Assembly: GCA_902826935.1 (NCBI GenBank)
Contig: CADEGR010000005.1
Location: 1,256-65,255 of the forward strand
DNA: 64,000 nt
Direction: 5' to 3'
From: an uncultured Alphaproteobacteria bacterium
GTDB taxonomy: Bacteria; Pseudomonadota; Alphaproteobacteria; Geminicoccales; Geminicoccaceae
How positions within the stretch are numbered: position 1 is the stretch's first letter; each line of letters begins with the position of its first letter. The translations under genes and the position numbers were made by a program. Below the pieces are notes generated by a model that was not told the origin of the DNA, did not search any database, and saw only the letters and a list, made by a program, of their open reading frames with translations. Positions 1 through 64,000 of the stretch are shown here, piece by piece.

Positions 1-512
1 ACGCTGATCGGACAGGCCGTAAGTGGCACGATGCGATGGGCCCGCGCCGCGCGCATGCCTAGCATCAAGGTGCCACGCTGCCAGCGATAGGCCAGGCGCA
101 GGCGTCGGCGGGTTCCGGGCTGCCCGGACCAGAGCGGCTTGATCGCAATGTCTGCGAGACCGCGCCGGGCCAGGGCCAGCGCCACCTGCTCGTGCCGCCA
201 GCGCGCATAGGTCGCCGCCGGCAGATGCTGCAGCTGACAGCCGCCGCAATGGCCGAAATGGCGGCAGGCCGGGTGGGCGCGCGGGCTCGCATGGAGCTGC
301 TCGGCCGGCTCGGCCAGCCAGCCTTCGCCGCGGCGCTCGAGCAAGCGGACCCGCAAGCGGTCGCCTGGCAGTGCCTGCGGCACGAACAGGCGCAAGCCCT
401 GGGCATGGCCGATGCCGTCGCCATGGGCGCCCAAGCTCGCAATTTCAACCTCGATCAGCCCATCCGGTGGTGCCGGCGGCGGCGCCTGGGCGCGCCGGCT
501 GCGGCGTCTCAC
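1..512 (-). CDS. RumA/RlmD-type 23S rRNA (uracil-5)-methyltransferase, N-terminal part (gene runs off the left edge)
   Basis: My own minus-strand translation gives ..LIEVEIASLGAHGDGIGHAQGLRLFVPQALPGDRLRVRLLERRGEGW (TRAM-like), then ACRHFGHCGGCQLQHL, the Cys-cluster motif typical of RumA/TrmA-family methyltransferases. It is absent from the ORF track because there is no stop inside the window. The GTG at 512 overlaps the stop of the upstream ORF (GTGA). Confidence 0.75.
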   Translation of the reverse strand, partial: MRRRSRRAQAPPPAPPDGLIEVEIASLGAHGDGIGHAQGLRLFVPQALPGDRLRVRLLERRGEGWLAEPAEQLHASPRAHPACRHFGHCGGCQLQHLPAATYARWRHEQVALALARRGLADIAIKPLWSGQPGTRRRLRLAYRWQRGTLMLGMRAARAHRIVPLTACPIS

Positions 513-817
513 GGTTCGGGCCGAACCCGGATCAGGCTCAGCCGCTCGCCGGTCAGGCTGTTGACCACGGCCAGATATTGCTGGCCGTCCCCGCCAGCCG
601 CGAGGAGCGCGAGGTTGCGGCCATCGAGCACAACCTGCTCGATCCGCGCCCCGGCCGGCAGGGCTAGATCGACCGGTCCTGTGGTTTTTGGGCCCGACGG
701 CTCGGCCCGATTGGTCGCGCGCTGCGCCAGCAACACCGTCAGCAAAAGGACGCCGGCCACCACCAGCACACCGCCCGCGATCACAAAGACCTTGAGAACG
801 ACCGGGACCTTGCCCAA
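509..817 (-). CDS. small membrane-anchored hypothetical protein (one N-terminal TM helix, soluble C-terminal domain)
   Basis: 102-aa ORF with the TM segment VFVIAGGVLVVAGVLLLTVLLA. Its stop overlaps the start of the downstream methyltransferase, suggesting an operon. The start (TTG at 817) is uncertain. Confidence 0.5.
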   Translation of the reverse strand: MGKVPVVLKVFVIAGGVLVVAGVLLLTVLLAQRATNRAEPSGPKTTGPVDLALPAGARIEQVVLDGRNLALLAAGGDGQQYLAVVNSLTGERLSLIRVRPEP

Positions 818-822
818 CTTAG

Positions 823-1827
823 GTGACCACCATGACCCGGATCCTTACCGTCACCGCCGACTGCCAGGACACGGACGAGCGCGTGGACCGGTTCCTCGCT
901 GCCCGCTTGCCTGACTTGTCCCGCGCGCGCATCCAGGCGCTGCTTGGCGCCGGCGAGGTGCAATGCGATGGCGCCGTGATAGCCGAGGCCTCGGCTCGGG
1001 TCAAACCTGGCCAGCATTTTTGCCTGAGCGTGCCGTCTCCGCGCCCAGCGCTGCCAGCGCCGCAGGCGATTCCGCTCGACGTGCTGTTCGAGGACGAGCA
1101 TCTGGTGGTCCTGGTCAAGCCGGCCGGCCTGGTCGTGCATCCGGCGCCGGGCCATGCTGATGGCACCCTGGTCAATGCGCTCCTGGCGCATTGCCGCGGC
1201 AGCTTGTCCGGCATCGGCGGCGTGTTGCGGCCAGGCATCGTGCACCGCCTCGACAAGGATGTGAGCGGCGTGATGGTGGTCGCCAAGCATGATCAGGCAC
1301 ATCGTGGCCTGGCCGGGCAGTTCAGCCTGCATTGCATCGAGCGGGCGTATCAGGCAATCGTGCTGGGGGTGCCGCCAGCCACGAGCGGCACGATCGAGCA
1401 GCCGATCGGCCGCCATCCGCGCCAGCGCCTGCGCATGGCGGTCGTGCCTGGCGGCAAGCGGGCAGTGACCCGCTACCGGCTGCTGGCGGCGGCCGGCCGG
1501 CTGGGCGCCCGCCTCGAACTGGAGCTCGGCACCGGTCGGACCCACCAGATCCGGGTCCATCTGGCGACCCTCGGCCTCGGCATCGTCGGTGACGTAGTCT
1601 ATGGCCGCAAGCCCGGCGTTGCGCTCAGCCCGGCCTTGCGTGCAGAGCTGGCCGGATTCGGCCGCATAGCCTTGCATGCCTGGCGCCTGGGCTTCGAGCA
1701 TCCGGTGTCCGGTCGGACGCTGCGCTTCGAGCAGCCGCCACCGGTGAGCTTCGAGCATCTTTTTGAACAATTATTGGCGGAATTTAATACGGTCGCGGGC
1801 GTTAATCGGCCATATACCGTTCGTTAA
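823..1827 (+). CDS. rluD: RluA-family 23S rRNA pseudouridine synthase (RluD-like, S4 domain + catalytic HRLDKDVSG motif)
   Basis: The translation has an S4-like N-terminus (RVDRFLAARLPDLSRARIQALL), HRLDKDVSGVMVVAK and THQIRVHL motifs. The start is GTG 823 or ATG 832. The rluD-rpoH synteny is typical of Alphaproteobacteria. Confidence 0.88.
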   Translation: MTTMTRILTVTADCQDTDERVDRFLAARLPDLSRARIQALLGAGEVQCDGAVIAEASARVKPGQHFCLSVPSPRPALPAPQAIPLDVLFEDEHLVVLVKPAGLVVHPAPGHADGTLVNALLAHCRGSLSGIGGVLRPGIVHRLDKDVSGVMVVAKHDQAHRGLAGQFSLHCIERAYQAIVLGVPPATSGTIEQPIGRHPRQRLRMAVVPGGKRAVTRYRLLAAAGRLGARLELELGTGRTHQIRVHLATLGLGIVGDVVYGRKPGVALSPALRAELAGFGRIALHAWRLGFEHPVSGRTLRFEQPPPVSFEHLFEQLLAEFNTVAGVNRPYTVR

Positions 1828-1918
1828 CCATTTTGTACGATAAGATTGAGCGCTGGATTTTTGCGCTGCAGATCAAATATATTAACCAGCAACAGGCTGC
1901 TTAAGGAGAGCCAACACT

Positions 1919-2836
1919 TTGGCACGTTTGCTTACGGTGCCGGCGGAGGGGTCCAGCCTCTCCCGTTACCTGGAAGAAATCCGTCGCTTTCCGATGCTCG
2001 AGCCCGGGCAGGAATTCATGCTGGCCAAGCGCTGGCAGGAGCAGGGCGACACGGCGGCGGCGCATCAGCTGGTCACCAGCCATCTGCGGCTGGTCGCGAA
2101 GATCGCCATGGGCTATCGCGGCTATGGGCTGCCGCTGAACGAGATCATTTCTGAAGGCAATGTCGGCCTGATGCAGGCCGTCAAAAGGTTCGATCCCGAT
2201 CGCGGCTTTCGCTTGGCCACCTACGCCATGTGGTGGATCCGCGCCGCGATCCAGGAGTACATCCTGCACAGCTGGTCGTTGGTCAAGATGGGCACCACGG
2301 CGGCGCAGAAGAAGCTGTTCTTCAATCTGCGCAAGCTGAAGGGCCAGATGCAGGCGATCGACGAGGGCGATCTGCCGCCGGAGACAGTCAAGGCGATTGC
2401 CGAGCGGCTCGATGTCACCGAGGAAGACGTGGTCGACATGAACCGGCGCCTGGCAGGCGCGGACCACTCGCTGAACGCGCCGTTGCGGGCCGAAGGTGAC
2501 ACGGATTGGCAGGACTGGCTGGTCGACGAGACCCAGAGCCAGGAGGTCCGGATCGCGGATGCCGACGAGCATGACCACCGCATGTCGCTGCTGCAGCGCG
2601 CGATGAACGTGCTGAACGAGCGCGAGCGCCACATCCTGACCGAGCGCCGGCTGCTGGACGAGCCCAGCACGCTTGAGGCGCTCAGCGCTCAATATGGGGT
2701 GTCCCGGGAACGGGTACGCCAGATCGAGGTGCGCGCCTTCGAGAAGCTGCAAAAGGCGATGAAGGCGATGGAGACGGAGCAGGCGCTGGCCGCATCGCGC
2801 GCCCTGCCGCCGCCTTCGGCCACCAGCTACCTTTAA
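1919..2836 (+). CDS. rpoH: RNA polymerase sigma-32 (heat-shock sigma factor RpoH)
   Basis: LSRYLEEIRRFPMLE, regions 2-4, and the RpoH box AQKKLFFNLRKLK. TTG start at 1919, preceded by AAGGAG (1903-1908). The upstream region is AT-rich. Confidence 0.93.
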   Translation: MARLLTVPAEGSSLSRYLEEIRRFPMLEPGQEFMLAKRWQEQGDTAAAHQLVTSHLRLVAKIAMGYRGYGLPLNEIISEGNVGLMQAVKRFDPDRGFRLATYAMWWIRAAIQEYILHSWSLVKMGTTAAQKKLFFNLRKLKGQMQAIDEGDLPPETVKAIAERLDVTEEDVVDMNRRLAGADHSLNAPLRAEGDTDWQDWLVDETQSQEVRIADADEHDHRMSLLQRAMNVLNERERHILTERRLLDEPSTLEALSAQYGVSRERVRQIEVRAFEKLQKAMKAMETEQALAASRALPPPSATSYL

Positions 2837-3179
2837 GCGCGATCGGCGGGGCTCGTTGTGGGGTGGCGCCATGAAGGTGCGCCTGCCTTAACGGCTAGTA
2901 CATCGAGTCAGGCGTGGACGCGCCATCAGCATGAATTGGCCCGCCTGGCTCGATGATCATCCGTGGCTAACGGCTGGCGACGAGCTAAGGAGCTGGCACA
3001 TTGGTGCTTCGCCCTGGCAGATTGCGCAGGTGCGTCGCGGTAAGTGAAGCATCCACAGCTAGGACAGCGGCGTGCCGAAAGCGCTACCGCAATAGCGCAC
3101 AGCGGCATCCTGAGCGCTATCGATCGGCCGCCAGATCCGCCGCGCACGCCGGCGCATGGGGTGCAGGTTCGAGTCGAAC

Positions 3180-4250
3180 TGGATTCGCAATGCTTGAGAG
3201 TATCCGCAATTTGAGTGGGCGCAAAAGACGGCATGGTCGCAGCTGGACCTGAAATCGCCCATAGGTTGCCGGCGTCCGTCTTTGTTCCGGGCAGCCTTGC
3301 GCAGCGTGGCCAATGCGCCCCTGCTCAAAAGCATCGCCGGACCAGTGCTAGAAATTGCTCGCCTGGGCAAAGGACCTCGCCGGTTATCGGAACATCGAGG
3401 AGGTCCGAGGGCGCAATGAGTTTCGAGCTTGGTAAAGGCCGGTTCGATCGGGTTAAGGTTCGGCGGGGCGGCGGATACCGCTGGCGATCCGGTGGGCAGG
3501 CGGGTTGTCCATCACGAGGATGTCGGCGGCCGCAGGATCGGCGCCCAGCGATGCGGTAGGCAGGTGAGGCAATCGGGCCATCCAGCGGACCGCGGGGCAC
3601 GCAGAAACGTCGATCCCGAGGGCGGCGAGGAATGGCCAACCAGCCCGATGGTGGGCGGGCATGACGTTTGCATCAAGCAGGCTTGAGAATGCTGCTAGTC
3701 CATTTGGGCCGGCCGGCGATGATCGTGAGATGTGGTTGCAGATGGGCTTTGGCTGTCGGCGCGCGATCGGATGCGCCGACAGCCAGTAGATGGGTTGCCA
3801 GATGCCGAAGATCTTCTCGATCCGGTAACGGATCTGGTGGCTTGGTCAGTTCATGGCCGTGGATTGCCTTGCTTGGCGGGTGGCCGGGGCCCTTTTCGGT
3901 GCCTCCGCTGATCGCGCCAGCCACGGGCGACGTCGACCCGCGTCGCGGGCTCGACCGGGATCCCTTGATGCCGGGTTGCGGGGACCGGTCATCCGCCAGC
4001 AAGCCTTCAGTTGGCCGTGATCTTGTCCAACAGCGTCTGATCAAGCCGTGGCGCAGGCGTTCTCGGCGAAAAGCGCACGAAGGCGGCGCGTTCCGGCGTG
4101 GCCCCCATGCGGACTCCCACCGATCATCGCAAGCGGCGGTTAGCTCACCGCGCCTCGCGATGTCGCGCGGATCAGCTCGAGCAGGCGTTTGAGCGGCGAC
4201 CAGTTGATCAGCCGGGCGATCTCGTCAGCGACGACCGCTTCTCAGCTAGC
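3180..4250 (-). pseudogene. decayed IS630/Tc1-mariner-family transposase (multiple frameshifts, ends undefined)
   Basis: Minus-strand fragments in shifting frames: PAHHRAGWPFLAALGIDV and ADILVMDNPPAHRIASGIR (DDE 'vMDNxxaHk' motif, ORF 3453-3662). Then PPNLNPIEPAFTKLE (~3430-3475, cf. SPDLNPIEqaFaKLK). Then LRKAARNKDG...NCGYSQ (ORF 3059-3370). Weaker N-terminal-like pieces lie at 3.8-4.2 kb. There is no intact ORF. Confidence 0.6.
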
Positions 4251-4479
4251 AAAATTGTTGCCTGACCGAGCGAGGCTGATCAAGGCAATCCGTGAGGCTG
4301 GTTGGACTTCCGGGGATAGGTGCGCGCCTGGCACAAAATCGCTTCATCCTTTGCGCTCGCCACTTTCGATCCGCGGGCCCGGCTAGGCCGAGGGGGCGGC
4401 GGCCTGGCACGTCCGATCGGCTGCGAAGCCATGGCACCCAATTGATCTCCGGCCGCCAACCACGGAGCGCCGGGAGAAA

Positions 4480-4926
4480 TTAGGCGCCTTCCAGGTCGCG
4501 GAAGGCACGCTTCAGCTTGTACTCCTCGGAGGTGACCACCCGTTCCATGTCGGCCAGGCGGCCCTCCAGGCCGCGGAATTTGTGGCGCAGCTCGGACATC
4601 GTGACCTTCGGCTTGGTCGAGACATTGCGCCAGAAGCGTTCCTCCTCGGGCGTGATCTGGGGCTGCAGGCGCGGCCGCTCCTTGAGCCAGAACCAGGCCA
4701 GCAGGTAGCTGATCAGGACCGGCGGTGTCACCATCATGAGCAGGACCAGCGCCGCGAGGCGGACCAGCCAGGGGCGCCAGCCGAAATATTCGGCGATGCC
4801 GCCGCAGACGCCGCCCAGGATCCGATCCTGGCTGCGGTAGAGACGGTGCGGATTGGGTGAGCCCTGGCCATTGCTTCGGCCGGCCTCGTGGTAATAATGG
4901 TGATGGTGGTGGTGATGCTCAGCCAT
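4480..4926 (-). CDS. pspC: envelope stress response membrane protein PspC (His-rich N-terminus)
   Basis: PspC domain LYRSQDRILGGVCGGIAEYFGWRPWLVRLAALVLLMM plus a TM helix. The likely start is ATG 4926 (MAEHHHHHHHYYHE), which overlaps the pspB end by 8 nt. Confidence 0.9.
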   Translation of the reverse strand: MAEHHHHHHHYYHEAGRSNGQGSPNPHRLYRSQDRILGGVCGGIAEYFGWRPWLVRLAALVLLMMVTPPVLISYLLAWFWLKERPRLQPQITPEEERFWRNVSTKPKVTMSELRHKFRGLEGRLADMERVVTSEEYKLKRAFRDLEGA

Positions 4927-5149
4927 CGTGCTTGCGCCGGTCCGGCGCCTCCTGCTCGAGGATGATCTCCAGGGATTCGATCCGCCGCTCCAGCGCCTGG
5001 GCGGTGCGCCACAGATCGTCCAGCAGCCGCTCATCGTCCGGCGAGAGGCTCTTGATCTCCCGCCAGCGGGTCAAATAGTGCATGACGATGGCCAGCGGCG
5101 CCACGACGCCCACCGCCAAAATCGGAATAAGGACCCCAATCTCGCCCAT
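4919..5149 (-). CDS. pspB: phage shock protein B
   Basis: 76 aa with an N-terminal TM helix followed by SLSPDDERLLDDLWRTAQALERRIESLEIIL, the typical PspB layout. It sits between pspA and pspC, and GGGAG lies upstream of the ATG. Confidence 0.85.
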   Translation of the reverse strand: MGEIGVLIPILAVGVVAPLAIVMHYLTRWREIKSLSPDDERLLDDLWRTAQALERRIESLEIILEQEAPDRRKHDG

Positions 5150-5175
5150 GGCGGCTCCCGTTCAGCGGCCGGTGG

Positions 5176-5853
5176 TCACTCGCCGGCCGCCGGCTTCTTG
5201 CCCAGACGCTCCTTGATCCGCGCCAATTCGCCGGCCACCGCCTCCTCAGCCTCCAGCTCGTTGAACTGGTCGGTCAGGGTCCGTGGCTGGCCAAGCGTGA
5301 ACACCTCCGCCTCGGCCTCCAGCTCGTCCAGACGGCGCTCATAGCGTTCGTAGCGCGCCAGCGCCTCGTCGAGCCGGCCATCATGCAGCTGGCGCTGGAT
5401 CCGGACCCGGTCCGACACGCTCTGGCGGCGCAGGTCCATCGCCCGCTGCTTGGCCTTGGCCTCCTTCAACTTGGCCTGGAGCCGGGCCAGATCATCCTCG
5501 GCCTTGGCCATGCTCTGATCGACCTGCGCCAGCTCAGCCGTCAGCAGCGCTGCCATCTCGGCCGCCTTGCGCCTGGCCGCGAGCGCGCCTTTGGCCAGAT
5601 CGTCCCGCCCCTTGCTGACCGCCAGCTCGGCCTTCTCGGCCCATTTCGCCTGGCGCGTCTCGAACTCCGCAAGCTTGCGGGTCAGCTCCTTGCGATCGGC
5701 GATCAGGCGCGCGGTCGAGGCGCGCACCTCGACCAGCGTGTCCTCCATTTCCTGGATGATCAGCCGCACGATCTTCTCAGGATCCTCGGCCCGATCGAGC
5801 AAGGCATTGAGATTGGAATTGACGATGTCGCTGAGGCGCGAGAAGACGCCCAT
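5176..5853 (-). CDS. pspA: phage shock protein A (PspA/IM30 family)
   Basis: MGVFSRLSDIVNSNLNALLDRAEDPEKIVRLIIQEMEDTLVEVR... is the canonical PspA N-terminus, followed by coiled coil. The true start is ATG 5853, inside the longer 5176-6177 ORF. GGAGAA lies upstream. Confidence 0.93.
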   Translation of the reverse strand: MGVFSRLSDIVNSNLNALLDRAEDPEKIVRLIIQEMEDTLVEVRASTARLIADRKELTRKLAEFETRQAKWAEKAELAVSKGRDDLAKGALAARRKAAEMAALLTAELAQVDQSMAKAEDDLARLQAKLKEAKAKQRAMDLRRQSVSDRVRIQRQLHDGRLDEALARYERYERRLDELEAEAEVFTLGQPRTLTDQFNELEAEEAVAGELARIKERLGKKPAAGE

Positions 5854-5870
5854 CTGCCGTTCTCCGTTCG

Positions 5871-5990
5871 CTAGAAGATCAAGGCGCCGAGCACGAAGCC
5901 GAGCGCAAAGATCAGCCACGGCGCGCGCCGGCTGGTGCCGCTTCGGCGGCGCGCCATCCAGTCGGTCGATCGGTAGGACGAAGCGCGCAT
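5871..5990 (-). CDS. candidate 39-aa small membrane protein, first cistron of the psp operon
   Basis: Hand translation: MRASSYRSTDWMARRRSGTSRRAPWLIFALGFVLGALIF*. GGAG lies 6 nt upstream of the ATG. The ORF begins ~25 nt downstream of the predicted sigma54 transcription start and ends 17 nt before pspA. It has a basic N-terminus plus one TM helix. It is below the 60-aa cutoff of the ORF track. Confidence 0.4.
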   Translation of the reverse strand: MRASSYRSTDWMARRRSGTSRRAPWLIFALGFVLGALIF

Positions 5991-6025
5991 GGCTGGCTCC
6001 CGAGTTGGTCCATGCGGACGTCTTT

Positions 6026-6041
6026 TGCGAGCGCCGTGCCA
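6026..6041 (-). promoter_or_regulatory. sigma54 (-24/-12) promoter for the psp operon
   Basis: The minus strand reads TGGCACggcgcTCGCA, with GG and GC spaced exactly as in the consensus TGGCAC-N5-TTGCW. It lies between the divergent pspF and pspA genes. Confidence 0.6.
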
Positions 6042-6120
6042 ACTCCGGTCGATGTAGGCAAGTCTTTAGAATATCAGGATTGTCATGATCAACCTGGAAG
6101 CAATGACCACTGTTGGCGGC

Positions 6121-6146
6121 ATATTTCGCCATTATTCGGCGAATAT
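6121..6146. promoter_or_regulatory. inverted repeat, candidate PspF upstream activating sequence / pspF autoregulatory operator
   Basis: ATATTTCGCC-attattc-GGCGAATAT (9/10 palindromic). It lies ~105-130 bp upstream of the predicted sigma54 start site and ~40 bp upstream of the pspF ATG. An AT-rich stretch (6060-6095) lies between it and the promoter. Confidence 0.35.
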
Positions 6147-6185
6147 CGCCTTGCGCTAGAGGTTGATCTCGCCACATAGGTCGTC

Positions 6186-7232
6186 ATGCCAGGCGAGCTG
6201 CCAGATCTGATCGGCCAGTCACCGGCCTTCGCTGCGATGCTCCGCCAGGTGTCGAGCCTGGCGCCGCTCGACCGGCCGCTGCTGGTGCTGGGCGAGCGGG
6301 GCACCGGCAAGGAGCTGATCGCGGCCCGGCTGCATTTCCTGTCGACGCGCTGGGACCAGCCGCTGGTCAAGCTGAACTGTGCCGCGCTGGCTCCAGACCT
6401 GCTGGAGAGCGAGCTGTTCGGCCACGAGGCCGGCGCCTTCACCGGCGCCACAAGGCGGCACCAGGGCCGCTTCGAGCGCGCCGACCATGGCACGCTGTTT
6501 CTCGACGAGATTGCGGCTGCCAGTTCCCGGATCCAGGAGAAGCTCCTGCGCGTGGTCGAATATGGCGAGTTCGAGCGTCTTGGCGGCGATCGCACCTTGA
6601 GCTGCGACGTGCGCCTGATCGGTGCCACCAATCTCGATCTGCGCGCCCGGGCTGCGACTGGCGCATTTCGGGCCGACCTGCTTGATCGGCTGGCCTTCGA
6701 CGTGGTCCATCTGCCGCCATTGCGTGCCCGCGGCGAGGACATCCCGCTGCTCGCCAACCATTTCGGCGCCGCCATGGCGCGCGAGCTGCAGGCCGAATTC
6801 GCAGGCTTCGCGCCTCAGGCGCTCGCGGCGCTGGCCGGTCATGACTGGCCTGGCAATGTGCGCGAGCTGCGCAACGTCGCCGAGCGCTCGGTCCACCGCC
6901 ACCTGACCAGCGGCCGGACCGGCCCGGTCGAGCAGATCGCGCTTGACCCATTCGACTCGCCCTACCGCCTCACAGCTGAGCCCGTGCCAGGGGCAGCGCC
7001 AGCGTCCGCGGCACCTAGCGCCCCGGCGGCGTCCGCCGATCACGGCATCGCCTACCGCCGCCAGGTCGAGGCGTTCGAGCGGCAGCTGCTGCAGGCGGCG
7101 TTGGCGGCGCATGGCGGCCATCAGCGTACGGCCGCAGCCGCGTTGCAGCTGACCTACGATCAATTTCGGGGCCTGCTGCGCAAATTCGCCCTGACCGGCC
7201 GCGACCGGACCACGACCCGTTCGCCGGCCTGA
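6186..7232 (+). CDS. pspF: sigma54-dependent transcriptional activator PspF (AAA+ domain, no receiver domain, C-terminal HTH)
   Basis: LIGQSPAF..., Walker A GERGTGKE, GAFTGA loop (HEAGAFTGA), and a C-terminal HTH (QRTAAAALQLTYDQFRGLLRK). It is divergent from pspA. Confidence 0.9.
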   Translation: MPGELPDLIGQSPAFAAMLRQVSSLAPLDRPLLVLGERGTGKELIAARLHFLSTRWDQPLVKLNCAALAPDLLESELFGHEAGAFTGATRRHQGRFERADHGTLFLDEIAAASSRIQEKLLRVVEYGEFERLGGDRTLSCDVRLIGATNLDLRARAATGAFRADLLDRLAFDVVHLPPLRARGEDIPLLANHFGAAMARELQAEFAGFAPQALAALAGHDWPGNVRELRNVAERSVHRHLTSGRTGPVEQIALDPFDSPYRLTAEPVPGAAPASAAPSAPAASADHGIAYRRQVEAFERQLLQAALAAHGGHQRTAAAALQLTYDQFRGLLRKFALTGRDRTTTRSPA

Positions 7233-7252
7233 GCGACCTTGCCCCCGCGACT

Positions 7253-10200
7253 TCACGCCGGCGCGCGCAGCTCTGCCTGATCCGACCCCAGCTGACCCTG
7301 CGCCCGCTCCGTCAGCCTGGTTCGCAGCTGCGCGCCGAGCGGCCGCATGCCGAGCCGATCGGCCAGCGCCAGTGCTGCCGTGTAATGCTGGCGAGCCACG
7401 GCCGGATCGGCGCGTCCTGCGACGTCGCCCAGGATGCGCAGGCCATGCGCCTCATGGCCGCGCTCGCCGCGCTGGCGCGCCAGGGCGACCCCATGCTCCG
7501 CGAGCGAGCGTGCCGCATCGACCTGGCCATCCAGCAGCAGCGCCTCAGCCAGCTGGCAATGCACCAGGGCGCGGAACAGGCCAAGGCCCATCGCCTCATA
7601 GGCGGCTTGCGCCTCGCGCAGCAGCTCGATCCCAGGACCAACCTGGCCAAACACGGCCAAGGCATGGCCAAGGAAGCCCTTCACGAAGGGCGACAGATAG
7701 GTGAGGCCCCAGCTGGTGATCAGCCGGTGCGAATTGTGCAGGGCCTCGACCGCCTGCTCGAGCGTGCCTTGGGCAATGTGGAGATAGCCCAGATCATAGT
7801 AGATATGGGCGAGGTTGAACGGGTGCTTCAGCTCCTCCGCCAAGGCGATCGCCTGCTCGGCCTGGGCGAGGCCGGCGTCGAAGGCGCCGCGTTCGGCCAG
7901 GACCCAGACCAGCCATGACCGGGCGATCACGACAGGCGCGAAGGGCAGGCCGCAGCGCTCCTTGCGCAGCTCACCTTGCAGCTGGTCGACCACCCTGGCA
8001 AAGCGCGCCTCGGCCTGGGCCAGATCGCCGGCTGTGACACGGACGCAGCCGAGATAGAAGTTGGCCGCGACCGTGAGCGGGCGATCACCGGTGCGCTCGG
8101 CCACCGCCAGCGCTGCGGCCAGCCGTTGCAGCGCCTGCTCGGCCCGGCCGAGCTGCCACAGGCTGGCCCCCTCGAAAACGCCAATCCAACCCTGGCGTGC
8201 CGGATCGTCCAGCTCCGTTGCCAGGCGCTCCGCGTCCCCCAGATGCGACAAGATCGCCTCGCAGCGGCCGAGCGCCCACAGGGCGTTGCGCAGTTCGAAG
8301 CGGAGATCGATCGCCCGCTCCAAGGTCGCCTTGCTCCGCGGCAGATAGGCCGAGACCCGGAGCGCATGCTCGAATTGGGCAGCCGCCTCATGCAGCGCGG
8401 AGCGGTCCATGGCCTTGCGGCCGGCCAGCTGCAGATAGCCGAAGGCCTTGTCCCACTGCTCGGCCTGGCAGGCGTGGTGCGCCAGCGTGTCGACCCGTTC
8501 GATCGAGCGTGGCCCGGTCTCGGCTTCGACCAGCTCGATGATCCTGGCATGCAGCTGCTGGCGGCGGCGCAGCAGAATAGTGCCGTAAGCAGCATCCTGA
8601 ACCAGCGCATGCTTGAAGGCGTAGCTCGCGTCTTCAGCCTCGCCGCGCCGGACGATCAGGCCCGCCTCGGTCAGACGCTCGAGATCCGCCTCAAGCGCGG
8701 GGGCCGGCCGTTCGAGCAGGGCAGCCAGCAGCTGCTGCCGGAACTCGCGCCCGATGACCGCGCCGACCTGGGCGGTTGCCTTGGCATCGCCTAGACGGTC
8801 GAGGCGCGCCACCAGCGAGGATTGCAGGCTGGTCGGGATCCCGGCCGTGAGGGTCGCGAGATCATCGGCGCCGATGCCCTCCAGCACCGACCGGGTCAGC
8901 TCCTCGGCATAGAGCGGGACACCATCGGAGCGGGCGGCGATCTGCTCGACCAGCGCCGCCGGCAAAGCAGCGCCGGCGAGCTGCCGGACGATCTGCGCCG
9001 CCTGGCGCCGGCCCAGGCGATTCAGGACCAGCCAGCTCACATGGGCATGGCCGGGCCAGGGCGGTGTGAATTCCGGCCGATGGGTGATCAGCAGGCAGAC
9101 CCTGGCGTCGGCAAGGCGCGGCAGCACGGCGCCGATCAGCTCGATCATCGAGGGGTCGGACCAATGGGCGTCCTCGATCACGCACAGCACGGGCAGCCGC
9201 TCGCTTTGCGCCACGACGAGCCCGCAAAGTAGCGCGATGATCCGGCCGCGCAGCTGCTGCGGCGAGCAATCGAGCGGGCCGTAGCGCTGCTCGCCGGCGA
9301 GGCCCAGCAGGGCCGCCAGCACCGGCGCTTGGCCGACATCGACGCCAGCCGCAGCCATCCAGGCCTCGAGCTTGGCCAGCTTGACGTCGCCGCTGTCCTC
9401 TGGGGCGAAGCCGGCGACGCGGCGCAGCTGCTGGACCACTGGATGGAAGGCGCTGTTGGTGTGGTGCGCCGAGCATTGGTAGGACAGGCCGACGAACGAG
9501 CCGGCCGGGATCTGGTTCTTGAGGTCGAGCACCAGGCGCGACTTGCCGATGCCGGCCTCGCCCGCGAGCAGCACCACCTGGCCTTCGCCCTCGCTCGCCA
9601 GGCGCCACCGCTCCTGCAGCAGGCCCAGCTCATGCTCGCGTCCGATCAAGGCGGTCAGCTCGCTGCCGCGGGCGGCCTTGAAGCGGCTCTGCAGCGGCCC
9701 TTCACCGTTCACGCGCCAGGCGCGGACCGGCTCCTTGAAGCCCTTGACCTGGCATCGGCCGAGATCGGTCAGCTCGAACAGCCGGCCAACCAGGTCGCGG
9801 GTGGTCCGGCTGATCACGATCTGTCCGGGTGCCGCCAGCACCTGCAGCCGGGCAGCCAGGTTCGGCGTCTCGCCGACCACCGTCTGGGCATCCACGGTCG
9901 CGTCCCCGACCAGATCGCCGACCACCACCTGGCCGGTCGCGATGCCAAGCCGGGCACGCAGGCCATGGCCGCCGGCGACCGTGACCGCCTCGATCCCGCG
10001 CAGCACGTCCAGCGCCGCGCGCACTGCACGCTCGGCCTGATCCTCATAGGCACGTGGCCAGCCGAAATAGGCGAGCACGCCGTCGCCCAGGAACTTGGCG
10101 ACATAGCCGTCATAGCGGATGACCGCCTCCGCGACCGCGTCCTGATAGGCGCGCAGCACGTCGCGCATGTCCTCCGGGTCAAGCCGGTGGGCCAGCTCCG

Positions 10201-10525
10201 TCGAGCCGACCAGGTCGCAGAACATCACGGTCAGCTGGCGCCGCTCAGCGGAGACTGCGGTCCCGCTTGTGCCTTGGTTGGCGTATGACGGGGACGCCTC
10301 GGCGGGTGACGTCAGCCGGTTGATGGCGGCCAGCAGAATGCGCCGATGGCCAAGCGACAGGCCAAGCTCCCGCAGATCCGCGTCGCCTAGATGCGGCAGG
10401 GCCCGTTCGTCGATGTCGTTGGCGACGAAGCGCTCGGCGTACCGCTCGAGGCCGAGGCTCGCCAGCCATTCCGCAATAGCGACCATTGGTGCCGGCTCCT
10501 CGGGGCGCTGGCGACCACAATGCAC
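7253..10525 (-). CDS. SAM domain / class III adenylate-guanylate cyclase / AAA (STAND-like) ATPase / TPR multidomain signalling protein
   Basis: N-terminal SAM-like IAEWLASLGLERYAERFVANDIDERALPHLGDADLRELGL. Cyclase core RRQLTVMFCDLVGST...KFLGDGVLAYFG. P-loop LLAGEAGIGKSRLV. The C-terminal ~500 aa is helical/TPR-like. The start is probably ATG 10486 (MVAIAEW). Confidence 0.85.
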   Translation of the reverse strand: MHCGRQRPEEPAPMVAIAEWLASLGLERYAERFVANDIDERALPHLGDADLRELGLSLGHRRILLAAINRLTSPAEASPSYANQGTSGTAVSAERRQLTVMFCDLVGSTELAHRLDPEDMRDVLRAYQDAVAEAVIRYDGYVAKFLGDGVLAYFGWPRAYEDQAERAVRAALDVLRGIEAVTVAGGHGLRARLGIATGQVVVGDLVGDATVDAQTVVGETPNLAARLQVLAAPGQIVISRTTRDLVGRLFELTDLGRCQVKGFKEPVRAWRVNGEGPLQSRFKAARGSELTALIGREHELGLLQERWRLASEGEGQVVLLAGEAGIGKSRLVLDLKNQIPAGSFVGLSYQCSAHHTNSAFHPVVQQLRRVAGFAPEDSGDVKLAKLEAWMAAAGVDVGQAPVLAALLGLAGEQRYGPLDCSPQQLRGRIIALLCGLVVAQSERLPVLCVIEDAHWSDPSMIELIGAVLPRLADARVCLLITHRPEFTPPWPGHAHVSWLVLNRLGRRQAAQIVRQLAGAALPAALVEQIAARSDGVPLYAEELTRSVLEGIGADDLATLTAGIPTSLQSSLVARLDRLGDAKATAQVGAVIGREFRQQLLAALLERPAPALEADLERLTEAGLIVRRGEAEDASYAFKHALVQDAAYGTILLRRRQQLHARIIELVEAETGPRSIERVDTLAHHACQAEQWDKAFGYLQLAGRKAMDRSALHEAAAQFEHALRVSAYLPRSKATLERAIDLRFELRNALWALGRCEAILSHLGDAERLATELDDPARQGWIGVFEGASLWQLGRAEQALQRLAAALAVAERTGDRPLTVAANFYLGCVRVTAGDLAQAEARFARVVDQLQGELRKERCGLPFAPVVIARSWLVWVLAERGAFDAGLAQAEQAIALAEELKHPFNLAHIYYDLGYLHIAQGTLEQAVEALHNSHRLITSWGLTYLSPFVKGFLGHALAVFGQVGPGIELLREAQAAYEAMGLGLFRALVHCQLAEALLLDGQVDAARSLAEHGVALARQRGERGHEAHGLRILGDVAGRADPAVARQHYTAALALADRLGMRPLGAQLRTRLTERAQGQLGSDQAELRAPA

Positions 10526-10705
10526 GCGGCGATCATGCTGGGCTTGACCTTAGATCGGCGCGGCGGCCGGGTCCACCCCCGCGAATGGCGTCGGAAAGGC
10601 CTGATCACCTGTCGGATCGAGCGACGCTCGGCCGTCGTAATCGATGCGCCGGACAAGCGAGCTGGCGCCGACTGATCGCGCATTCAAACGGAAGGAGCCG
10701 GCACC

Positions 10706-11176
10706 ATGGCGACGCCCACAGTAAGCCCGATCCCCAATGGCATGCACAGCCTGACCCCGCACTTGATCTGCGCCAATGCCGCAGCCGCCATCGACTACTA
10801 CCGTACTGCCTTTGGCGCGGTCGAGCTGTCGCGCCTGCCCGGCCCCGATGGCAAGCTGATGCATGCCATGCTCCGGATCGGAGATTCGGTGCTGATGCTG
10901 GTGGATGAGGCGCCTCAGTGGGGCCTGCACGGGCCGAAGTCGCTGCATGGCTCGCCGGTGCTGATCCATTTGTATGTCGACGATGTCGATGCCACGGTGG
11001 CTGGGGCAGTGGAGGCGGGGGCCAGGATCACCATGCCGGTCGCCGACATGTTCTGGGGCGACCGCTACGGCCGGATCGAGGATCCGTTCGGCCACGGTTG
11101 GTCGATCGCGACCCATCAGCGCGACGTCAGCGAATCCGAGATGCAGGCCGCCATGGCCAAGATGGCCGCCGGCTAG
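10706..11176 (+). CDS. VOC (glyoxalase/bleomycin-resistance, PhnB-like) family protein
   Basis: LTPHLICANAAAAIDYYRTAFGA...MFWGDRYGRIEDPFGHGWSIATH matches the typical PhnB/YjdN-like VOC pattern. GGAAGGAG lies upstream. Confidence 0.85.
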   Translation: MATPTVSPIPNGMHSLTPHLICANAAAAIDYYRTAFGAVELSRLPGPDGKLMHAMLRIGDSVLMLVDEAPQWGLHGPKSLHGSPVLIHLYVDDVDATVAGAVEAGARITMPVADMFWGDRYGRIEDPFGHGWSIATHQRDVSESEMQAAMAKMAAG

Positions 11177-11219
11177 TCGGCCGTTCCAAGGTGGGCGGCG
11201 GCAGAACTATGCGCTACCT

Positions 11220-11813
11220 ATGCCCGGCTGTCCTTGGCCCAACCAGGAGATCCGGATCGTGGTGGCTCCCTCGCCCGAGCGCTATGGCGCCGTCGCCCAG
11301 GCGCTGCATTGGCTGATCGCGCTCCTGATCGCGGCGATGTTCGGGCTCGGCTGGTTCATGACCAGCCTGCCGATTGGCCAGCAGAAGTTCGAGCTCTATC
11401 AGCTGCACAAATCGCTGGGCATCACGATCCTGGCCTTGGTGCTGGTGCGGCTGGCTTGGCGCCTGGTGAAGGGGGCGCCCGCCTGGCCGCCCGGCATGCG
11501 GCCGCTGGAGCGGCGCGCCGCCGGCCTCGCCCATGCCGCCCTCTATGGCCTGATCCTGGCGCAGCCGGTGATCGGCTTCCTGCAGTCGAATGCGGCCAAT
11601 TTCCCGGTCGTGCTGTGGGAGCGCTGGCCGCTGCCGGCGCTGATCGGCAGCAACCAGCCGCTGGCCGAGCGGCTGCTCGGGCTGCATGGGCTGATGGCCT
11701 TCGTGCTGCTGCTGCTGGTGGCGCTCCATGTCCTGGCCGCCTTGCGGCACCATTTCTGGCTCAAGGACGGGGTCTTGCAGCGGATGCTGCCGCGCCTGGG
11801 CGCGCGGCCTTGA
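11220..11813 (+). CDS. cytochrome b561 family protein
   Basis: YGAVAQALHWLIALLIAAMF..., LHKSLGITILALVLVRLAWR and HVLAALRHH give four TM helices with conserved His. The start is ATG 11220 or GTG 11259 (AGGAG 9 nt upstream). Only the last part of ORF 10974-11813 is coding. Confidence 0.85.
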   Translation: MPGCPWPNQEIRIVVAPSPERYGAVAQALHWLIALLIAAMFGLGWFMTSLPIGQQKFELYQLHKSLGITILALVLVRLAWRLVKGAPAWPPGMRPLERRAAGLAHAALYGLILAQPVIGFLQSNAANFPVVLWERWPLPALIGSNQPLAERLLGLHGLMAFVLLLLVALHVLAALRHHFWLKDGVLQRMLPRLGARP

Positions 11814-11863
11814 TCCGAGCGCGCGCAGTGTTCGTAACCCCGTGGACGATCTTGGAGTAGAGC

Positions 11864-12457
11864 ATGGTAGCGGTGACAGGGCAGGGTGGGGCGTGGCTGC
11901 TCGGCCTGTGGTTGGCAATCGGCGCGGCTTGGCCGGTCGCTGCGGCCAGTCTTTGGCAGATCGATCAGGCCAGCACGCTCGGCTTCCTTGCCAAGCAGCA
12001 AGGTGCCCCAGTTGAGGGCAAGTTCGAGCGCTTCAGCGCGCGCATCGACTTCGATCCCAGTCAGCTGGCGACCAGCGTGATCGAGGTTACGATCGATACC
12101 GGCTCGGTCAGCACCGGCCACAAGGACCGAGACCAGACCCTGCGCTCGGCCGCGTTCTTCGATACTGCGCAATTTCCCGAGGCCCGCTTTGTCAGCCGCA
12201 GCATCACGGCCGCCGGGCAGGACCGCTACAAGGCCAAGGGCGAGCTTACCATCCGGGACGTGACCAAGGACGTGGTCCTGCCGTTCACCCTGACGGTCGC
12301 CACCGGCGCCGGTCCGGCCGAGCAGGCCGAGGCGGCGGGCGAGCTGTTGATCAAGCGGCTCGATTATGGGGTCGGCCAGGGCGAATGGGCGAGCACCGGC
12401 ACGATCGCCGACGAGGTCGCGATCAAGCTCGCGATCGTGGCCAGCCGGCAGCCTTGA
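11864..12457 (+). CDS. YceI-family periplasmic polyisoprenoid-binding protein
   Basis: Signal peptide, then FLAKQQGAPVEGKFERFSARIDFDP...TGHKDRDQTLRSAAFFDTAQFPEARF...GELTIRDVTKDV. The classical pairing with cytochrome b561 is present. Confidence 0.9.
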   Translation: MVAVTGQGGAWLLGLWLAIGAAWPVAAASLWQIDQASTLGFLAKQQGAPVEGKFERFSARIDFDPSQLATSVIEVTIDTGSVSTGHKDRDQTLRSAAFFDTAQFPEARFVSRSITAAGQDRYKAKGELTIRDVTKDVVLPFTLTVATGAGPAEQAEAAGELLIKRLDYGVGQGEWASTGTIADEVAIKLAIVASRQP

Positions 12458-12467
12458 GCGGACGCGC

Positions 12468-13280
12468 CTAGAAGGGCGGTCCGCTGCCCGCGGTCAAGGC
12501 GGCTGTCAAGACCGCCAGAACTGCCGGGCCCAGGCACCAGGCCGCGACGCGCCATGGCCGCATCGCCTTGGCACCCATGATCGCCAGCCGATCAGCGCGC
12601 AGGATCGGCAACAAGAGGGCCAGCGCCCAGCCGCTGCTCGCCGAGAACCAGAACAGCAGGCTGCCAAGGCCGAGCAGGAGCGCCCGCAGGGCCAGCGCGA
12701 GCCAGGCGGTCGGTGGCCGTCCAGACCCGAGCAGCGCGCCGACAATCGCTGCGGCCAGCGCCAAGGCGAGCTGGGAGAAGGCAGCCGTGCGGCCGAACAG
12801 AGCCACGGCCGACAGGCCGAGCGCGCTGCTCACCAGCGGCCAGACCTGGATTGACAAGGGCAAAGGTGGCTCGCGGCCAGAGCCCGTGAGCAGCGCCATC
12901 GCGACCGCGGGCAGCAGCAGCTGGCCCAACGGCAGGTGGCCACGCAGCCAAGCCGGTCCCGCCAGCCAGAGCAGGCCCGCCAGCAGGACCGCCAATTCGC
13001 CGAGCCATTGGCGACCTGGCGCGTCGATGGTCCGGGTCAGGAGCCAGCAGGCCAGGCACAGGGCTGGCGCCAGCAGGAGCAGCCGGTCGCGGCCGGCAAC
13101 GGCCGGCCAGGGCGGCGGGCCGAAGATCGCGATAGCCGCCGCCAGCCAGCCCGTCAGCACAGCGGCGGCCAGCGGCCAGCCAATTGCCTCGTCAGAGTGG
13201 CGAAAGCGGCTGAGCGCTGCCAGCAGCAGCGCCACCATGCCGGGCAGCGCCAGGCTCTCGAGGAGCGCTTGCCGAAGCAC
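12468..13280 (-). CDS. polytopic inner-membrane hypothetical protein
   Basis: 270-aa Leu/Ala/Trp-rich ORF with ~8 hydrophobic segments. It lies downstream of a small membrane ORF on the same strand. No recognisable motif. Confidence 0.45.
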   Translation of the reverse strand: MLRQALLESLALPGMVALLLAALSRFRHSDEAIGWPLAAAVLTGWLAAAIAIFGPPPWPAVAGRDRLLLLAPALCLACWLLTRTIDAPGRQWLGELAVLLAGLLWLAGPAWLRGHLPLGQLLLPAVAMALLTGSGREPPLPLSIQVWPLVSSALGLSAVALFGRTAAFSQLALALAAAIVGALLGSGRPPTAWLALALRALLLGLGSLLFWFSASSGWALALLLPILRADRLAIMGAKAMRPWRVAAWCLGPAVLAVLTAALTAGSGPPF

Positions 13281-13313
13281 CCGGCGCCGCTGGGCCGTCG
13301 GCCGCGGCTGGCG

Positions 13314-13505
13314 CTAGAAGGTTTCGGGCCTGATGTCCTGGGCAAGACCGATCGTGGCGTCGCCGGCGGCAACCAGGATCGCGACCACGGAATCGGTCAA
13401 GGTGGCGACCAGCTCGCGGATTCGGAAGCTGAATTCGGAATCCGGCGCCAAGAGGATCACGCCGATCAGGGCTCCGAGCAGGACGCCCCACCAAAACTTG
13501 CGCAT
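13314..13505 (-). CDS. small membrane hypothetical protein
   Basis: 63 aa, MRKFWWGVLLGALIGVILLAP..., with an N-terminal TM helix. It is 34 nt upstream of 12468-13280. Confidence 0.4.
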   Translation of the reverse strand: MRKFWWGVLLGALIGVILLAPDSEFSFRIRELVATLTDSVVAILVAAGDATIGLAQDIRPETF

Positions 13506-13784
13506 CTCTTACCTTCCCCCAACATCGCCGGTTCCGATGGGTGCTTTAGAGCTTTACAATAGAGCAACATCGGTTGGCAGTCACCTGTTCGTAACATTTT
13601 GGCGGGCCAGGTTGCCAGCTGCCGGCCATCTTGGCGCGATTGGCTGGATGCTGTCCCGGCCGCGGCCGGACGGCATGTCCGCTTCATCTTCGTGATTTAG
13701 TGCGTTTCGCCGCCTTTGTCAGCGGCTTAGTCGTTCGTTAGGAAAATTCCTTCAAGCTGTTAGCCGTCACCGTTCGCGCTCGGC

Positions 13785-14477
13785 ATGAAGGGGAGCGGCA
13801 TGATCGCATGGGCGCTGCGCTACGCGGCGATCGCATTGGGCTGCGGCCTGGTGTTCGCGCTCGCGCAGCCGAGCGGGCCAAGCGCGGACAGCATGGCGGA
13901 CTGGCTGCGGGCACTCCTGCAGGGCGAGCCGGCGGCCGAGCTGTCGCCGACCCTGGCTGAGGCGCCCCCCAATGAGCCGGTCGACGAGGCCGACCATGCC
14001 GACGAATTCGACGACGCCGAAAGCGATGATGCCGACGGGGATGGCGCCGAGCTGGCAACGGATGGCCTGGCTGGCGATGACGAGGCGACCGGCGATGACC
14101 CGGCCCCGATGGCGGAGGCCGTGATCGAGCGCGGTCCGCATGGCCATTTCCTGTTGGACGCGCAAGTCGACGGCCAGCCGATCACGTTCCTGGTCGACAC
14201 GGGCGCCAGCCATGTGGTCCTGGCGCCCGTGGATGCGGAGCGGCTCGGCCTGACACCCGCCACGCTCGACTACCGCCAGCCGTTCATGAGCGCCAACGGC
14301 GTGGTCAACGCCGCGCCGGTCCGGCTGCGCGAGCTCAGGGTCGGCCAGTTCAGCCTGTTCGACCTCGATGCCTACGTCAATCAAGGCCCCTTGGACATCT
14401 CGCTGCTCGGCATGAGCTTCCTCGAACGGCTGCACGGCTACGAGGTCGAGCGCGGCCGGCTGGTGCTGCGCTGGTAG
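13785..14477 (+). CDS. retropepsin-like (clan AA, TIGR02281-type) aspartic protease with TM anchor and acidic linker
   Basis: GHFLLDAQVDGQPITFLVDTGASHVVL (DTGA active site) ...LLGMSFLERL. N-terminal TM helix. Acidic stretch DEADHADEFDDAESDDADGDGAELATDGLAGDDEATGDD. Confidence 0.8.
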   Translation: MKGSGMIAWALRYAAIALGCGLVFALAQPSGPSADSMADWLRALLQGEPAAELSPTLAEAPPNEPVDEADHADEFDDAESDDADGDGAELATDGLAGDDEATGDDPAPMAEAVIERGPHGHFLLDAQVDGQPITFLVDTGASHVVLAPVDAERLGLTPATLDYRQPFMSANGVVNAAPVRLRELRVGQFSLFDLDAYVNQGPLDISLLGMSFLERLHGYEVERGRLVLRW

Positions 14478-14594
14478 GCCGCAGCAAGGGCCGCCGCGGG
14501 CAAGCTCCAGACGCGTCGATGGCCTTATTGCTGATCGCCTGCAAGGCATGTAGCGTGCCGCCAGAGCTTCGGCCTTGAAGGGGAAGAAACTGCC

Positions 14595-15197
14595 ATGGAT
14601 ATGACCGGCGAGTACCGGATTCCGGCGCCGCGCGAGCGGGTGTGGGCGGCGTTGAATGATCCAGAGGTGCTCAAGCAGTCGATCCCCGGCTGTGAGACGC
14701 TGGCGGCGACCGGCGAGCATGCTTTTGCCGCGACGGTGGTGGCCAAGGTCGGTCCGGTCAAGGCCAAGTTCAACGGCGCGGTGACGCTCGGCAATATCAA
14801 TCCCCCGGAGAGCTACACCATCTCGGGCGAGGGCAAGGGCGGCGCTGCGGGCTTTGCCAAGGGCGGCGCCGATGTCCGCCTTGCCGAGGACGGCGATGGC
14901 GGCACCATCCTGACCTACACCGCCAAGGCCGATGTCGGCGGCAAGCTCGCCCAGCTGGGTTCCCGGCTGATCGATGGCACCGCCAAGCGCATGGCCGACG
15001 AGTTCTTCGAGAATTTCCGCCAAGCGGTGGTCGGCCCGGCGCCGGTCGAGGCGGTGCCGGCCGCGGCCGTGGCCGCGCCAGGCCCGGTCCCGCCGGCGCC
15101 CGAAGCCGGCGGCCTGAACGAGCTGCTGCAAAGCAAGTTCGTCTGGGTGGGCGGGGCGCTGATCATCCTGATCCTGCTGGCGACCGTCCTGCGCTGA
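14595..15197 (+). CDS. coxG: CoxG/SRPBCC family protein with C-terminal TM anchor
   Basis: MTGEYRIPAPRERVWAALNDPEVLKQSIPGCE...KVGPVKAKFNG...GGKLAQLGSRLIDGTAKRMADEFF. Confidence 0.85.
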   Translation: MDMTGEYRIPAPRERVWAALNDPEVLKQSIPGCETLAATGEHAFAATVVAKVGPVKAKFNGAVTLGNINPPESYTISGEGKGGAAGFAKGGADVRLAEDGDGGTILTYTAKADVGGKLAQLGSRLIDGTAKRMADEFFENFRQAVVGPAPVEAVPAAAVAAPGPVPPAPEAGGLNELLQSKFVWVGGALIILILLATVLR

Positions 15198-15513
15198 CCG
15201 GTCGATCCGGCCTCATCCCGCTTTCGCGCCAGAACGGGTGCCATCGCCTGGGCGCACTGCCCGGTGCCAAGGGCGCCGTTGCCGTGGGCTGCGGCACCCA
15301 GGCGCCAGCGGCCGGCGAAACCGGCTGGTGAGCAGCCGGCCGGGCGCTCGGCCGGGCCGCGAAGTCCGTTGACGGCCGGGAATGGCTCTCCTAGCTTCGA
15401 GTGCGAAATTGAACAATTCGAGCCGCGCCCCGCTCCGGGCCGAGGGCTTGCGGCTCGAAGCAGACCACATCACCATTCCCAGAACTGGGCGGCGTCAGGG
15501 GGAGATCAACGCG

Positions 15514-15981
<468 letters not shown>

Positions 15982-15986
15982 GCTAC

Positions 15987-18356
<2,370 letters not shown>

Positions 18357-18370
18357 GGGAGGCAACCCAA

Positions 18371-19165
18371 ATGTACGCATTCGAATTCCACCGGCCGAGC
18401 TCCGTGGCGGACGCCATCGCTGCCCTCAAGGCGGCAAGCGACGGCAAGCTGATGGCCGGCGGCCAGACCTTGATCCCGACCCTGAAGCAGCGCCTGGCGC
18501 AGCCCTCGGACGTGATCGACCTGGGCGGCATCAAGGAGCTGCATGGCATCCGCCAGGACGGCAACAGCCTGGTGATCGGGGCGATGGCGAAGCATGGCGA
18601 GGTCGCCGGCTCCGACCTGGTCAAGTCGGTCATTCCGGGTCTGCATGAGCTGGCCGGGCTGATCGGCGATCCGCAGGTGCGCAATCGCGGCACGATCGGC
18701 GGCTCGCTCGCCAACAGCGATCCGGCGGCTGACTATCCGGCGGCGGTCCTGGCGCTCAACGCCACGATCAAGACCGACCGGCGCAGCATCGCGGCTGATG
18801 ACTACTTCACCGGTCTATTCCAGACCGCCCTGGCCGACGACGAGCTGATCACCGCGATCAGCTTTCCCCGGCCCGAGGCCTGCGGCTACGCCAAGTTCCG
18901 CAATCCCGCCAGCCGCTATGCCATCGTCGGCGTGATGGTGGCGCGGACCGGCGGCGGCGTTCGGGTGGCGGTCACCGGGGCTGGGCCGTGTGCCTTCCGC
19001 TTGCCTGATTTCGAGCGCGCGCTGGCCGGCAGCTTCTCGGCCGATGCGCTGGCGGGGCTGAGTGTCAGCCCGTCTGGCCTGAATAGCGACATGCACGCCA
19101 GCGCCGAATATCGGGCCCATCTGGTTCGGGTCATGGCGCAGCGCGCGGTCAAGGCGGTCCGCTGA
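18371..19165 (+). CDS. coxM: FAD-binding medium subunit (CoxM-type)
   Basis: MYAFEFHRPSSVADAIAAL...LMAGGQTLIPTLKQRL...RNRGTIGGSLANSDPAAD. The true start is ATG 18371, inside ORF 18209-19165. Confidence 0.9.
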   Translation: MYAFEFHRPSSVADAIAALKAASDGKLMAGGQTLIPTLKQRLAQPSDVIDLGGIKELHGIRQDGNSLVIGAMAKHGEVAGSDLVKSVIPGLHELAGLIGDPQVRNRGTIGGSLANSDPAADYPAAVLALNATIKTDRRSIAADDYFTGLFQTALADDELITAISFPRPEACGYAKFRNPASRYAIVGVMVARTGGGVRVAVTGAGPCAFRLPDFERALAGSFSADALAGLSVSPSGLNSDMHASAEYRAHLVRVMAQRAVKAVR

Positions 19166-19202
19166 GCGGCCAGCACCATCCGCGCGCCGCCGACGTTCTG
19201 CC

Positions 19203-19233
19203 AAGGGGAGCCTTCGGGCTCCCCTTTCGCTTT
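19203..19233 (+). terminator. Rho-independent terminator after coxM
   Basis: AAGGGGAGCC-TTCG-GGCTCCCCTT perfect 10-bp stem followed by TCGCTTTCG. Confidence 0.6.
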
Positions 19234-19250
19234 CGCTGAGGCGCCCGCCC

Positions 19251-20210
19251 ATGGCTGTCATCCTCGAGGGCGTGGTGCCGCTGTTCGCGGTAATCCTGCT
19301 GGGCTATGTCGCGGGCCGGCTGCGGCTGTTCGACGAGGCCGGGGTCGCGACCCTGGTCGGCTTCGTGTTCAACCTCGCCATGCCGCCGCTCCTGTTCCGG
19401 CTGATGGCGACGAGCCAGCTCGCTGAGGTGGCCGACTGGCGTCTCCTGGTGGCCTATTTCCTGGCCCAGCTGCCGGTCTTCCTGGTCAGCGCCGGGCTCG
19501 GGCTGTGGTGGTTCCGCCAGGATGCAGCCGCCGCGGCGATCCAGGGCTTCGGCTCGATCTTCTCCAACAGCGTGGTGCTGGGTCTGCCGCTGGCGCTCTC
19601 GATCTATGGCCAGCAGGGCGCTCTGCCGGCGCTCATGATCATCACGCTGGACGTGATCCTGTTCGGCCTGCTGACCGTCCTCCTGGAGCTGGCGCGCCAT
19701 CGCGGCGGCGCGCCGGGCGGTCGCCTGGCGCTCGCGACGCTCGTCTCGATGCTGCGCAATCCAATTTTCATGGCGACCCTGGGCGGGCTGCTCTATGGCC
19801 TGGCCGGCTTCGGCCTGGCGCCAGTGGTGGACCGCAGCCTCGGCTTTGTCGGCCAGGCGGGGCCGCCCGCCGCCCTGTTCGCGCTCGGCGCCACGCTCAG
19901 CCTGCGGCGCTTGGCCGGCAGCCTCGGCGCCGCCCTCAGCATGGTCGGCTTCAAGCTCCTGATCCATCCGGCGCTGACCTGGCTGGTGGTCCGGCACGGC
20001 TTCGGCCTGGGCGTGCAATGGGCCAATGTCGCCTGCCTGCTCGCGGCCTGCCCGGTCGGCGCCAATACCTATGTCTTCGCGCGCCAGTACGAGGCCGGCG
20101 TCGAGACCAGCTCCAGCGCCATTTTGATCTCCACCGCGCTCGCCATGCTGTCCTTGACCGGGCTGATTCTGCTGTTGCCGGCCTGGCCTGGCACGCCGGT
20201 CGTTCAGTAG
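19251..20210 (+). CDS. AEC (auxin efflux carrier) family transporter
   Basis: MAVILEGVVPLFAVILLGYVAGRLRLFDEAG..., ~10 TM segments, typical AEC N-terminus. Confidence 0.85.
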   Translation: MAVILEGVVPLFAVILLGYVAGRLRLFDEAGVATLVGFVFNLAMPPLLFRLMATSQLAEVADWRLLVAYFLAQLPVFLVSAGLGLWWFRQDAAAAAIQGFGSIFSNSVVLGLPLALSIYGQQGALPALMIITLDVILFGLLTVLLELARHRGGAPGGRLALATLVSMLRNPIFMATLGGLLYGLAGFGLAPVVDRSLGFVGQAGPPAALFALGATLSLRRLAGSLGAALSMVGFKLLIHPALTWLVVRHGFGLGVQWANVACLLAACPVGANTYVFARQYEAGVETSSSAILISTALAMLSLTGLILLLPAWPGTPVVQ

Positions 20211-20683
20211 TTCAGCATCGGCGCTGTTCTATTAAGAGGCGACCGCTGACCGGTCCCGATCGCTCTATGGGATGAAAAACGACAAAGAAAACAACGGGTT
20301 GCAAGGAAGCCGTAAGGCTCCTAATGTGCCACCATACGAAGGAGGAGCGTCGACGCGTGGGGGCGTTGGCGACAACGAACTGGTAGAGGGGAAACGAATG
20401 CTTAGCTCCGTCCGGAGCGAGGCTTGGCCATTGGTCATTGCCGCGCGATCTCTTGTCGAATCCTGCGCTGATTCCGCTGGCGCGCCTTGACGGATCTGGC
20501 CCTGGCAGGTACCCCTGCCGGCTTCTGTGTTTGATAACACGTTGGTCGTCCCGTCCGCCGATAGCGAGCGAGACGTCCGCTTGAGACCGCAGCCGCTGCT
20601 GCCAGGTTGCCGAGCGGACACTTGCCTTGAATAGCCACTTATGGATCGGCATTCGGCCGATCTGCCGAATTGGGGAGAGCCCG

Positions 20684-22417
20684 ATGAGGTCTGTCCTGTC
20701 GTCAATGACAGTCATTGGTGCAGTGATTTTCGGAGCCGCCGGTGCCCAGGCGGCGCCTGCCGCGAAGGATCCGCACAACGACCTCCTGTCGCAGGAGGCC
20801 TATCCCAGAGCGGCCCAGTGCGGCGTCTGCCACCAGCAGATCTATCGGGAATGGGCCTCGTCGAATCACGCCTATTCGTCGATCTCGCCGATGTTCCATA
20901 AGTTCGAGCAGAAGATTAACGACCTGTCGGGCGGCACGGTCGGCGCGTTTTGCGTCCGCTGCCATCAGCAGATCGGCACCCAGCTCGGCGAGCAGCGCGA
21001 GTCCGCGCTCTGGGAGCGCAGCGGCATCGCCCGCGAAGGCGTCACCTGCATCACCTGCCACCGGGTCGCCGAGGAATATGGCAAGGTCAACGGCAACCGC
21101 GTGGTCGAGCCGGGCGGCATCCATGCGCCGGTCAAGGGCTCGACCAAGGACAGCTCGTTCGCGGCCGTGATCAGCAATCCCGACTACTCGGTCGCGACCA
21201 AGGATGGCGAGACCGGCGATCCGATCCACAACGCGGTCGAATCCTTCGAGCAGATCACCAAGTCCGAATTCTGCGTGTCCTGCCACCAGGTCGCGGTCCA
21301 TCCCAACATCAAGCTCGAGGTGGTCTGGGATCAGTATCGCAACTCGCCGGCGGCGGCGCAGGGCGTGACCTGCCAGGAATGCCACATGGGCAAGAACCCT
21401 GGCCGACCTGACGGCTACGAGAAGACGCCGGTCGCGGTGGTCCAGGGCAAGCCGGTCGGCAATGAGCGCGACCATCACAACCACGCGTTCTTCGGTCCTG
21501 GCTATCCGATCACCCATCCGGGCGTGTTCCCGCACAATCCCGACGCCGAGCGCTGGACCATCGAAGACTGGCTGGCGTTCGACTATCGGGCCGGCTGGGG
21601 CACCGAAGACTTCGAGATCGCGATGGTGGACGGCGAGAAGGACGTGAAGTTCCCGGAGGTCTGGGCCGATCCGGTCGATCGCGAGGAAGCCCGCCTGATC
21701 ATCGACGACAACCTCGCCTTGCTCGAGGAAAAGCGCGAGCTGCGCGAGGCGACCATGAACAACGGCTCGAAGATCGAGGGGCCGTATTTCGACGATGAGC
21801 CGAAGGTCGGCGAGTCCTTCAGCTTCTACTATGACGTGACCAACACCAATAGCGGCCACAATCTGCCGTCCGGCTCGCTCGGCGCCCAGCCGGAGATCTG
21901 GCTGAACGTCGCGCTGACCGATCCCAACGGCAAGACCGTCTGGGAGTCCGGCTACGTCGACAGCCATGGCGACATGGCCGATCTGCATTCGCTGGATGTC
22001 GCCGAAGGCAAGATCCCGATCGACAACCAGCTGTGGAATCTCCAGACCAAGTTCCTGACGACCAACGTCAAGGGCACCGATCGCGAGATGCCGCTGCCGG
22101 TCAATTTCGACATCGACCCGATCCCGTTCATCCGGCCGGGCGCGGTGCCGACCACGGTGCTCAACCATCCGCCCTTCATCCGGATGGAAGGCCGCAGCCT
22201 GCCGCCGCTCTCGACCCGCAAGGCCGAGTACTCCGTGCCCGCCAGCGCGCTCACGGTGCCCGGCACCTACCGTCTCTCGGTGCGCCTGCGCTCTCGCGCC
22301 GAGCCCATCTACTTCATGCGCTTCGTCGAGGCGACCAAGGAGATGGAGCAGGCGATGAACGAGTGGATGATCGACATCCATCCGCAGGCGGTTGAGATCG
22401 ATGTCCTGGCTGACTGA
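20684..22417 (+). CDS. secreted pentahaem c-type cytochrome (5 x CXXCH) with a large haem-free C-terminal domain
   Basis: Signal peptide MRSVLSSMTVIGAVIFGAAGAQA after GGGGAG. CXXCH motifs: CGVCH 20819, CVRCH 20951, CITCH 21047, CVSCH 21272, CQECH 21371. Confidence 0.85.
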   Translation: MRSVLSSMTVIGAVIFGAAGAQAAPAAKDPHNDLLSQEAYPRAAQCGVCHQQIYREWASSNHAYSSISPMFHKFEQKINDLSGGTVGAFCVRCHQQIGTQLGEQRESALWERSGIAREGVTCITCHRVAEEYGKVNGNRVVEPGGIHAPVKGSTKDSSFAAVISNPDYSVATKDGETGDPIHNAVESFEQITKSEFCVSCHQVAVHPNIKLEVVWDQYRNSPAAAQGVTCQECHMGKNPGRPDGYEKTPVAVVQGKPVGNERDHHNHAFFGPGYPITHPGVFPHNPDAERWTIEDWLAFDYRAGWGTEDFEIAMVDGEKDVKFPEVWADPVDREEARLIIDDNLALLEEKRELREATMNNGSKIEGPYFDDEPKVGESFSFYYDVTNTNSGHNLPSGSLGAQPEIWLNVALTDPNGKTVWESGYVDSHGDMADLHSLDVAEGKIPIDNQLWNLQTKFLTTNVKGTDREMPLPVNFDIDPIPFIRPGAVPTTVLNHPPFIRMEGRSLPPLSTRKAEYSVPASALTVPGTYRLSVRLRSRAEPIYFMRFVEATKEMEQAMNEWMIDIHPQAVEIDVLAD

Positions 22418-24323
22418 GACCAGACGGCGCCTGCTGCTCGGGGCGGCCTGCCTCGGCTCGGTAATGGGTGGCCAGGCCTGGGCTGGTGACGGCACCGTCG
22501 TCACCATGCCCCTGCCGGCCAGGCCAGCGGTGACGCCGCTGGCGCCCGGGCTTGCTCCGGCGGCCACGGTTGCGGCCGTCGCGCCGGCTCAGCCTTCGGC
22601 GCCGGCGGCGACCCTGGCGCCGGTTCAGCCAGGCCTGACGCAGCAGGCGGCGTTCGATCTCGCGGGCGCAGCCAAGCCGGTTGCCAGCCGGGCGGCGCGG
22701 CGGGCGTTCGAGCAGCGCCGTCTGGCGCAGGCGGCGGCTGCCAAGGCGGCGAAGCGCCCGGTGCGTCAGCCGATGGTTCTGGCCGGCCCGCCGACCGCGC
22801 TCGAGAAGGCCCTGCTGCAGCGGGGCATGGCGACCGCGCCGACGGATCGCGCCAAGCCGGCGCCCTGGCCGGTGATCCTTCTGGCCGGCTACGACGATCA
22901 GCCGCTCAAGGCCAGCAAGGGTGCCCGCAAGGTCGAGTTCGACGAGAAAGCGTTCAAGTCCGATCCGACCTATCAGGACAAGCCTTACGATCCGAGCGCC
23001 CAGCAGGCGATCTATGGCGGCAAGCAGGCGGTCAACAGCCAGCGGCCGCTGGTCGAGCTCGGCACGCCGCTCTACGACGTCGGCCCGCTCGGCCAGGGCG
23101 TCAATGTGCTCGGCCAGAAGAACCTGCTGTTCGGCTATCTCTATGTCTTCGGCGATTGGCGGACCGCGGTCGCCTACAACGACAACAAGGGCGAGGACCT
23201 CGCTCAGGTCGCGACCCGGGTCAATCTCGACGTCGACCTGGGCCTGACCGCGACCGAGCGGATCCACGCCCTGTTCCAGCCGCTGCAGGACAACAACAAG
23301 TTCACCCGTTGCGAATTCTCCGGCAGCGCCAGCACTGACGAATGCGAGTTCGAATCCGACCTCGATCCGCAGACCTTGTTCTTCGAGGGCGATGCCGGCG
23401 CGATCACGGCCGGTCTCACCGGCAGCTACGTCAATTGGGATCTGCCGTTCACCGGCGGCCTGATCCCGCTGCTGTTCCAGAACGGCATCTGGGTCGAGGA
23501 CGCATTCTGGGGCGGTGCCGTGTCGCTGCCCTCGATGAACAGCAAGTCGCTCGACATCTCGAATGCCGACATCACCTTCTTTGCCGGCTTCGACGACGTC
23601 GAAGCGAACGGCATCGTCGACGGTGGCGGCGTGATCGCCGACGAGGATGTCAACGTCTACGGCTTCGCCACGTTCCTCGAGACCTTGGGCGGCTACATCG
23701 AAGCTGGCTACGGCTATGCCGATGATCAGGGCCAGGACGGCGTGATCGGCGAGCAGGACTACCACTCGGCGACCCTCGCGTTCACCAAGCGCTATGGCAA
23801 CTGGCTGTCCAACAGCATCCGGGTCGTTGGCAGCTTCGGCCAGGACAAGGACGTCGGCGACAATCAGAACGGTGTGATGTTCCTGGTCGAGAACTCGCTG
23901 GTCTCGAGCAAGCCTTATACCGTTCTGCCTTACGCCAACTTCTTCCTCGGCATCGAGCGGCCGGTGCCGCTGGCGCGCAACAACGGTGTTCTGAAGAACA
24001 CCGGCATCAACTTCGAAAGCGATGCGCTGACCGGCTATCCGTTCCTGAACGACACCGGCCAGAACGCCTATGGCGGCGCCATCGGCATCCAGTACCTGTT
24101 CGATCTCGATCAGCAGCTGGTGCTGGAGGTCGCGGCCGAGCGCAACCTGTCCGACGTCAATGACGGCTTCGATGATATCGTCGGCAATCAGTATGCCGTG
24201 GGTGCCCGCTATCAGATCCCGATCTCGAAGGCCTGGCTGGTGCGCACCGACGCCACCTATCAGATCATCGAGGATGGCGACAACAGCGCCGGCGCCCGCG
24301 TCGAGCTGCGCTGGAAGTTCTAG
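22401..24323 (+). CDS. outer-membrane beta-barrel protein (Ala/Pro-rich N-terminal linker + ~440-aa barrel-like region, C-terminal Phe)
   Basis: The ATG at 22401 overlaps the cytochrome stop by 17 nt. Signal peptide ...GAACLGSVMGGQAWA. Alternating hydrophobic strands (YAVGARYQIPISKAWLVRTDATYQII). The protein ends ARVELRWKF. The family was not identified. Confidence 0.65.
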   Translation: MSWLTETRRRLLLGAACLGSVMGGQAWAGDGTVVTMPLPARPAVTPLAPGLAPAATVAAVAPAQPSAPAATLAPVQPGLTQQAAFDLAGAAKPVASRAARRAFEQRRLAQAAAAKAAKRPVRQPMVLAGPPTALEKALLQRGMATAPTDRAKPAPWPVILLAGYDDQPLKASKGARKVEFDEKAFKSDPTYQDKPYDPSAQQAIYGGKQAVNSQRPLVELGTPLYDVGPLGQGVNVLGQKNLLFGYLYVFGDWRTAVAYNDNKGEDLAQVATRVNLDVDLGLTATERIHALFQPLQDNNKFTRCEFSGSASTDECEFESDLDPQTLFFEGDAGAITAGLTGSYVNWDLPFTGGLIPLLFQNGIWVEDAFWGGAVSLPSMNSKSLDISNADITFFAGFDDVEANGIVDGGGVIADEDVNVYGFATFLETLGGYIEAGYGYADDQGQDGVIGEQDYHSATLAFTKRYGNWLSNSIRVVGSFGQDKDVGDNQNGVMFLVENSLVSSKPYTVLPYANFFLGIERPVPLARNNGVLKNTGINFESDALTGYPFLNDTGQNAYGGAIGIQYLFDLDQQLVLEVAAERNLSDVNDGFDDIVGNQYAVGARYQIPISKAWLVRTDATYQIIEDGDNSAGARVELRWKF

Positions 24324-24420
24324 CGGCCAGAGCATCGGCGGCGGTTCGCGCGATTTTCGCTGACCGCCCGCCGGGCTTGGGTTTAGACTCCCGTCGAAGC
24401 GACCGAAGGCGACGGCGGGC

Positions 24421-25989
24421 ATGGCAGAGCGTCTCAAATATTGGGGCTGGGGCAGGGTAGGCGACGGGCTGAGCAGCGCCGAAGCCGACCGCTTGCTCCG
24501 CTGGTATGCCAGCCGGTTCGATCTGGCTGGTCGCAGCCCGCGGGTGCCGCCCGGGCCCGACGCCATCGCGCTGCCGCCGTCGCGGCTGCAGCCGCCGGCC
24601 GCCCTCGCTGGTCTGGTCACCAGCGAGCCCTATGAGCGCCTGTTGCACACCTATGGCAAGTCCTATCCCGATGCCGTGCGCGCCTTCGCCGGCGCCTTCG
24701 CCAGCGCGCCCGATCTGGTGGCGCATCCGACCGGCGAGGCCGAGATCCAGGCCCTGCTCGACTGGGCGGCTGGCGCTGGCGTTGCGGTCATCCCGTTCGG
24801 CTGCGGCTCGAGCGTGGTCGGTGGCATCGAGCCGCGGGTGCCCGACCGCTTCGCCGGCACGCTCAGCCTCGACCTTGATGGTCTGAACCGGCTGCTCGAG
24901 GTCGATCCGGTCAGCCGTGCCGCCCGCTGCCAGGCGGGGATGCGCGGGCCGGTGCTGGAGGCAGCGCTGCGGCCGCACGGCCTGACTTTGCGCCATTTTC
25001 CCCAGAGCTTCGAGTTCTCGACCGTCGGCGGCTGGATCGCGACCCGCTCCGGCGGCCATTTCGCGACGCTCTTCACCCATATCGACGACTTCGTCGAAAG
25101 CCTGCGCACGGTCACCCCGGCGGGTGTCATGGCGAGCCGACGTCTGCCGGGCTCCGGTGCTGGCCCCAGCCCGGATCGTCTGATGATCGGCTCGGAAGGC
25201 GCCTTGGGCGTGATCACCGAGGCCTGGCTCCGCCTGCAGGCCCGGCCACGCCATAAGGCCCAGGCGGCCATCGGCTTTGCCGATTTCGGCCGGGCCGCAG
25301 ACGCCATCCGCGCGATCGCCCAGGCCGGCCTGTATCCGAGCAACCTGCGCCTGATCGATGCCGAGGAGGCGGCGCTGAACGGTGCCGGCGACGGTGCCGA
25401 AGCGCTCATGGTCCTGGCCTTCGAATCGGCCGACCATGCGCTCGATGCCTGGCAGGCGCGCGCCTTGACCTTGGTTCAGGACCATGGCGGCCGGGTCCAT
25501 CCGGACTTGCAGGCGGCCGAGGCCTGGCGCACCGCCTTCATCCGCATGCCCTACCAGCGCGAGCTGGTGGTGCCGCTGGGCCTGATCGTCGACACCTTCG
25601 AGACCGCCGTGACCTGGGATCGCTTCGCCGCCCTCCATGAGGGCGTCAAGGCGGCCACCGCCGCCGCGATCAGGGACGTGACCGGTGCTCAGGGGCTGGT
25701 CACCTGCCGCTTCACCCATGTCTACCCGGATGGCCCGGCACCTTACTTCACCTTCCATGCGCAGGGTCAGCCAGGCGGTCTGCTCGAGCAGTGGCAGGCG
25801 ATCAAGGCTGCCGCCGCCGATGCGGTGATCGCGTTGGGGGGCACGATCACCCACCACCATGCCGTCGGCCGCGACCACATGCCCTGGTATCGCCAGCAGC
25901 GGCCGGAGCTGTTCGGTGCCGCCCTGGCCGCGGCCAAGCACAGCCTCGATCCGGCGGGCATCATGAATCCCGGCGTGCTGGTGCCATGA
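24421..25989 (+). CDS. FAD-linked oxidase, alkyl-DHAP-synthase (AGPS)-like
   Basis: N-terminal LKYWGWG motif. FAD-binding PCMH-type region (VIPFGCGSSVVGG). The C-terminus reads ...THHHAVGRDH...LDPAGIMNPG. Confidence 0.82.
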   Translation: MAERLKYWGWGRVGDGLSSAEADRLLRWYASRFDLAGRSPRVPPGPDAIALPPSRLQPPAALAGLVTSEPYERLLHTYGKSYPDAVRAFAGAFASAPDLVAHPTGEAEIQALLDWAAGAGVAVIPFGCGSSVVGGIEPRVPDRFAGTLSLDLDGLNRLLEVDPVSRAARCQAGMRGPVLEAALRPHGLTLRHFPQSFEFSTVGGWIATRSGGHFATLFTHIDDFVESLRTVTPAGVMASRRLPGSGAGPSPDRLMIGSEGALGVITEAWLRLQARPRHKAQAAIGFADFGRAADAIRAIAQAGLYPSNLRLIDAEEAALNGAGDGAEALMVLAFESADHALDAWQARALTLVQDHGGRVHPDLQAAEAWRTAFIRMPYQRELVVPLGLIVDTFETAVTWDRFAALHEGVKAATAAAIRDVTGAQGLVTCRFTHVYPDGPAPYFTFHAQGQPGGLLEQWQAIKAAAADAVIALGGTITHHHAVGRDHMPWYRQQRPELFGAALAAAKHSLDPAGIMNPGVLVP

Positions 25990-26540
25990 CCGGCCGCGAT
26001 CTGCAGCATCAGCGCGCGGAGGCATCGGCCGAGCCGGCCGAGCTCGCCTTGGTCCGTGCCGCTGCTCCGGCCGACGTGCCGGCCTTGGCCGAAGTCCATG
26101 TCGCCAGCTGGCGCTCGACCTATCAGGGCTTGCTTCCCAGCACCTATCTCGAGGCCTCGACGATTCCTCGGCGTTGCTCGTTCTGGCAGCAGATGCTGGT
26201 CCGGCCCGACCGCATCAGCCTGGTCGCGGAAGACCGGCAGGCGGTGGTCGGCTTGGCGCTGGCGGGGCCGACCATCACGCCCGAGCTGGGCTTCGAAGGC
26301 GAGCTGTTCGCGCTCTATCTGCTGCCCGGCCACCAGCGTCGGGGGTTCGGCCGCGCCCTGCTCGAGGCCAGCCGGGCCGCGCTCTATGCCCAAGGCTGCC
26401 GACGTATGATGCTTTGGGTTCTGGCCGGCAACTCAGCGCGCCATTTCTATCGGCGCATGGGCGGCCGGCTGATCGCCGAGCGGACCGAGGATTTCGCCGG
26501 CCAGCCGCTGGCCGAGCTGGCCTTCGGCTGGGACGGCTGA
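25986..26540 (+). CDS. GNAT family N-acetyltransferase
   Basis: ATGA start/stop overlap with the upstream gene. The acetyl-CoA motif region is LYLLPGHQRRGFGRALLEASRA... Confidence 0.8.
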   Translation: MTGRDLQHQRAEASAEPAELALVRAAAPADVPALAEVHVASWRSTYQGLLPSTYLEASTIPRRCSFWQQMLVRPDRISLVAEDRQAVVGLALAGPTITPELGFEGELFALYLLPGHQRRGFGRALLEASRAALYAQGCRRMMLWVLAGNSARHFYRRMGGRLIAERTEDFAGQPLAELAFGWDG

Positions 26541-26651
26541 GCAGCCGGCTGACTGTCGAAATCACGCCAGCCGGCGTCGGCGCCAGGCTGGCTGCGGTCT
26601 CGGCCGGGTGCTAAGACCGCGCGATCGGTGGCGCATCAGCTGGAGGCGAGC

Positions 26652-28187
26652 ATGACGGTGGCAGCGCGCGAGGGCAGGCGGGGCGGCCGTTCCGCGAGGC
26701 GAGAAGCGCGGACCGCGATCGAGCTGAAGTTCCTGCCGGTGCTCAAGCGGACCGTGCCGACCTACCAGATCCTGGACGAGGCGCAGCTGGAGCGCCTGCA
26801 TCAGGCATCCTTAAGCATCCTCGAAGAGATCGGCATCGAGTTTCGCGATCAGGAGGCGGTCCAGCTCTGGCAGGCGGCCGGTGCTGCGGTCGAGCGCTTC
26901 CGTGTCCGCATCCCGCGCGATCTGCTGATGGCGCTGGTCGCCAAGGCGCCGGGCCGCTTCACCGTGCATGGCCGCAACCCCGCCCATAGCAGCGAGATCG
27001 GCGGCGATCAGGTGGCGTTCGGACCGACCTATGGCTCGCCCTTCGTCTATGGCTGGGACAATCAGCGCCGCTACGGCACGCTTGAGGATCTCCACAATTT
27101 CCACAAGCTCGCCTATCTGACGCCGGTCCTGCACAACACCGGCTCGGTCACCTGCGAGCCGGTCGACGTCGCGGTGCCCAAGCGCCATCTGCACATCACC
27201 TACAGCGCCATCAAGCACTCCGACAAGCCGTTCATGGGTCCGGTCACGGCGCCCGAACGGGCGGCCGACGCCGTGCGCATGGCCGAGATCGTGTTCGGTC
27301 GCGAGTTCGTCGACCAGAACACCGTGATGATCTCCTTGATGAACTGCAACTCGCCGCTGGTCTGGGACGAGACCATGCTGGGCGCGCTCAAGATCTATGC
27401 CCGGGCCAACCAGGCCTCGATCGTGGCGCCCTTCGCCTTGGCCGGCGCCAACACGCCGGCGTCCGCCATGGGTGCGGTCGCCCAGATCAACGCCGAAGGG
27501 CTCGCCGGCATCGCGTTCAGCCAGCTCTGCCGGGCCGGGGCACCCGTGATCTACGGCCACTTCCTGGCGACCGTGTCGATGAAGTCCGGGGCCCCCATGG
27601 CCGGCACGCCCGAGATCGCGTTCATGAACCTCGCGATCGGTCAGCTTGCCCGCAAGTACGGTCTGCCGCTGCGCTCGTCCGGCATGATTGCCGGCTCCAA
27701 GCTGGTCGATGCCCAGGCCGCCTACGAATCGATCCAGACCATGTATCCGGCCTTCCTGTCGGGCGCCAACTACGTCCTCCATAGCTGTGGCTGGGACGAG
27801 GCGGGCCTCGCCGCCAGCTTCGCCAAGTTCATGCTGGATGCCGAGCAGATCGCGATGTTCTACCGCTTCGGCCAGGGCCCCGACTTCAGCGACTTCGAGG
27901 ACGCCATGACCGCGATCCGCGAGGTCGGGCCGGGCGGCCATTATCTGGGCACCGAGCACACCCAGAGCCATTTCCAGACCGCGTTCTTCATGCCGGAGCT
28001 GCTCGACAACAACAGCTTCGAGCAATGGCTGGGCGATGGCGCCAAGGACGCCAATGCCCGCGCCCTGGAGGCGGCCCGCCGGCTGCTCGACAGTTACCAG
28101 GCGCCGCCGCTCGATCCGGCGATCGACGAGGCGCTCCTGGCCTTCATCCGCGAGCGCGAGGCGGTTCTGCCCGACAGCATGGATTGA
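26652..28187 (+). CDS. trimethylamine methyltransferase (MttB) superfamily protein, non-pyrrolysine type
   Basis: The full-length match to the MttB pattern (LHQASLSILEEIGIEF..., ..NCNSPLVWDETML..., ..GGHYLGTEHT..) was recognised by eye. There is no in-frame TAG. ATG 26652 follows GGAGG (GTG 26628 is an alternative start). Confidence 0.88.
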   Translation: MTVAAREGRRGGRSARREARTAIELKFLPVLKRTVPTYQILDEAQLERLHQASLSILEEIGIEFRDQEAVQLWQAAGAAVERFRVRIPRDLLMALVAKAPGRFTVHGRNPAHSSEIGGDQVAFGPTYGSPFVYGWDNQRRYGTLEDLHNFHKLAYLTPVLHNTGSVTCEPVDVAVPKRHLHITYSAIKHSDKPFMGPVTAPERAADAVRMAEIVFGREFVDQNTVMISLMNCNSPLVWDETMLGALKIYARANQASIVAPFALAGANTPASAMGAVAQINAEGLAGIAFSQLCRAGAPVIYGHFLATVSMKSGAPMAGTPEIAFMNLAIGQLARKYGLPLRSSGMIAGSKLVDAQAAYESIQTMYPAFLSGANYVLHSCGWDEAGLAASFAKFMLDAEQIAMFYRFGQGPDFSDFEDAMTAIREVGPGGHYLGTEHTQSHFQTAFFMPELLDNNSFEQWLGDGAKDANARALEAARRLLDSYQAPPLDPAIDEALLAFIREREAVLPDSMD

Positions 28188-28246
28188 GCGCAAGGCCGGA
28201 TCGTGGTCTGCTGCTGCGGCCCGATCGGAAGCCCGGAGAGCCCGCC

Positions 28247-29197
28247 ATGACTGCCCGCGACCACGTGCCCGCCAGCCCGACCAGCCCGGAGCCGATCCGC
28301 GGCGTCTGGTGTCCGGCGCTGACCCCTGTGGATGACGAACTGCGGCCCGATCCGGTCCGCTTCGTCGCCCATGCCAGCTGGGTCATGGCCGAAGGTTGCC
28401 ACGGCATCGTGGTGTTCGGCACCACCGGCGAGGCCAGCTCGTTCTCGGTCGAGGAGCGGATCGCCCTTCTGGATGAGGCGCTCGCCGCCGGCCTGCCGCC
28501 CGAGCGCATGCTGATCGGCACCGGCTGCTGCGCCCTGACCGACAGTGTCCGGCTGACCCGCCATGCCCTGGATCAGGGTGTTGCCGGCGTCTTGATGCTG
28601 CCGCCTTTTTACTTCAAGGGCGCAAGTGATGAGGCTCTATTCGCCAGCTACGATCTGATCATCCAGCGCCAGACGCGCAGTGACTTCGGGCTCTATCTCT
28701 ACCATTTCCCGAGGCTGACCGGCGTGCCGATCACGTCCGGCCTGATCGAGCGGGTCCAGGCCGCTTATCCGACGATCCTGAAGGGCGTCAAGGACAGCTC
28801 GGGCGACTGGACCAACACTGCCACGCTTCTCCAGCGCTGTCCGGACCTCGCCGTCTTCCCCGGCGCCGAGAGCCTGCTGCTGCCGGGGTTGGAGCAGGGC
28901 GGGGCCGGCTGCATCAGCGCGTCCTGCAACGTCAACGCCAGGGCCATTCGGCGGCTCTATGACGGTTTTGCCGCCGGTGCCGGCGATCTGGCGACGCAGC
29001 AGCAAGCCATCGCGGCGAGGCGCGAGCTGTTGCAGCTGGCACCCCAGATCGCGGTCATGAAGCAGATGATCGCCGATCAGCGGGGCGATCCGGGCTGGCG
29101 CCGGGTCCGGCCGCCGCTCCTGCCGCTGGCGGCCGCCGATGCTGCCAAGCTGGAGCACGGCCTCGCGGCGATGGATTTTCGCCTGACGCTTGCCTGA
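28247..29197 (+). CDS. dihydrodipicolinate synthase (DapA/NAL) family class I aldolase
   Basis: GVWCPALTP....GCHGIVVFGTTGEASSFSVEER...LMLPPFYFK...GVKDSSGD (Schiff-base Lys context). Confidence 0.85.
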   Translation: MTARDHVPASPTSPEPIRGVWCPALTPVDDELRPDPVRFVAHASWVMAEGCHGIVVFGTTGEASSFSVEERIALLDEALAAGLPPERMLIGTGCCALTDSVRLTRHALDQGVAGVLMLPPFYFKGASDEALFASYDLIIQRQTRSDFGLYLYHFPRLTGVPITSGLIERVQAAYPTILKGVKDSSGDWTNTATLLQRCPDLAVFPGAESLLLPGLEQGGAGCISASCNVNARAIRRLYDGFAAGAGDLATQQQAIAARRELLQLAPQIAVMKQMIADQRGDPGWRRVRPPLLPLAAADAAKLEHGLAAMDFRLTLA

Positions 29198-29266
29198 CCT
29201 CGACGCCCCTTACCGCCGCCCGCCGGTCTGGCTACCATCGCCGCCGCGTGCATGAGGAGGCAAGGC

Positions 29267-30124
29267 ATGAGCGACGGGCTGGTCGAGCAAGTCACGGCGC
29301 AGCTGGGCGGCAATGCCGCAGGTGTGCTCGGCAGCGTGCTGGGGGAGCCCGCCGGCAAGGTCGAAACGGCCTTGAGCGCGGCCGTGCCTGCTCTCCTCAC
29401 CGCCTTGATCGAGCAGGCCGAGACGGGTGGCGAGCCGGCTGAACGGCTGGCCGCCGGTCTGGTAGCGCCGCCGACCGAGGTTGATCGTCTGCCCGAGATT
29501 CTGCGCAGTGGCCGGCCACAGCCACTGATCGATGCTGGCACGACTCAATTGCGCCAGATCCTCGGCCAGCCGGCCAGCAACCGTCTGGTCAGCGCAATCG
29601 GCCGGTTCGCCGGCATCGGTGGCGGTTCTGCGCGGGCCTTGCTCGGCCTGTTGACCCCGGTGGCCCTGGCGGCGCTGGCGCGGGCGCAAGGAGCAGCCGA
29701 ACAACCGCCGGACGCTCGCCTGGCGGCGCTGACCGCCCAGCGCGCGCTGATCCAAGATGCACTGCCGCCGGGCCTGGACGAGGCCGCCACTGCCGTCCGC
29801 ACCGGTCCAGCAATCGCCGTGACCGCTCCACTCAGCCGGCCCGCGGCGCCGGTGCCGCCGGCCGCATCGACCGCCCGGCCGGCGCGGCCAGCGCCAGCGG
29901 CGGCGCCAACGCCGGCTCGGCCGCGCCGGCGTTGGTTTGTCTGGCTGCTGGTCATCCTGCTGATCCTGGCCGCTCTGGCCTGGCTTACGCAGCGCTACCA
30001 GCTCTGGCCGATGCTGGGCTTGCCGCCGGTGCCGGGTCTCGACTGGACCAACTCGGCCACGCCTGACACCGCACCCGGTCCATCGAGCGCGCCGGCAAGC
30101 CCGGGCGCCGCGCCTGGCCAGTGA
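29267..30124 (+). CDS. DUF937-like protein with Pro-rich linker and C-terminal TM helix
   Basis: LLGLLTPVALAALAR-type DUF937 repeats, then a Pro/Ala-rich region and WFVWLLVILLILAALAWL. ATG 29267 follows GAGGAGG. Confidence 0.55.
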   Translation: MSDGLVEQVTAQLGGNAAGVLGSVLGEPAGKVETALSAAVPALLTALIEQAETGGEPAERLAAGLVAPPTEVDRLPEILRSGRPQPLIDAGTTQLRQILGQPASNRLVSAIGRFAGIGGGSARALLGLLTPVALAALARAQGAAEQPPDARLAALTAQRALIQDALPPGLDEAATAVRTGPAIAVTAPLSRPAAPVPPAASTARPARPAPAAAPTPARPRRRWFVWLLVILLILAALAWLTQRYQLWPMLGLPPVPGLDWTNSATPDTAPGPSSAPASPGAAPGQ

Positions 30125-30235
30125 CGCCATGGTGGCGCGTGTTCTGCCGTAGCGCCGTCGGCGCGGCGACCGGTGGCGTCAATTGCGGCACGGTTAGCGG
30201 TTTGTTGATGAAATTGTCGGAGGCTGAACGCGGTT

Positions 30236-32665
30236 TTGGCTGGCGGTTCAGTGCGCGTGGCTCAATTTTTCGCTTGTGTGACGGGGCATCACGATCTGCG
30301 ACTGGTGGCGGTCGCGGCCTTGCTCTGCCTCATGGCCATGGCGACGGCGCTCAGTTTTGCCTGGCGCACGCGGCAGCTGACCGGTCGGTTGCGGCTATGG
30401 TGGCTGCTGGCCGCAGGCGGGGTCGGCGGCGGCGGCATCTGGGCCACGCACTTCGTAGCAACGCTGGCCTTTGAGCCCGGCCTGCCGGTTGGCTTTGAGC
30501 CGCTGGCCACCATGCTGTCCTTCCTCCTGGCGGTGCTGGTCGGTGCTGGCACCCTGGCTCTGACGCTGCGCCACCCAACCCTTTGGGGGCTGCTGGTCAG
30601 TGGCGGCCTGTTCGGCGCGGGCCTGGTGGCCATGCATCAGCTTGGCATCACCGGGCTCCAGCTGCAGGCGCGGCTGCACGTCGATGCTGGCAGCATGGCT
30701 TGGGCAGTCCTGGCGGCGAGCATGCTGGGGTCGTTTGGCCTCTATTGCGGCCTGCGGCGGCCTGGCCGGACATGGCTGATGCTGGGCGCGCTCCTGCTGA
30801 CCGGAGCGGTTTGCCTGGGGCATCTGACCGCCATCTCGGGGCTTGAGGTCCTGCCCGATGCCGCCGTTCCGGCGCCGGAGATCATGTTCGCACGGCCCTG
30901 GCTAGCGGCCGGCATCGCATTGGCCGGGATGCTGATCCTCGGCTTCGGCCTGTTCGGCTCGATCATGGACGAGCGGCTCGCCCAGCTGCGGCGGGACCAG
31001 GCGGCGCGGCTGCAAACCTTGGTCAATGCCACCATCGAAGCGTTGGCGATCCATGTCGATGGCCGGATCGTCGACGCCAATGGCCAGCTTGGCCAGCTGG
31101 TCGGCCGCCCGATCGATCAGCTGATCGGTCAGAACGTGCTCGACCTGCTGGCGCCGGATGATCGGGCCGGGGCCGAGGAGCATGTCGGCAGCCAGGCGCC
31201 AGCCCACTACGAAGCCACCCTCCACCATGCCGACGGCCATGGCGTGCCGGTCGAGATCTTTGGTCGGCCCATCGAATACTTCGGACGCGCGGGCCGGGTC
31301 ATGGCGATCCGCGACATCAGCGAGCGCCGCCGTGCCGAGCGGCAGCTGCGCCACGTCAAGGACCATGACGGTTTGACCGGGCTGCCCAACCGCCTCTTGT
31401 TCCTTGACCGCCTTGGCCTGGCCATGGCGCGCGCCCGGCGGCATCACGAGGCGGTCGCGGTCATTGTGCTGGACGTCCACCGCTTCCGCGAGATCAACGA
31501 GCTGTATGGCCATGTCGCCGGCGACGCGCTGCTGCGCGAGCTGGCGCGGCGGCTGCAGTCGGTGACCCGGGCCATGGATACCGCGGCGCGCCTCGCCAGC
31601 GACCAGTTCGGCGTGATCCAGCTGGGCGCGCCGCAGCCCGAGGCGGTGGGTGAGCTGGCCCGCCGATTGTTGGCAGCGCTGACTGGCCAGGCCGACGTCG
31701 AGAGCCAGCCGGTCGAGGTCGCGATCAATCTCGGCATTGCGGTCTTTCCTGGCGAGGCCGACGACATCGAGACGCTGCTGCAGCATGCCGATCTCGCGCT
31801 GGTTCAGGCCAAGGCGGCTGGCAAGAACACCTTCCGCATGTTCGAATCCAGCATGGATAGCCGGCTGCGCGTGCGCCGGGCCCTGGAGCAGGATTTGCGC
31901 CGCGCGATCGCGGAGGGTGCATTGGAGCTGCACTATCAGCCGCAGCTCGAGACCACGACCGGCGCCTTGGCCGGGTTCGAGGCGCTGGTGCGCTGGCGCC
32001 ATCCAGAGCGCGGCATGATCCCGCCCAGCGAGTTCATTCCGCTGGCCGAGGCTGATGGTCTGATTCTACCGCTCGGCGCCTGGGTGCTGCGCACGGCCTG
32101 CGCCGCCGCCGCCGATTGGCCGACGACGGTCCGGCTGGGCGTCAATCTCAGTCCCGTGCAGTTCCAGGAAGGCGACATCGTGGCCGTGGTCGCCGAGGTG
32201 CTCGAGGCGACCGGCTTGCCAGCCCACCGGCTGGAGCTGGAGATCACCGAGACCGTGCTGATCGCCGATCAGCAGCGCGCCCAGGCCGTGCTCGAGGCGA
32301 TCAAGGCGCTGGGCGTGCGCCTGGCCCTGGACGATTTTGGCACGGGCTACTCCTCGCTCAGCCATCTGCGCGCCTTCCCGTTCAATACCATCAAGATCGA
32401 CCGGTCCTTCGTCCAGAATCTCGCGAGCCCCGATGCCGGAGCGATCGTCCAGGCGGTGATCGGGCTGGGGCAGAGCCTGGGCGTGACGGTGATTGCCGAG
32501 GGCGTCGAGACCGAGGCCGAGCTGGCTTTCCTGCGCGCCGCCGGCTGTCACGAGGTCCAAGGCTACCTGCTTGGCCGGCCAATGCCGGCTGACCAGATGC
32601 GCAGCCTGGTGGAAGCGACCGCGCATGGCAGCCACGCCGACGGCCGAGCCGCCCCGGCGGCCTGA
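30236..32665 (+). CDS. MHYT-PAS-GGDEF(degenerate)-EAL signalling protein (likely c-di-GMP phosphodiesterase)
   Basis: N-terminal MHYT-type TM repeats ([14 protein letters not shown].., [20 protein letters not shown]). PAS domain. The GGDEF site reads ASDQF. EAL motifs are intact ([28 protein letters not shown]). The start is TTG 30236 or GTG 30251. Confidence 0.9.
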
Positions 32666-32923
32666 CCAGCCGCATGGAGCCGGCGGCCCTGGGTCGTCGG
32701 CTTGCCGCCCTGAGGGCGGTGAGTTGGCCGGGCTGCCAGGGATGTCAGCAATTGCACGCCCACGGCCGCATGTTGGAGCAGTAGTCGGCGGCCGACCTGC
32801 GATTCTCTGCGCGGGGCGCACCGCCGTCATGCGGTCACGGCACCGGTCGGATGGTGGGCGCGGCGCCCCGTGGCGCCGAATGCGCTTGCTTCAGCATTGC
32901 CGCCAAGCGCATGATCTTGGCCC

Positions 32924-33787
32924 ATGTTTGGCCGATGCCCGAATGCTGCGTCCGTTTCGCCCGGTTGGCGCCGTTGGCGCTGGCTGCTGTTCGGCGGGCT
33001 GCTGGCGATCGGCGGCTTCAGTGCCGCCGATCCAGTCGCGGCCGAAGACGCGCCGCCATCTGAGCCGGTCGCTGCCTTGGCCGATGATGATGCCCTGTTC
33101 GTCCTGGGCAACACCCTGTTCGTGCTCTACCACGAGATCGGCCACGCGCTGATCGATGAGCTCGATCTGCCCGTGCTGGGCCGCGAGGAAGATGCCGCCG
33201 ACGGCTTTGCCGCAATGATGATGATCGCCGAGCAGCCGGACCCGCTGCGCGATCGCCTGATGATTGCCGCGGCTGATGGCTGGGCGCTGGTCGCGCGTGC
33301 GTCGATCGATGGCGAGGTGCCGCTTTGGGGTGAGCATGCGCTCAATCGGCAACGCTTTTTTGGCGCCATCTGCATGCTGGTAGGCAGCGATCCGCCAGGC
33401 TTTGCCGACTACGCCATGGCGGCCGGCATGCCAGCCGAGCGCATCGAGACCTGTCCCGACGACTATCGCCGCATGAAGGCTGGGTGGGTCCGGCTGCTGG
33501 CACCTCATCGGGTTGCCAATAGCCAGCCCGACGCGCTGCAGGTGACGTTCGAGCCGCCGGCCGCCGAGGATGCGGGCCTTGATCAACTGGCGCAAAGCCA
33601 CGCGATCATCGAGCATGCGGTTGCCGCGCTGCGCCCGTTGGTCGATCTGCCCCGAGATCTGCAGATCAGTTTTCGCAGCTGTCCCAACGCCGCCGCCTAC
33701 TGGCACCGGGAGGCGGCCCGCATCGTGGTCTGCTACCAGCTCCTTGCTGAGTTCGAGAACCTGCTGCTGGCCGGCCGTCGACTTTAG
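32924..33787 (+). CDS. secreted putative metallopeptidase (DUF4344-like, HExxH)
   Basis: Signal peptide, then LYHEIGHALIDELDLPVLGREEDAADGFAAMMMI. Confidence 0.7.
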   Translation: MFGRCPNAASVSPGWRRWRWLLFGGLLAIGGFSAADPVAAEDAPPSEPVAALADDDALFVLGNTLFVLYHEIGHALIDELDLPVLGREEDAADGFAAMMMIAEQPDPLRDRLMIAAADGWALVARASIDGEVPLWGEHALNRQRFFGAICMLVGSDPPGFADYAMAAGMPAERIETCPDDYRRMKAGWVRLLAPHRVANSQPDALQVTFEPPAAEDAGLDQLAQSHAIIEHAVAALRPLVDLPRDLQISFRSCPNAAAYWHREAARIVVCYQLLAEFENLLLAGRRL

Positions 33788-33876
33788 TTCCTGATCGCCG
33801 CCGGGCCGCCCAGCCAAGCTCGGGGCCGGCGCTCAGCCCTGACCGCTAGCGCGGGCACCGAGCCAAATCCGAGGCC

Positions 33877-34512
33877 TTACGAATCCTGCTGGCTGCGGCG
33901 GAAGGCGGCAACGAAGCGGCGGGCCTGCAGATCGATCGTCGAGAGCGGCAGGTCGCCCTGGAACAAGGCGCTGCCGAGGCCGAAGCCGTTGGCGCCGGCC
34001 GCGAGGTAGGGCGCCATGGTCTCAGGGGTGATGCCCCCGACCGGCAGCAGCCAGCATTCGGGCGGCAGGACGGCGCGCCAGGCCTTGACCACCGGCGGCG
34101 GCAGCGCCTCGGCGGGAAACAGCTTGAGCGCATCGGCGCCCGCCTCGAGCGCCGCGAACGCCTCGGTCGGCGTCGCCACGCCCGGCACGCAGGCAAGGCC
34201 GAGATGGTCGGCCTGACGGATCAAGCTGAGATTGGCATGGGGCATCACGATCAGCCGGCCGCCGGCCGCGGCGACCTGACTGAGCGCGCCGGCCGTGAGC
34301 ACCGTGCCGGCACCGACCAAGGCCTCGGCGTCGAACTGCTTGGCCAGCCGTTCGATGCTGGCCAGCGGCTCGGGTGAGTTGAGCGGCACTTCGAGCGCGC
34401 GGAAGCCGGCTGCCAGCAGCAGCTCGCCGACCGGCAGCGCTCGCTCCGGCCGCAGGCCGCGCAGGATCGCGATCAACGGCAGCTCGGCAAGGGCCTTGCG
34501 CAGCACGCTCAT
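33877..34512 (-). CDS. dgoA: 2-dehydro-3-deoxy-6-phosphogalactonate (KDPGal)/KDPG aldolase
   Basis: LPLIAILRGLRPE...LEVPLNSP...GAGTVL...PGVATPTEAF..GADALKLFPA. ATGA overlap with dgoK. Confidence 0.8.
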   Translation of the reverse strand: MSVLRKALAELPLIAILRGLRPERALPVGELLLAAGFRALEVPLNSPEPLASIERLAKQFDAEALVGAGTVLTAGALSQVAAAGGRLIVMPHANLSLIRQADHLGLACVPGVATPTEAFAALEAGADALKLFPAEALPPPVVKAWRAVLPPECWLLPVGGITPETMAPYLAAGANGFGLGSALFQGDLPLSTIDLQARRFVAAFRRSQQDS

Positions 34513-35438
34513 GCTAGCAGCCCGGCCGCGCGCGCGATGAGCACCTGGCCATGGGCACCGCAATCCTCGGGCCCGATCCGCGCCGAGAGGCCGAGGGCGC
34601 TGAGCGCCTCGGCATAGCGTTCGGCCAGGCTGGTGGCGCCCAAAAGCAGGACGCCGGCGGCACGTTCGGCCGGCGTCAGCTGGGCGGTCGCCTCAAGCAC
34701 CTCGCGGCCGATTAGGAGCCCGGACAAATAGCTGGCCAGGCCGTGGCTGGGCAGGCGCTCGAACAGGCCGAGCGTGCGCACGCTGAACAGCTGCGCCGAC
34801 AGGCCGCCGCGGCCACTGCGTGCATAGCTCAGGCCAGCGGCAAAGGCGGCTGGCTCATGGTCCTCGCCAGTCATCAGCCGCCCCAGGATCGAATGCTGCC
34901 GCAGCACTGCATAGAGCTCACCGGTCAGATAGGTTTGGAAGCGGCAGATCCGGCCTTCGGCGACCTGGACCCATTTGCTGTGGGTGCCGGGCAGCACCAG
35001 CCAGCCCGCCGGTGCCGCCAGGGCCAAAGCCCCCATGATCTGGGTCTCCTCGCCGCGCAACACGTCGGGCGCCTGGTCGGTGGCGGCCGGGCCAGGGTCG
35101 TACGCCAGGCCGGGCACGAAATGCAGGTCGGCCTCGGCCGGATGGCGCACGAGCCGCTGCGCGATCTCGGCTGGCGTCGTCGGCACCGGGCAGTAGGGCG
35201 CTTCGAGCCAGCCCTGGCGACTGCCGATCATGCCCGACAGCAGCACCGGCAAGCCGGGCTCCAGCCAGGCGCCGATCTGGCGCTGCAGCATGCCTGCGAA
35301 ATCGCCGTCCACGACCGTCATGATGCCGGCAGGGGCCGCATGGCGCTCGAGGATCGTGCCGGCTTTGCCGATCCGGTAGGCGCGCAGGGCGCTGGTCCCC
35401 CAGTCGACCCCGATCAGCGCGGTCTGCTCCGCCATCAT
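34509..35438 (-). CDS. dgoK: 2-dehydro-3-deoxygalactonokinase
   Basis: LIGVDWGTSALRAY...LSGMIGSRQGWLEAPYCPVP...LPGTHSKW. Confidence 0.85.
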   Translation of the reverse strand: MMAEQTALIGVDWGTSALRAYRIGKAGTILERHAAPAGIMTVVDGDFAGMLQRQIGAWLEPGLPVLLSGMIGSRQGWLEAPYCPVPTTPAEIAQRLVRHPAEADLHFVPGLAYDPGPAATDQAPDVLRGEETQIMGALALAAPAGWLVLPGTHSKWVQVAEGRICRFQTYLTGELYAVLRQHSILGRLMTGEDHEPAAFAAGLSYARSGRGGLSAQLFSVRTLGLFERLPSHGLASYLSGLLIGREVLEATAQLTPAERAAGVLLLGATSLAERYAEALSALGLSARIGPEDCGAHGQVLIARAAGLLA

Positions 35439-35464
35439 CCGATTTCCTTGCGCCGCCGCCGCTC

Positions 35465-35809
35465 GTGTCTAGCATAGGCCGGACAGCGGAGCATCATGGC
35501 ATGGAGGCGGCCTTGGGACTGCTTGATACCTTGCGCGGCTGGTTCGGCGGCAGCGATGACGGAGGCCGGCCGGCGGCCGATCCGATCGAGCATGCCGGCT
35601 TCATGATCGAGCCGGCGCCGCAACGTACCGCCAGCGGCTGGAACACCGCCGGGGTCATCAGCAAGATCTTCCCCGACGGGCGCAAGGAGCATCGCTTCAT
35701 CCGCGTCGACAGCCACAGCAGCCGCGACGACGCCATCGCGTTCTCGATCGTGAAAGCGCGCCAGATCATCGACGAGCAGGGTGACCGGCTGTTCCATGAC
35801 CGGCGCTGA
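35465..35809 (+). CDS. small conserved protein, HlyU-like (alphaproteobacterial type)
   Basis: 114 aa. The C-terminal ...RDDAIAFSIVKARQIIDEQGDRLF resembles proteins annotated as HlyU family in Rhizobiales. This is recognition only. Confidence 0.45.
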   Translation: MSSIGRTAEHHGMEAALGLLDTLRGWFGGSDDGGRPAADPIEHAGFMIEPAPQRTASGWNTAGVISKIFPDGRKEHRFIRVDSHSSRDDAIAFSIVKARQIIDEQGDRLFHDRR

Positions 35810-36395
35810 GACCGCTTGCCCCAATCTTCTGCCACAGGACGGCGTGCTTCTGCTGCACCAGGCGGCATTGACGCCAGCCGACGCGACCGCACTCTGCCAC
35901 GAGCTCCAGGGGCAGCTCGACTGGCGTCAGGAGACGTTGACGATCATGGGGCGGCCGGTCAGCGCACCCCGGCTGACGGCCTGGTATGGCGATCATGCTT
36001 ATCGCTATAGCGGCTTGTGCCATGCGCCGAGGCCCATGCCGGCCAGCCTCTGCGTCGCCAAGGCGGTTGCCGAGCGACTGGCGGGCCAAGCCTTCAACAG
36101 CGTGCTCGCCAACCTCTATCGCGACGGGCAGGACAGCATGGGCTGGCATGCCGATAACGAGCGTAGCCTCGGTCCCGAGCCGGTGATCGCCAGCCTCTCG
36201 CTGGGCGCCCCACGGCGGTTCCAGCTCAAGCATCGGCGAGAGCCGAGTTTGCGCCTTGATCTCGTCTTGCCCGCCGGCAGCTGCCTGATCATGGCTGGAC
36301 CGATCCAGCATCACTGGCTGCATCAGCTGCCCAAGACCAGCCGCCCGATCGGTGCCCGGATCAATCTCACCTTTCGTCGCATCATCCCAAGCTGA
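35796..36395 (+). CDS. alkB: Fe(II)/2-oxoglutarate-dependent dioxygenase AlkB (alkylated DNA repair)
   Basis: LANLYRDGQDSMGWHADNE...LSLGAPRRFQLKH...RINLTFRRI (HxD...H, RxxxxxR). It overlaps the upstream gene by 14 nt. Confidence 0.85.
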   Translation: MTGAETACPNLLPQDGVLLLHQAALTPADATALCHELQGQLDWRQETLTIMGRPVSAPRLTAWYGDHAYRYSGLCHAPRPMPASLCVAKAVAERLAGQAFNSVLANLYRDGQDSMGWHADNERSLGPEPVIASLSLGAPRRFQLKHRREPSLRLDLVLPAGSCLIMAGPIQHHWLHQLPKTSRPIGARINLTFRRIIPS

Positions 36396-36486
36396 CGGCC
36401 GCACGTCGCGATGCGGCCGTCGATGAAACGCGTTTCAGCTTGGGGTTTCGCCGCCGGCCAAGCTCGCCGATGGGAAGCTCACGACC

Positions 36487-37011
36487 TTAGTTGCTGCTGC
36501 CGCTCGAGCCGCCGCCGCCCGAACCGTTGCTGCCCGAGTCTCCTTGGCTGCCGCTGGCGCCACCGCTGCTGCCGCTAGACCCACTACCTTCGCTATTGGT
36601 CGACGCACCACCGTTGCCAGAGGAATCTTCGCTGTTGTTGCCGTCGCTCGGGGCGTCGGTGCCGCTGCCGGTCGCATTGCTGCTATTGCCGACGGCGTTG
36701 TTGCTGCCGCCCGTGTCGGTGTTCGTGTCGCTGTTGCTGCCCTCGAGGCTGTTGTCGCCGCTCGAGTCGACTGAGGTCGCCACGTTGTGACCGTTGGCCA
36801 TCTCGTAGTTGACGGTGACCTTCTGTCCGACCCCCAGATCACTGAGCTCGCTGGCGCCCTGCACGGTGAAGGTGGCGCCGGAATCCAGGGTGATGGTGTT
36901 GGTGGCCGGATCGATCTTGGAGATGGTGCCGTCCATCACCTCGCCGGCATGAGCAGCGCTCGCCACCATCAGAGCACCCAAGGCGCCCAAGCTCGCAGTC
37001 CAAGCTCGCAT
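36487..37011 (-). CDS. secreted DUF1344-like protein with long Ser/Gly/Asn/Asp low-complexity tail
   Basis: Signal peptide MRAWTASLGALGALMVASAAHA. GTISKIDPATNTITLDSGATFTV...VGQKVTVNYE. Then ~110 aa of S/G/N/D-rich sequence. ATG 37011 follows GAGGAA. Confidence 0.65.
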   Translation of the reverse strand: MRAWTASLGALGALMVASAAHAGEVMDGTISKIDPATNTITLDSGATFTVQGASELSDLGVGQKVTVNYEMANGHNVATSVDSSGDNSLEGSNSDTNTDTGGSNNAVGNSSNATGSGTDAPSDGNNSEDSSGNGGASTNSEGSGSSGSSGGASGSQGDSGSNGSGGGGSSGSSN

Positions 37012-37148
37012 GATCGATTCCTCGTGGTTGTCGTTGAGGCATCCATGCGGGATGCTTAGCCTTCCAACAGTGCCCAAACGGGTCGGTTCCCGCGGCCGCC
37101 GGCTGGCTGGGGCGCGGCGCGAGCAGCTGAAGGGGATCACGAGCGGTG

Positions 37149-38885
37149 ATGATCGAACGCAGGCGCTACGAGACGCTCCGCAGCTATCGCTGGTTCGGCG
37201 TGCGCGATCTGCGTGCCTTCGGCCATCGCTCTCGCGCCCTGCAAATGGGCTACGACGCCCAGGACTGGGCCGGCAAGCCGGTGATCGGGATCATCAATAC
37301 CTGGTCGGACATCAACCCCTGCCACGCCCACTTCAAGCAGCGTGCCGAGGAGATCAAGCGGGGCGTGCTGCAGGCCGGCGGCTGGCCGCTCGAGCTGCCG
37401 GCGATGTCGCTGGCCGAGCCTTATGTCAAGCCGACCACCATGCTCTACCGCAACTTCCTCGCCATGGAGTGCGAGGAGCTGATCCGCTCCCATCCCATCG
37501 ATGGCGTCGTGCTCCTGGGTGGCTGCGACAAGACCACGCCGGCGCTCCTGATGGGCGCCACCAGCTGCGGCCTGCCAACGATTTTCGTGCCGGCCGGGCC
37601 GATGTTGCGCGGCCATTGGCGGGGCCAGGTCCTGGGCAGCGGCTCAGATAGCTGGAAGTACTGGGACGAGCTGCGGGCCGGTCGGATCACCGAGGCTGAC
37701 TGGGACGAGATCGAAGGCGGCATTGCCCGCAGCCATGGCCATTGCATGACCATGGGCACGGCCAGCACCATGACCGCGGCGACCGAAGCCCTGGGCCTGA
37801 CCTTGCCCGGCGCTTCCTCGATTCCGGCGGCCGATGCCAACCACGCCCGGATGGCGGCGCAGTCCGGCCGCCGAATCGTCGAGATGGTCTGGCAAGATCT
37901 CGCGATCGGCCAGATCCAGACCCGGCCGGCCTTCGAGAACGCGATCCGTGCGGTCATGGCGCTGGGCGGTTCGACCAACGCGATCGTGCATCTGATCGCC
38001 CAGGCGCGCCGTGCCGGCCACCAGCTCGGCCTGGACGATTTCGACCGGATCGGCCGCGAGGTCCCGGTGCTCGCCAACATCCGGCCGTCGGGCAGCCAGT
38101 ATCTGATGGAGGACTTCTATTATGCCGGCGGCCTGCGCGCCGTGCTGGCCCGGCTGCCGGACCAGCTGGCGCTCGATTGCCTGACCGTCAATGGCCGCAG
38201 CCTGGGCGACAACCTGGCCGGCGCTGCCAGCTGCAATGACGACGTGATCCGACCGCGCGATCAGCCCGTCTATCCGGAGGGCTCGCTCGCGGTCCTGCGC
38301 GGCAACCTGGCGCCGGACGGCGCCGTCATCAAGCCGGCCGCCTGCGAGCCGCGCCTGTGCCAGCATCGAGGCCCCGCGTTGGTGTTCGACAGCTACGGCG
38401 AGCTGAAGCAGGCGGTCGACCGGGACGATCTCGAGGTCACGCCGGACCATGTCCTGGTCCTGCGCAATGCCGGCCCCAAAGGTGGGCCCGGCATGCCGGA
38501 ATGGGGCATGCTGCCGATTCCGAAAAAGCTGGTTCGCGCCGGGGTGCGCGATCTGCTGCGCTTGTCGGATGCCCGCATGTCCGGCACCAGCTATGGCGCC
38601 TGCGTGCTGCATGTGGCGCCGGAAAGCTTCATCGGCGGTCCGCTGGCCTTGATCCGGACCGGCGATGTGATCGCGATCGACGTCGCCGCGCGCCGCATCG
38701 ACGTGCTGCTGGACGATGCCGAGCTGGCCCGGCGCCGCGCCACCTGGACGCCGCCGCCGCCGCGCTACGAGCGCGGCTTCGGCTACATGTTCAGCCAGCA
38801 CATCACCCAGGCCGACCAGGGCTGCGACTTCGATTATCTTGAGACCAGCCACGGCCGCCCGATCGACGAGCCGGCGATCTACTAG
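37149..38885 (+). CDS. IlvD/Edd family dehydratase (sugar-acid dehydratase type)
   Basis: LRSYRWFG...PVIGIINTWSDINPCHAHF...LLGGCDKTTPALLMG...HCMTMGTASTM... Confidence 0.9.
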   Translation: MIERRRYETLRSYRWFGVRDLRAFGHRSRALQMGYDAQDWAGKPVIGIINTWSDINPCHAHFKQRAEEIKRGVLQAGGWPLELPAMSLAEPYVKPTTMLYRNFLAMECEELIRSHPIDGVVLLGGCDKTTPALLMGATSCGLPTIFVPAGPMLRGHWRGQVLGSGSDSWKYWDELRAGRITEADWDEIEGGIARSHGHCMTMGTASTMTAATEALGLTLPGASSIPAADANHARMAAQSGRRIVEMVWQDLAIGQIQTRPAFENAIRAVMALGGSTNAIVHLIAQARRAGHQLGLDDFDRIGREVPVLANIRPSGSQYLMEDFYYAGGLRAVLARLPDQLALDCLTVNGRSLGDNLAGAASCNDDVIRPRDQPVYPEGSLAVLRGNLAPDGAVIKPAACEPRLCQHRGPALVFDSYGELKQAVDRDDLEVTPDHVLVLRNAGPKGGPGMPEWGMLPIPKKLVRAGVRDLLRLSDARMSGTSYGACVLHVAPESFIGGPLALIRTGDVIAIDVAARRIDVLLDDAELARRRATWTPPPPRYERGFGYMFSQHITQADQGCDFDYLETSHGRPIDEPAIY

Positions 38886-38909
38886 GACCGGTGCCGCTGC
38901 CAGATTCGC

Positions 38910-39332
38910 TCAGTCCAGGAACTTGATTGCCTGGCCGCGGCCTTCGAGCACGCTGCCATCGAGGCCCTCGCGGATCCTCTGGAAGCGGGTCTCGATGATG
39001 GCATCCGCACCAATGGTTGCGGCCTTGGCACGCATCAGCGCCGCCAGCTCGGCCTCCGTCGGATCGGGCTGCAGGATCGTGGTCTTGTGCAAGGTCACGG
39101 TGATTTCGCCCAGGCTCTGGTAGCGGCGCTCGCTGCCAGCCTCGCTCACGGCGATGCGGGCAGGATCGGTCGGCATGGTGATATAGGGCTGCTCCGCGAC
39201 CGGCGGTTGCACGTCGCTCTCCGACCAGCTGGGTGTGCAGGCCGCCAGCACGAAGCCGGCAAAGACCGCAGCAGGCCAGCCAGACCACTGCCGGCCGCTG
39301 CCGCCATGTCGATCCGCCGCTGCCATGAGCAT
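38910..39332 (-). CDS. hypothetical lipoprotein
   Basis: Lipobox FVLAAC after a hydrophobic segment. The C-terminal LMRAKAATIGADAIIETRF is YbjQ-like. The start is taken at ATG 39332, inside a longer ORF. Confidence 0.45.
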   Translation of the reverse strand: MLMAAADRHGGSGRQWSGWPAAVFAGFVLAACTPSWSESDVQPPVAEQPYITMPTDPARIAVSEAGSERRYQSLGEITVTLHKTTILQPDPTEAELAALMRAKAATIGADAIIETRFQRIREGLDGSVLEGRGQAIKFLD

Positions 39333-39495
39333 TTCCGCCGGGCTTTGGCCCCAGCCTTCAAGTGGGTTGGCCGTGGGCGCCCGGCAACGCCGATCGGCTG
39401 GATCGGCGTCGCTAACGAATCCTTGGCGAAATCGCGGCACAATCGGCAGCTGACCAGGTTGGCCGAAAAGCATGACGCAACCGTAGGATGGATTC

Positions 39496-39996
39496 GTGAC
39501 CAGGATCGATCAGCCGAATATGTTCTCGGCCCCGCTCCGGGAGGTGTCGCCCCGAACGGCGCCGGCGGCTGCGGTCGAACCACGTGCCCATAGCGTGGAT
39601 GTGCAGGCCACGATCGACGTGATCCGACGCGAGATGGTCCGCTCCGCCGACATGTTGAGCGAGCTGGCCGGCAGCCTGACCGAGGAGCTGCTGGGCCTGA
39701 TGCAGCTTGGCAGCGATCCGGCCGTCAACGTCCTGGTCGGCCGGATGAGCCAGATTCTGCAGGTCGAGGATCGCATCCAGCAGCGCCTGCAGGATATCTG
39801 CGTGGCGCTGTCCCTGCTCCAGGATGCCATGGAGGCCGACGGCGAGATCCCGATGGATCGGCTGGCCAGTCTGATTGCCCAACGCCTGATGCTGGGCGAG
39901 ATGCGGATCGCCTTCGCCGGCCTGGACGGGGCCGGCCCGGCCGACGATCCGGCATCGCCGCCGGGCGCGCAGCCAGGCGAGATCGACCTGTTCTGA
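39496..39996 (+). CDS. hypothetical protein
   Basis: 166-aa ORF (GTG start) with helical, acidic composition. No motif recognised. Confidence 0.35.
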   Translation: MTRIDQPNMFSAPLREVSPRTAPAAAVEPRAHSVDVQATIDVIRREMVRSADMLSELAGSLTEELLGLMQLGSDPAVNVLVGRMSQILQVEDRIQQRLQDICVALSLLQDAMEADGEIPMDRLASLIAQRLMLGEMRIAFAGLDGAGPADDPASPPGAQPGEIDLF

Positions 39997-40029
39997 CGAC
40001 CGAGGCGCAGGCGCGCCCGGGCCGATTCG

Positions 40030-40599
40030 TCAGCGCACCGAATGGCCGCCGCGCACCAGCTGGACGCGGCTGGCCTGCGGGCCCATCGGACCTTCGCCGG
40101 CGGCCAGCGTGTAGAGCACCTGGCAGCCGACCGTCAGCGCCGCGAAGTCGCCGTTGTTGACCACGTCACGGTGGAAATAGACGTTCGGCTGGGTCGGCGT
40201 CTCGATGAAGCCGTAGCCCTGCTCCTGATAGAGCTGGACCACATGGGCATAGACCGGTCCGTCATGGGCCTTGACCTCGTGCCGGTTGATCCGGCGCTGA
40301 TCCTCCAGCTGCCGCTCCAGCGCGTCGAACGCCACGCCGATCACGGCGTAGGCATCGCCGTGGCTCTCGTGATGCCGCTGCTCGCGCTTGACCACGATCT
40401 CCTTGCCGGGCGTGCTGACGTCGATGGTGATGCCGACGGTGCTGCGATGCGGCTGCTTGTGGGGCGCTTCGATGGTCACCCGGCAGGCCACGAGGTTGTT
40501 GCCGACCTTGCTCAGCCGGGCGACCCGCTGGCGCACCCGCGCCTCGATCGCATCGGAGCGCGCCAGATTGTGGAAGTTGATCTTGAGCGGCACCTGCAT
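40030..40599 (-). CDS. HPF/RaiA (ribosome-associated inhibitor) domain fused to a cold-shock domain
   Basis: The N-terminal ~110 aa, MQVPLKINFHNLARSDAIEARVRQRVARLSK...DAYAVIGVAFDALERQL, is HPF/YfiA-like. The C-terminal ~70 aa, VVQLYQEQGYGFIETPTQPNVYFHRDVV...GCQVLY, is CSD-like with an RNP1-type GYGFI motif. Confidence 0.8.
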   Translation of the reverse strand: MQVPLKINFHNLARSDAIEARVRQRVARLSKVGNNLVACRVTIEAPHKQPHRSTVGITIDVSTPGKEIVVKREQRHHESHGDAYAVIGVAFDALERQLEDQRRINRHEVKAHDGPVYAHVVQLYQEQGYGFIETPTQPNVYFHRDVVNNGDFAALTVGCQVLYTLAAGEGPMGPQASRVQLVRGGHSVR

Positions 40600-40881
40600 C
40601 GTCAGCTCCTCGCTAAGACCAGCACCATCGCCGAGCGGGCTTCGGCTGCGCCAAGCGGCGCCTGATATGCGCCCCGACCGCGCCGTCAGACCGTCGGCCG
40701 GTCAGCATCATAGCAGCAGCCGATCCGCCGCTCATCAATCATGAGTGACACGCAGCGCCTGCTTCCTCGCGGCGACGGCTGGCGGCCCTGACCCGACCCG
40801 ACGCTTAGTCATTTCTTAAGGACAACGCGCTAGCCTCTCCGCGGTTGCAACCGGACCCGGCCAGCCGGCGGGTCGAGGCTG

Positions 40882-41538
40882 ATGGGACAGGCGAATATGG
40901 CGAGCCCGCTCACCCTCTGGTCACGGCGCCGCCTGCTGACGGCGGCGGCGGTCGTGCCGGTGCTGGCTCTGCCGGGCGAGGTCTTGGCCGGCGCGCGCGA
41001 GGACGCCGCCAGCGGGGTCGTGCGCGGGCTGGTCGAGCAGATTCTGGCGGTCCTGCAGCAGGGCGCGCTCGACGGCGAGCAGGCGCGCGCCCTCATGCGC
41101 GTGATCGAGCAGCGGACCGATCTGACGCTGCTCGCGCGCCTGGCCATGGGCCGGCACTGGCGAACTGCCACCCAGGAGCAGCAGGCCAGCTATGTCGAGC
41201 TGTTCCGACGCTATGTCCTGCAGTCCTTCGTCCGCCGCTTGAGCCAGGTCGCCACGGTCGAGATCGGCAGCCCGGCCGAGCGGTTCTCGATCCTCGCCAG
41301 CCGGCCGGTCGATGCCCAGGACGTGCTGGTCAGCTCCAAGGTGGTGCCGCCGTCGGGGCCGCCGCTCAAGGTCGACTGGCGGCTGCGCGAGCAGCCGGGC
41401 GGGCCGGTGATCATCGACCTCCTGGTCGAGGGGGTCAGTCTGTTGATCAATCAGCGCGCCGAGTTCGGCGCGGTGCTGGAGCGCTCTGGCGTCGATGGCC
41501 TGCTGCAGCTGCTCGAGGCCAGAAGCGCGAGCGCCTGA
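40882..41538 (+). CDS. MlaC/Ttg2D-family periplasmic lipid-binding protein
   Basis: Twin-Arg-like signal SRRRLLTAAAVV. LARLAMGRHWRTATQEQQASYVELFRRYVLQSF...VDWRLRE..GGPVIIDLLVEGVSLLINQRAEF. Confidence 0.8.
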   Translation: MGQANMASPLTLWSRRRLLTAAAVVPVLALPGEVLAGAREDAASGVVRGLVEQILAVLQQGALDGEQARALMRVIEQRTDLTLLARLAMGRHWRTATQEQQASYVELFRRYVLQSFVRRLSQVATVEIGSPAERFSILASRPVDAQDVLVSSKVVPPSGPPLKVDWRLREQPGGPVIIDLLVEGVSLLINQRAEFGAVLERSGVDGLLQLLEARSASA

Positions 41539-41611
41539 TCGTCGCTGTGCCCGCAGTCTGATCGGCGATCCACAAGCGGGCCGGATCTGGCCCCGCAGAG
41601 TTTTGCCGCCG

Positions 41612-42253
41612 TCACGAGGTCTCGGCGCGGGCGCGCAGGTTGGCCAGCAGGCCGTCCGGCCCGCCCCGCTCCAGGATGGCTGCGAAATCGGCGCGCTGCG
41701 TCACCAGCAGGCTGACGCCCTCGATGATCACGTCGATGATCGCGGCTCGGCCGCCGCTTTGCCGCAAACGCCAATCGATGGTCACCGATGGCCGCGAGCG
41801 CAGGCTCAGCTTGGTCCGGACCAGCGCGTCCTGCCGGCCGACCGGATGGCTATCGGTCACCATGAAATGGTCTTCATAGCGGCCTTCCACGTCGGCGGCG
41901 TAGGCGTCCAGGCGGCGGGCCAAGGAACGGATCACCACCGCATCGAACAGCTGCTGATAGGCGGTCCTCTGCTGGTCGTCCAATTGCCGCCAGTTCCGGC
42001 CTAGGGCCAGGCGGCTGAGCAGCCTGACGTCGGTCCGGGCGGTCAGCGCCTGGCGCAGCCGCTCAACCCGGTCCGGCGTGGCCTGGCCCTGCAGCAGCGA
42101 CCAGACCTCGCGGCCAAGCTCGATGACGATCTCGCGTTCGGCCGCCGTCTTGGGCAGGCCGAGCGCGCGGCCAGGCAGGCCGGCCAGCGTTGCGAGCGAC
42201 GCCAGGCCCGCCATCAGCTCCCGTCTGGAATAGGCGTGGTTCGGAGCAACCAT
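41612..42253 (-). CDS. MlaC/Ttg2D-family periplasmic lipid-binding protein (paralogue)
   Basis: SRRELMAGLASL signal. LSRLALGRNWRQLDDQQRTAYQQLFDAVVIRSL...IDWRLRQSGGRAAIIDVIIEGVSLLVTQRADF. It is convergent with 40882-41538. Confidence 0.8.
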   Translation of the reverse strand: MVAPNHAYSRRELMAGLASLATLAGLPGRALGLPKTAAEREIVIELGREVWSLLQGQATPDRVERLRQALTARTDVRLLSRLALGRNWRQLDDQQRTAYQQLFDAVVIRSLARRLDAYAADVEGRYEDHFMVTDSHPVGRQDALVRTKLSLRSRPSVTIDWRLRQSGGRAAIIDVIIEGVSLLVTQRADFAAILERGGPDGLLANLRARAETS

Positions 42254-42389
42254 GCTGGCGCATCTCCGCAGCAATTGACCGCTTCGGCCAGCCGACCGGC
42301 GGCCGGCGAGGCAGGGGTGACGATTGGCTACCCATCAAGCGCAGAACGAGGCTGCAGGCAGAAAGATCCAGCGCGTCCAGCCGCACCGG

Positions 42390-42908
42390 TCACGTCAGGG
42401 CGTCGATGTCCGCTTCGGTCAGCCGGCCCGGCACCAACATCACCGGCACCTTCATCTCCTTGCCCATCCGACTGATAAGATAGGTGACCAGCGGGCCAGG
42501 ATCCTCCCGATCGATCGCCGTGCCGAGCACCAGGATCGAAATCCGCCGGTCCTCGTCGATCTGGGCCAGCACCTGCTCGCGCCGCACGCCTTCGCGCAGA
42601 TGCAGAACCGGCATCTTGCCGGTGATCGCCTGGACCTGCTGGGCCAGCATCTGCAGGGTCTGCTCGGCCTGCTCGCGGGCCTCTTCCTGCATGACCCGCT
42701 CGACGCCCAGCCAATGCTGGAACTCCGGCGGCTCGAGCACGTAGAGCATGGCGACCCGGCCACCGGTGCGCTGGGCGCGCCGGCAGGCATAGTAGAGCGC
42801 CGTCTTCATCTCCTGGGTGTCATCGACCACGACCAGGAAGACGCGCTCGCCCACGGCGACCTGGGGCGAAGGCGTGGCACTCGGCGCGGACGGCTGCTCT
42901 GGGACCAT
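42390..42908 (-). CDS. universal stress protein (UspA family)
   Basis: VFLVVVDDTQEMKTALYYACRRA...ILVLGTA....VPVMLVPG. Confidence 0.8.
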   Translation of the reverse strand: MVPEQPSAPSATPSPQVAVGERVFLVVVDDTQEMKTALYYACRRAQRTGGRVAMLYVLEPPEFQHWLGVERVMQEEAREQAEQTLQMLAQQVQAITGKMPVLHLREGVRREQVLAQIDEDRRISILVLGTAIDREDPGPLVTYLISRMGKEMKVPVMLVPGRLTEADIDALT

Positions 42909-42911
42909 GGC

Positions 42912-43661
42912 TCACGCTCTGCGAAAGAGGATGCCGGCCAGCCAACCCATTGTCACCGCCAGCAGGACCGCGATCAAGCCGTGCACCATGGGCCGGGTAT
43001 AGGCGAAATCGTAGATGTCCGCTTCGAAGCCCACCTTGCTGATCACCAGGGTGCTGCGCTGGGCGCCCACCACCTGGCCATCCTTGAACTGCAGCACCTG
43101 GACCTTGTAGAGGCCGGGGGAGACATTGGCCGGGAAGCGGAAGGTGGTGCGAAACAGGCGTGGCCCAAGGAAGCGCACCTCGCCGGGCTCGGCACTGTAC
43201 AGGCGCTGCTGCTGCTTGTTGCGGATCAGGGCGGCGCGAAAGTCCGCGACCTCGGCCGCGCCAACCGCTTCCGGCGGCGGCTGCAGCCGCAGATGCTCCG
43301 GCCCCAGCTCCAGCTGATCCAGCAGCTCCGGCTCGGCGATGCTGGCCATGGGCGCGGTGCTGGCCAAGGCGTAGTAGCTGGGCACGTTGCGAAACCGCAT
43401 CCGGTCGCTGTTCAGCCAGATGCCCGCGATCCGCTCCTTGCGCCACACGGTCTGGCGCGCGCGTGGCCCTTCGAGCAGCACGGCGATCTCGCCGGTGCCG
43501 TCGGTGGTGCCGAACAGGACCACCTCGCTGCCGACAAACGCCGTGGTGATCGCGATCAGGTGCTGCGACAGGTCGGCGACCAGCTCATTGGCGCGCAGCT
43601 GGCCCGGCGCCCAGATCGGCAGCAGCCACAAGGTCAGCCAGCACCACCAGGCGGCCCGCAT
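42912..43661 (-). CDS. TIGR02186 (Alph_Pro_TM) family membrane protein
   Basis: 249 aa beginning MRAAWWCWLTLWLLPIWA. ..IAITTAFVGSEVVLFGT... C-terminal TM helix. ATGA overlap with the upstream TSUP gene. Only the 3' part of ORF 42912-44600 is real. Confidence 0.75.
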   Translation of the reverse strand: MRAAWWCWLTLWLLPIWAPGQLRANELVADLSQHLIAITTAFVGSEVVLFGTTDGTGEIAVLLEGPRARQTVWRKERIAGIWLNSDRMRFRNVPSYYALASTAPMASIAEPELLDQLELGPEHLRLQPPPEAVGAAEVADFRAALIRNKQQQRLYSAEPGEVRFLGPRLFRTTFRFPANVSPGLYKVQVLQFKDGQVVGAQRSTLVISKVGFEADIYDFAYTRPMVHGLIAVLLAVTMGWLAGILFRRA

Positions 43662-44578
43662 CAGCGTTGCCTCGAGCTGCCCAGGGAAAACGGATCGGCC
43701 GGCGGCGTGAACAGGTCGTAGCCGACCTTGCCGCAAACCAGGAGGACCATGACCGCCAGCAGGATCCGGATCTGCTCGCCGCGCAGCCGGGCGCCCAAGC
43801 TGGAGCCGAACTGGGCGCCGATCACGCCGCCGACGATCAGAGCCAGCGCCAGGACCACGTCGACCGTCTGATTGTTCGCCGATTGCAGGAAGGTCGTGAT
43901 CGCGGTCACGAAGGTGATCTGGAACAGCGACGTGCCGATCACGATCGCGGTCGGCATGCCGATCAGGTAGATCATCGCCGGCACCATCAAGAAGCCGCCG
44001 CCAACCCCCATGACCGCGGCCAGGATGCCGACCAGCAGGCCGAGCCCCAGCGGCATCAGGGCGCTGATGTACAGACGCGAGCGCTGGAAGCGCAGCTTGA
44101 AGGGCAGGCCATGCAACCAATAGTGATGATGCAGCTTGCGCCGGCTGGCATGGCTGCGCAGCCGGAACCAGGCGCGCAGCGATTCGATCAGCATCAGGCA
44201 GCCGACCGTGCCCAGGAACAGGACGTAGGATAAGGAGATGACCAAGTCGATCTGGCCGATCTTCTGCAGCCAGCCGAACAGCGCGACCCCCAGGCCGGAG
44301 CCGGCGATGCCGCCGATGGTGAGCACCAGCCCCATCTTCACGTCGACATTGCGCCGGCGCATGTGGGCGATCACCGCGGAGCTGGAGGAGGCCAGGATCT
44401 GGGCGGCCCCGGTGCCGACCGCGACCGCCGGCGGGATGCCTGAAAAGATCAACAGCGGCGTCATCAGAAAGCCGCTGCCCACCCCGAACACGCCGGACAG
44501 GAACCCGACCAGCCCGCCCAGGCCCAGCAGCAAGAACAGATTGACCGATATCTCGGCGATCGGCAGGTAGATATCCAT
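43661..44578 (-). CDS. TSUP (TauE/SafE) family anion exporter
   Basis: LGLGGLVGFLSGVFGVGSGFLMTPLL, repeated in the second half (AVMGVGGGFLMVPAM). 8 TM segments. Confidence 0.9.
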   Translation of the reverse strand: MDIYLPIAEISVNLFLLLGLGGLVGFLSGVFGVGSGFLMTPLLIFSGIPPAVAVGTGAAQILASSSSAVIAHMRRRNVDVKMGLVLTIGGIAGSGLGVALFGWLQKIGQIDLVISLSYVLFLGTVGCLMLIESLRAWFRLRSHASRRKLHHHYWLHGLPFKLRFQRSRLYISALMPLGLGLLVGILAAVMGVGGGFLMVPAMIYLIGMPTAIVIGTSLFQITFVTAITTFLQSANNQTVDVVLALALIVGGVIGAQFGSSLGARLRGEQIRILLAVMVLLVCGKVGYDLFTPPADPFSLGSSRQR

Positions 44579-44739
44579 GGAAACAGCTGCGGCGGGTCAC
44601 AGGGGCAAGCGTGGCGCAACCATCGCCGCCGCGCCCGGCGACGTCAACCCGCCGGCTCGCGAAATACGAGAAGTCGGACCGGTTTTTTAGCCAGATCGGT
44701 TGGCTGCAGATGCGCCAGGTACGGTGCGGCTGGGGTCAT

Positions 44740-44760
44740 GTTGCGCCGCTGCGGCGCAAC
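44740..44760. promoter_or_regulatory. perfect 10-bp inverted repeat between arsR-like gene and TSUP operon
   Basis: GTTGCGCCGC-T-GCGGCGCAAC. The GGCGCAAC half-site recurs at 44614-44621. Confidence 0.3.
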
Positions 44761-44814
44761 CGTTGGCGCTGGTGCTCAGCGCTACTCCCCGGGCCGGCCA
44801 TGGCCCGCCGAGCG

Positions 44815-45204
44815 TCAGGCCGCAGGCAGCTGCGCCTGCTGATTGGAGGCGGTCAGCGGCATCCGATCGGTGAAGGGCGGGATGGCGCGATTGCCATTGC
44901 AATACAGGCGATGCAGGGTCTCGATCACCGCCTTCGCCTGATCGCCGCTGGCGCAGTAGAAGATGGTCTGCGAGCAGCGCCGCGTGCTGACCAAGCCGTC
45001 CTTGCGCAGGCGCGCAAGGTGCTGCGACAAGGCCGACTGGCTGAGCCCGATCCGATCGACCAGCTCGCCCACCGAGCGCTCGCCCTCCAGAAGCGAGCAC
45101 AGGATCATCAACCGATGCTCATTGCCCAATGTTCGCAATAGACCAGAGGCCTCCCTCGCGCGAGGCTCCAACTCTCTCGAGTCCATTCCGCTTCCCCATA
45201 GCAT
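44815..45204 (-). CDS. ArsR/SmtB family transcriptional regulator
   Basis: LLRTLGNEHRLMILCSLLEGERSVGELVDRIGLSQSALSQHLARLRKDGLV. The start is ATG 45204 or 45186. Confidence 0.85.
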   Translation of the reverse strand: MLWGSGMDSRELEPRAREASGLLRTLGNEHRLMILCSLLEGERSVGELVDRIGLSQSALSQHLARLRKDGLVSTRRCSQTIFYCASGDQAKAVIETLHRLYCNGNRAIPPFTDRMPLTASNQQAQLPAA

Positions 45205-45343
45205 GGGCAAGCCCCTAAGGGCCGACTGATCGGGACCGTCGCATCGGTTCGACCGGGTTGATGACAAATAGTCGCATCCGCGTGAGCTTTCCAGTCCGAA
45301 CCGCCCTGCCGTGCTGTCTCACAGCAACGCTGTGGCAAATCAG

Positions 45344-46666
45344 CTACGACTGATTGGCGTCGAAGGCCCAGACCAGATAGCGGCCGGTATTGAGAAACTT
45401 GGCGGGATCCATGGCAGTCCCGTCGACCCGGACCTCGTAATGCAGATGACGGCCGGTGCTGCGGCCGGAGTTGCCGATCACCCCTACGACCTGGCGGAAC
45501 TCGATCTGATCGCCGGCGCGCACGCTGACCGACTTGAGATGGCCGAAGCGGCTGGTGACACCCATGCCGTGGTCGATCTCGACGGTGTTGCCATAGGGGC
45601 CAAGCGGGCCGGCGTGGACAACCCGGCCAGGCGCCGTCGAGCGGATCTTGGAACCCGGCTCGGCCGCGAAGTCCAGGCCGCCATGGAACGCCCATTCGCC
45701 GGTGATCGGATCGCGTCGCTTGCCGAACGGGCTGGTCAGGGCATAGCTGTCCAGCGGCGAGCCCAGCGGCAGGCTGCGCGCTAGCTTCTGCAACGCCGCC
45801 AGGCGCTGGATGTCGCCGGCAATCGGATCCGGTGCCTGCACCGCCGCCGGCTGGGCCCCGGTGCCATTGGCCGGGCTGGCATTGACCAGCTGGAAGGGGC
45901 CGCCCTGGCCGACGCCATTGTCGGTCGCCCGAGCGATCATGTCCTCGACGTCCATGCCGGTCTGCCGGAACAGATCGGTCAGCGCGGTGGCGCTGCCCAG
46001 CACCCAGTCCTTCAGCCAGAGCTGGGCCAGCTTGCTGCCGGTCCGCTCCTCGGCCAGCTGGCTTTCGATCTGGGCGATCCGCCAGCGCAGGCTCATCTCC
46101 GCCCGGCGGCCGGCGTCGCGCTGCGAGCGCAGGTCATGCAGCTGGGTCTGCATCGCGGCCAGCCGCTGCTTGAGCGACGATTTCTCCTCTTCCGCGCTCT
46201 GCAGCAGGCCATCCGCGCCGGCGATCGACTTCTCGAAATCGCTGACCAGGGCGCGCACCTGGTCGCGCTGCTCGGTCACCCGGTCCAGCTGCTTCTCGCG
46301 GGTGGCGAGCTGGGCCACCAGCGTCCGACGCAGCTGTGCCAGCTCGCCCAGCGCTTCCCGCTGCTCCTGGCTCGCCACCTCGAAGTCCTCGAGCTTGTCG
46401 AGCACCGTGAAGGCGGAGCGCTGGCTGTCGGTCAGCATGTCCGAATAGGACTGCTCCAGATCGCGAAAGTCCGCGACCGTATCGGACCACAGCTGGTAGC
46501 TGGTCAGGTAGGTGATCGAGGTGATCGTCAGCCAGGCCGACAAAACGAATGCCGCACTGGCGGTGAGCAGCGTGCGCTTGTAGCTCCAGGCCAGCTTCGG
46601 CAGGCGGCCGAGTCCGCCCATCAAGGCTTTGCCCGACGACCATCCGAGCGCCCGCGGCTGCTTCAT
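45344..46666 (-). CDS. M23 family metallopeptidase with N-terminal TM helix and coiled coil
   Basis: HGGLDFAAEPGSKI...GNTVEIDHG...GNSGRSTGRHLHYEV. A long coiled coil lies between the TM helix and the peptidase domain. Confidence 0.85.
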   Translation of the reverse strand: MKQPRALGWSSGKALMGGLGRLPKLAWSYKRTLLTASAAFVLSAWLTITSITYLTSYQLWSDTVADFRDLEQSYSDMLTDSQRSAFTVLDKLEDFEVASQEQREALGELAQLRRTLVAQLATREKQLDRVTEQRDQVRALVSDFEKSIAGADGLLQSAEEEKSSLKQRLAAMQTQLHDLRSQRDAGRRAEMSLRWRIAQIESQLAEERTGSKLAQLWLKDWVLGSATALTDLFRQTGMDVEDMIARATDNGVGQGGPFQLVNASPANGTGAQPAAVQAPDPIAGDIQRLAALQKLARSLPLGSPLDSYALTSPFGKRRDPITGEWAFHGGLDFAAEPGSKIRSTAPGRVVHAGPLGPYGNTVEIDHGMGVTSRFGHLKSVSVRAGDQIEFRQVVGVIGNSGRSTGRHLHYEVRVDGTAMDPAKFLNTGRYLVWAFDANQS

Positions 46667-46908
46667 CCCGTCACCCCGTGTAACAAAAGCGCCCCTCATG
46701 CCGCACCATGACCATGGGGCATCGCATTGGCGCTCGACGTTTCCCCGTATGTATTCACAGTTTCTTCGGGGGGCTTTGATCGGCGCGGATTATGAAAAGC
46801 TTATCTCAAATCGGCAAGACTTAAGCAGCGCGAAACGTGACGAAAAAGCGCTGGATGCCGGCGCCATGAGCGCCAGGAGCGAACAATCGTGAGGCTGGGG
46901 CGCATCCA

Positions 46909-46960
46909 AGCTGAAGAAAGTTGGCCGGCAAGCTGAAGAAAGCTGGCCAGCTGAAGCCGG
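46909..46960. repeat. short tandem direct repeat in intergenic region
   Basis: AGCTGAAGAAAGTTGGCCGGC / AGCTGAAGAAAGCTGGCC / AGCTGAAGCCGG, about 2.5 copies of an ~18-21 bp unit. Confidence 0.7.
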
Positions 46961-47007
46961 TCAACGGCATGGTGGCCACATGGCCAAGCGGCCGGAACGA
47001 GCGCGCT

Positions 47008-47226
47008 TCAGCCGCAGGCGACCGCGGTCGGTGGCGCTAGGAAGGCGTACCAGGTGACCAGCGCGATGCCCTGGCAGAGCGCGAACAGAATCGCCAGACC
47101 CATGGCCGCCGAGAGAAACTCGTTCACGCTGGTGCCCGAAGCTCGCAGATGCCGCACGCCCTGACAGAGCAGGTGCCAGGCCCCGACCAGGCCGAACAAC
47201 ACAGCGGCCGACTCGAGATAGCTCAA
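47008..47226 (-). CDS. possible small two-TM membrane protein
   Basis: 72-aa ORF with two hydrophobic segments. There is no other support. Confidence 0.25.
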   Translation of the reverse strand: MSYLESAAVLFGLVGAWHLLCQGVRHLRASGTSVNEFLSAAMGLAILFALCQGIALVTWYAFLAPPTAVACG

Positions 47227-47449
47227 GGGCTGCCTCCAGAACTATAACGGTGGAGGACCGACAGACGGGATTGCACTATCTCAAATAGAGTATCAGAAAT
47301 CGCGCCCGGAGCCAGGTGTTTCCATTTGTACAGCTCGGCTGCGTGATGGCGGGCCGGTGCTGGCGGCACCAGGGCAGCAAAACCATGATCGGGCTTGCCA
47401 GCGGCGGCCTGGGACGGCAGATTTCCGGGCTCCACAGCATTCTTGGATC

Positions 47450-48523
47450 ATGCCCTTGGCCTTGCCTGCTCGGATGAGGATCGCTGCGCTGGCTGGCTGC
47501 TTGCTGGCAGCGCTGCTGCCGGCCGACGCTCTGGCGCAAACCCCGGCCGGCGACGCGTCGCTGCCGACCCGCGTGCAGCTGCTGGTCGAGCTCCTGCGCA
47601 ATCAGCTCTCGGCCGAGCAGCTGCGGCATGATCAGCTGGGCAAGGAGCGGGCCGATCTGGCCCAGCCGCTGCCGGCGAGCGCCGGGCCGGCCCAGCGCGC
47701 GCAACGCGAACGCCGCCTGGCCGAGATCGATCAGGCCCTGCTGGATTCTGCGGCGGCATTGGCCCGGATCGAGAACGAGCTGGCGCAGGTCGAGGGCAGG
47801 CCGATCAAGCCGGCCGGCGCCATCGAGCCGCCCGGATCAGATGGCGAGGCTGTGCCGGCAGCAAGCGAGGACGTGCGCGTGACCGCGCAGGGGGTCGAGC
47901 TGGCGCCGGTGACCGGCCCGCTGTTCGACGATGAGCCGCGCCAGATTCAAGAGGCGCTGATTCTGGTCGGCGGCTATGACGGCCGGATCGACGGCAAGCT
48001 CGGGCGCCGCACCGCTGCGTCGATCGAACGTTTCCAGGAGCGGCTGGGCGTGCGCGCGACCGGGCGTCTGACGCCGCGCGAGCAGACCGCGTTGTTCGAG
48101 CAGGCGGACGCGCTGCGCCGCGACTTTCAGCTGATGCGCCTCGCGGATCCCGGCACGGGCGTGCGCCTGGTTTATCCCAGCAAGCTGCTGCCGCTCGAGC
48201 GCGCGGCCGAGGATGGCCGCCGGCAGTTCCTGTCGGCCGATGGCGCCAGCGCGCTGCGGCTTGGCGATGCCGGCCCGCGCGATCGCCTGGCCGGGCTGTT
48301 CCGCGAGCTGGTCGAGCGCTATCAGGTCAATTACAGCCGGCTCGACGATGACTGGTTCGTGGTGACCGGCACGTCCGGCAAGCGCATGGTCTACGATGTC
48401 GCCAGGCGCACGGCCGAGCGCACGGTCCATGTCAGCCTCACCTATCCGATGACCGAGCAGGCGAGCTGGGATCCGTTCACGGTGCTGCTCTACAATTCCT
48501 TCTCGGCGGCACCGCCTGGCTGA
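47450..48523 (+). CDS. secreted peptidoglycan-binding (PG_binding_1) domain protein with coiled coil
   Basis: Signal MRIAALAGCLLAALLPADALA. IQEALILVGGYDGRIDGKLGRRTAASIERFQERLG. The start is 47450 or 47474. Confidence 0.7.
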   Translation: MPLALPARMRIAALAGCLLAALLPADALAQTPAGDASLPTRVQLLVELLRNQLSAEQLRHDQLGKERADLAQPLPASAGPAQRAQRERRLAEIDQALLDSAAALARIENELAQVEGRPIKPAGAIEPPGSDGEAVPAASEDVRVTAQGVELAPVTGPLFDDEPRQIQEALILVGGYDGRIDGKLGRRTAASIERFQERLGVRATGRLTPREQTALFEQADALRRDFQLMRLADPGTGVRLVYPSKLLPLERAAEDGRRQFLSADGASALRLGDAGPRDRLAGLFRELVERYQVNYSRLDDDWFVVTGTSGKRMVYDVARRTAERTVHVSLTYPMTEQASWDPFTVLLYNSFSAAPPG

Positions 48524-48726
48524 GCCTCTGCGGCACAGTGGCTTGCGGCCGGCTTGGGCTTGGCTCATTCTTGTCAACGCTACAGTCGGCTAAAAAAGCT
48601 TTCCTCGCTGTAGAATAGCGCTTTGCAATTGCGGTTTGGCGTTTAAGGATCGACGTCGATTTCGCTCATCCACGGCCATCTCCTGGCCAGTGGAGCAGCG
48701 CGCAAAGCAAAGTTGAGGAAACGATC

Positions 48727-50235
48727 ATGCAGCGCAGCGCCCGACTGAACCAGCGCATCCACTCAGCAAATCTTAGCGCGCGCGGCCGGCCGATCCTGGC
48801 CCGCGAGGCCGTGCGTCTGGCCGCGGTCAGTCTGCTGCTGGCCGTTGGCTGGGGCGGCTCCGGCATCGCGCAGGTGGCGCCACCGGCCAACGTGCTGGTG
48901 CGGGTGCCCGGCCTGAACGACGCGCAGCGCAACATGGCCGGCTCGATCGACGCCGTGTGCCCTAATATCGGCGGGGCCGGCGACCCGGCCCTGACCCAGC
49001 AGCTGTCCGTCGTCTGCAGCAACATGGTCGCGGACGGCGTCGATATTGTTGGACCGGGCACGGTCGATCCGCCGGTGGCCGGCTTCGGCTTGGACGCCGA
49101 TGGCCTCGGCAATGCGCTCCAGTCGATCAATGGCGAGGAGATCCAGGCGGCGCAGTCGCGGGTGACCGAGGTGCGCGGCCTCCAGGTCGGCAACATCGCC
49201 GCGCGCATGCAAGCGGTCCGCACCGGCCGCGTCGGGCCGGGCCTGCAGGTTTCGGGCTTGAGCTTCGATGGTGGCGACACCGCGCTGGCCGGACTGGATG
49301 GCGTCCGGCCATCGCTTCAGGATTTCGAGATCGTGCCGGCGCAATGGCTGAACGACACCACCTGGAGCAAGCTTGGCGTGTTCGTCACCGGCGGCCTCCA
49401 GCTCGGCGACAAGGACTCGACCGGCCAGTCCGACGGCTTCGACTTCGACAGCTTCGGGCTAACGGTCGGCGCCGATTATCGCGTCACCGACCAGTTCGTC
49501 TGGGGTGCGGCGCTGGGCTACAGCAATTTCGATGCGGACTTCGACGCCACGGCCAATACGCCGGCCGGCGAGGGCTTGCAGAGCGACAGCCTGCTGGCCT
49601 CGCTGTTCGCGTCCTTCAGCCTGCCGCAGGGCCTGTTTGTCGACGGCATCGCGACGATCGGCACTGACGGCTACGACTCGACCCGCCGCATCGTCATCCC
49701 GGGCGCCATCGACGAGACGGCGGACGGTGATTTCGACGCCTTCCACTATGGCGTCGCCGCCAATGTCGGCTACGACATTCCGGTCCACGGCTTCACGGTC
49801 ACGCCGGTGGCGCGGGCCGAGTATATCAAAGCCGACCTCGATGGCTTCACGGAGACCGGGGCCGGCGCCCTCAATTTGACCTTCGGCGACCAGAACGCGG
49901 AGTCGCTGACCACCAATCTCGGCGTCGAGGCGTCCTACCCGATCAGCACCGAGGTCGGCGTGTTCGTGCCCAGCGTGCGCGCCGAATATGTCCACGAGTA
50001 CTTGAACGACGACGACGGCGTCACCGTGTCCTACGCGGCCGACAACACCGCGACCAAGGTTTCGGCATTCAATATCACGACCGAGACGGCCGATTCCGAC
50101 TACGGCATCCTGGGCGCTGCGGTCGCCGTCACGGTCGCGGACGGCTGGTCGGCCTTTGTCGACTACAGCACTGTGGTGGCGCTCAGCGACTTCGATATCC
50201 ACAACGTCAACGTGGGTTTCCGCAAGCAGTTTTGA
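48727..50235 (+). CDS. autotransporter (type Va) beta-barrel domain protein with short passenger
   Basis: Signal peptide. C-terminal ~280 aa: GVFVTGGLQLGDKDSTGQSDGFDFDSFGLTVGADYRV...ALGYSNFDADFD... It ends NVNVGFRKQF. Confidence 0.8.
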   Translation: MQRSARLNQRIHSANLSARGRPILAREAVRLAAVSLLLAVGWGGSGIAQVAPPANVLVRVPGLNDAQRNMAGSIDAVCPNIGGAGDPALTQQLSVVCSNMVADGVDIVGPGTVDPPVAGFGLDADGLGNALQSINGEEIQAAQSRVTEVRGLQVGNIAARMQAVRTGRVGPGLQVSGLSFDGGDTALAGLDGVRPSLQDFEIVPAQWLNDTTWSKLGVFVTGGLQLGDKDSTGQSDGFDFDSFGLTVGADYRVTDQFVWGAALGYSNFDADFDATANTPAGEGLQSDSLLASLFASFSLPQGLFVDGIATIGTDGYDSTRRIVIPGAIDETADGDFDAFHYGVAANVGYDIPVHGFTVTPVARAEYIKADLDGFTETGAGALNLTFGDQNAESLTTNLGVEASYPISTEVGVFVPSVRAEYVHEYLNDDDGVTVSYAADNTATKVSAFNITTETADSDYGILGAAVAVTVADGWSAFVDYSTVVALSDFDIHNVNVGFRKQF

Positions 50236-50354
50236 TCGCTCGGGCTGAGCCGGCCGACGCTGCCGACCAGCGCGAGCATTTGGTTCGGGCAATTTGTCGA
50301 GTATTATCCCGAACACTCGTCGGAGCCGGTATTGGCCAAGTGAGGATCATTCCC

Positions 50355-52712
50355 ATGCGCGACGCTCGTTCGACCAGGCCGAGCGGCCTGGCTGCCGGCT
50401 GCAGATGGCTTGGCGGCGTGCTGCTTCTGGGCCTCGCGGCCTGCCAGGCGCCGCAGACGACGGCGCCGGCAACGCCGGGTGCCGGCGCAACGGCCGGGCA
50501 GCCGGCGGTCGCGGACGCCAATGACTTCCTGGTCGTCGATTGCGTGCTGCCGGCCCAGGTCAAGCGCCTGGGTAGCCGGCTGACCTATCTGGGCGCGCGC
50601 CGGGCGCTGCGGACGTCGGGCAGCGACTGCGCGATCCGGGGCGGCGAATATGTCGCCTATGACCGCGGCAACTACAGCACCGCGCTGGCGGTCTGGGAGG
50701 AGAGCGCCAGGAACGGCGACCCCCAGGCCCAGACCTATGTCGGCGAGATCTATGAGCGTGGCCTGACTGGCGCGCCGGACTACCAGAAGGCGGCGCGGTG
50801 GTACCAGGCGGCGGCCGATCAGGACTTCGGCCCGGCGCTGGTCAATCTTGGCCAGCTTTACGAGCAGGGCCAGGGCGTGCCCAAGAACGAGCTGACCGCG
50901 CTCAACCTCTACCGCAAGGCATCCGGCTTCGAGGATGCCCAGATGACCCTGGTGGTGGCCTCGGACATTGCCAGCGAGCTCGACCAGCTGCGCGGCCAGG
51001 TCGGCGCCAAGAGCGCCGAGGCCAGCCGGCTGCGCCAGGAGATCGGCTCCCTGGAAACCGAGCTGGCGGCGCTCGAGAGCGCTCGCCAGACCGCGACCGG
51101 TGGCCCTTTGATCAAGCTCGAGACCTGGCAGGCCGAGCTCGAGCAGGAGCAGGCGGCGGTGGCCGCGGCCGAAGCCCAGGCGCAAGCCCAGGCCAGGGCG
51201 CTGCAGGAGGCTCGCAACACGATCGAGGACGGCCGCCGTGCGCTTGCCAAGGAGCGGGCCGAGCTGGAGGCGCGCCGTGCCCAGGCCTCGATCAATCAGG
51301 CCCAGGCAGACGAGCTGCAGCTGCAGCTGACCGATCTGCAGCGGCGCGAGGCGGCCCTCGACGAGCGGGCCAGCGGCTTCGATGCCCGCGAGGCGCAGCT
51401 GCAGCTGCGCGAGGCAGAGCTGGCCAAGCGCGAAGCAGCGCTCGCGGCCCGGCAGAACGCAGCCGATCGCAGCCCGGCGCCGGCGCCGGCGGCGGTACCC
51501 GACAAGCGCGCGGCCGCGGAGCCGCAGAACCTGGACGCCATCGATCAGCAGATGGCAGCGGTCCGCGAACGGCTGGACGTAACCCGCCAGCGGCTGTTCC
51601 AGGCCTTTGCCGGCGACGATATCGACCTCGCCGGTCCGGCGATTTCGGTGTTCGAGCCGATGGTTGTGCCCAGCCGCGGCCTGACCGTGGTGCCGGCCAA
51701 CGGCGCCGCCGGTCCGCGGCCGGTCAAGGGCAGCATCGAGGCGCCGGCCGGCCTGCAGAGCCTGACCATCAACAGTCAGCCGGCCAAGTTCGAGGCCCGC
51801 GACGGCCGCTATTTCTTCGAGACCAAGGTGCCGCTGGCCCAGGGCGGCACCAAGGTCAGCATCGTTGCGGTCGATCAGCAGGGCAAGCAGGCGGACGTCA
51901 ACTTCCTGCTGCGCGGCACCGGCGATCTGGCCCAGGCAGCGGCCATCCAGCCAGCGGCGGCGGCCTTCGATCAGGTCGAGTTCGGCAGCTTCCACGCCCT
52001 GGTGATCGGCAATGGCAGCTTTGCCAGCTGGCCGGCCCTGCCGACCGCCCAGGCCGATGCCCAGGCCGTCGCCGATCTGCTGGCCCGGCAATATGGCTTC
52101 GAGGTGACCCTGCTGCAGGACGCCGATCGCTACAAGATGCTCTCGGCGCTGAACGACTACCGGGTGCGGCTGACCGAGAAGGACAATTTCCTGATCTACT
52201 ATGCCGGCCGCTGCCAGGTCGACGAGCAGGCTGGCCGGGGCTACTGGCTGCCGGTCGACGCCGCGCCCGAGCGGCCCGACAGCTGGATCTCCAATGTCGC
52301 GATCACCGGAATCCTGGACACCATGAGCGCCAAGCGGGTGATGGTGGTGGCCGACTCCTGCTACTCCGGCACCCTGACCAGCGCTGCCCTGACCAAGCTC
52401 GATCCGAGCAGCTCCGAGCAGGCACGCCTGGCCTGGCTTCAGACCCTGGCGACCAAGCGCTCGCGGACCGCGCTGACCTCCGGCGCGCTGGCCCCGGCCA
52501 CGGCGAGCGGCGGCCATTCGCCGTTTGCTCAGGCGCTGATCGAGGCGCTCGCCAGCAATCGCGACGTGCTGGAAGGTCAAGGCCTGTTCCGGGCCTTGGC
52601 GAGCAAGGTCGCCTATGGCAGCGCTGCCCCGGCGGCGCAGCGGCCGAGCTACGCGCCGATCCGCTTCACCGGCCATGAGGCAGGCGACTTCGTGTTCGTG
52701 CCCAAGATCTGA
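50355..52712 (+). CDS. lipoprotein: Sel1 repeats + ~170-aa coiled coil + Ig-like region + caspase (C14) domain with His->Arg at the catalytic dyad
   Basis: Lipobox LLGLAAC. Sel1 motifs (AQTYVGEIYERGLTGAPDYQKAARWY, LVNLGQLYEQGQGVPKN). The caspase domain runs HALVIGNGSF...LIYYAGRCQVD...YWLPVDA...VVADSCYSG. ATG 50355 follows GAGGA. Confidence 0.8.
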   Translation: MRDARSTRPSGLAAGCRWLGGVLLLGLAACQAPQTTAPATPGAGATAGQPAVADANDFLVVDCVLPAQVKRLGSRLTYLGARRALRTSGSDCAIRGGEYVAYDRGNYSTALAVWEESARNGDPQAQTYVGEIYERGLTGAPDYQKAARWYQAAADQDFGPALVNLGQLYEQGQGVPKNELTALNLYRKASGFEDAQMTLVVASDIASELDQLRGQVGAKSAEASRLRQEIGSLETELAALESARQTATGGPLIKLETWQAELEQEQAAVAAAEAQAQAQARALQEARNTIEDGRRALAKERAELEARRAQASINQAQADELQLQLTDLQRREAALDERASGFDAREAQLQLREAELAKREAALAARQNAADRSPAPAPAAVPDKRAAAEPQNLDAIDQQMAAVRERLDVTRQRLFQAFAGDDIDLAGPAISVFEPMVVPSRGLTVVPANGAAGPRPVKGSIEAPAGLQSLTINSQPAKFEARDGRYFFETKVPLAQGGTKVSIVAVDQQGKQADVNFLLRGTGDLAQAAAIQPAAAAFDQVEFGSFHALVIGNGSFASWPALPTAQADAQAVADLLARQYGFEVTLLQDADRYKMLSALNDYRVRLTEKDNFLIYYAGRCQVDEQAGRGYWLPVDAAPERPDSWISNVAITGILDTMSAKRVMVVADSCYSGTLTSAALTKLDPSSSEQARLAWLQTLATKRSRTALTSGALAPATASGGHSPFAQALIEALASNRDVLEGQGLFRALASKVAYGSAAPAAQRPSYAPIRFTGHEAGDFVFVPKI

Positions 52713-52736
52713 ACGCTGCGGCCGCCGCGGGCGCCG

Positions 52737-53291
52737 CTATAGCGGCTTGGGCGGCGCCAGCTCGTGGTAGAGCAGCTTGGGCTCGCCGGGCCCGAGTGGC
52801 GCCGCGGCAACCGGTGGCGGCTCCGCTGGCGGCGCGGGCCGGGCTTCGGCCGGCGGCTCGGGTTGGACGCCGAGCGCCCGCTCCCTGGCCCGCTCGGCCA
52901 GCTCGACCTGGCGCTGCTTGTCGGCCAGGAACTCCTGCAAGATCGCTTCCTGGTCCGAATTCAAGAGCTGGTTGCGCTCTAGCAGGCTCTCGAACAGCTG
53001 GACCTCGGCCGGCTGCATGGTCGCCTTGTAGGTCAGCAGCTGATCGAGCAGGCCGCGCTGCTTCTGGCTGAGCCCCCCGGTCGATTGGATCGGCTGCCAG
53101 CAGCAGCCGCCCGCCGGGCGCCCGGCCTGCGCCGCGCGATCGGTCAAGGCCGGCCGCAAGCCCGCCAGGGCGGATGCCGTTGGCAACGGCAGCAGCGACA
53201 GCAGGGCCAGGGCGGCCGCAATGCGGACGGGATGCCTCAAGGCAGGCCTTTTCCTTTGCCAGAGCGAGCGGCTAGCTGTGGGATTTATCAC
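52737..53291 (-). CDS. secreted hypothetical protein (signal peptide, CC pair, helical region, Pro-rich tail)
   Basis: RIAAALALLSLLPLPTASALA signal. GGCCWQP. Pro-rich C-terminus. It lies between the two caspase genes on the opposite strand. Confidence 0.4.
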   Translation of the reverse strand: MINPTASRSLWQRKRPALRHPVRIAAALALLSLLPLPTASALAGLRPALTDRAAQAGRPAGGCCWQPIQSTGGLSQKQRGLLDQLLTYKATMQPAEVQLFESLLERNQLLNSDQEAILQEFLADKQRQVELAERARERALGVQPEPPAEARPAPPAEPPPVAAAPLGPGEPKLLYHELAPPKPL

Positions 53292-53446
53292 TGCATTGCC
53301 CCGGCAACCAGCCTACACTGCCGCCTTGGTGCCGCTTGGTGAGTGCGGCCCACACGACCAGGGCGAGGCGAAAATTTTGCGAGAAGGGGCCGCGCGGCGC
53401 GAAATGGCACCCATTTCTATATCGTAGAAAGCCGCTAGGATGACCA

Positions 53447-56400
53447 ATGCGGTCGAGCAGCATTGACATAAGCCTAGCCATGGCACCGACCTCAGCCCCC
53501 TGCGGAGCCGCAGGCCGCCGGCGACTGCCGGCCAGTGGCAGGCCCCTATGGGGGCGCTGGGCGGCGGCGCTGAGCCTGGTCTTGGCACTTCTAATGGCGC
53601 GCCCTGGCCATGCCGAGACCCGGGTCGCGCTGATCATCGGCAATGCCGGCTACGACAATGTGCTCGACCTCGACAATCCCTCGACCGATGCCGACGCGAT
53701 CAGCGACAAGCTGCGCGGCCTCGGCTTCGATGTGCTGACCACGATCGACGCCAAGAAGGCCGACATGATCGCGACCATCCGCGAGTTCGGCCAACGGGTC
53801 GAGCAAGCGGATGTTGGCCTGTTCTACTACGCTGGCCACGCGATCCAATATGGCGGCACCAACTACTTGGTGCCGACCGATGCATTCTTGCGCAACCAGG
53901 GCGACATCGATCTGGAGCTGATCGACGTCAATCTGGTCCTGCGCCAGCTGCAGGATCGCACCAAGACCCGGCTGATCTTCCTGGACTCCTGCCGGGACAA
54001 TCCGTTCGAGGATCTGGCCGCCGATCCGCGCAGCCTGCCCAATCCCGGCCTGGCGCCGGTCGCGGCCAGCCGCGGCACCTTCATCGCCTATGCGACCGAG
54101 CCGAACCACGCCGCCTTCGATGGCATCCAGGACATCCACAGCCCGTTCGCCCGGGCACTCTTGAGCTACATCGACAGCCCGGGCCTTGAGGTCCGCGGCA
54201 TGATGACCAAGGTCCGGGCCGAGGTGGTGCGCGCCACCAACGGTCAGCAGGTGCCGTGGGACCATTCCTCCCTGCTCAGCGACTTCTATTTCCGGCCCTC
54301 GACCGAGAGCGCGGTCGCCAAGGCCGACCAGGAGCTGGAGCAGCTCAACCAGGTGCTGGCGGTGGCCGATCCGGAGGAGCGCCTGAACCAGCTGCGCAGC
54401 TTCAAGGAGGCCCATGCCGGCAGCGCGCTGATGCCGCTGGTCGACAGCGCGCTGCAGTCGAGCGGCCGGCCGACCCTGCAGAACCCGGGCCTGAACCGGC
54501 CGCCGCTGCTGTCCAAGAGCCCGGAGCTGGTGGTCGAAGGCGGCAGCGGCGCCCATGAGCTGGCCATTCCGGCACCGCGCGATCCGGATGGCGACCCGCT
54601 CCAGATCACGGTGGTCGAGCTGCCGAGCAGCGGCACGATCCGCAGCCGCGGACGCCAGGTCAAGGTCGGCGACGCGCTGACCTTGAAGCAGCTGGAGGCG
54701 GCCACCTACCACCTGCCGCCGGACGTGATCGGGTCGGTTGGCCAGTTCACCTTCCAGGTCGCGGACAACCGGGGCGGCTCGGTGGTCGGCGCCTTGCCGA
54801 TCCGAATCCTCAAGGCCAACCAGCTGCCGGTCATGCCGGCACCCGAGGCGCTGGTGGTGACCATTGGCGGCCCGGCGGTCCCGATCGTGCGCGAGCCGCC
54901 GACCGATCCCGATCCGGATGACCGGGTGATCGTGCGGGTCCAAAGCGGGCCGGCCCAGGGCGAGCTCACGCTGGACGGCGTCATTCTGTTCGCCGGCGCC
55001 GCGGTCACCGCCGAGCAGCTGCAGCGGGTCGCCTACCAGCCGCCGGCCGAGTTCGTGGCGGATGCCGGCGCGATCGGCCTGATGGCGGAAGACGGCCGCG
55101 GCGGCGAGACCCAGCGCCGGATCGCGATCACCCTCAACCGGCAGCCGGATTTCGGCCGCAACAGCACGGTCGATCTGGTCGCTGGTCCGGCCGCGCGGCC
55201 GCTCGCGATCGCGCCGCCGGTCGATCCGGATGGCGACGATCTCAAGGTCGTGGTGCGCGGCCTGCCGAGCGAAGGTGGTGCGGTGGTCGTCGGCGAGCGC
55301 AAGCTGGCGCTGGGCGACAGCCTGTCCTCGGCCGATTTCGCGGCGCTCGCCTTCCAGACCGAGGCCGGCTTTTCCGGCTATGCCGGCCGCCTGGCGCTCG
55401 AGGCCGACGACCAGCGTGGCGGCCGCAGCGAAAAGGCGGTCACCTTGCGGATCGCGCAGCCCAACAACCCGCCGATCCTGCCCGACCAGAGCCGGGCCTT
55501 GACCGCCGAGGTCGGCCGCGCCAGCCCGCTCCAGCTAGGCCAGCCATTCGATCCGGACGGCCAGGAGGTCGTGGTCCTGATCGTGCAGACGCCGGCCAAC
55601 GGCCGCATCCTGCTCGACGAGCTGGAGATCACGCCCGGCTCGACCGTGACCCCGGTCGAGCTGACCCAGCTGCGCTTCATGCCGGATGCCGGCAGCGTCG
55701 GCCAGACCAGTGCGCTCCACTATGCGGTCGGCGACGGCCATGGCGGTGCGACCCTCGGCAGCATCGAGATCTCGGTGGTTGCCGCCAACCGGCCGCCAGT
55801 GGTCGCCAATGCCGAGATCTCCACCAGCAGCGACCGGCCGCCCGAGCGCCTGGTCAAGCAAGCGCCGAGTGATCCGGATGGCGATCCCCTTACGATCGAG
55901 GTCGTGAGCCTGCCAGCCAGCGGCCGGAGCCTGCTCGGCGAGCGCCCCTTGAAGGTCGGCGACCAGCTGACGCTCGAGGAGCTGAGCCAGATCGCCTTTG
56001 CCGCCAGCAGCGATTTCGTGGGCTGGGCCGGCAGCTTCACCTATGCCGTGACCGACGGTCGCGATGGTCGTTCGGTCGGCGGCGTCGACATCTTCGTCGA
56101 GCCGCCCAACCGTCCGCCGATCGCGGCCAGCGAGGCGCATCAGGAGGTCTTGAAGGGGCGGCCGGCGACCTTGCTGATGCGGCGGCCCTTCGATCCTGAC
56201 GGCGATGCCTTGAGCGTGCAGGTGACGGCGGTGCCGGCACGCGGCAGCGTCCTGCAAGACGATCGCAAGATCGCGGTCGGCGCCAAGCTCAGCCTCGCCG
56301 AGCTGGCCAATCTGCGCTTCGACCCCGAGGCCGGCGAGCCCGGCATTGCCGGCAGGTTCAGCTATGCCGTGCGCGACGATCGCGGCGGCGAGGCGCAAGG

Positions 56401-58765
56401 CGGCATCGAGCTGGCGATTGCCCAACCCAACCGGCCGCCAAGCGTGCCGGCCGACGTCACCTTGACCGTGACGGCCGGCGATCCGGCGATCCCGCTGCTC
56501 CAGGACGCGGCGCCCAAAGATCCCGACAACGATCCGCTGACCGCGACCATCCTGGATGTGCCCGAGACGGGTGAGGTGCGGGCCGGCGACAAGGTCGTGC
56601 GGCAGGGCGCCGAGCTGCCCTTGGCCGACCTTGCCCGCGTCACCTACAGCTCCGCGCCGACCTATATCGAAACCGCGGCCTTGTTCCGCTACCGCATCGA
56701 TGACGGCCGGGGCGGCCAGGCCATCGGCCAGATCGCGTTGATCATCGAGCCCGGCAACCGTGATCCGATCGCAGCACCGGTGCCAGCCTTCGAGCTGCAG
56801 GCCGGCGAGGCGCCCGCCCGTCTGCCGCTGGACGCGCCCTACGATCCCGATGGCGACCCGCTCGCGGTCAAGCTCGCGGCCCTGCCCGAGCTGCCCGGCC
56901 TGGTCCTCAAGGTCGGCGACCGCACGCTCGCCGTCGGCGACAGCCTCACGGCCGATGAGCTGACCCGGCTGAACTTGTCGGTCGCGATGGCGGCGGCGGA
57001 GCAGACCGGCGAGCTGCGCTTCGAGCTCAGCGACGGCAAGGGCGGCCAGGCCAGCACCGGCGTCATGGTCAAGGTCACGGCGCCGCCCAATCGGCCGCCG
57101 GTGGTGATCGTGCGCGGCCCGCTTGAGGTGATGCAGCAAGGCGGACCGCAGCCGCTCGGGCTGGAGGAGCCGATCGACCGCGACGGCGATCCGGTCATGG
57201 TCGAAATCACCGCCTTGCCGAGCAGCGGCCGGATCCTGCAGGGCGACGATGCGCTGGCCCAGGGGGCCGAGGTGGCACCGGCGGAGCTGGCCGCCCTGCG
57301 CTTCGATCCGGGCGATGCCGGGCCCGGCTATGCCGGCAGCTTCGAGCTCAAGGCGGTCGACAGCAAGGGGGCGAGCACGCTCGGCCGGGTGCCGATCACG
57401 ATCGTGACGCCGCCCAATCGGCCGCCGCTGATCGCCTCGCAGGCGCCGATCGAGGCGGTGATCGGGGTCGGGACCTTGCCCTTGCCGGTCGAGCTGCCGA
57501 ACGATCCCGATGGCGATCAGCTGACCATCAAGATCACCTCGGTGCCGCAGAACGGCAATCTGCTGTTCAGCGGCCGCTCGGCGGCGTCGGGCATGCTGCT
57601 GACGGTCGAGGAGTTCGCGGACGCCCGCTTCACGCCCGATCCCGAGCGGCCGCTGATCCGCGGCACCGCGTCCAGCTTGCGCTACAGCGCCGATGACGGC
57701 CGCGGCGGGGCAGCCGAGGGCGAGGTGGTGATCCGGTCGATCCTGCATGATTGCGATCGGCTGGCGAGCGCGGCCCAGAACGTGGACAGCGTGGCGCCGG
57801 GCGTGCAGCTGGCGGCGATCGAGGCCGCCCCGGCGATCGACGCCTGCCAGGCGGCCTTGGCCGAATATGGCAACATCGTGCGCTTCCGCTTCCAGCTGGC
57901 GCGCGCCTACCAGGCCAAGGGCTCGTTCCGCGAGGCGCGCGATGCCTATTTCGTGGCGGCCCAGGCGGGCGATCTCGCGGCGCAGTACAATCTCGGCCTG
58001 CTCCTGATCGATCCGCCGCCGGCGCTGGCCGACCGGCCGGACATCGAGCGCGGCCTGTTCTGGATGCGCAAGGCCGGCGAGGCCGGGCTGCTGCCGGCCC
58101 AGGTCGGTCTAGCCGCGGTGATCTGGCAGCAGGCGCAGGCCGGGGCGGCGGTCGATACCGCGGAAGCCGTGCACTGGCTGGAGCAGGCCAGCCAGCAGGA
58201 TGATCCGCAGGCGCTGACCGAGCTGGCGATGGCCTATGCCGAGGGCCGCGGCGGTCTCGCCCAGGACGGTGCCCGGGCCGCCAGCCTGCTGCGCCGCGCG
58301 GCCGCCCAGGGCTATCCGCCGGCGCAGACCAATCTCGGCTACCTCTACGCCCAAGGCGCCCTCGGCCAGCCCGACTACGCCGAGGCTGAGCGCTGGTTCT
58401 CCGTGGCTGCCGATCAGCAGGACGGCCAGGCGCTGATGAATCTCGGCACGATGCACCTGATGGGCCAAGGCGTGGCGCGCGATCCGATCAAGGCGGTCAC
58501 GTCCTATGCCGCGGCCGCATGCGTCGGCGGCGACGCCATGGCCGAGCTGGCGGAAGCCTATCTGGACCGCCTTAGCCCCAGCGAGGAAGTGCTGGCGGCC
58601 CAGTCGCTGCTGACCGCCAAGGGCTATGATCCCGGTCCGATCGACGGCCGGATCGGGCCCAAGACCACGGTCGCGCTCGAGCGTTTCGAGCAGGCGAGCG
58701 GCCAGCCACCGACCGGCACCGCCTCCCCGGCGCTGCTGCTGACCCTGGCCGGCTGCCCGAACTGA
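53447..58765 (+). CDS. 1772-aa secreted protein: caspase (C14) domain + 10 cadherin-like DxDGD repeats + Sel1 repeats + C-terminal PG_binding_1 domain
   Basis: ALIIGNAGYD...LFYYAGHA (His codon 53837)...IFLDSCRDNPF (Cys codon 53990). Ten ~107-aa repeats. Sel1 motifs (AQYNLGLLL, AQTNLGYLYAQG, ALMNLGTMHLMGQGV). The C-terminus reads LLTAKGYDPGPIDGRIGPKTTVALERFEQ. Confidence 0.85.
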   Translation: MRSSSIDISLAMAPTSAPCGAAGRRRLPASGRPLWGRWAAALSLVLALLMARPGHAETRVALIIGNAGYDNVLDLDNPSTDADAISDKLRGLGFDVLTTIDAKKADMIATIREFGQRVEQADVGLFYYAGHAIQYGGTNYLVPTDAFLRNQGDIDLELIDVNLVLRQLQDRTKTRLIFLDSCRDNPFEDLAADPRSLPNPGLAPVAASRGTFIAYATEPNHAAFDGIQDIHSPFARALLSYIDSPGLEVRGMMTKVRAEVVRATNGQQVPWDHSSLLSDFYFRPSTESAVAKADQELEQLNQVLAVADPEERLNQLRSFKEAHAGSALMPLVDSALQSSGRPTLQNPGLNRPPLLSKSPELVVEGGSGAHELAIPAPRDPDGDPLQITVVELPSSGTIRSRGRQVKVGDALTLKQLEAATYHLPPDVIGSVGQFTFQVADNRGGSVVGALPIRILKANQLPVMPAPEALVVTIGGPAVPIVREPPTDPDPDDRVIVRVQSGPAQGELTLDGVILFAGAAVTAEQLQRVAYQPPAEFVADAGAIGLMAEDGRGGETQRRIAITLNRQPDFGRNSTVDLVAGPAARPLAIAPPVDPDGDDLKVVVRGLPSEGGAVVVGERKLALGDSLSSADFAALAFQTEAGFSGYAGRLALEADDQRGGRSEKAVTLRIAQPNNPPILPDQSRALTAEVGRASPLQLGQPFDPDGQEVVVLIVQTPANGRILLDELEITPGSTVTPVELTQLRFMPDAGSVGQTSALHYAVGDGHGGATLGSIEISVVAANRPPVVANAEISTSSDRPPERLVKQAPSDPDGDPLTIEVVSLPASGRSLLGERPLKVGDQLTLEELSQIAFAASSDFVGWAGSFTYAVTDGRDGRSVGGVDIFVEPPNRPPIAASEAHQEVLKGRPATLLMRRPFDPDGDALSVQVTAVPARGSVLQDDRKIAVGAKLSLAELANLRFDPEAGEPGIAGRFSYAVRDDRGGEAQGGIELAIAQPNRPPSVPADVTLTVTAGDPAIPLLQDAAPKDPDNDPLTATILDVPETGEVRAGDKVVRQGAELPLADLARVTYSSAPTYIETAALFRYRIDDGRGGQAIGQIALIIEPGNRDPIAAPVPAFELQAGEAPARLPLDAPYDPDGDPLAVKLAALPELPGLVLKVGDRTLAVGDSLTADELTRLNLSVAMAAAEQTGELRFELSDGKGGQASTGVMVKVTAPPNRPPVVIVRGPLEVMQQGGPQPLGLEEPIDRDGDPVMVEITALPSSGRILQGDDALAQGAEVAPAELAALRFDPGDAGPGYAGSFELKAVDSKGASTLGRVPITIVTPPNRPPLIASQAPIEAVIGVGTLPLPVELPNDPDGDQLTIKITSVPQNGNLLFSGRSAASGMLLTVEEFADARFTPDPERPLIRGTASSLRYSADDGRGGAAEGEVVIRSILHDCDRLASAAQNVDSVAPGVQLAAIEAAPAIDACQAALAEYGNIVRFRFQLARAYQAKGSFREARDAYFVAAQAGDLAAQYNLGLLLIDPPPALADRPDIERGLFWMRKAGEAGLLPAQVGLAAVIWQQAQAGAAVDTAEAVHWLEQASQQDDPQALTELAMAYAEGRGGLAQDGARAASLLRRAAAQGYPPAQTNLGYLYAQGALGQPDYAEAERWFSVAADQQDGQALMNLGTMHLMGQGVARDPIKAVTSYAAAACVGGDAMAELAEAYLDRLSPSEEVLAAQSLLTAKGYDPGPIDGRIGPKTTVALERFEQASGQPPTGTASPALLLTLAGCPN
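54527..57740 (+). repeat. ten divergent in-frame coding repeats (~320 nt each) inside the giant gene
   Basis: Each unit contains (P/F)xDPDGDxL...LPxxGxL...G..L....L..L.F.P..G..G...F.Y.v.DgrGG...g.i.i.v...NrPP. The anchors are RDPDGDPL, TDPDPDDRV, VDPDGDDL, FDPDGQEV, SDPDGDPL, FDPDGDAL, KDPDNDPL, YDPDGDPL, IDRDGDPV and NDPDGDQL. Confidence 0.75.
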
Positions 58766-58779
58766 CGGCGCCAGGGCGC

Positions 58780-60117
58780 TCAGCGCTCCTTCGCGGCGAA
58801 GTCGTCGAGCAGGCCGGCATCCGCCGCCAGATCCAGGAACGTGTAGCGATCGCGGATCTCGCGGGCATGGCGCACGGCCTCGCGGTAGCAGCCGACCTCG
58901 AGGCCCAGCTCGCCGGCATCGGTCGGGCCGCCGGCTGCGGCCAGTGCTCGCTGCAAAGCGAGGACCGGCACGGCGAAGGCGCGCAGCTCCTCGCGCAGGC
59001 TCGGCCAGAGCGCCTCGAGCTGCCGGTTGAGCGCGCCAGCGCTGTCGGCATCGAGCGCCTTGGCGGCCAGCGCCGCCTGGCACATCGGCAAGATCTCAGC
59101 CCCGTAGCGCGCCCGCATGCCGGCCTCGTCGACCACGGTCGGGCGGAGCACCGGCGGCCGCTCGGCGGCCAGGATCACGCTTTGCAGCCGGGCCATCGTA
59201 AGGGTCGCGACGCCGACCTGCTGGCCATGCAGGCTGCCGGGATGGCGGCTGCCGGCGAAGCAGTCGATGTAATGGGAGATCAGATGCTCGCCCATCGAGG
59301 CGTGGTGGGTCGTGCCGGTGAAGCTGACCCCGAGCCCGCCCAGGATCAGCAGGCGATACAGGCTAGCGATCGCCGGGCGGCTGCCGGTCGCCAAGGCTGC
59401 CGCCTGGGCCATCACGATGGTCTCGTCCTCGGCCTGAATCAGGAACGGCGTGGCGTGATAGGGCTGCGCGCGCAGACGCTTGCCAAGCCAGCCGTCGATC
59501 TGCGCCACCGAGCGGCACATGCAGTCGCCAAAGCCGGCCGCGATCAAGGCCGGCGGGGCCTCGGCAGCCACCGCCAGATCGACGAACACGCCGCGCGCGG
59601 CATGGGCCGGCAGCGATACCTTGAGCCCGTTGGCCAGCCGGATCGAGGCGGTGGTCGAGGTGTAGCCGTTCATCGAGGGCGCGGTCGCGAACACGCAAAA
59701 CGGCCGGCCATCCTGGCAGGTGACGTATTTGACCAGGTCGGTGATGGTGCCGGTGCCGACCGCGACCAGGGCGTCGGCATGGCGGGTCGCGGCCCGCAGC
59801 GCCGCCAGCTCGGCCTCGTTGGCATGCGGCAGGCGCAGGATCACGCTGGTCACGCCGGCGATCCGCGCCAGCGCCTTCTCGATGCGCGCCCCCATGGCGG
59901 CGTGGGTCGCCTCGTCCGAGACCACCGCGAGCTGGCCGGCAAAGCCGAGCTTGGCCACCAGCTCCGCCTCGGCGCCGGCCAGGTCGTCGGCGATCACGAT
60001 CGAACGATAGGGCAGCTGGCAGGCGCGTCCGGTCTCCGGATCGACCCAGCGGCCGGCCACCATGTCGTCGATCAAGGCGGTCCAGGGCGAGGCGATCGTC
60101 CGCTCCGGCATGGCCAT
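58780..60117 (-). CDS. iron-containing alcohol dehydrogenase superfamily protein (Fe-ADH_2 / glycerol-1-phosphate-dehydrogenase-like)
   Basis: ALVAVGTGTITDLVKYVT (GGGS-type nucleotide loop variant) and ...HHASMGEHLISHY metal-site region. 445 aa. Confidence 0.7.
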   Translation of the reverse strand: MAMPERTIASPWTALIDDMVAGRWVDPETGRACQLPYRSIVIADDLAGAEAELVAKLGFAGQLAVVSDEATHAAMGARIEKALARIAGVTSVILRLPHANEAELAALRAATRHADALVAVGTGTITDLVKYVTCQDGRPFCVFATAPSMNGYTSTTASIRLANGLKVSLPAHAARGVFVDLAVAAEAPPALIAAGFGDCMCRSVAQIDGWLGKRLRAQPYHATPFLIQAEDETIVMAQAAALATGSRPAIASLYRLLILGGLGVSFTGTTHHASMGEHLISHYIDCFAGSRHPGSLHGQQVGVATLTMARLQSVILAAERPPVLRPTVVDEAGMRARYGAEILPMCQAALAAKALDADSAGALNRQLEALWPSLREELRAFAVPVLALQRALAAAGGPTDAGELGLEVGCYREAVRHAREIRDRYTFLDLAADAGLLDDFAAKER

Positions 60118-60251
60118 CTCCCAGGGGGCACGTGCCTTGATTGGCGCTGGCCCGGCCTTGGTTTGCCGCTATGCACGCTCCTTGCAGGCCAGTCTCTGGC
60201 CCAGGCCAGACCGCCGCTCGGCATGCCGTGCGGGCAGGGTGGCCTAGGCCG

Positions 60252-61172
60252 TCACGACCGGCCCTGACGGGCGACCGTGCGTTCCCGATACCATGCATAG
60301 ATCCCGGAGGCCACGACGATCGCGCTGCCTAGCACGGTCGGTGCATCGAGCGGATCACCGAACACCAGGAGACCGCTGAGCCCGGCCCAGACCACCACGC
60401 TGTAGCGGAACGGGGCGACGAAGCCGATCTCGCCGATGCGCATGGCCAGGACGCTGAACAAATAGCCGACGAACACGAACAAGGCAGCCGCGGTGAGCGC
60501 TGCGGCGTCGGTCAGCGTGATCGGCGGCCAAGGCCGCGTCAGCGCCATGAGGCCAGCGCCCAGCGTCACCACCGCGGCCGTGCTGAAGGCGACGAATAGC
60601 GAAGGCACCGCCACCGGCAGCCGGTGGGTCGCCAGATCGCGCAGCACCACGAAGCCGACCGCAGCCACCGCCCAGAGCGAATGGACCGTGAAGGCCTCGG
60701 TGCCCGGCCGGACGATGATCAGCACGCCGACCATGCCAACCCCGATCGCGGCATAGCGGCGCCAGCCGACCGGCTCGCCGAAGATCAAGGCGGCGGCCAG
60801 GGTCACGGCCAGCGGGAGCGCCTGCAAGATGGCATTGGCATTGGCGATCGGCAGATGGGCGAGCGCGGTCAGGAAGCAGACCGCGCCACCCAGCTCGCCC
60901 AGAGCTCGCCATGCCAGCAGCTGGCCGGTCGGCCAGCCGATCCGCAGCAGCAGGCTGCCGCGGCGCCAGGCGAGCCAGCCGAGCAGCACGGTCGCCAGGA
61001 CGCCGCGCAGGCAGATCGCCTGAAACAACCCGAGATCGCCCAGCACGATCTTCATCATGGTGTCGTTCATGACGAAGCCCGCCATGCTGGCAACCATGAA
61101 CCAGGCGCCCCGCATGTTGCCGGCCAGGCGATCGAGCGCGCCCGGGCCGGCGACCGGCAAGGAGGGTCTCAT
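60252..61172 (-). CDS. DMT (EamA) family transporter
   Basis: 10 TM segments with two EamA-like halves. The start is taken at ATG 61172 (MRPSLPV). Confidence 0.85.
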   Translation of the reverse strand: MRPSLPVAGPGALDRLAGNMRGAWFMVASMAGFVMNDTMMKIVLGDLGLFQAICLRGVLATVLLGWLAWRRGSLLLRIGWPTGQLLAWRALGELGGAVCFLTALAHLPIANANAILQALPLAVTLAAALIFGEPVGWRRYAAIGVGMVGVLIIVRPGTEAFTVHSLWAVAAVGFVVLRDLATHRLPVAVPSLFVAFSTAAVVTLGAGLMALTRPWPPITLTDAAALTAAALFVFVGYLFSVLAMRIGEIGFVAPFRYSVVVWAGLSGLLVFGDPLDAPTVLGSAIVVASGIYAWYRERTVARQGRS

Positions 61173-61194
61173 GGCATCGCACGGCGCTGCGCCA

Positions 61195-61968
61195 TCAGAT
61201 CGAGGCCATGTAGCCGCCGTCGATGTACAGCATTTGCCCGGTGACGTAGCGGGCGGCATCGGAGGCCAGGAACACCGTGGCGCCGACCAGATCGTCGAGC
61301 GCGCCGAAGCGGCCGGCCGGGATCTTGCCGAGCATGGTCTGGCACCAGGCCGGATCCTGGTAGAACAGCTCGGTCAGCTCGGTCCGGAAGTAGCCCGGCC
61401 CGATCGCATTGACCCGGATGCCGCGGCCTGCCCATTCGGTTGCCAGAGCGCGGGTCAGGCCCAGGAGGCCGCTCTTGGAGGCGCCGTAGGGTGCTGCCGT
61501 CGGCACGCCGACCGCCGAGGTCAGCGAGCCGACATTGACGATCGCGCCACCGGCCGGCGGCATCAGCCTGGCGGCCGCCTGGGCGGCGAAGAAGGCGCCC
61601 TTGAGGTTGGTGTCGACGATCCGGTCCCACAGCGCCGGCTCGACCTCGAGCGACGGTCGCACCTGCTCGATCCCGGCATTGTTGATCAGCAGATCGAGCC
61701 CGCCCAGCTCCGCCGTGGCGGCCGTGAAGGCCGGCAGGATCGCGTCGCTGTCCCGGACGTCGAGCGCGAACGGCACTGCCTTGCGGCCGGTCGCCGCAAT
61801 CGCCCGGCGGCAGGCGTCCAGGCGCTCCAGCGCGCGCCCGCAGATCGCGACATCCGCCCCGGCCGCGGCCAGCCCGCCGGCCAGCGCCATGCCGATGCCC
61901 CGGCTGGCGCCGGTCACGATCGCCCGCCGTCCGGCCAGGCTGAAATCCGGCGCATTGGGCGCAACCAT
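61195..61968 (-). CDS. short-chain dehydrogenase/reductase (SDR, KduD/gluconate-5-DH-like)
   Basis: AIVTGASRGIG, NNAG, YGASKSG (YxxxK), PGYFRT. Only the last 257 codons of the 686-aa ORF 61195-63255 are real. Confidence 0.9.
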   Translation of the reverse strand: MVAPNAPDFSLAGRRAIVTGASRGIGMALAGGLAAAGADVAICGRALERLDACRRAIAATGRKAVPFALDVRDSDAILPAFTAATAELGGLDLLINNAGIEQVRPSLEVEPALWDRIVDTNLKGAFFAAQAAARLMPPAGGAIVNVGSLTSAVGVPTAAPYGASKSGLLGLTRALATEWAGRGIRVNAIGPGYFRTELTELFYQDPAWCQTMLGKIPAGRFGALDDLVGATVFLASDAARYVTGQMLYIDGGYMASI

Positions 61969-62043
61969 CTCTAAATCCCGCAACTTCTGGTCCCCTTGCG
62001 CTCGGCCGACCGCTTGGGCAGTGTCCCCTTGGCAACGACCAGC

Positions 62044-63210
62044 ATGGCGTCCGATTTGTCCGCTGTCCCGCAGAATCGACCGGTCAGCAGTCCCGTCCCG
62101 ATGGTCCGGCTGGAGCGGGTCAGCAAGCGCTTCGGCGAGCATCTGGCGGTCGACCAGGTCAGCTTCGAGCTGGCGCAGGGCAGCTTTCTGACCATTCTCG
62201 GCCCGAGCGGCTCGGGCAAGACCACGGTCTTGCGCATGATCGCGGGCTTCATCGCGCCGGATGCCGGCAGCATCGCGATTCGCGGCCAGCCGGTCACGGA
62301 CCAGCCGCCCTATGCGCGCGCCATCGGCATGGTGTTCCAAAAGCTCGCGCTGTTCCCGCATCTGAGCGCCTTCGAGAACGTCGCCTATCCCTTGCGCCGG
62401 CGTGGCTGGCCCAGGAGCGAGATTGCCGAGCGGGTCGAGGGCTATCTGGCCCTGGTCCGCTTGGCAGGCCTTGGCCAGCGGCCGATCCAGGCGCTCTCGG
62501 GCGGCCAGCAGCAGCGGGTCGCGATCGCGCGCGCTTTGGTGTTCGAGCCCGACCTGCTGCTGCTGGACGAGCCGCTCGCCGCGCTCGATCGCAAGCTGCG
62601 CGAGGACATGCAGCTGGAATTTCGGCGGATCCAGCAGGAGCTGGGTGTCACCACCATCAACGTCACCCATGACCAGCGGGAAGCTCTGGTCATGTCGGAC
62701 CGGGTGATCGTGATGGACCATGGTCGGATCCGGCAGGACGCCGCCCCCGCGGCCGCCTATGGCGCGCCCGCCGATCGGTTCGTCGCCGGCTTCATCGGCG
62801 TCACCAACTTCTTGCCGGCGACGCTGGTCGCCCTTGAGGCCGACGGCCAGGCGTTCGTCCGCCTTGGCGGGCAGGTATTCAAGGCGCGTGGCGCCGGCCT
62901 GGGCCTGCCGCCGGGCGCGCCGGTCACGGTCGCGATCCGGGCCGAGCGGCTGCGCTTCGATCTGCCGGCGCAACCCGATCAGCCGGCCTTCGATGCCCTG
63001 GTCCAGGAGGTCATCTTCGAGGGCGACCGCCTGGTCTATCGCTTGCAAGTGCCTGGGCTTGCCGAGGCGGCAGGCGATACAGGCCAGGTTGGCCCGAGCG
63101 TCCTGGCCTTCGACTATGCCCGCGATCGGCAGGCGCCCCGCCAGCCGGGCGCGCAGGTCCGGCTTGCCTGGCGGCGCGAAGATATGATGATCTTCCCGCC
63201 TGACGCGTGA
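62044..63210 (+). CDS. ABC transporter ATP-binding protein (PotA/MalK-like, with C-terminal regulatory domain)
   Basis: GPSGSGKTT, LSGGQQQRVAIARAL, LLLLDEPL, THDQ. Confidence 0.9.
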   Translation: MASDLSAVPQNRPVSSPVPMVRLERVSKRFGEHLAVDQVSFELAQGSFLTILGPSGSGKTTVLRMIAGFIAPDAGSIAIRGQPVTDQPPYARAIGMVFQKLALFPHLSAFENVAYPLRRRGWPRSEIAERVEGYLALVRLAGLGQRPIQALSGGQQQRVAIARALVFEPDLLLLDEPLAALDRKLREDMQLEFRRIQQELGVTTINVTHDQREALVMSDRVIVMDHGRIRQDAAPAAAYGAPADRFVAGFIGVTNFLPATLVALEADGQAFVRLGGQVFKARGAGLGLPPGAPVTVAIRAERLRFDLPAQPDQPAFDALVQEVIFEGDRLVYRLQVPGLAEAAGDTGQVGPSVLAFDYARDRQAPRQPGAQVRLAWRREDMMIFPPDA

Positions 63211-63244
63211 ATACTCGGGGCAGCAATCAACAGCGGGGCAGGAG

Positions 63245-64000
63245 ATGAGCGCCATGACAAAGCGGATCGATCAGCGGCCGGGGCTGCCGCGCCGGCGGTT
63301 TCTCGAGCGGGCGGGGATGCTCGGCGGGGCCGCTTTGGCGGCACCGGCGATTCTCCGGTTCCGGAGTGCTTTGGCCCAGGACAAGCCGGCCGAGCTGATC
63401 GTGCGGGCTTGGGGCGGAGTCTGGGTCGAGAGCCTGGAGAAGGGCGTGTCCAAGCCCTTCAGCGAGGCGACCGGCATCGCGATTCGCCATGACCTGACCG
63501 AGGACAACGAGCTACGGCCGAAGATCTGGGCGGCGGTCGATCAGGGCCGGGTGCCGCCGATCCACGTCAATTGGGATACCACCACCAACGCCTCCAAATC
63601 GGCGCTGCGCGGGGTCGCCGAGGATCTGAGCGACCTCAAGGGCCTGGCTGAGCTGCTGCCGCTGGCCAAGCCGGCCGGCATGGAGGGCTGGCCCTTGGTC
63701 AACACCTATTCCTATGTCTACGTGCTGGCCTATCGCGACGAAGCCTTCCCGAATGGCGCGCCCGACAGCTGGCAGGTCATGGTCGACCCGAAGTTCAAGG
63801 GCCGGGTCGCGATCTACGACGACGGCATCGGCTTCCATCCAGCCGCCCAGATCGCCGGAGGCGGCAGGCTCGAGGACATCCCCGACAACATGGAGCCCTG
63901 CTGGCGCTTCTTCGAGCAGCTGAAGGCCAACGAGCCGTTGCTCGGCGAGGATCCGGACTTCACCACCTGGTTCCAGAACGGCGAGATCGACGTCGCCTGC
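63245..64000 (+). CDS. ABC transporter periplasmic substrate-binding protein (PotD/PotF-like), Tat signal; runs off the right edge
   Basis: My own translation: MSAMTKRIDQRPGLPRRRFLERAGMLGGAALAAPAILRFRSALAQDKPAELIVRAWGGVWVESL... It is absent from the ORF track because there is no stop in the window. ATG 63254 is an alternative start. Confidence 0.8.
   Translation, partial: MSAMTKRIDQRPGLPRRRFLERAGMLGGAALAAPAILRFRSALAQDKPAELIVRAWGGVWVESLEKGVSKPFSEATGIAIRHDLTEDNELRPKIWAAVDQGRVPPIHVNWDTTTNASKSALRGVAEDLSDLKGLAELLPLAKPAGMEGWPLVNTYSYVYVLAYRDEAFPNGAPDSWQVMVDPKFKGRVAIYDDGIGFHPAAQIAGGGRLEDIPDNMEPCWRFFEQLKANEPLLGEDPDFTTWFQNGEIDVAC

Follow-up and report, generated by a model that had tools for sequence, protein, structure and literature searches.

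Does a pentahaem cytochrome gene that overlaps the gene for an outer-membrane beta-barrel encode a compact electron conduit across the outer membrane, or a periplasmic haem enzyme wired to a dedicated outer-membrane channel? A first-pass annotation of the window (the whole 64-kb stretch of DNA analysed here, 64,000 nt from an uncultured alphaproteobacterium of the Geminicoccaceae) offered both readings for one pair of genes. The second lies closer to the evidence; the compact conduit does not. We read the pair, with moderate confidence and at about even probability, as an outer-membrane-docked terminal redox module in which the barrel would be an access channel, rather than as a compact wire of MtrAB type. 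The pair is genuine and of interest, yet already described, its cluster having been named twice in genomics papers.

The first gene, the ptdA-like ORF1 (20684..22417, +; start ATG 20684, stop TGA 22415-22417), encodes a 577-aa pentahaem cytochrome of the c type that is exported. The five CXXCH motifs lie exactly where the first-pass annotation had placed them, at nt 20819, 20951, 21047, 21272 and 21371 (aa 46, 90, 122, 197 and 230), and hold all ten Cys residues of the protein; the Cys-to-Cys haem spacing, earlier given as 41/32/76/30 aa, is 44/32/75/33 aa. All five haems fall within the first 234 aa, and haem density is one per ~115 aa. Across six frames the 64-kb window contains seven CXXCH motifs, five of them within ORF1; the remaining two, at 54134(-) and 16473(-), occur in frames antisense to larger ORFs, the latter inside a CoxL-like gene. 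The N-terminus, MRSVLSSMTVIGAVIFGAAGAQA|AP, reads as a Sec signal peptide (20684..20752, +; aa 1-23, cleavage after AQA), in which no lipobox Cys is read. Matches by hhalign and by phmmer and profile searches delimit a pentahaem domain (20810..21397, +; aa 43-238). In AF2 secondary structure, the haem-free C-terminal part (21401..22414, +; aa 240-577) has a helical segment at ~aa 286-359 and then a beta-sandwich, in agreement with the 'C-terminal beta-sandwich' given for PtdA in the ptd preprint (bioRxiv 10.1101/2023.11.21.568154); its fold matches are weak only, and Ig/CARDB-like. The cytochrome has >3,148 homologues at 60-85% identity, and mean column identity across phyla is 52% (alignment A2), the haem-free half being conserved as strongly as the haem domain. 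Eight non-motif His residues are invariant in PtdA, a number sufficient for every haem to be bis-His.

The second gene, the ptdB-like ORF2 (22401..24323, +), encodes a 640-aa protein that is confidently predicted to be an outer-membrane beta-barrel, as had been proposed. The AF2 model has pLDDT 84 and pTM 0.82, with barrel residues mostly at 85-96, and the best Foldseek matches are 18-stranded porins (C. jejuni MOMP, OprD/Occ, AlgE and ChiP; E ~1e-10 to 1e-8, TM 0.55-0.71 on the target). The protein ends in ...ARVELRWKF, with a terminal Phe that does not vary among the 54 sequences of alignment A1. It has >1,557 homologues, every one annotated 'hypothetical', and no Pfam or NCBIfam family. Four parts follow one another: a signal peptide, read from the sequence (22401..22484, +; aa 1-28, ...GGQAWA|GDG, n-region T-R-R-R-L-L-L); an Ala/Pro-rich low-complexity tether without tandem repeats, lineage-specific and probably periplasmic (22485..22880, +; aa ~29-160); a conserved pre-barrel segment (22881..23126, +; aa 161-242); and a predicted barrel of 18 strands (23127..24320, +; aa 243-640) ending in an invariant E-x-R-x-K-F, the strand count being taken from the 19 DSSP elements of the haem-free monomer model. 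The earlier division into a ~190-aa Ala/Pro-rich linker and ~440 aa of strands calls for minor correction: the linker and barrel occupy aa ~29-160 and ~243-640, with the conserved segment between them (aa ~161-242). Most homologues are ~500 aa long and lack the tether; in other lineages its position is taken by an OmpA domain plus Pro-rich linker, by a LysM/FimV-like segment, or by up to 800 aa of P/S/T-rich sequence. The pre-barrel segment is modelled at low confidence (pLDDT 44-72), has 15 invariant residues (construct numbering: F25, D28, P29, Y31, Y36, I44, Y45, G46, K48, P56, E59, Y65, G68, G78 and N81), and is a candidate cytochrome-docking element or plug. Conservation in the barrel is concentrated in the strands, with 51 conserved polar or charged residues, and in L3 and L7; L2, L4, L5, L6, L8 and L9 are unconserved. 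Loop L7 (23958..24065, +; aa 520-555), 36 aa long, 53% conserved and modelled at pLDDT 89-95, is a candidate for an in-folded loop of constriction or selectivity and may lie in the lumen.

The cytochrome stop region overlaps the barrel ATG at 22401 by 17 nt (22401..22417, +), as the first-pass annotation had noted and as expected for translational coupling, and nothing promoter-like or terminator-like lies between the two genes. Coupled expression is thus indicated. Gene calls overlap in 6/8 homologous loci. The cytochrome gene is followed immediately, on the same strand, by the barrel gene in all 77 informative loci, which come from at least 499 species-level genomes of several phyla; the barrel family was found solely beside the cytochrome gene and lacks the signature of any general-porin family. 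Trees of the two proteins are congruent and place the bare pairs in a clade that is sister to the in-cluster clade of Geminicoccales, and the related MAG CBDBEN01 has a bare pair (L010) in addition to a full cluster (L009). We conclude from these sequence comparisons that the pair is duplicated as a unit in Geminicoccales and that both genes have co-diverged.

In most genomes the pair is set among tetrahaem, decahaem, Fe-S, ferric-reductase-like membrane and FAD/NAD genes, in the arrangement 4-haem / Fe-S / membrane-protein / 10-haem / 5-haem / barrel / FAD-NAD, and the window cytochrome is 60-73%, the window barrel 45-66%, identical to the copies within clusters. Such clusters match the published descriptions of 'PCC4', a putative porin-cytochrome cluster with a pentahaem protein and a porin (He et al. 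2017, Front Microbiol 8:1584), and of ptdABCDEFG, the same cluster, in which ptdAB are the pentahaem and porin genes (bioRxiv 10.1101/2023.11.21.568154); both names were given from genomes only. We therefore conclude that the window pair is almost certainly a paralogue, standing by itself, of ptdA-ptdB, which form the invariant core of the putative envelope-spanning redox cluster PCC4/ptdABCDEFG, and not, as first thought, an undescribed system. Hyphomicrobium, other Alpha- and Gammaproteobacteria and Planctomycetota are common to the present family and PCC4/ptd. The window differs from the full ptd cluster in carrying A and B alone, and within its 64 kb there is no tetrahaem, decahaem, Fe-S/cNMP, ferric-reductase-like membrane or FAD/NAD gene. 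The window pair differs from in-cluster ptdAB in its membership of a separate paralogue clade of Geminicoccales whose synteny is fixed, identical in six genomes, beside a CoxSML-like operon; its flanks are Mem_trans/AEC upstream and FAD_binding_4/FAD-oxidase_C downstream, the AEC transporter and AGPS-like oxidase of the first-pass annotation. Its barrel differs from ptdB in the ~130-aa Ala/Pro-rich N-terminal tether.

Profile searches of Pfam and NCBIfam matched the cytochrome to no characterised equivalog family. The sole solved structure with detectable sequence similarity to it is Thermochromatium tepidum (T. tepidum) c552 (PDB 5ze8; 435 aa vs 577 aa here), in which both haem-motif blocks align (E 6e-7 by phmmer, 1e-8 by profile) and similarity does not extend beyond the haem domain. 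The other demonstrable relative is MccSep (ExtKL, GSU2937-2936), a pentahaem selenoprotein that serves Geobacter sulfurreducens as a periplasmic polysulfide reductase and whose genes accompany that for the porin-like ExtI (bioRxiv 10.1101/2025.11.18.688581; Jimenez Otero et al. 2018). Alignment of the pentahaem domain with the MccSep/ExtKL family (hhalign probability 98.8%, E 1.4e-16), with all five motifs matching 1:1, indicates that the haem domain is homologous to that of this polysulfide reductase but lacks its catalytic Cys and Sec, a relationship new here. PtdA and MccSep also have in common a C-terminal Ig-like/beta-sandwich domain, a TN..GH.[IL]P.G-x loop in register, and an outer-membrane barrel encoded alongside. 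In PtdA the loop, D-V-T-N-T-N-S-G-H392-N-L-P-S-G-S398-L-G-A-Q-P-E (21833..21895, +; aa 384-404), consists of invariant columns in A2 and is in register with the Sec325 loop of MccSep (GH319-AIPDG-U325), the Sec position being Ser398. That it is the counterpart of the Sec loop is a lead, not proof: the C-terminal domains alone align at E 0.0087 with a probability of just 4.6%, HMM and PDB searches gave no confirmation of C-terminal kinship, and the loop and the haem-2 motif have pLDDT <50 in the haem-free AF2 model. A 6-aa deletion in PtdA removes the position of Cys239, the haem-2 ligand of MccSep, the distance from haem 5 to the loop is ~100 residues greater in PtdA, PtdA scores 34 bits against NF040886 (cut-off 250), and barrels adjoining ExtKL-type genes have no detectable homology to the present barrel.

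The 'NrfA-type core' of the first-pass annotation proved only remotely right. PtdA resembles NrfA in its five haems, roughly similar motif spacing and broad multihaem enzyme family, and it gives weak Pfam/NCBIfam matches to NrfA/NrfB/NrfH-type models, that to Pfam Cytochrom_C552 reaching 12.8 bits (cut-off 24.1) over one 23-aa stretch; unlike NrfA, it has no CXXCK motif and no NrfH or NrfBCD partner, and its C-terminal architecture differs. High conservation, haem density, MccSep homology and the loop in register favour an enzyme-like cytochrome. As counterpoints, PtdA could be all bis-His, a pure electron carrier without a catalytic site; Cys239 and Sec325 are both missing, and the C-terminal homology is statistically weak.

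A different reading makes the pair an MtrAB-type insulated wire, in which part or all of the pentahaem protein threads the barrel and a surface haem exchanges electrons directly with minerals or electrodes, in Fe(II) oxidation or in Fe(III)/Mn(IV) reduction. This is the PCC4 model, for which the proposed electron direction was Fe(II) oxidation (He et al. 2017), and also the 'compact conduit'. The likeness to MtrAB, PioAB and MtoAB extends to the periplasmic multihaem cytochrome gene with its outer-membrane barrel gene, here strictly paired, and to the span of the full ptd/PCC4 across the envelope, most genomes adding the decahaem, tetrahaem and inner-membrane redox proteins that an envelope-spanning chain would have. 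Fe(II)-oxidising Zetaproteobacteria also carry the cluster, as does Hyphomicrobium from Fe/Mn filters (He et al. 2017), and the strongly conserved barrel lumen could mean a protein-protein interface. However, MtrB needs 26 strands to sheath the 10-haem, all-bis-His MtrA, whereas the present barrel has 18, and the present cytochrome is a two-domain protein with five haems in its first part, not a thin haem-dense wire. The barrel matches MtrB in neither sequence nor fold: no Pfam MtrB_PioB signal was detected, and MtrB is absent from the top 50 Foldseek matches. The well-ordered, conserved L7 suggests that the lumen is occupied or constricted and, together with the strand number, makes threading of a 577-aa cytochrome unlikely. 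The pair has no extracellular cytochrome partner, and it is usually embedded in the larger cluster, at odds with a compact conduit. We consider the insulated wire unlikely, and the MtrAB analogy is not supported at the level of the barrel. By model, the barrel is OprD/AlgE/MOMP-like and not an MtrB-like 26-strand sheath, which is new here. OprD/Occ, AlgE, E. coli ChiP and Campylobacter MOMP have the same strand number and overall size as the model, with identity of 7-14% and no HMM relationship detected; unlike them, the present barrel has a conserved ~80-aa pre-barrel segment and an obligatory cytochrome pairing. Compared with MtrAB-type conduits, gene order in the present pair is cytochrome then barrel, with translational overlap.

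It is also improbable, in our judgement, that PtdA is purely an electron-transfer adaptor, an all-bis-His periplasmic protein held at the outer membrane by PtdB as an anchor without transport, which would only position the end of the Ptd haem chain beneath the outer membrane. The eight invariant His residues, the loss of the MccSep catalytic Cys and Sec, a pre-barrel segment that could be a docking peptide, and the peptidoglycan-binding OmpA or LysM-like modules of many PtdB homologues, typical of structural anchoring, are all consistent with such an adaptor. In an anchor, however, neither the conserved L7 nor the 51 conserved polar or charged residues of the strands would be needed, conservation of the haem-free half exceeds what a passive carrier needs, and the final reaction partner of the chain is left unexplained. 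An independent soluble periplasmic haem enzyme, NrfA-like or similar, beside a generic porin gene is very improbable: although the ptd preprint places PtdA in the COG of NrfA (bioRxiv 10.1101/2023.11.21.568154) and the weak NrfA-type matches point the same way, the NrfA model score is far under its cut-off, the genes overlap, the barrel family is confined to the cytochrome context, and the co-occurrence (77/77 across phyla) and co-duplication data with congruent trees largely refute it.

In the outer-membrane-docked terminal redox module that we favour, Sec would export both proteins, and the cytochrome would gain five c-haems at its five CXXCH motifs and, because it has no lipobox, remain soluble in the periplasm. 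The barrel would insert in the outer membrane and leave the variable Ala/Pro-rich N-terminal tether in the periplasm, an orientation suggested by its OmpA-fused relatives. The cytochrome may dock on the periplasmic face of the barrel through the conserved pre-barrel segment and periplasmic turns. Given its 18 strands, its charged and conserved lumen and its single conserved long loop, the barrel would be a channel giving specific access to a metal ion or to an extracellular redox substrate that is small or soluble, not a haem-wire sheath. The redox site may lie where the haem domain meets the invariant beta-sandwich loop, as in the MccSep active site. Electrons would pass in or out through periplasmic multihaem carriers; in related genomes, where a full cluster is encoded elsewhere, these would be its tetrahaem PtdD and decahaem PtdG, and the orphan pair would serve as an alternative terminal module on a shared chain. 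From the ferric-reductase-like di-haem-b membrane protein of full clusters, and from the NAD(P)H/FAD/2Fe-2S and 2x[4Fe-4S] proteins encoded with it, we infer that flow would be outward (reductive) rather than Fe(II)-oxidising, the reverse of the direction proposed for PCC4.

No sigma-70-like site was found across 20100-24600, and no Rfam family in the 473-nt intergenic leader upstream of the pair (20211..20683, +). Within the leader, a hairpin followed by a T-run at 20502-20521 looks like the terminator of the upstream Mem_trans gene.

The first gene of the pair, ORF1, encodes a 577-aa PtdA-like cytochrome (+ strand, ATG 20684 to TGA 22415–22417). Translation places five CXXCH motifs at nt 20819, 20951, 21047, 21272 and 21371, exactly where the first-pass annotation had put them, corresponding to aa 46, 90, 122, 197 and 230 and all contained within aa 46–234; the haem spacing given there as 41/32/76/30 aa is corrected to 44/32/75/33 aa. 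All ten Cys residues of ORF1 lie inside CXXCH motifs, and five of the seven CXXCH motifs in the six frames of the 64-kb window belong to ORF1, the other two being antisense to larger ORFs. Consistent with the proposed Sec export, the N-terminus reads as a Sec signal peptide, with cleavage between AQA and AP and with no lipobox. A haem-free AlphaFold2 model of moderate confidence (pLDDT 75) has beta-strands at aa 362–575, which fits the haem-free C-terminal beta-sandwich published for PtdA; the low-confidence spots of the model are the invariant beta-sandwich loop and the haem-2 motif. A fold search with the whole model returned 0 matches at E <= 1e-3 and weak similarity to Ig/CARDB/transglutaminase beta-sandwiches.

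More than 3,148 PtdA-family homologues of ORF1 are listed, at 55–85% identity, the best label being "multiheme c-type cytochrome". Mean column identity is 52% in a 54-sequence family alignment, in which the haem-free C-terminal half also carries invariant residues throughout, for example in the loop N387...G391-H392-N-x-P395-S-G-S398-L-G-A-Q-P-E404. Eight non-motif His residues (31, 62, 72, 182, 267, 278, 392 and 566) are invariant in the family, as are M235 and K73. ORF1, whose sequence is among the 54, retains all family-invariant residues, and this retention indicates purifying selection on the window copy.

The downstream gene, ORF2, encodes a 640-aa PtdB-like protein (+ strand, ATG 22401 to 24323). 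Its assignment as an outer-membrane beta-barrel is borne out by a signal peptide, an RWKF ending whose C-terminal Phe is invariant in the family alignment, a barrel model and porin matches. The limits of its parts change: the Ala/Pro-rich stretch is present but, instead of ~190 aa, spans only ~aa 29–160, with no tandem repeat; a conserved non-barrel segment follows at ~aa 161–242 in alignment and model; and the barrel, put earlier at ~440 aa, extends over ~aa 243–640. AlphaFold2 with the family alignment on aa 161–640 gave a pLDDT of 84.3 and a pTM of 0.82, and DSSP assigned 19 long strand elements, two of which read as one broken strand, giving 18 strands, a count that fits short periplasmic turns alternating with longer outer loops and both termini in the periplasm. 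The best Foldseek matches in the PDB are 18-stranded channels, namely C. jejuni MOMP (E 8e-11), OprD/Occ, AlgE and E. coli ChiP, with TM-scores up to 0.71 on target and porin E ~1e-10; a sequence search of the PDB with ORF2 found no relative. We conclude that ORF2 is confidently predicted to form an 18-stranded outer-membrane barrel.

An exhaustive profile search for the barrel family yielded 834 representative clusters (50% identity) at E <= 1e-3, 327 of them at E <= 1e-30, and the more than 1,557 homologues listed are all "hypothetical". Mean column identity of the ORF2 family is 42% in a 54-sequence alignment. Mapped on the topology, surface loops L2, L4, L5, L6, L8 and L9 are essentially unconstrained, loop L3 (Q-N-G-x-W) is nearly invariant, loop L7 has 36 residues that are 53% conserved and modelled at pLDDT 89–95, and 51 polar or charged residues of the strands are conserved; the pre-barrel segment has 82 residues, 15 of them invariant, and low model confidence. 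From this pattern in strands, L3, L7 and pre-barrel segment, we infer that the lumen is constrained and charged, that L7 is probably a constriction loop folded into the lumen, and that the pre-barrel segment may gain order only when a partner is bound.

The PtdB N-terminus varies extremely, from 0 to 800 aa (P0232, P0206, P0253, P0343 and P0324), with OmpA modules, LysM/FimV-like modules and long Pro/Ser/Thr/Gln-rich tethers. In two homologues an OmpA peptidoglycan-binding domain at aa 40–134, followed by a Pro/Ala-rich linker, occupies exactly the place of the Ala/Pro-rich stretch of ORF2, giving independent support for a periplasmic N-terminus of the barrel; other lineages carry in its place a LysM/FimV-like module or P/S/T-rich sequence of up to 800 aa. 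The variation suggests that many PtdB proteins are tethered to peptidoglycan or extend across the periplasm. A Rosetta-stone cytochrome-barrel fusion was sought in long PtdB homologues, and their extensions proved either low in complexity or peptidoglycan-binding, none of them having a CXXCH. ORF2 seemed to differ in length in the MAG contig CADEGY010000002.1 (L001), a difference rejected as an assembly artefact: a scaffold gap of N in the Ala/Pro-rich part (L001 9783–9990, against window 22466–22770) yields a 516-aa call. The ORF2 signal peptide contains a twin-arginine-like T-E-T-R-R-R-L-L-L (window 22410–22430, aa 4–10), which is odd for a barrel and probably coincidental.

The two genes overlap by 17 nt, as seen in the first pass, and gene calls for the pair overlap in 6/8 loci. 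Between ORF1 and ORF2 the window shows no site resembling a promoter or a terminator, and a hairpin with a T-run lies 3' of the upstream transporter gene; searches of the 473-nt leader upstream of the pair found no Rfam match, no riboswitch or other RNA, and no sigma-70-like promoter. Scanning a single genome for each species with the cytochrome turned up relatives in at least 499 genomes, among them named genomes not marked as MAGs, such as Kordiimonadales bacterium IMCC3096 (CP018227.1, L014); the best 80 loci come from Geminicoccaceae, Minwuia, Kordiimonadales, Hyphomicrobium, other Alphaproteobacteria, Gammaproteobacteria, Planctomycetota, Verrucomicrobiota and Acidobacteriota. A barrel gene follows immediately on the same strand in 77/80 of these best loci by tblastn; the other three (L021, L058 and L065) have a contig edge right after the cytochrome gene, making the count 77/77 for informative loci. 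We conclude that cytochrome and barrel are an obligate, co-evolving unit with coupled genes. The conserved module proposed from the sequence alone is thereby supported by adjacency, overlap and joint duplication.

At most loci the pair sits within a larger cluster. At locus L005, for example, the tetrahaem cytochrome has 316 aa, the cNMP-binding/Fer4_11 protein 564 aa and the membrane protein, with its two HX13H motifs, 271 aa; a cytochrome with 9 or 10 haems, the pentahaem-barrel pair and a FAD_binding_6/NAD_binding_1/Fer2 protein make up the rest. PCC4, a putative porin-cytochrome cluster, comprises a porin, 4-, 5- and 10-haem periplasmic cytochromes and a conserved inner-membrane protein with two HX13H motifs, with subgroup I in Hyphomicrobium and subgroup II, which also has a pfam13247 Fe-S gene, in Zeta-, Gamma- and other Alphaproteobacteria and Planctomycetes (He et al. 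2017, Front Microbiol 8:1584); the same cluster was named ptdABCDEFG in a preprint on oxygen-deficient-zone Alphaproteobacteria (bioRxiv 10.1101/2023.11.21.568154). Judged by its composition, the L005-type cluster is PCC4 and is ptdABCDEFG. It occurs in three arrangements: one in Hyphomicrobium, with the tetrahaem, membrane-protein and decahaem genes on the opposite strand and no Fe-S gene; one in the order D-E-F-G-A-B-C; and one in the order A-B-C-D-E-F-G, in Phycisphaeraceae. The window pair matches the family in that ORF1 is a pentahaem protein with a haem-free C-terminal beta-sandwich and ORF2 is a porin-like barrel gene directly downstream on the same strand, and its identity to in-cluster copies (L005, L009, L012–L014, L086, L087 and others) is 60–73% for the cytochrome and 45–66% for the barrel. 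The pair, taken in the first-pass annotation to be undescribed, therefore belongs to a family flagged from genomics in two papers; full-text literature searches for PCC4 and ptd found no experimental follow-up under either name. Two single cases of adjoining genes were seen beside full clusters: a VIT1-family (Fe/Mn transporter-like) gene at L005 1692–2393, and a CHASE2-guanylate cyclase gene at L086 15578–17578, the latter noteworthy because PtdE has a cyclic-nucleotide-binding domain.

The window pair is not part of a complete ptdABCDEFG/PCC4 system within 64 kb. The window contains no tetrahaem PtdD or decahaem PtdG: no other frame has >=2 CXXCH motifs, and tblastn with L004 and L005 queries was blank. 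The same two sources gave no tblastn match in the window for the PtdF ferric-reductase-like inner-membrane protein (two HX13H) or the PtdE Fer4_11/cNMP protein, both of which are found in L005, L009, L086 and L087. PtdC is not beside the window barrel, and L005 PtdC was blank across the window by tblastn; the downstream neighbour is FAD_binding_4/FAD-oxidase_C, not FAD_binding_6/NAD_binding_1/Fer2.

The nearest relatives among the matches listed (L006–L008, L010 and L088; 77–81% identity) are also bare pairs, ptdAB with no further ptd component or multihaem frame around it. They share the synteny of the window: upstream are CoxG-CoxS-CoxL-CoxM-like genes, joined in all but L088 by an AEC transporter, and downstream an MTTB-family gene and in some a FAD oxidase. 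Neighbour-joining trees of both proteins place the bare pairs in one clade, sister to Geminicoccales in-cluster pairs (L009, L023, L086 and L087); the two genes were therefore duplicated jointly and have co-diverged. A full cluster (L009) and a bare pair (L010) are both found in CBDBEN01, a long-read Geminicoccaceae MAG; both types also occur in GCA_020357715.1 (L087/L209 and L088), an assembly in tens of thousands of contigs and so possibly not one genome. Further bare pairs, with shorter flanks, are found in Acidobacteriota and Planctomycetota (L035, L041 and L048). The window organism is represented by three near-identical MAG contigs, and the closest NCBI homologues looked up as candidate in-cluster paralogues from its own MAGs (P0004, P0009, P0015, P0016 and P0021) are all from other assemblies. 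We conclude from these sequence comparisons that the window pair is an orphan duplicated ptdAB, a variant of an already named, uncharacterised family.

The slot around the window pair (15987–20210 and 24421–29197) is itself recurrent. A CoxG/CoxS/CoxL/CoxM-like molybdenum hydroxylase operon and an AEC (Mem_trans) gene lie upstream, and FAD-oxidase, GNAT, MTTB-family and DHDPS genes lie downstream; in 5/5 diverged Geminicoccaceae-like genomes the pair has CoxL-like, FAD_binding_5 and MTTB-family genes on its flanks, and in most of them also the transporter and the FAD oxidase.

The profile-HMM searches proposed in the first pass were run against Pfam and NCBIfam. They placed the cytochrome among generic multihaem matches alone, far under equivalog cut-offs (Cytochrome_C554, 35 bits; the ExtKL equivalog NF040886, its top NCBIfam match, 34.2 bits vs. 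a cut-off of 250; the DmsE/decahaem model TIGR03508, 32 bits vs. 192), and placed the barrel in no family, DUF6666 matching at E 0.015–0.025, under its cut-off. The sole solved relative of ORF1 by sequence is 5ze8, the pentahaem c552 of Thermochromatium tepidum (E 6e-7, profile 1e-8), and the match spans both haem-motif blocks. The fold of 5ze8 is resembled by that of MccSep (ExtKL), a periplasmic pentahaem selenoprotein polysulfide reductase of Geobacter sulfurreducens in which haems 1, 3, 4 and 5 are bis-His and haem 2 has the ligands His122/Cys239 (bioRxiv 10.1101/2025.11.18.688581). ExtKL is encoded together with the porin-like ExtI.

To compare the families, we back-translated the published selenopeptide into a DNA pattern and used it to pull ExtKL-type genes out of metagenomes. 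The pattern returned 120 loci, 89 of which encode pentahaem proteins with an in-frame TGA, one (L161) matching the published numbering. By hhalign, the window-family alignment A2 matches 67 ExtKL-type sequences with a probability of 98.8% (E 1.4e-16), pairing window-family aa 43–238 with ExtKL-type 55–267 and the five CXXCH motifs 1:1, and this comparison shows that the pentahaem domain of ORF1 is homologous to that of a haem enzyme. The characteristic MccSep residues, however, are not shared: Cys239 and Sec325, present without exception in the ExtKL-type sequences (67/67), are missing from the window family, which has a 6-residue deletion exactly at MccSep ...DNPTQC239, and ORF1 has Ser398 at the Sec325 position and no non-CXXCH Cys. 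Given the haem-domain homology and the missing Cys239 and Sec325, PtdA is a member of the c552/MccSep superfamily and not an MccSep.

For the C-terminal domains alone, profile-profile comparison with MccSep is weak (E 0.009, low probability), and its top alignment sets G391-H392-N-L-P-S-G-S398 in register with G-H319-A-I-P-D-G-U325. The C-terminal part of ORF1 alone had no match to NF040886, and neither its comparison with NCBIfam and Pfam nor a search of the PDB with the loop segment supported homology to the MccSep loop; we keep this possible loop homology as a lead. Barrels adjoining ExtKL-type genes have no match to PtdB at E < 1, which argues that the cytochrome-barrel pairing of the two systems is analogous, not inherited. 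The DNA pattern G-H-x-I-P-D-G-TGA-P has high specificity for ExtKL/MccSep-type genes (89/120, L089–L208), all of which keep Cys239 and the in-frame TGA. Some of these loci have candidate ExtI-like barrels nearby, ending ...TQLQ[LV][IWV]F.

We propose that PtdA would dock beneath the PtdB barrel, that PtdB would be a specific access channel rather than a sheath, and that a reactive site may lie between the haem domain and the invariant beta-sandwich loop; the orphan pair would swap electrons with periplasmic multihaem carriers encoded elsewhere. Taken furthest, the pair might by itself form a new type of outer-membrane redox enzyme, with a substrate-fed MccSep-related subunit under the barrel, a reading that we advance tentatively and judge rather improbable. 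The catalytic pentahaem subunit would then have swapped Cys/Sec chemistry for another active site around the invariant GHNLPSGSLGAQPE loop and would be clamped under an 18-stranded barrel delivering a specific extracellular substrate. The Geminicoccales orphan would have neofunctionalised: it would act on a substrate of its own and draw its electrons either from general periplasmic carriers or from a Ptd chain that is shared.

The main counter-argument to an enzyme is that the invariant His of the family would suffice for five bis-His haems in PtdA. The compact MtrAB-like conduit considered in the first pass is not supported. MtrB has 26 strands, which it needs to enclose MtrA, whereas the ORF2 barrel has 18; MtrB is not among the top 50 Foldseek matches of ORF2 in the PDB, ORF2 has no MtrB_PioB signature, and ORF1, with 5 haems in 577 aa, is not a haem-dense deca-/octahaem wire of the MtrA type. 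An NrfA nitrite reductase is rejected: ORF1 scores 12.8 bits vs. 24.1 for Pfam Cytochrom_C552, all five of its motifs are CXXCH with no CXXCK, and the window has no NrfH or NrfBCD partner cytochrome.

Ferric-reductase/NOX-type modules send cytoplasmic electrons outward. Full ptd clusters carry a NAD(P)H/FAD/2Fe-2S protein, a 2x[4Fe-4S] protein and a ferric-reductase-like di-haem-b membrane protein, and because of these parts we favour, by analogy, an outward (reductive) electron flow for the full cluster. The opposite direction, Fe(II) oxidation, was favoured by He et al. 2017 (Front Microbiol 8:1584). On the far-reaching reading above, and if the full Ptd chain runs on NAD(P)H, as PtdC/E/F suggest, the system as a whole would amount to a bacterial NOX-like exporter of electrons that reaches the outer membrane.

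Few porin-cytochrome-like modules that lack an assigned function are as widespread and as well conserved as the ptdAB/PCC4 pair. The pair is reported from Fe(II) oxidisers, nitrite oxidisers and common soil and wastewater Alphaproteobacteria, and in one study was highly transcribed in ocean oxygen-deficient zones. New here are the orphan duplication, the 18-stranded barrel and the MccSep homology, which add inference to a family itself known from two papers. The existence of bare copies implies that the two genes are an evolutionary unit, probably also a functional one, separable from the rest of the chain. With its two genes, the bare pair is a minimal target for expressing the proteins, solving their structures and studying their biochemistry. 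The strand number of the barrel and the homology of its cytochrome partner to MccSep move the question from an MtrAB-like wire to a haem enzyme with a dedicated outer-membrane channel, a framing that alters the choice of substrates and assays.

Elsewhere in the window, a CXXCH at 54134 (−) was considered as a further haem gene and rejected as a spurious antisense frame of a 1772-aa ORF (53447–58765, +). That ORF has, after its N-terminal region, many segments with a recurring "PNRPP ... DPDGD"; by eye, its N-terminus (VALIIGNAGY...) is caspase/peptidase-C14-like and its C-terminal region is Sel1/TPR-like and peptidoglycan-binding-like.

Follow-up and report, generated by a model that had tools for sequence, protein, structure and literature searches.

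Caspase homologues are abundant in bacteria, and few of them have been studied. One characterised orthocaspase is MaOC1, a cyanobacterial enzyme of Microcystis, for which we know of no reported export signal. In Caulobacter, the periplasmic end of PodJ consists of Sel1 repeats and a PG-binding domain, in the same order as at the end of g7, one of the two caspase proteins encoded at the locus described here. Sel1 repeats are fused to 6% of prokaryotic caspase homologues and cell-wall-binding domains to 2.1% (Asplund-Samuelsson et al. 2012, PMC3501461), and bacterial orthocaspases were reviewed in 2017 (Klemencic and Funk, PMC5756287). The surveyed orthocaspases resemble g7 and the second caspase protein of the locus, g5, in their p20-type fold, acidic S1 pocket, Sel1 or wall-binding fusions and N-terminal signal-like helices, and their His-Cys dyad is intact in g7 and half retained in g5; the surveys give architectures only (PMC3501461, PMC5756287). 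Pseudo-variants account for 858 of 9,994 bacterial orthocaspases, and acidic S1-pocket positions have been described for TbMC2 (Klemencic et al. 2019, PMC6426788).

The closest solved structures to the caspase domains of g5 and g7 are those of the MALT1 paracaspase, GSU0716 (PDB 3BIJ) and Yca1. MALT1 resembles g5 in having an Ig-like domain that adjoins the caspase domain; unlike g5 and g7, all three proteins are cytosolic and have other partner domains, and they share 17–20% identity with the proteins studied here. Extracytoplasmic Sel1 repeats are a feature that g5 and g7 share with ExoR of Sinorhizobium, whose periplasmic Sel1 repeats bind a sensor-kinase domain and which is itself under proteolytic control; outside the Rhizobiales, ExoR-like proteins that carry a Peptidase_C14 or a PG_binding_1 domain have been mentioned in passing (PMC4550343). 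Unlike g5 and g7, ExoR and PodJ contain no protease domain. In a full-text literature search, we found neither functional work on exported caspases of proteobacteria nor any account of a dedicated autotransporter partner, of the arrangement of beta-domain, long helices and Ig-like domain seen in g5, or of recurrent kinase, PP2C or ECF neighbours.

We analysed a stretch of 64,000 nucleotides (the window) that contains seven consecutive open reading frames, g1–g7 (Table 1). GC content is 63–72% throughout the window, which has no tRNA genes, and all seven open reading frames have coding-type GC3 values of 0.83–0.89. Both flanks of g1–g7 consist of housekeeping genes, with ilvD, a fusion of HPF and cold-shock domains, two genes for MlaC, Usp and TauE on one side and EamA, an ABC ATPase and a gene resembling Fe-ADH on the other; there are no ExoS/ChvI genes among the annotated flanking genes. 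The region, from a bacterium of 68% GC, was found in wastewater and activated-sludge metagenomes, and its best-named homologues are Geminicoccaceae MAGs with 45–53% identity. A consensus scan of the region for promoters and terminators gave site counts that were not above those of shuffled sequences. Pfam confirmed all the domain calls of the first-pass annotation for g1, g3, g4, g5 and g7.

Table 1. Genes and catalytic codons of the caspase locus, with positions in the window and the basis of each assignment.
Feature	Positions	Strand	Basis
g1, membrane-anchored coiled-coil M23 (LytM) metallopeptidase with DUF5930	45344-46699	-	Pfam
g2, putative hydrophobic ORF, 72 aa, TTG start	47008-47226	-	GC3 0.84
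g3, exported PG_binding_1 protein (probable start near 47450)	47357-48523	+	Pfam 4e-9
g4, type Va-like autotransporter	48727-50235	+	Pfam, AF2, Foldseek
g5, probable lipoprotein, Sel1 + caspase, 785 aa	50355-52712	+	Pfam, AF2
g5, catalytic-His position, CGC, Arg619	52209-52211	+	sequence, alignment
g5, catalytic Cys669 codon, retained (DSCYSG)	52359-52361	+	alignment
g6, small secreted Pro-rich protein, 184 aa	52737-53291	-	orthology, signal-peptide-like N-terminus
g7, exported giant, 1772 aa	53447-58765	+	Pfam, NCBIfam, repeat count

Both regions that had been called caspase-like scored well above the Peptidase_C14 threshold of 21.4 bits: g5 with 72 bits (PF00656, E = 6e-20), alongside two Sel1 matches, and g7 with 127 bits (E = 9e-37). 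The caspase-haemoglobinase (p20) fold was thus recognised by Pfam in both proteins, and in g5 also by an AF2 model built on a 120-sequence alignment (mean pLDDT 79.5). In the numbering of the 785-residue protein, the model consists of a small disulfide beta-domain (residues 60–95), Sel1 repeats (107–190), a region of long helices spanning residues 203–418 (203–247, 256–354 and 393–418, the longest comprising 99 residues), an Ig-like sandwich (429–521) and a complete caspase domain (545–785). Foldseek placed this caspase domain nearest to MALT1, GSU0716 (3BIJ) and yeast Yca1, a ranking that agrees with the sequence searches, and also matched it to caspases 6 and 9. Assignment to the NCBIfam family "caspase, EACC1-associated type" was rejected because the scores (56 and 40 bits) are far under the cutoff of 140 bits.

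The most likely start of g5 is the ATG at 50355 (MRDARS...LLLGLAAC, with the lipobox LAAC), as judged from the database gene call of 785 aa, the alignment of homologues and the poor coding statistics of the first 150 nt of the upstream-start version. That version, which would begin at a TTG at 50232, extend the protein by 41 residues and overlap the g4 stop by 4 nt, was rejected; it would also bury the lipobox ~70 residues into the protein. Among the best 120 homologues of g5, 66 have a lipobox and the remainder have type-I signal peptides, indicating that export is a trait of the family and that lipid anchoring is not. An alignment of 27 sequences shows no variation at two cysteines of the N-terminal domain (C63 and C92), which are also conserved in at least 90% of the best 120 homologues. 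Two aspartates, D568 and D667, are invariant in the same 120 proteins; they were mapped by motif, rather than by superposition, to the S1 positions of TbMC2 as described (PMC6426788).

The autotransporter gene g4 encodes a PF03797 beta-domain at residues 218–481 (E = 5e-56, 191 bits). An AF2 model (mean pLDDT 82) shows a signal peptide, a five-helix passenger (65–167), a disordered linker (169–208) that was modelled with low confidence, and a 12-strand barrel (216–501), which Foldseek matched to AaaA and, with E = 1e-17 to 1e-11, to EstA, NalP and EspP. The C-terminal 12-strand translocator barrel of type Va proteins is thus present, as is the N-terminal Sec signal that g4 has in common with EstA, NalP and EspP. 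By contrast, g4 does not have the large beta-helix or enzyme passenger and pore-filling helix of this class: its passenger is an all-helical, disulfide-bonded bundle of ~100 residues with neither a beta-helix nor an enzyme domain. A further difference from classical type Va autotransporters is that the gene is co-inherited with that of an exported caspase. The g4 protein has a conserved R160/R165 site. Of 58 orthologues, at least 80% retain passenger residues Cys78 and Cys97, and the conserved cysteine pairs of the g4 passenger and the g5 N-terminal domain fit disulfides that would form outside the cytoplasm. The extracytoplasmic location proposed earlier for these proteins agrees with these cysteine pairs, and likewise with the predicted signal peptides or lipobox, the PG-binding domains of g3 and g7, and the g4 barrel.

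At the other end of the locus, g7 begins 734 bp beyond g5. Its caspase domain is N-terminal (aa 58–281) and has an intact dyad (His131 in YYAGH and Cys182 in DSC), and equivalents of the S1-pocket aspartates are visible by motif (STDAD and LDSC). It is followed at aa ~350–1435 by repeats of ~108 aa of the Big_9/Cadherin-like type, each with a DPDGD-type motif, which also match the NCBIfam tandem-95 repeat; direct counting gave ten, the number reported in the first-pass annotation. The C-terminal part comprises Sel1 repeats (~1466–1700) and a PG_binding_1 domain (1712–1764, E = 5e-11). The caspase-domain family of g7 is very large (1,360 matches at E<1e-10), and its members differ in their C-terminal modules, among them PG_binding_1 and Sel1 + PG_binding_1. 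By domain composition, the architecture of g7 is ordinary, and unusual in its ten-repeat insertion only.

The gene between the two caspases, g6, is transcribed towards g5 and away from g7, from which 155 bp separate it. Its product matched no Pfam or NCBIfam family and has a conserved C-terminal tail, LLYHxxAPxxPL. A HMMER scan of 1.84 billion representative proteins returned three matches at E<1e-10 (the protein itself and two relatives), indicating that g6 is real but lineage-restricted. The gene is co-inherited with g7, and we regard its product as a candidate regulator or substrate. A PADLOC search detected no defence-system model beyond a generic caspase profile, which matched g7 weakly (1.7e-6), and g4–g6 gave no match. 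The hallmarks of anti-phage defence caspases (gasdermin-associated, CHAT/Craspase) were not found, and g4–g7 carry export signals, in keeping with the earlier view that this is not a defence caspase.

We next compared the locus with its relatives. In the two nearest, L001 and L002 (55% and 45% identity in g5, respectively), the order of autotransporter, Sel1-caspase, small reverse-strand gene and giant caspase is kept. L001 has a g6 orthologue (E = 8e-25), and L002 has a look-alike, identified by eye, with the same position, strand and LLYHxxAPxxPL tail. Orthologues of g7 are full length in both (56% identity in L001 and 40% in L002), with His and Cys intact. No M23 or PG_binding_1 genes lie within 10 kb of the L001 and L002 cassettes, and their other neighbours are unrelated. 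This conservation of gene order shows that g4–g5–g6–g7, a predicted extracytoplasmic cassette, is the conserved unit. A search for RNA runs that cover these four genes gave no match. A profile scan of GTDB species-representative genomes with the g5 family found at least 586 relatives, which span Alpha-, Beta- and Gammaproteobacteria, Desulfobacterota and Rokubacteria; we kept the best 80 loci, which together with L001–L003 make up 83 related loci.

The first-pass annotation had grouped all seven genes as one envelope island and named synteny in relatives as one means of checking it. The g4–g7 part is upheld by L001 and L002, where the two caspase genes travel together, but the g1–g3 part is not: in tblastn searches, homologues of g1, g2 and g3 were found in none of the 83 loci (the best 80 of at least 586, plus L001–L003), the two closest included. 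A metagenome scan found no relatives of g3 and a single distant match to g1, which covered M23 only and is uninformative on synteny. The g1 product itself has a membrane anchor, a helical region, and then Peptidase_M23 (8e-29, 100 bits) and DUF5930 (8e-12) domains, and its translation contains the zinc-binding motifs of M23/LytM peptidases, HxxxD (HGGLD) and HxH (HLH); g2 matched no Pfam or NCBIfam family. Directly 3' of the g3 stop is a terminator-like hairpin (48547–48567), of a kind that is not above chance in the region. By their distribution, g1 and g3 are neighbours outside the conserved cassette, and we detected no evolutionary link between them and g4–g7. The link to cell-wall hydrolysis that had been proposed for the locus is therefore not retained, since it traces back only to the local adjacency of g1 and g3.

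By contrast with g1–g3, a g4-type autotransporter was found by tblastn in 59 of the 83 loci (best 80 of at least 586, plus L001–L003). When the count is restricted to the 44 of these loci with flanks of 6 kb or more in both directions, the autotransporter lies no further than 6 kb from the g5 homologue in 36. The pair occurs in all four side and strand arrangements and in several phyla; pairing that survives rearrangement generally points to functional linkage. The spread of the pair shows that g4 and g5 are the ancient core of the cassette, with g6 and g7 added in this lineage and its two nearest relatives.

We then clustered all ORFs of the 83 loci and ran Pfam on representatives. Within this set (again the best 80 of at least 586, plus L001–L003), an alpha/beta-hydrolase lipoprotein with a GxSxG motif recurs in 34 loci, a Hanks Ser/Thr kinase in 34–38, often directly adjacent, a PP2C phosphatase in 21–24, and an ECF sigma factor in 6. 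The kinase combines a transmembrane segment with an outer domain that is TPR-like. In Rhodocyclaceae loci, the ECF sigma factor is followed by a 291-aa caspase. L003, on a 4.5-Mb contig, has a row of genes for PG_binding_1/DUF4384, OmpA, a 673-aa caspase, an autotransporter, a hydrolase and the g5 homologue. Only 9 of the 83 loci have a second caspase at a distance of 10 kb or less, making the two-caspase form a minority, and most of the loci have no giant repeat protein.

The g5 gene of the window differs from its family in the active site. It reads YYAGRC and DSCYSG, such that Arg replaces the catalytic His and the Cys is kept. The first-pass annotation had described one caspase as intact and the other as dyad-mutated; this stands for g7 and g5, respectively, with the correction that the mutation in g5 affects the His only. 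Among the best 120 g5 homologues, the His is present in 119, the Arg occurring solely in the g5 of the window, and the Cys column is likewise Cys in 119; the nearest orthologue (55% identity) reads YYAGHCQVD. These frequencies indicate that the active/pseudo-enzyme pairing, which had been proposed as an evolved feature, is not one. The CGC codon is one transition (A-to-G) from CAC. It is covered without difference by contigs from three independent wastewater studies (X1/X2, X5 and X6), a contig-level check that may hide rare variants, indicating that the Arg change is real in the assembled populations. The allele was present in samples from 2019, 2021 and 2022. A possible His allele, on an X9 contig whose sequence departs from that of g5 at 52209 and continues as "GHGEYD", was considered and rejected: the contig has different flanks, identifying it as a paralogue of another organism.

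By the formal definition (Klemencic et al. 2019, PMC6426788), g5 is a pseudo-orthocaspase, since its dyad has one substituted residue. The YS, YN, FS, QC or HA pairs of known pseudo-orthocaspases are conserved within clades (PMC6426788), whereas the Arg-Cys of g5 occurs in 1 of 120 proteins and is not shared by a clade, the nearest orthologue having His. From these alignments, we conclude that the His-to-Arg change is a private, recent, single-nucleotide state, and not a conserved pseudo-enzyme design. The g5 protein of this genome has probably lost its catalytic activity and would serve at most as a scaffold, although the change might leave some residual or altered activity, and g7 is predicted to be probably the only competent caspase in this genome.

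Overall, these data are best explained by a conserved extracytoplasmic g4–g7 module that would supply an Arg/Lys-cutting protease linked to envelope signalling, a reading to which we assign a probability of roughly 0.45. The caspase domains of the g5 and g7 type would be periplasmic or outer-membrane cysteine proteases, and cleavage after Arg or Lys is suggested by the two invariant S1-pocket aspartates of the g5 family. The Sel1 and helical parts may keep the protease in contact with another protein, for which the co-inherited barrel, g4, is the likeliest candidate; from gene linkage only, we infer that g4 and g5 interact physically. In other lineages, the output could be transmembrane signalling through the Hanks kinase with PP2C, or through the ECF sigma factor. 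In this lineage, g7 would be a giant caspase that is tethered to peptidoglycan and has ten Ig-like repeats as its stalk and, with g5 inactivated by the A-to-G change, the working caspase. The signalling link may not apply here, since the window contains no kinase, PP2C, ECF sigma or hydrolase genes. A more specific proposal, which we consider unlikely as it stands, is that the g4 barrel and a g5-type caspase form an undescribed trans-envelope proteolytic signalling device, of which the two-caspase form seen here is derived, with g7 replacing the inactive g5 in catalysis. The barrel passenger would sense or present something at the surface, the tethered caspase would cleave a periplasmic target, such as an anti-sigma factor or the sensor domain of the Hanks kinase encoded next to it, and cleavage would pass the signal inward. 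If true, an envelope protease signalling device would give the caspase fold a bacterial role outside cell death and defence.

Other readings of the locus can be weighed against this. A surface or matrix role is improbable in our estimation; a stalk of ten Ig-like domains is, by inference, long for a periplasmic protein and would suit a surface position better. Here, g7 would be an adhesin-like protein stiffened by Ca2+ through its DPDGD motifs, g4 would be a display barrel, the cassette would serve cell-cell or floc adhesion in activated sludge, and the caspases would process or release surface proteins. Such a role agrees with the Big_9, Cadherin_4 and tandem-95 repeats, which large surface proteins typically contain, with the delivery of passengers to the cell surface by autotransporters, and with the origin of the organism in wastewater or activated sludge. 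However, g7 ends in PG_binding_1 and has a Sec-type signal only, the flanks examined around g1–g7 have no T1SS or T2SS genes, and a giant repeat protein is missing from most g5-family loci. Very unlikely, in our estimation, is the island as first proposed, in which an evolved active/pseudo-caspase pair would act with the M23 and PG-binding proteins in regulated wall remodelling or programmed lysis. All seven genes do encode envelope-type proteins, the two caspases are side by side in the three closest genomes, and L003 places a PG_binding_1/DUF4384 protein, OmpA and a second caspase beside the autotransporter and g5 homologue; nevertheless, g1–g3 homologues are missing from all 83 related loci, the nearest included, a terminator-like hairpin follows g3, and the near-universal His of the family speaks against a conserved pseudo-enzyme state. 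We also think it quite doubtful that g5 is being lost, with the His-to-Arg change a neutral or slightly harmful knock-out and g5 without a remaining role here. In favour of loss, the substitution is private and involves a single nucleotide, and this lineage is without the hydrolase and signalling partners seen elsewhere. Against it, g5 retains a full-length ORF that can be aligned with its relatives over 98%, and the allele persists across the three sampling years. A ~93%-identical population in X6 differs from g5 by 10 synonymous and 2 non-synonymous codons over a piece that stops short of the His position, indicating that the g5 lineage is under purifying selection, or at least is not decaying freely.

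For the signalling-linked module, the main interest lies in the widespread pairing of an autotransporter with a Sel1-caspase among signalling neighbours. Since the active site of its g5 copy is altered by a private mutation, the window is less well suited as a model. The g5 family as a whole is defined, is found in at least 586 species-level genomes, and has a testable barrel partner and recurrent kinase/phosphatase or ECF-sigma neighbours; there are cultivable hosts among its carriers (Methylomicrobium, Methylobacter and Methylomonas).

A g5-family gene, that is, a relative of the Sel1-caspase gene g5, was found in the wastewater/sludge metagenome run X9. The X9 contig matches the window over the 37 bases (52173-52209) leading to the His/Arg codon, where it diverges and reads GHGEYD; its flanks are unrelated to the window. 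The contig is a g5-family gene of another organism from the same kind of sludge sample, indicating that several family members co-occur within one community. In the autotransporter g4 (48727-50235), residue 27 is Glu in the window (ILAREAVRL) and Lys in the database representative P0241 (ILARKAVRL), a strain-level difference in the signal-peptide region.

Neighbouring genes of the g5 homologue at related loci are listed in the table. At L003, on a 4.5-Mb contig, seven small genes are followed by genes for a PG_binding_1/DUF4384 protein, OmpA, a 673-aa caspase, an autotransporter and the g5 homologue. Pfam searches with the seven small genes gave no match; their products may be small secreted proteins that form a tandem family and are linked to the caspase module. 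At L013, the 228-aa protein had no Pfam match and is possibly an anti-sigma factor, and the stand-alone caspase is 38% identical to the caspase domain of the giant protein g7. In 12 Xanthomonadales-type loci, a multihaem cytochrome c gene, whose product contains five CxxCH motifs, lies upstream of the kinase/PP2C/autotransporter/caspase gene group; this placement may simply be lineage synteny.

Features of the window and of related loci
Feature	Location	Strand	Details
Ribosomal_S30AE + CSD fusion ORF	40030-40599	-	Ribosomal_S30AE 1.5e-13; C-terminal CSD 1e-7
MlaC-family periplasmic lipid-binding gene	40882-41538	+	
MlaC-family periplasmic lipid-binding gene	41612-42274	-	
Seven small genes in a row	L003 506-3616	one strand	83-116 aa each
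ECF sigma factor, 228-aa protein, 291-aa stand-alone caspase	L013 12372-14578 (Rhodocyclaceae)		in this order, after the g5 homologue
Multihaem cytochrome c (~440 aa)	~4-6.7 kb upstream of g5 homologue		L017, L019, L025, L033, L037, L046, L050, L051, L053, L061, L066, L067

Just upstream of the seven-gene region g1-g7, the two MlaC-family genes are convergent (tail to tail), with a gap of 73 bp. The window also encodes, in a single ORF, a ribosome hibernation/sigma-54 modulation domain and a cold-shock domain, a fusion that is of interest in its own right.
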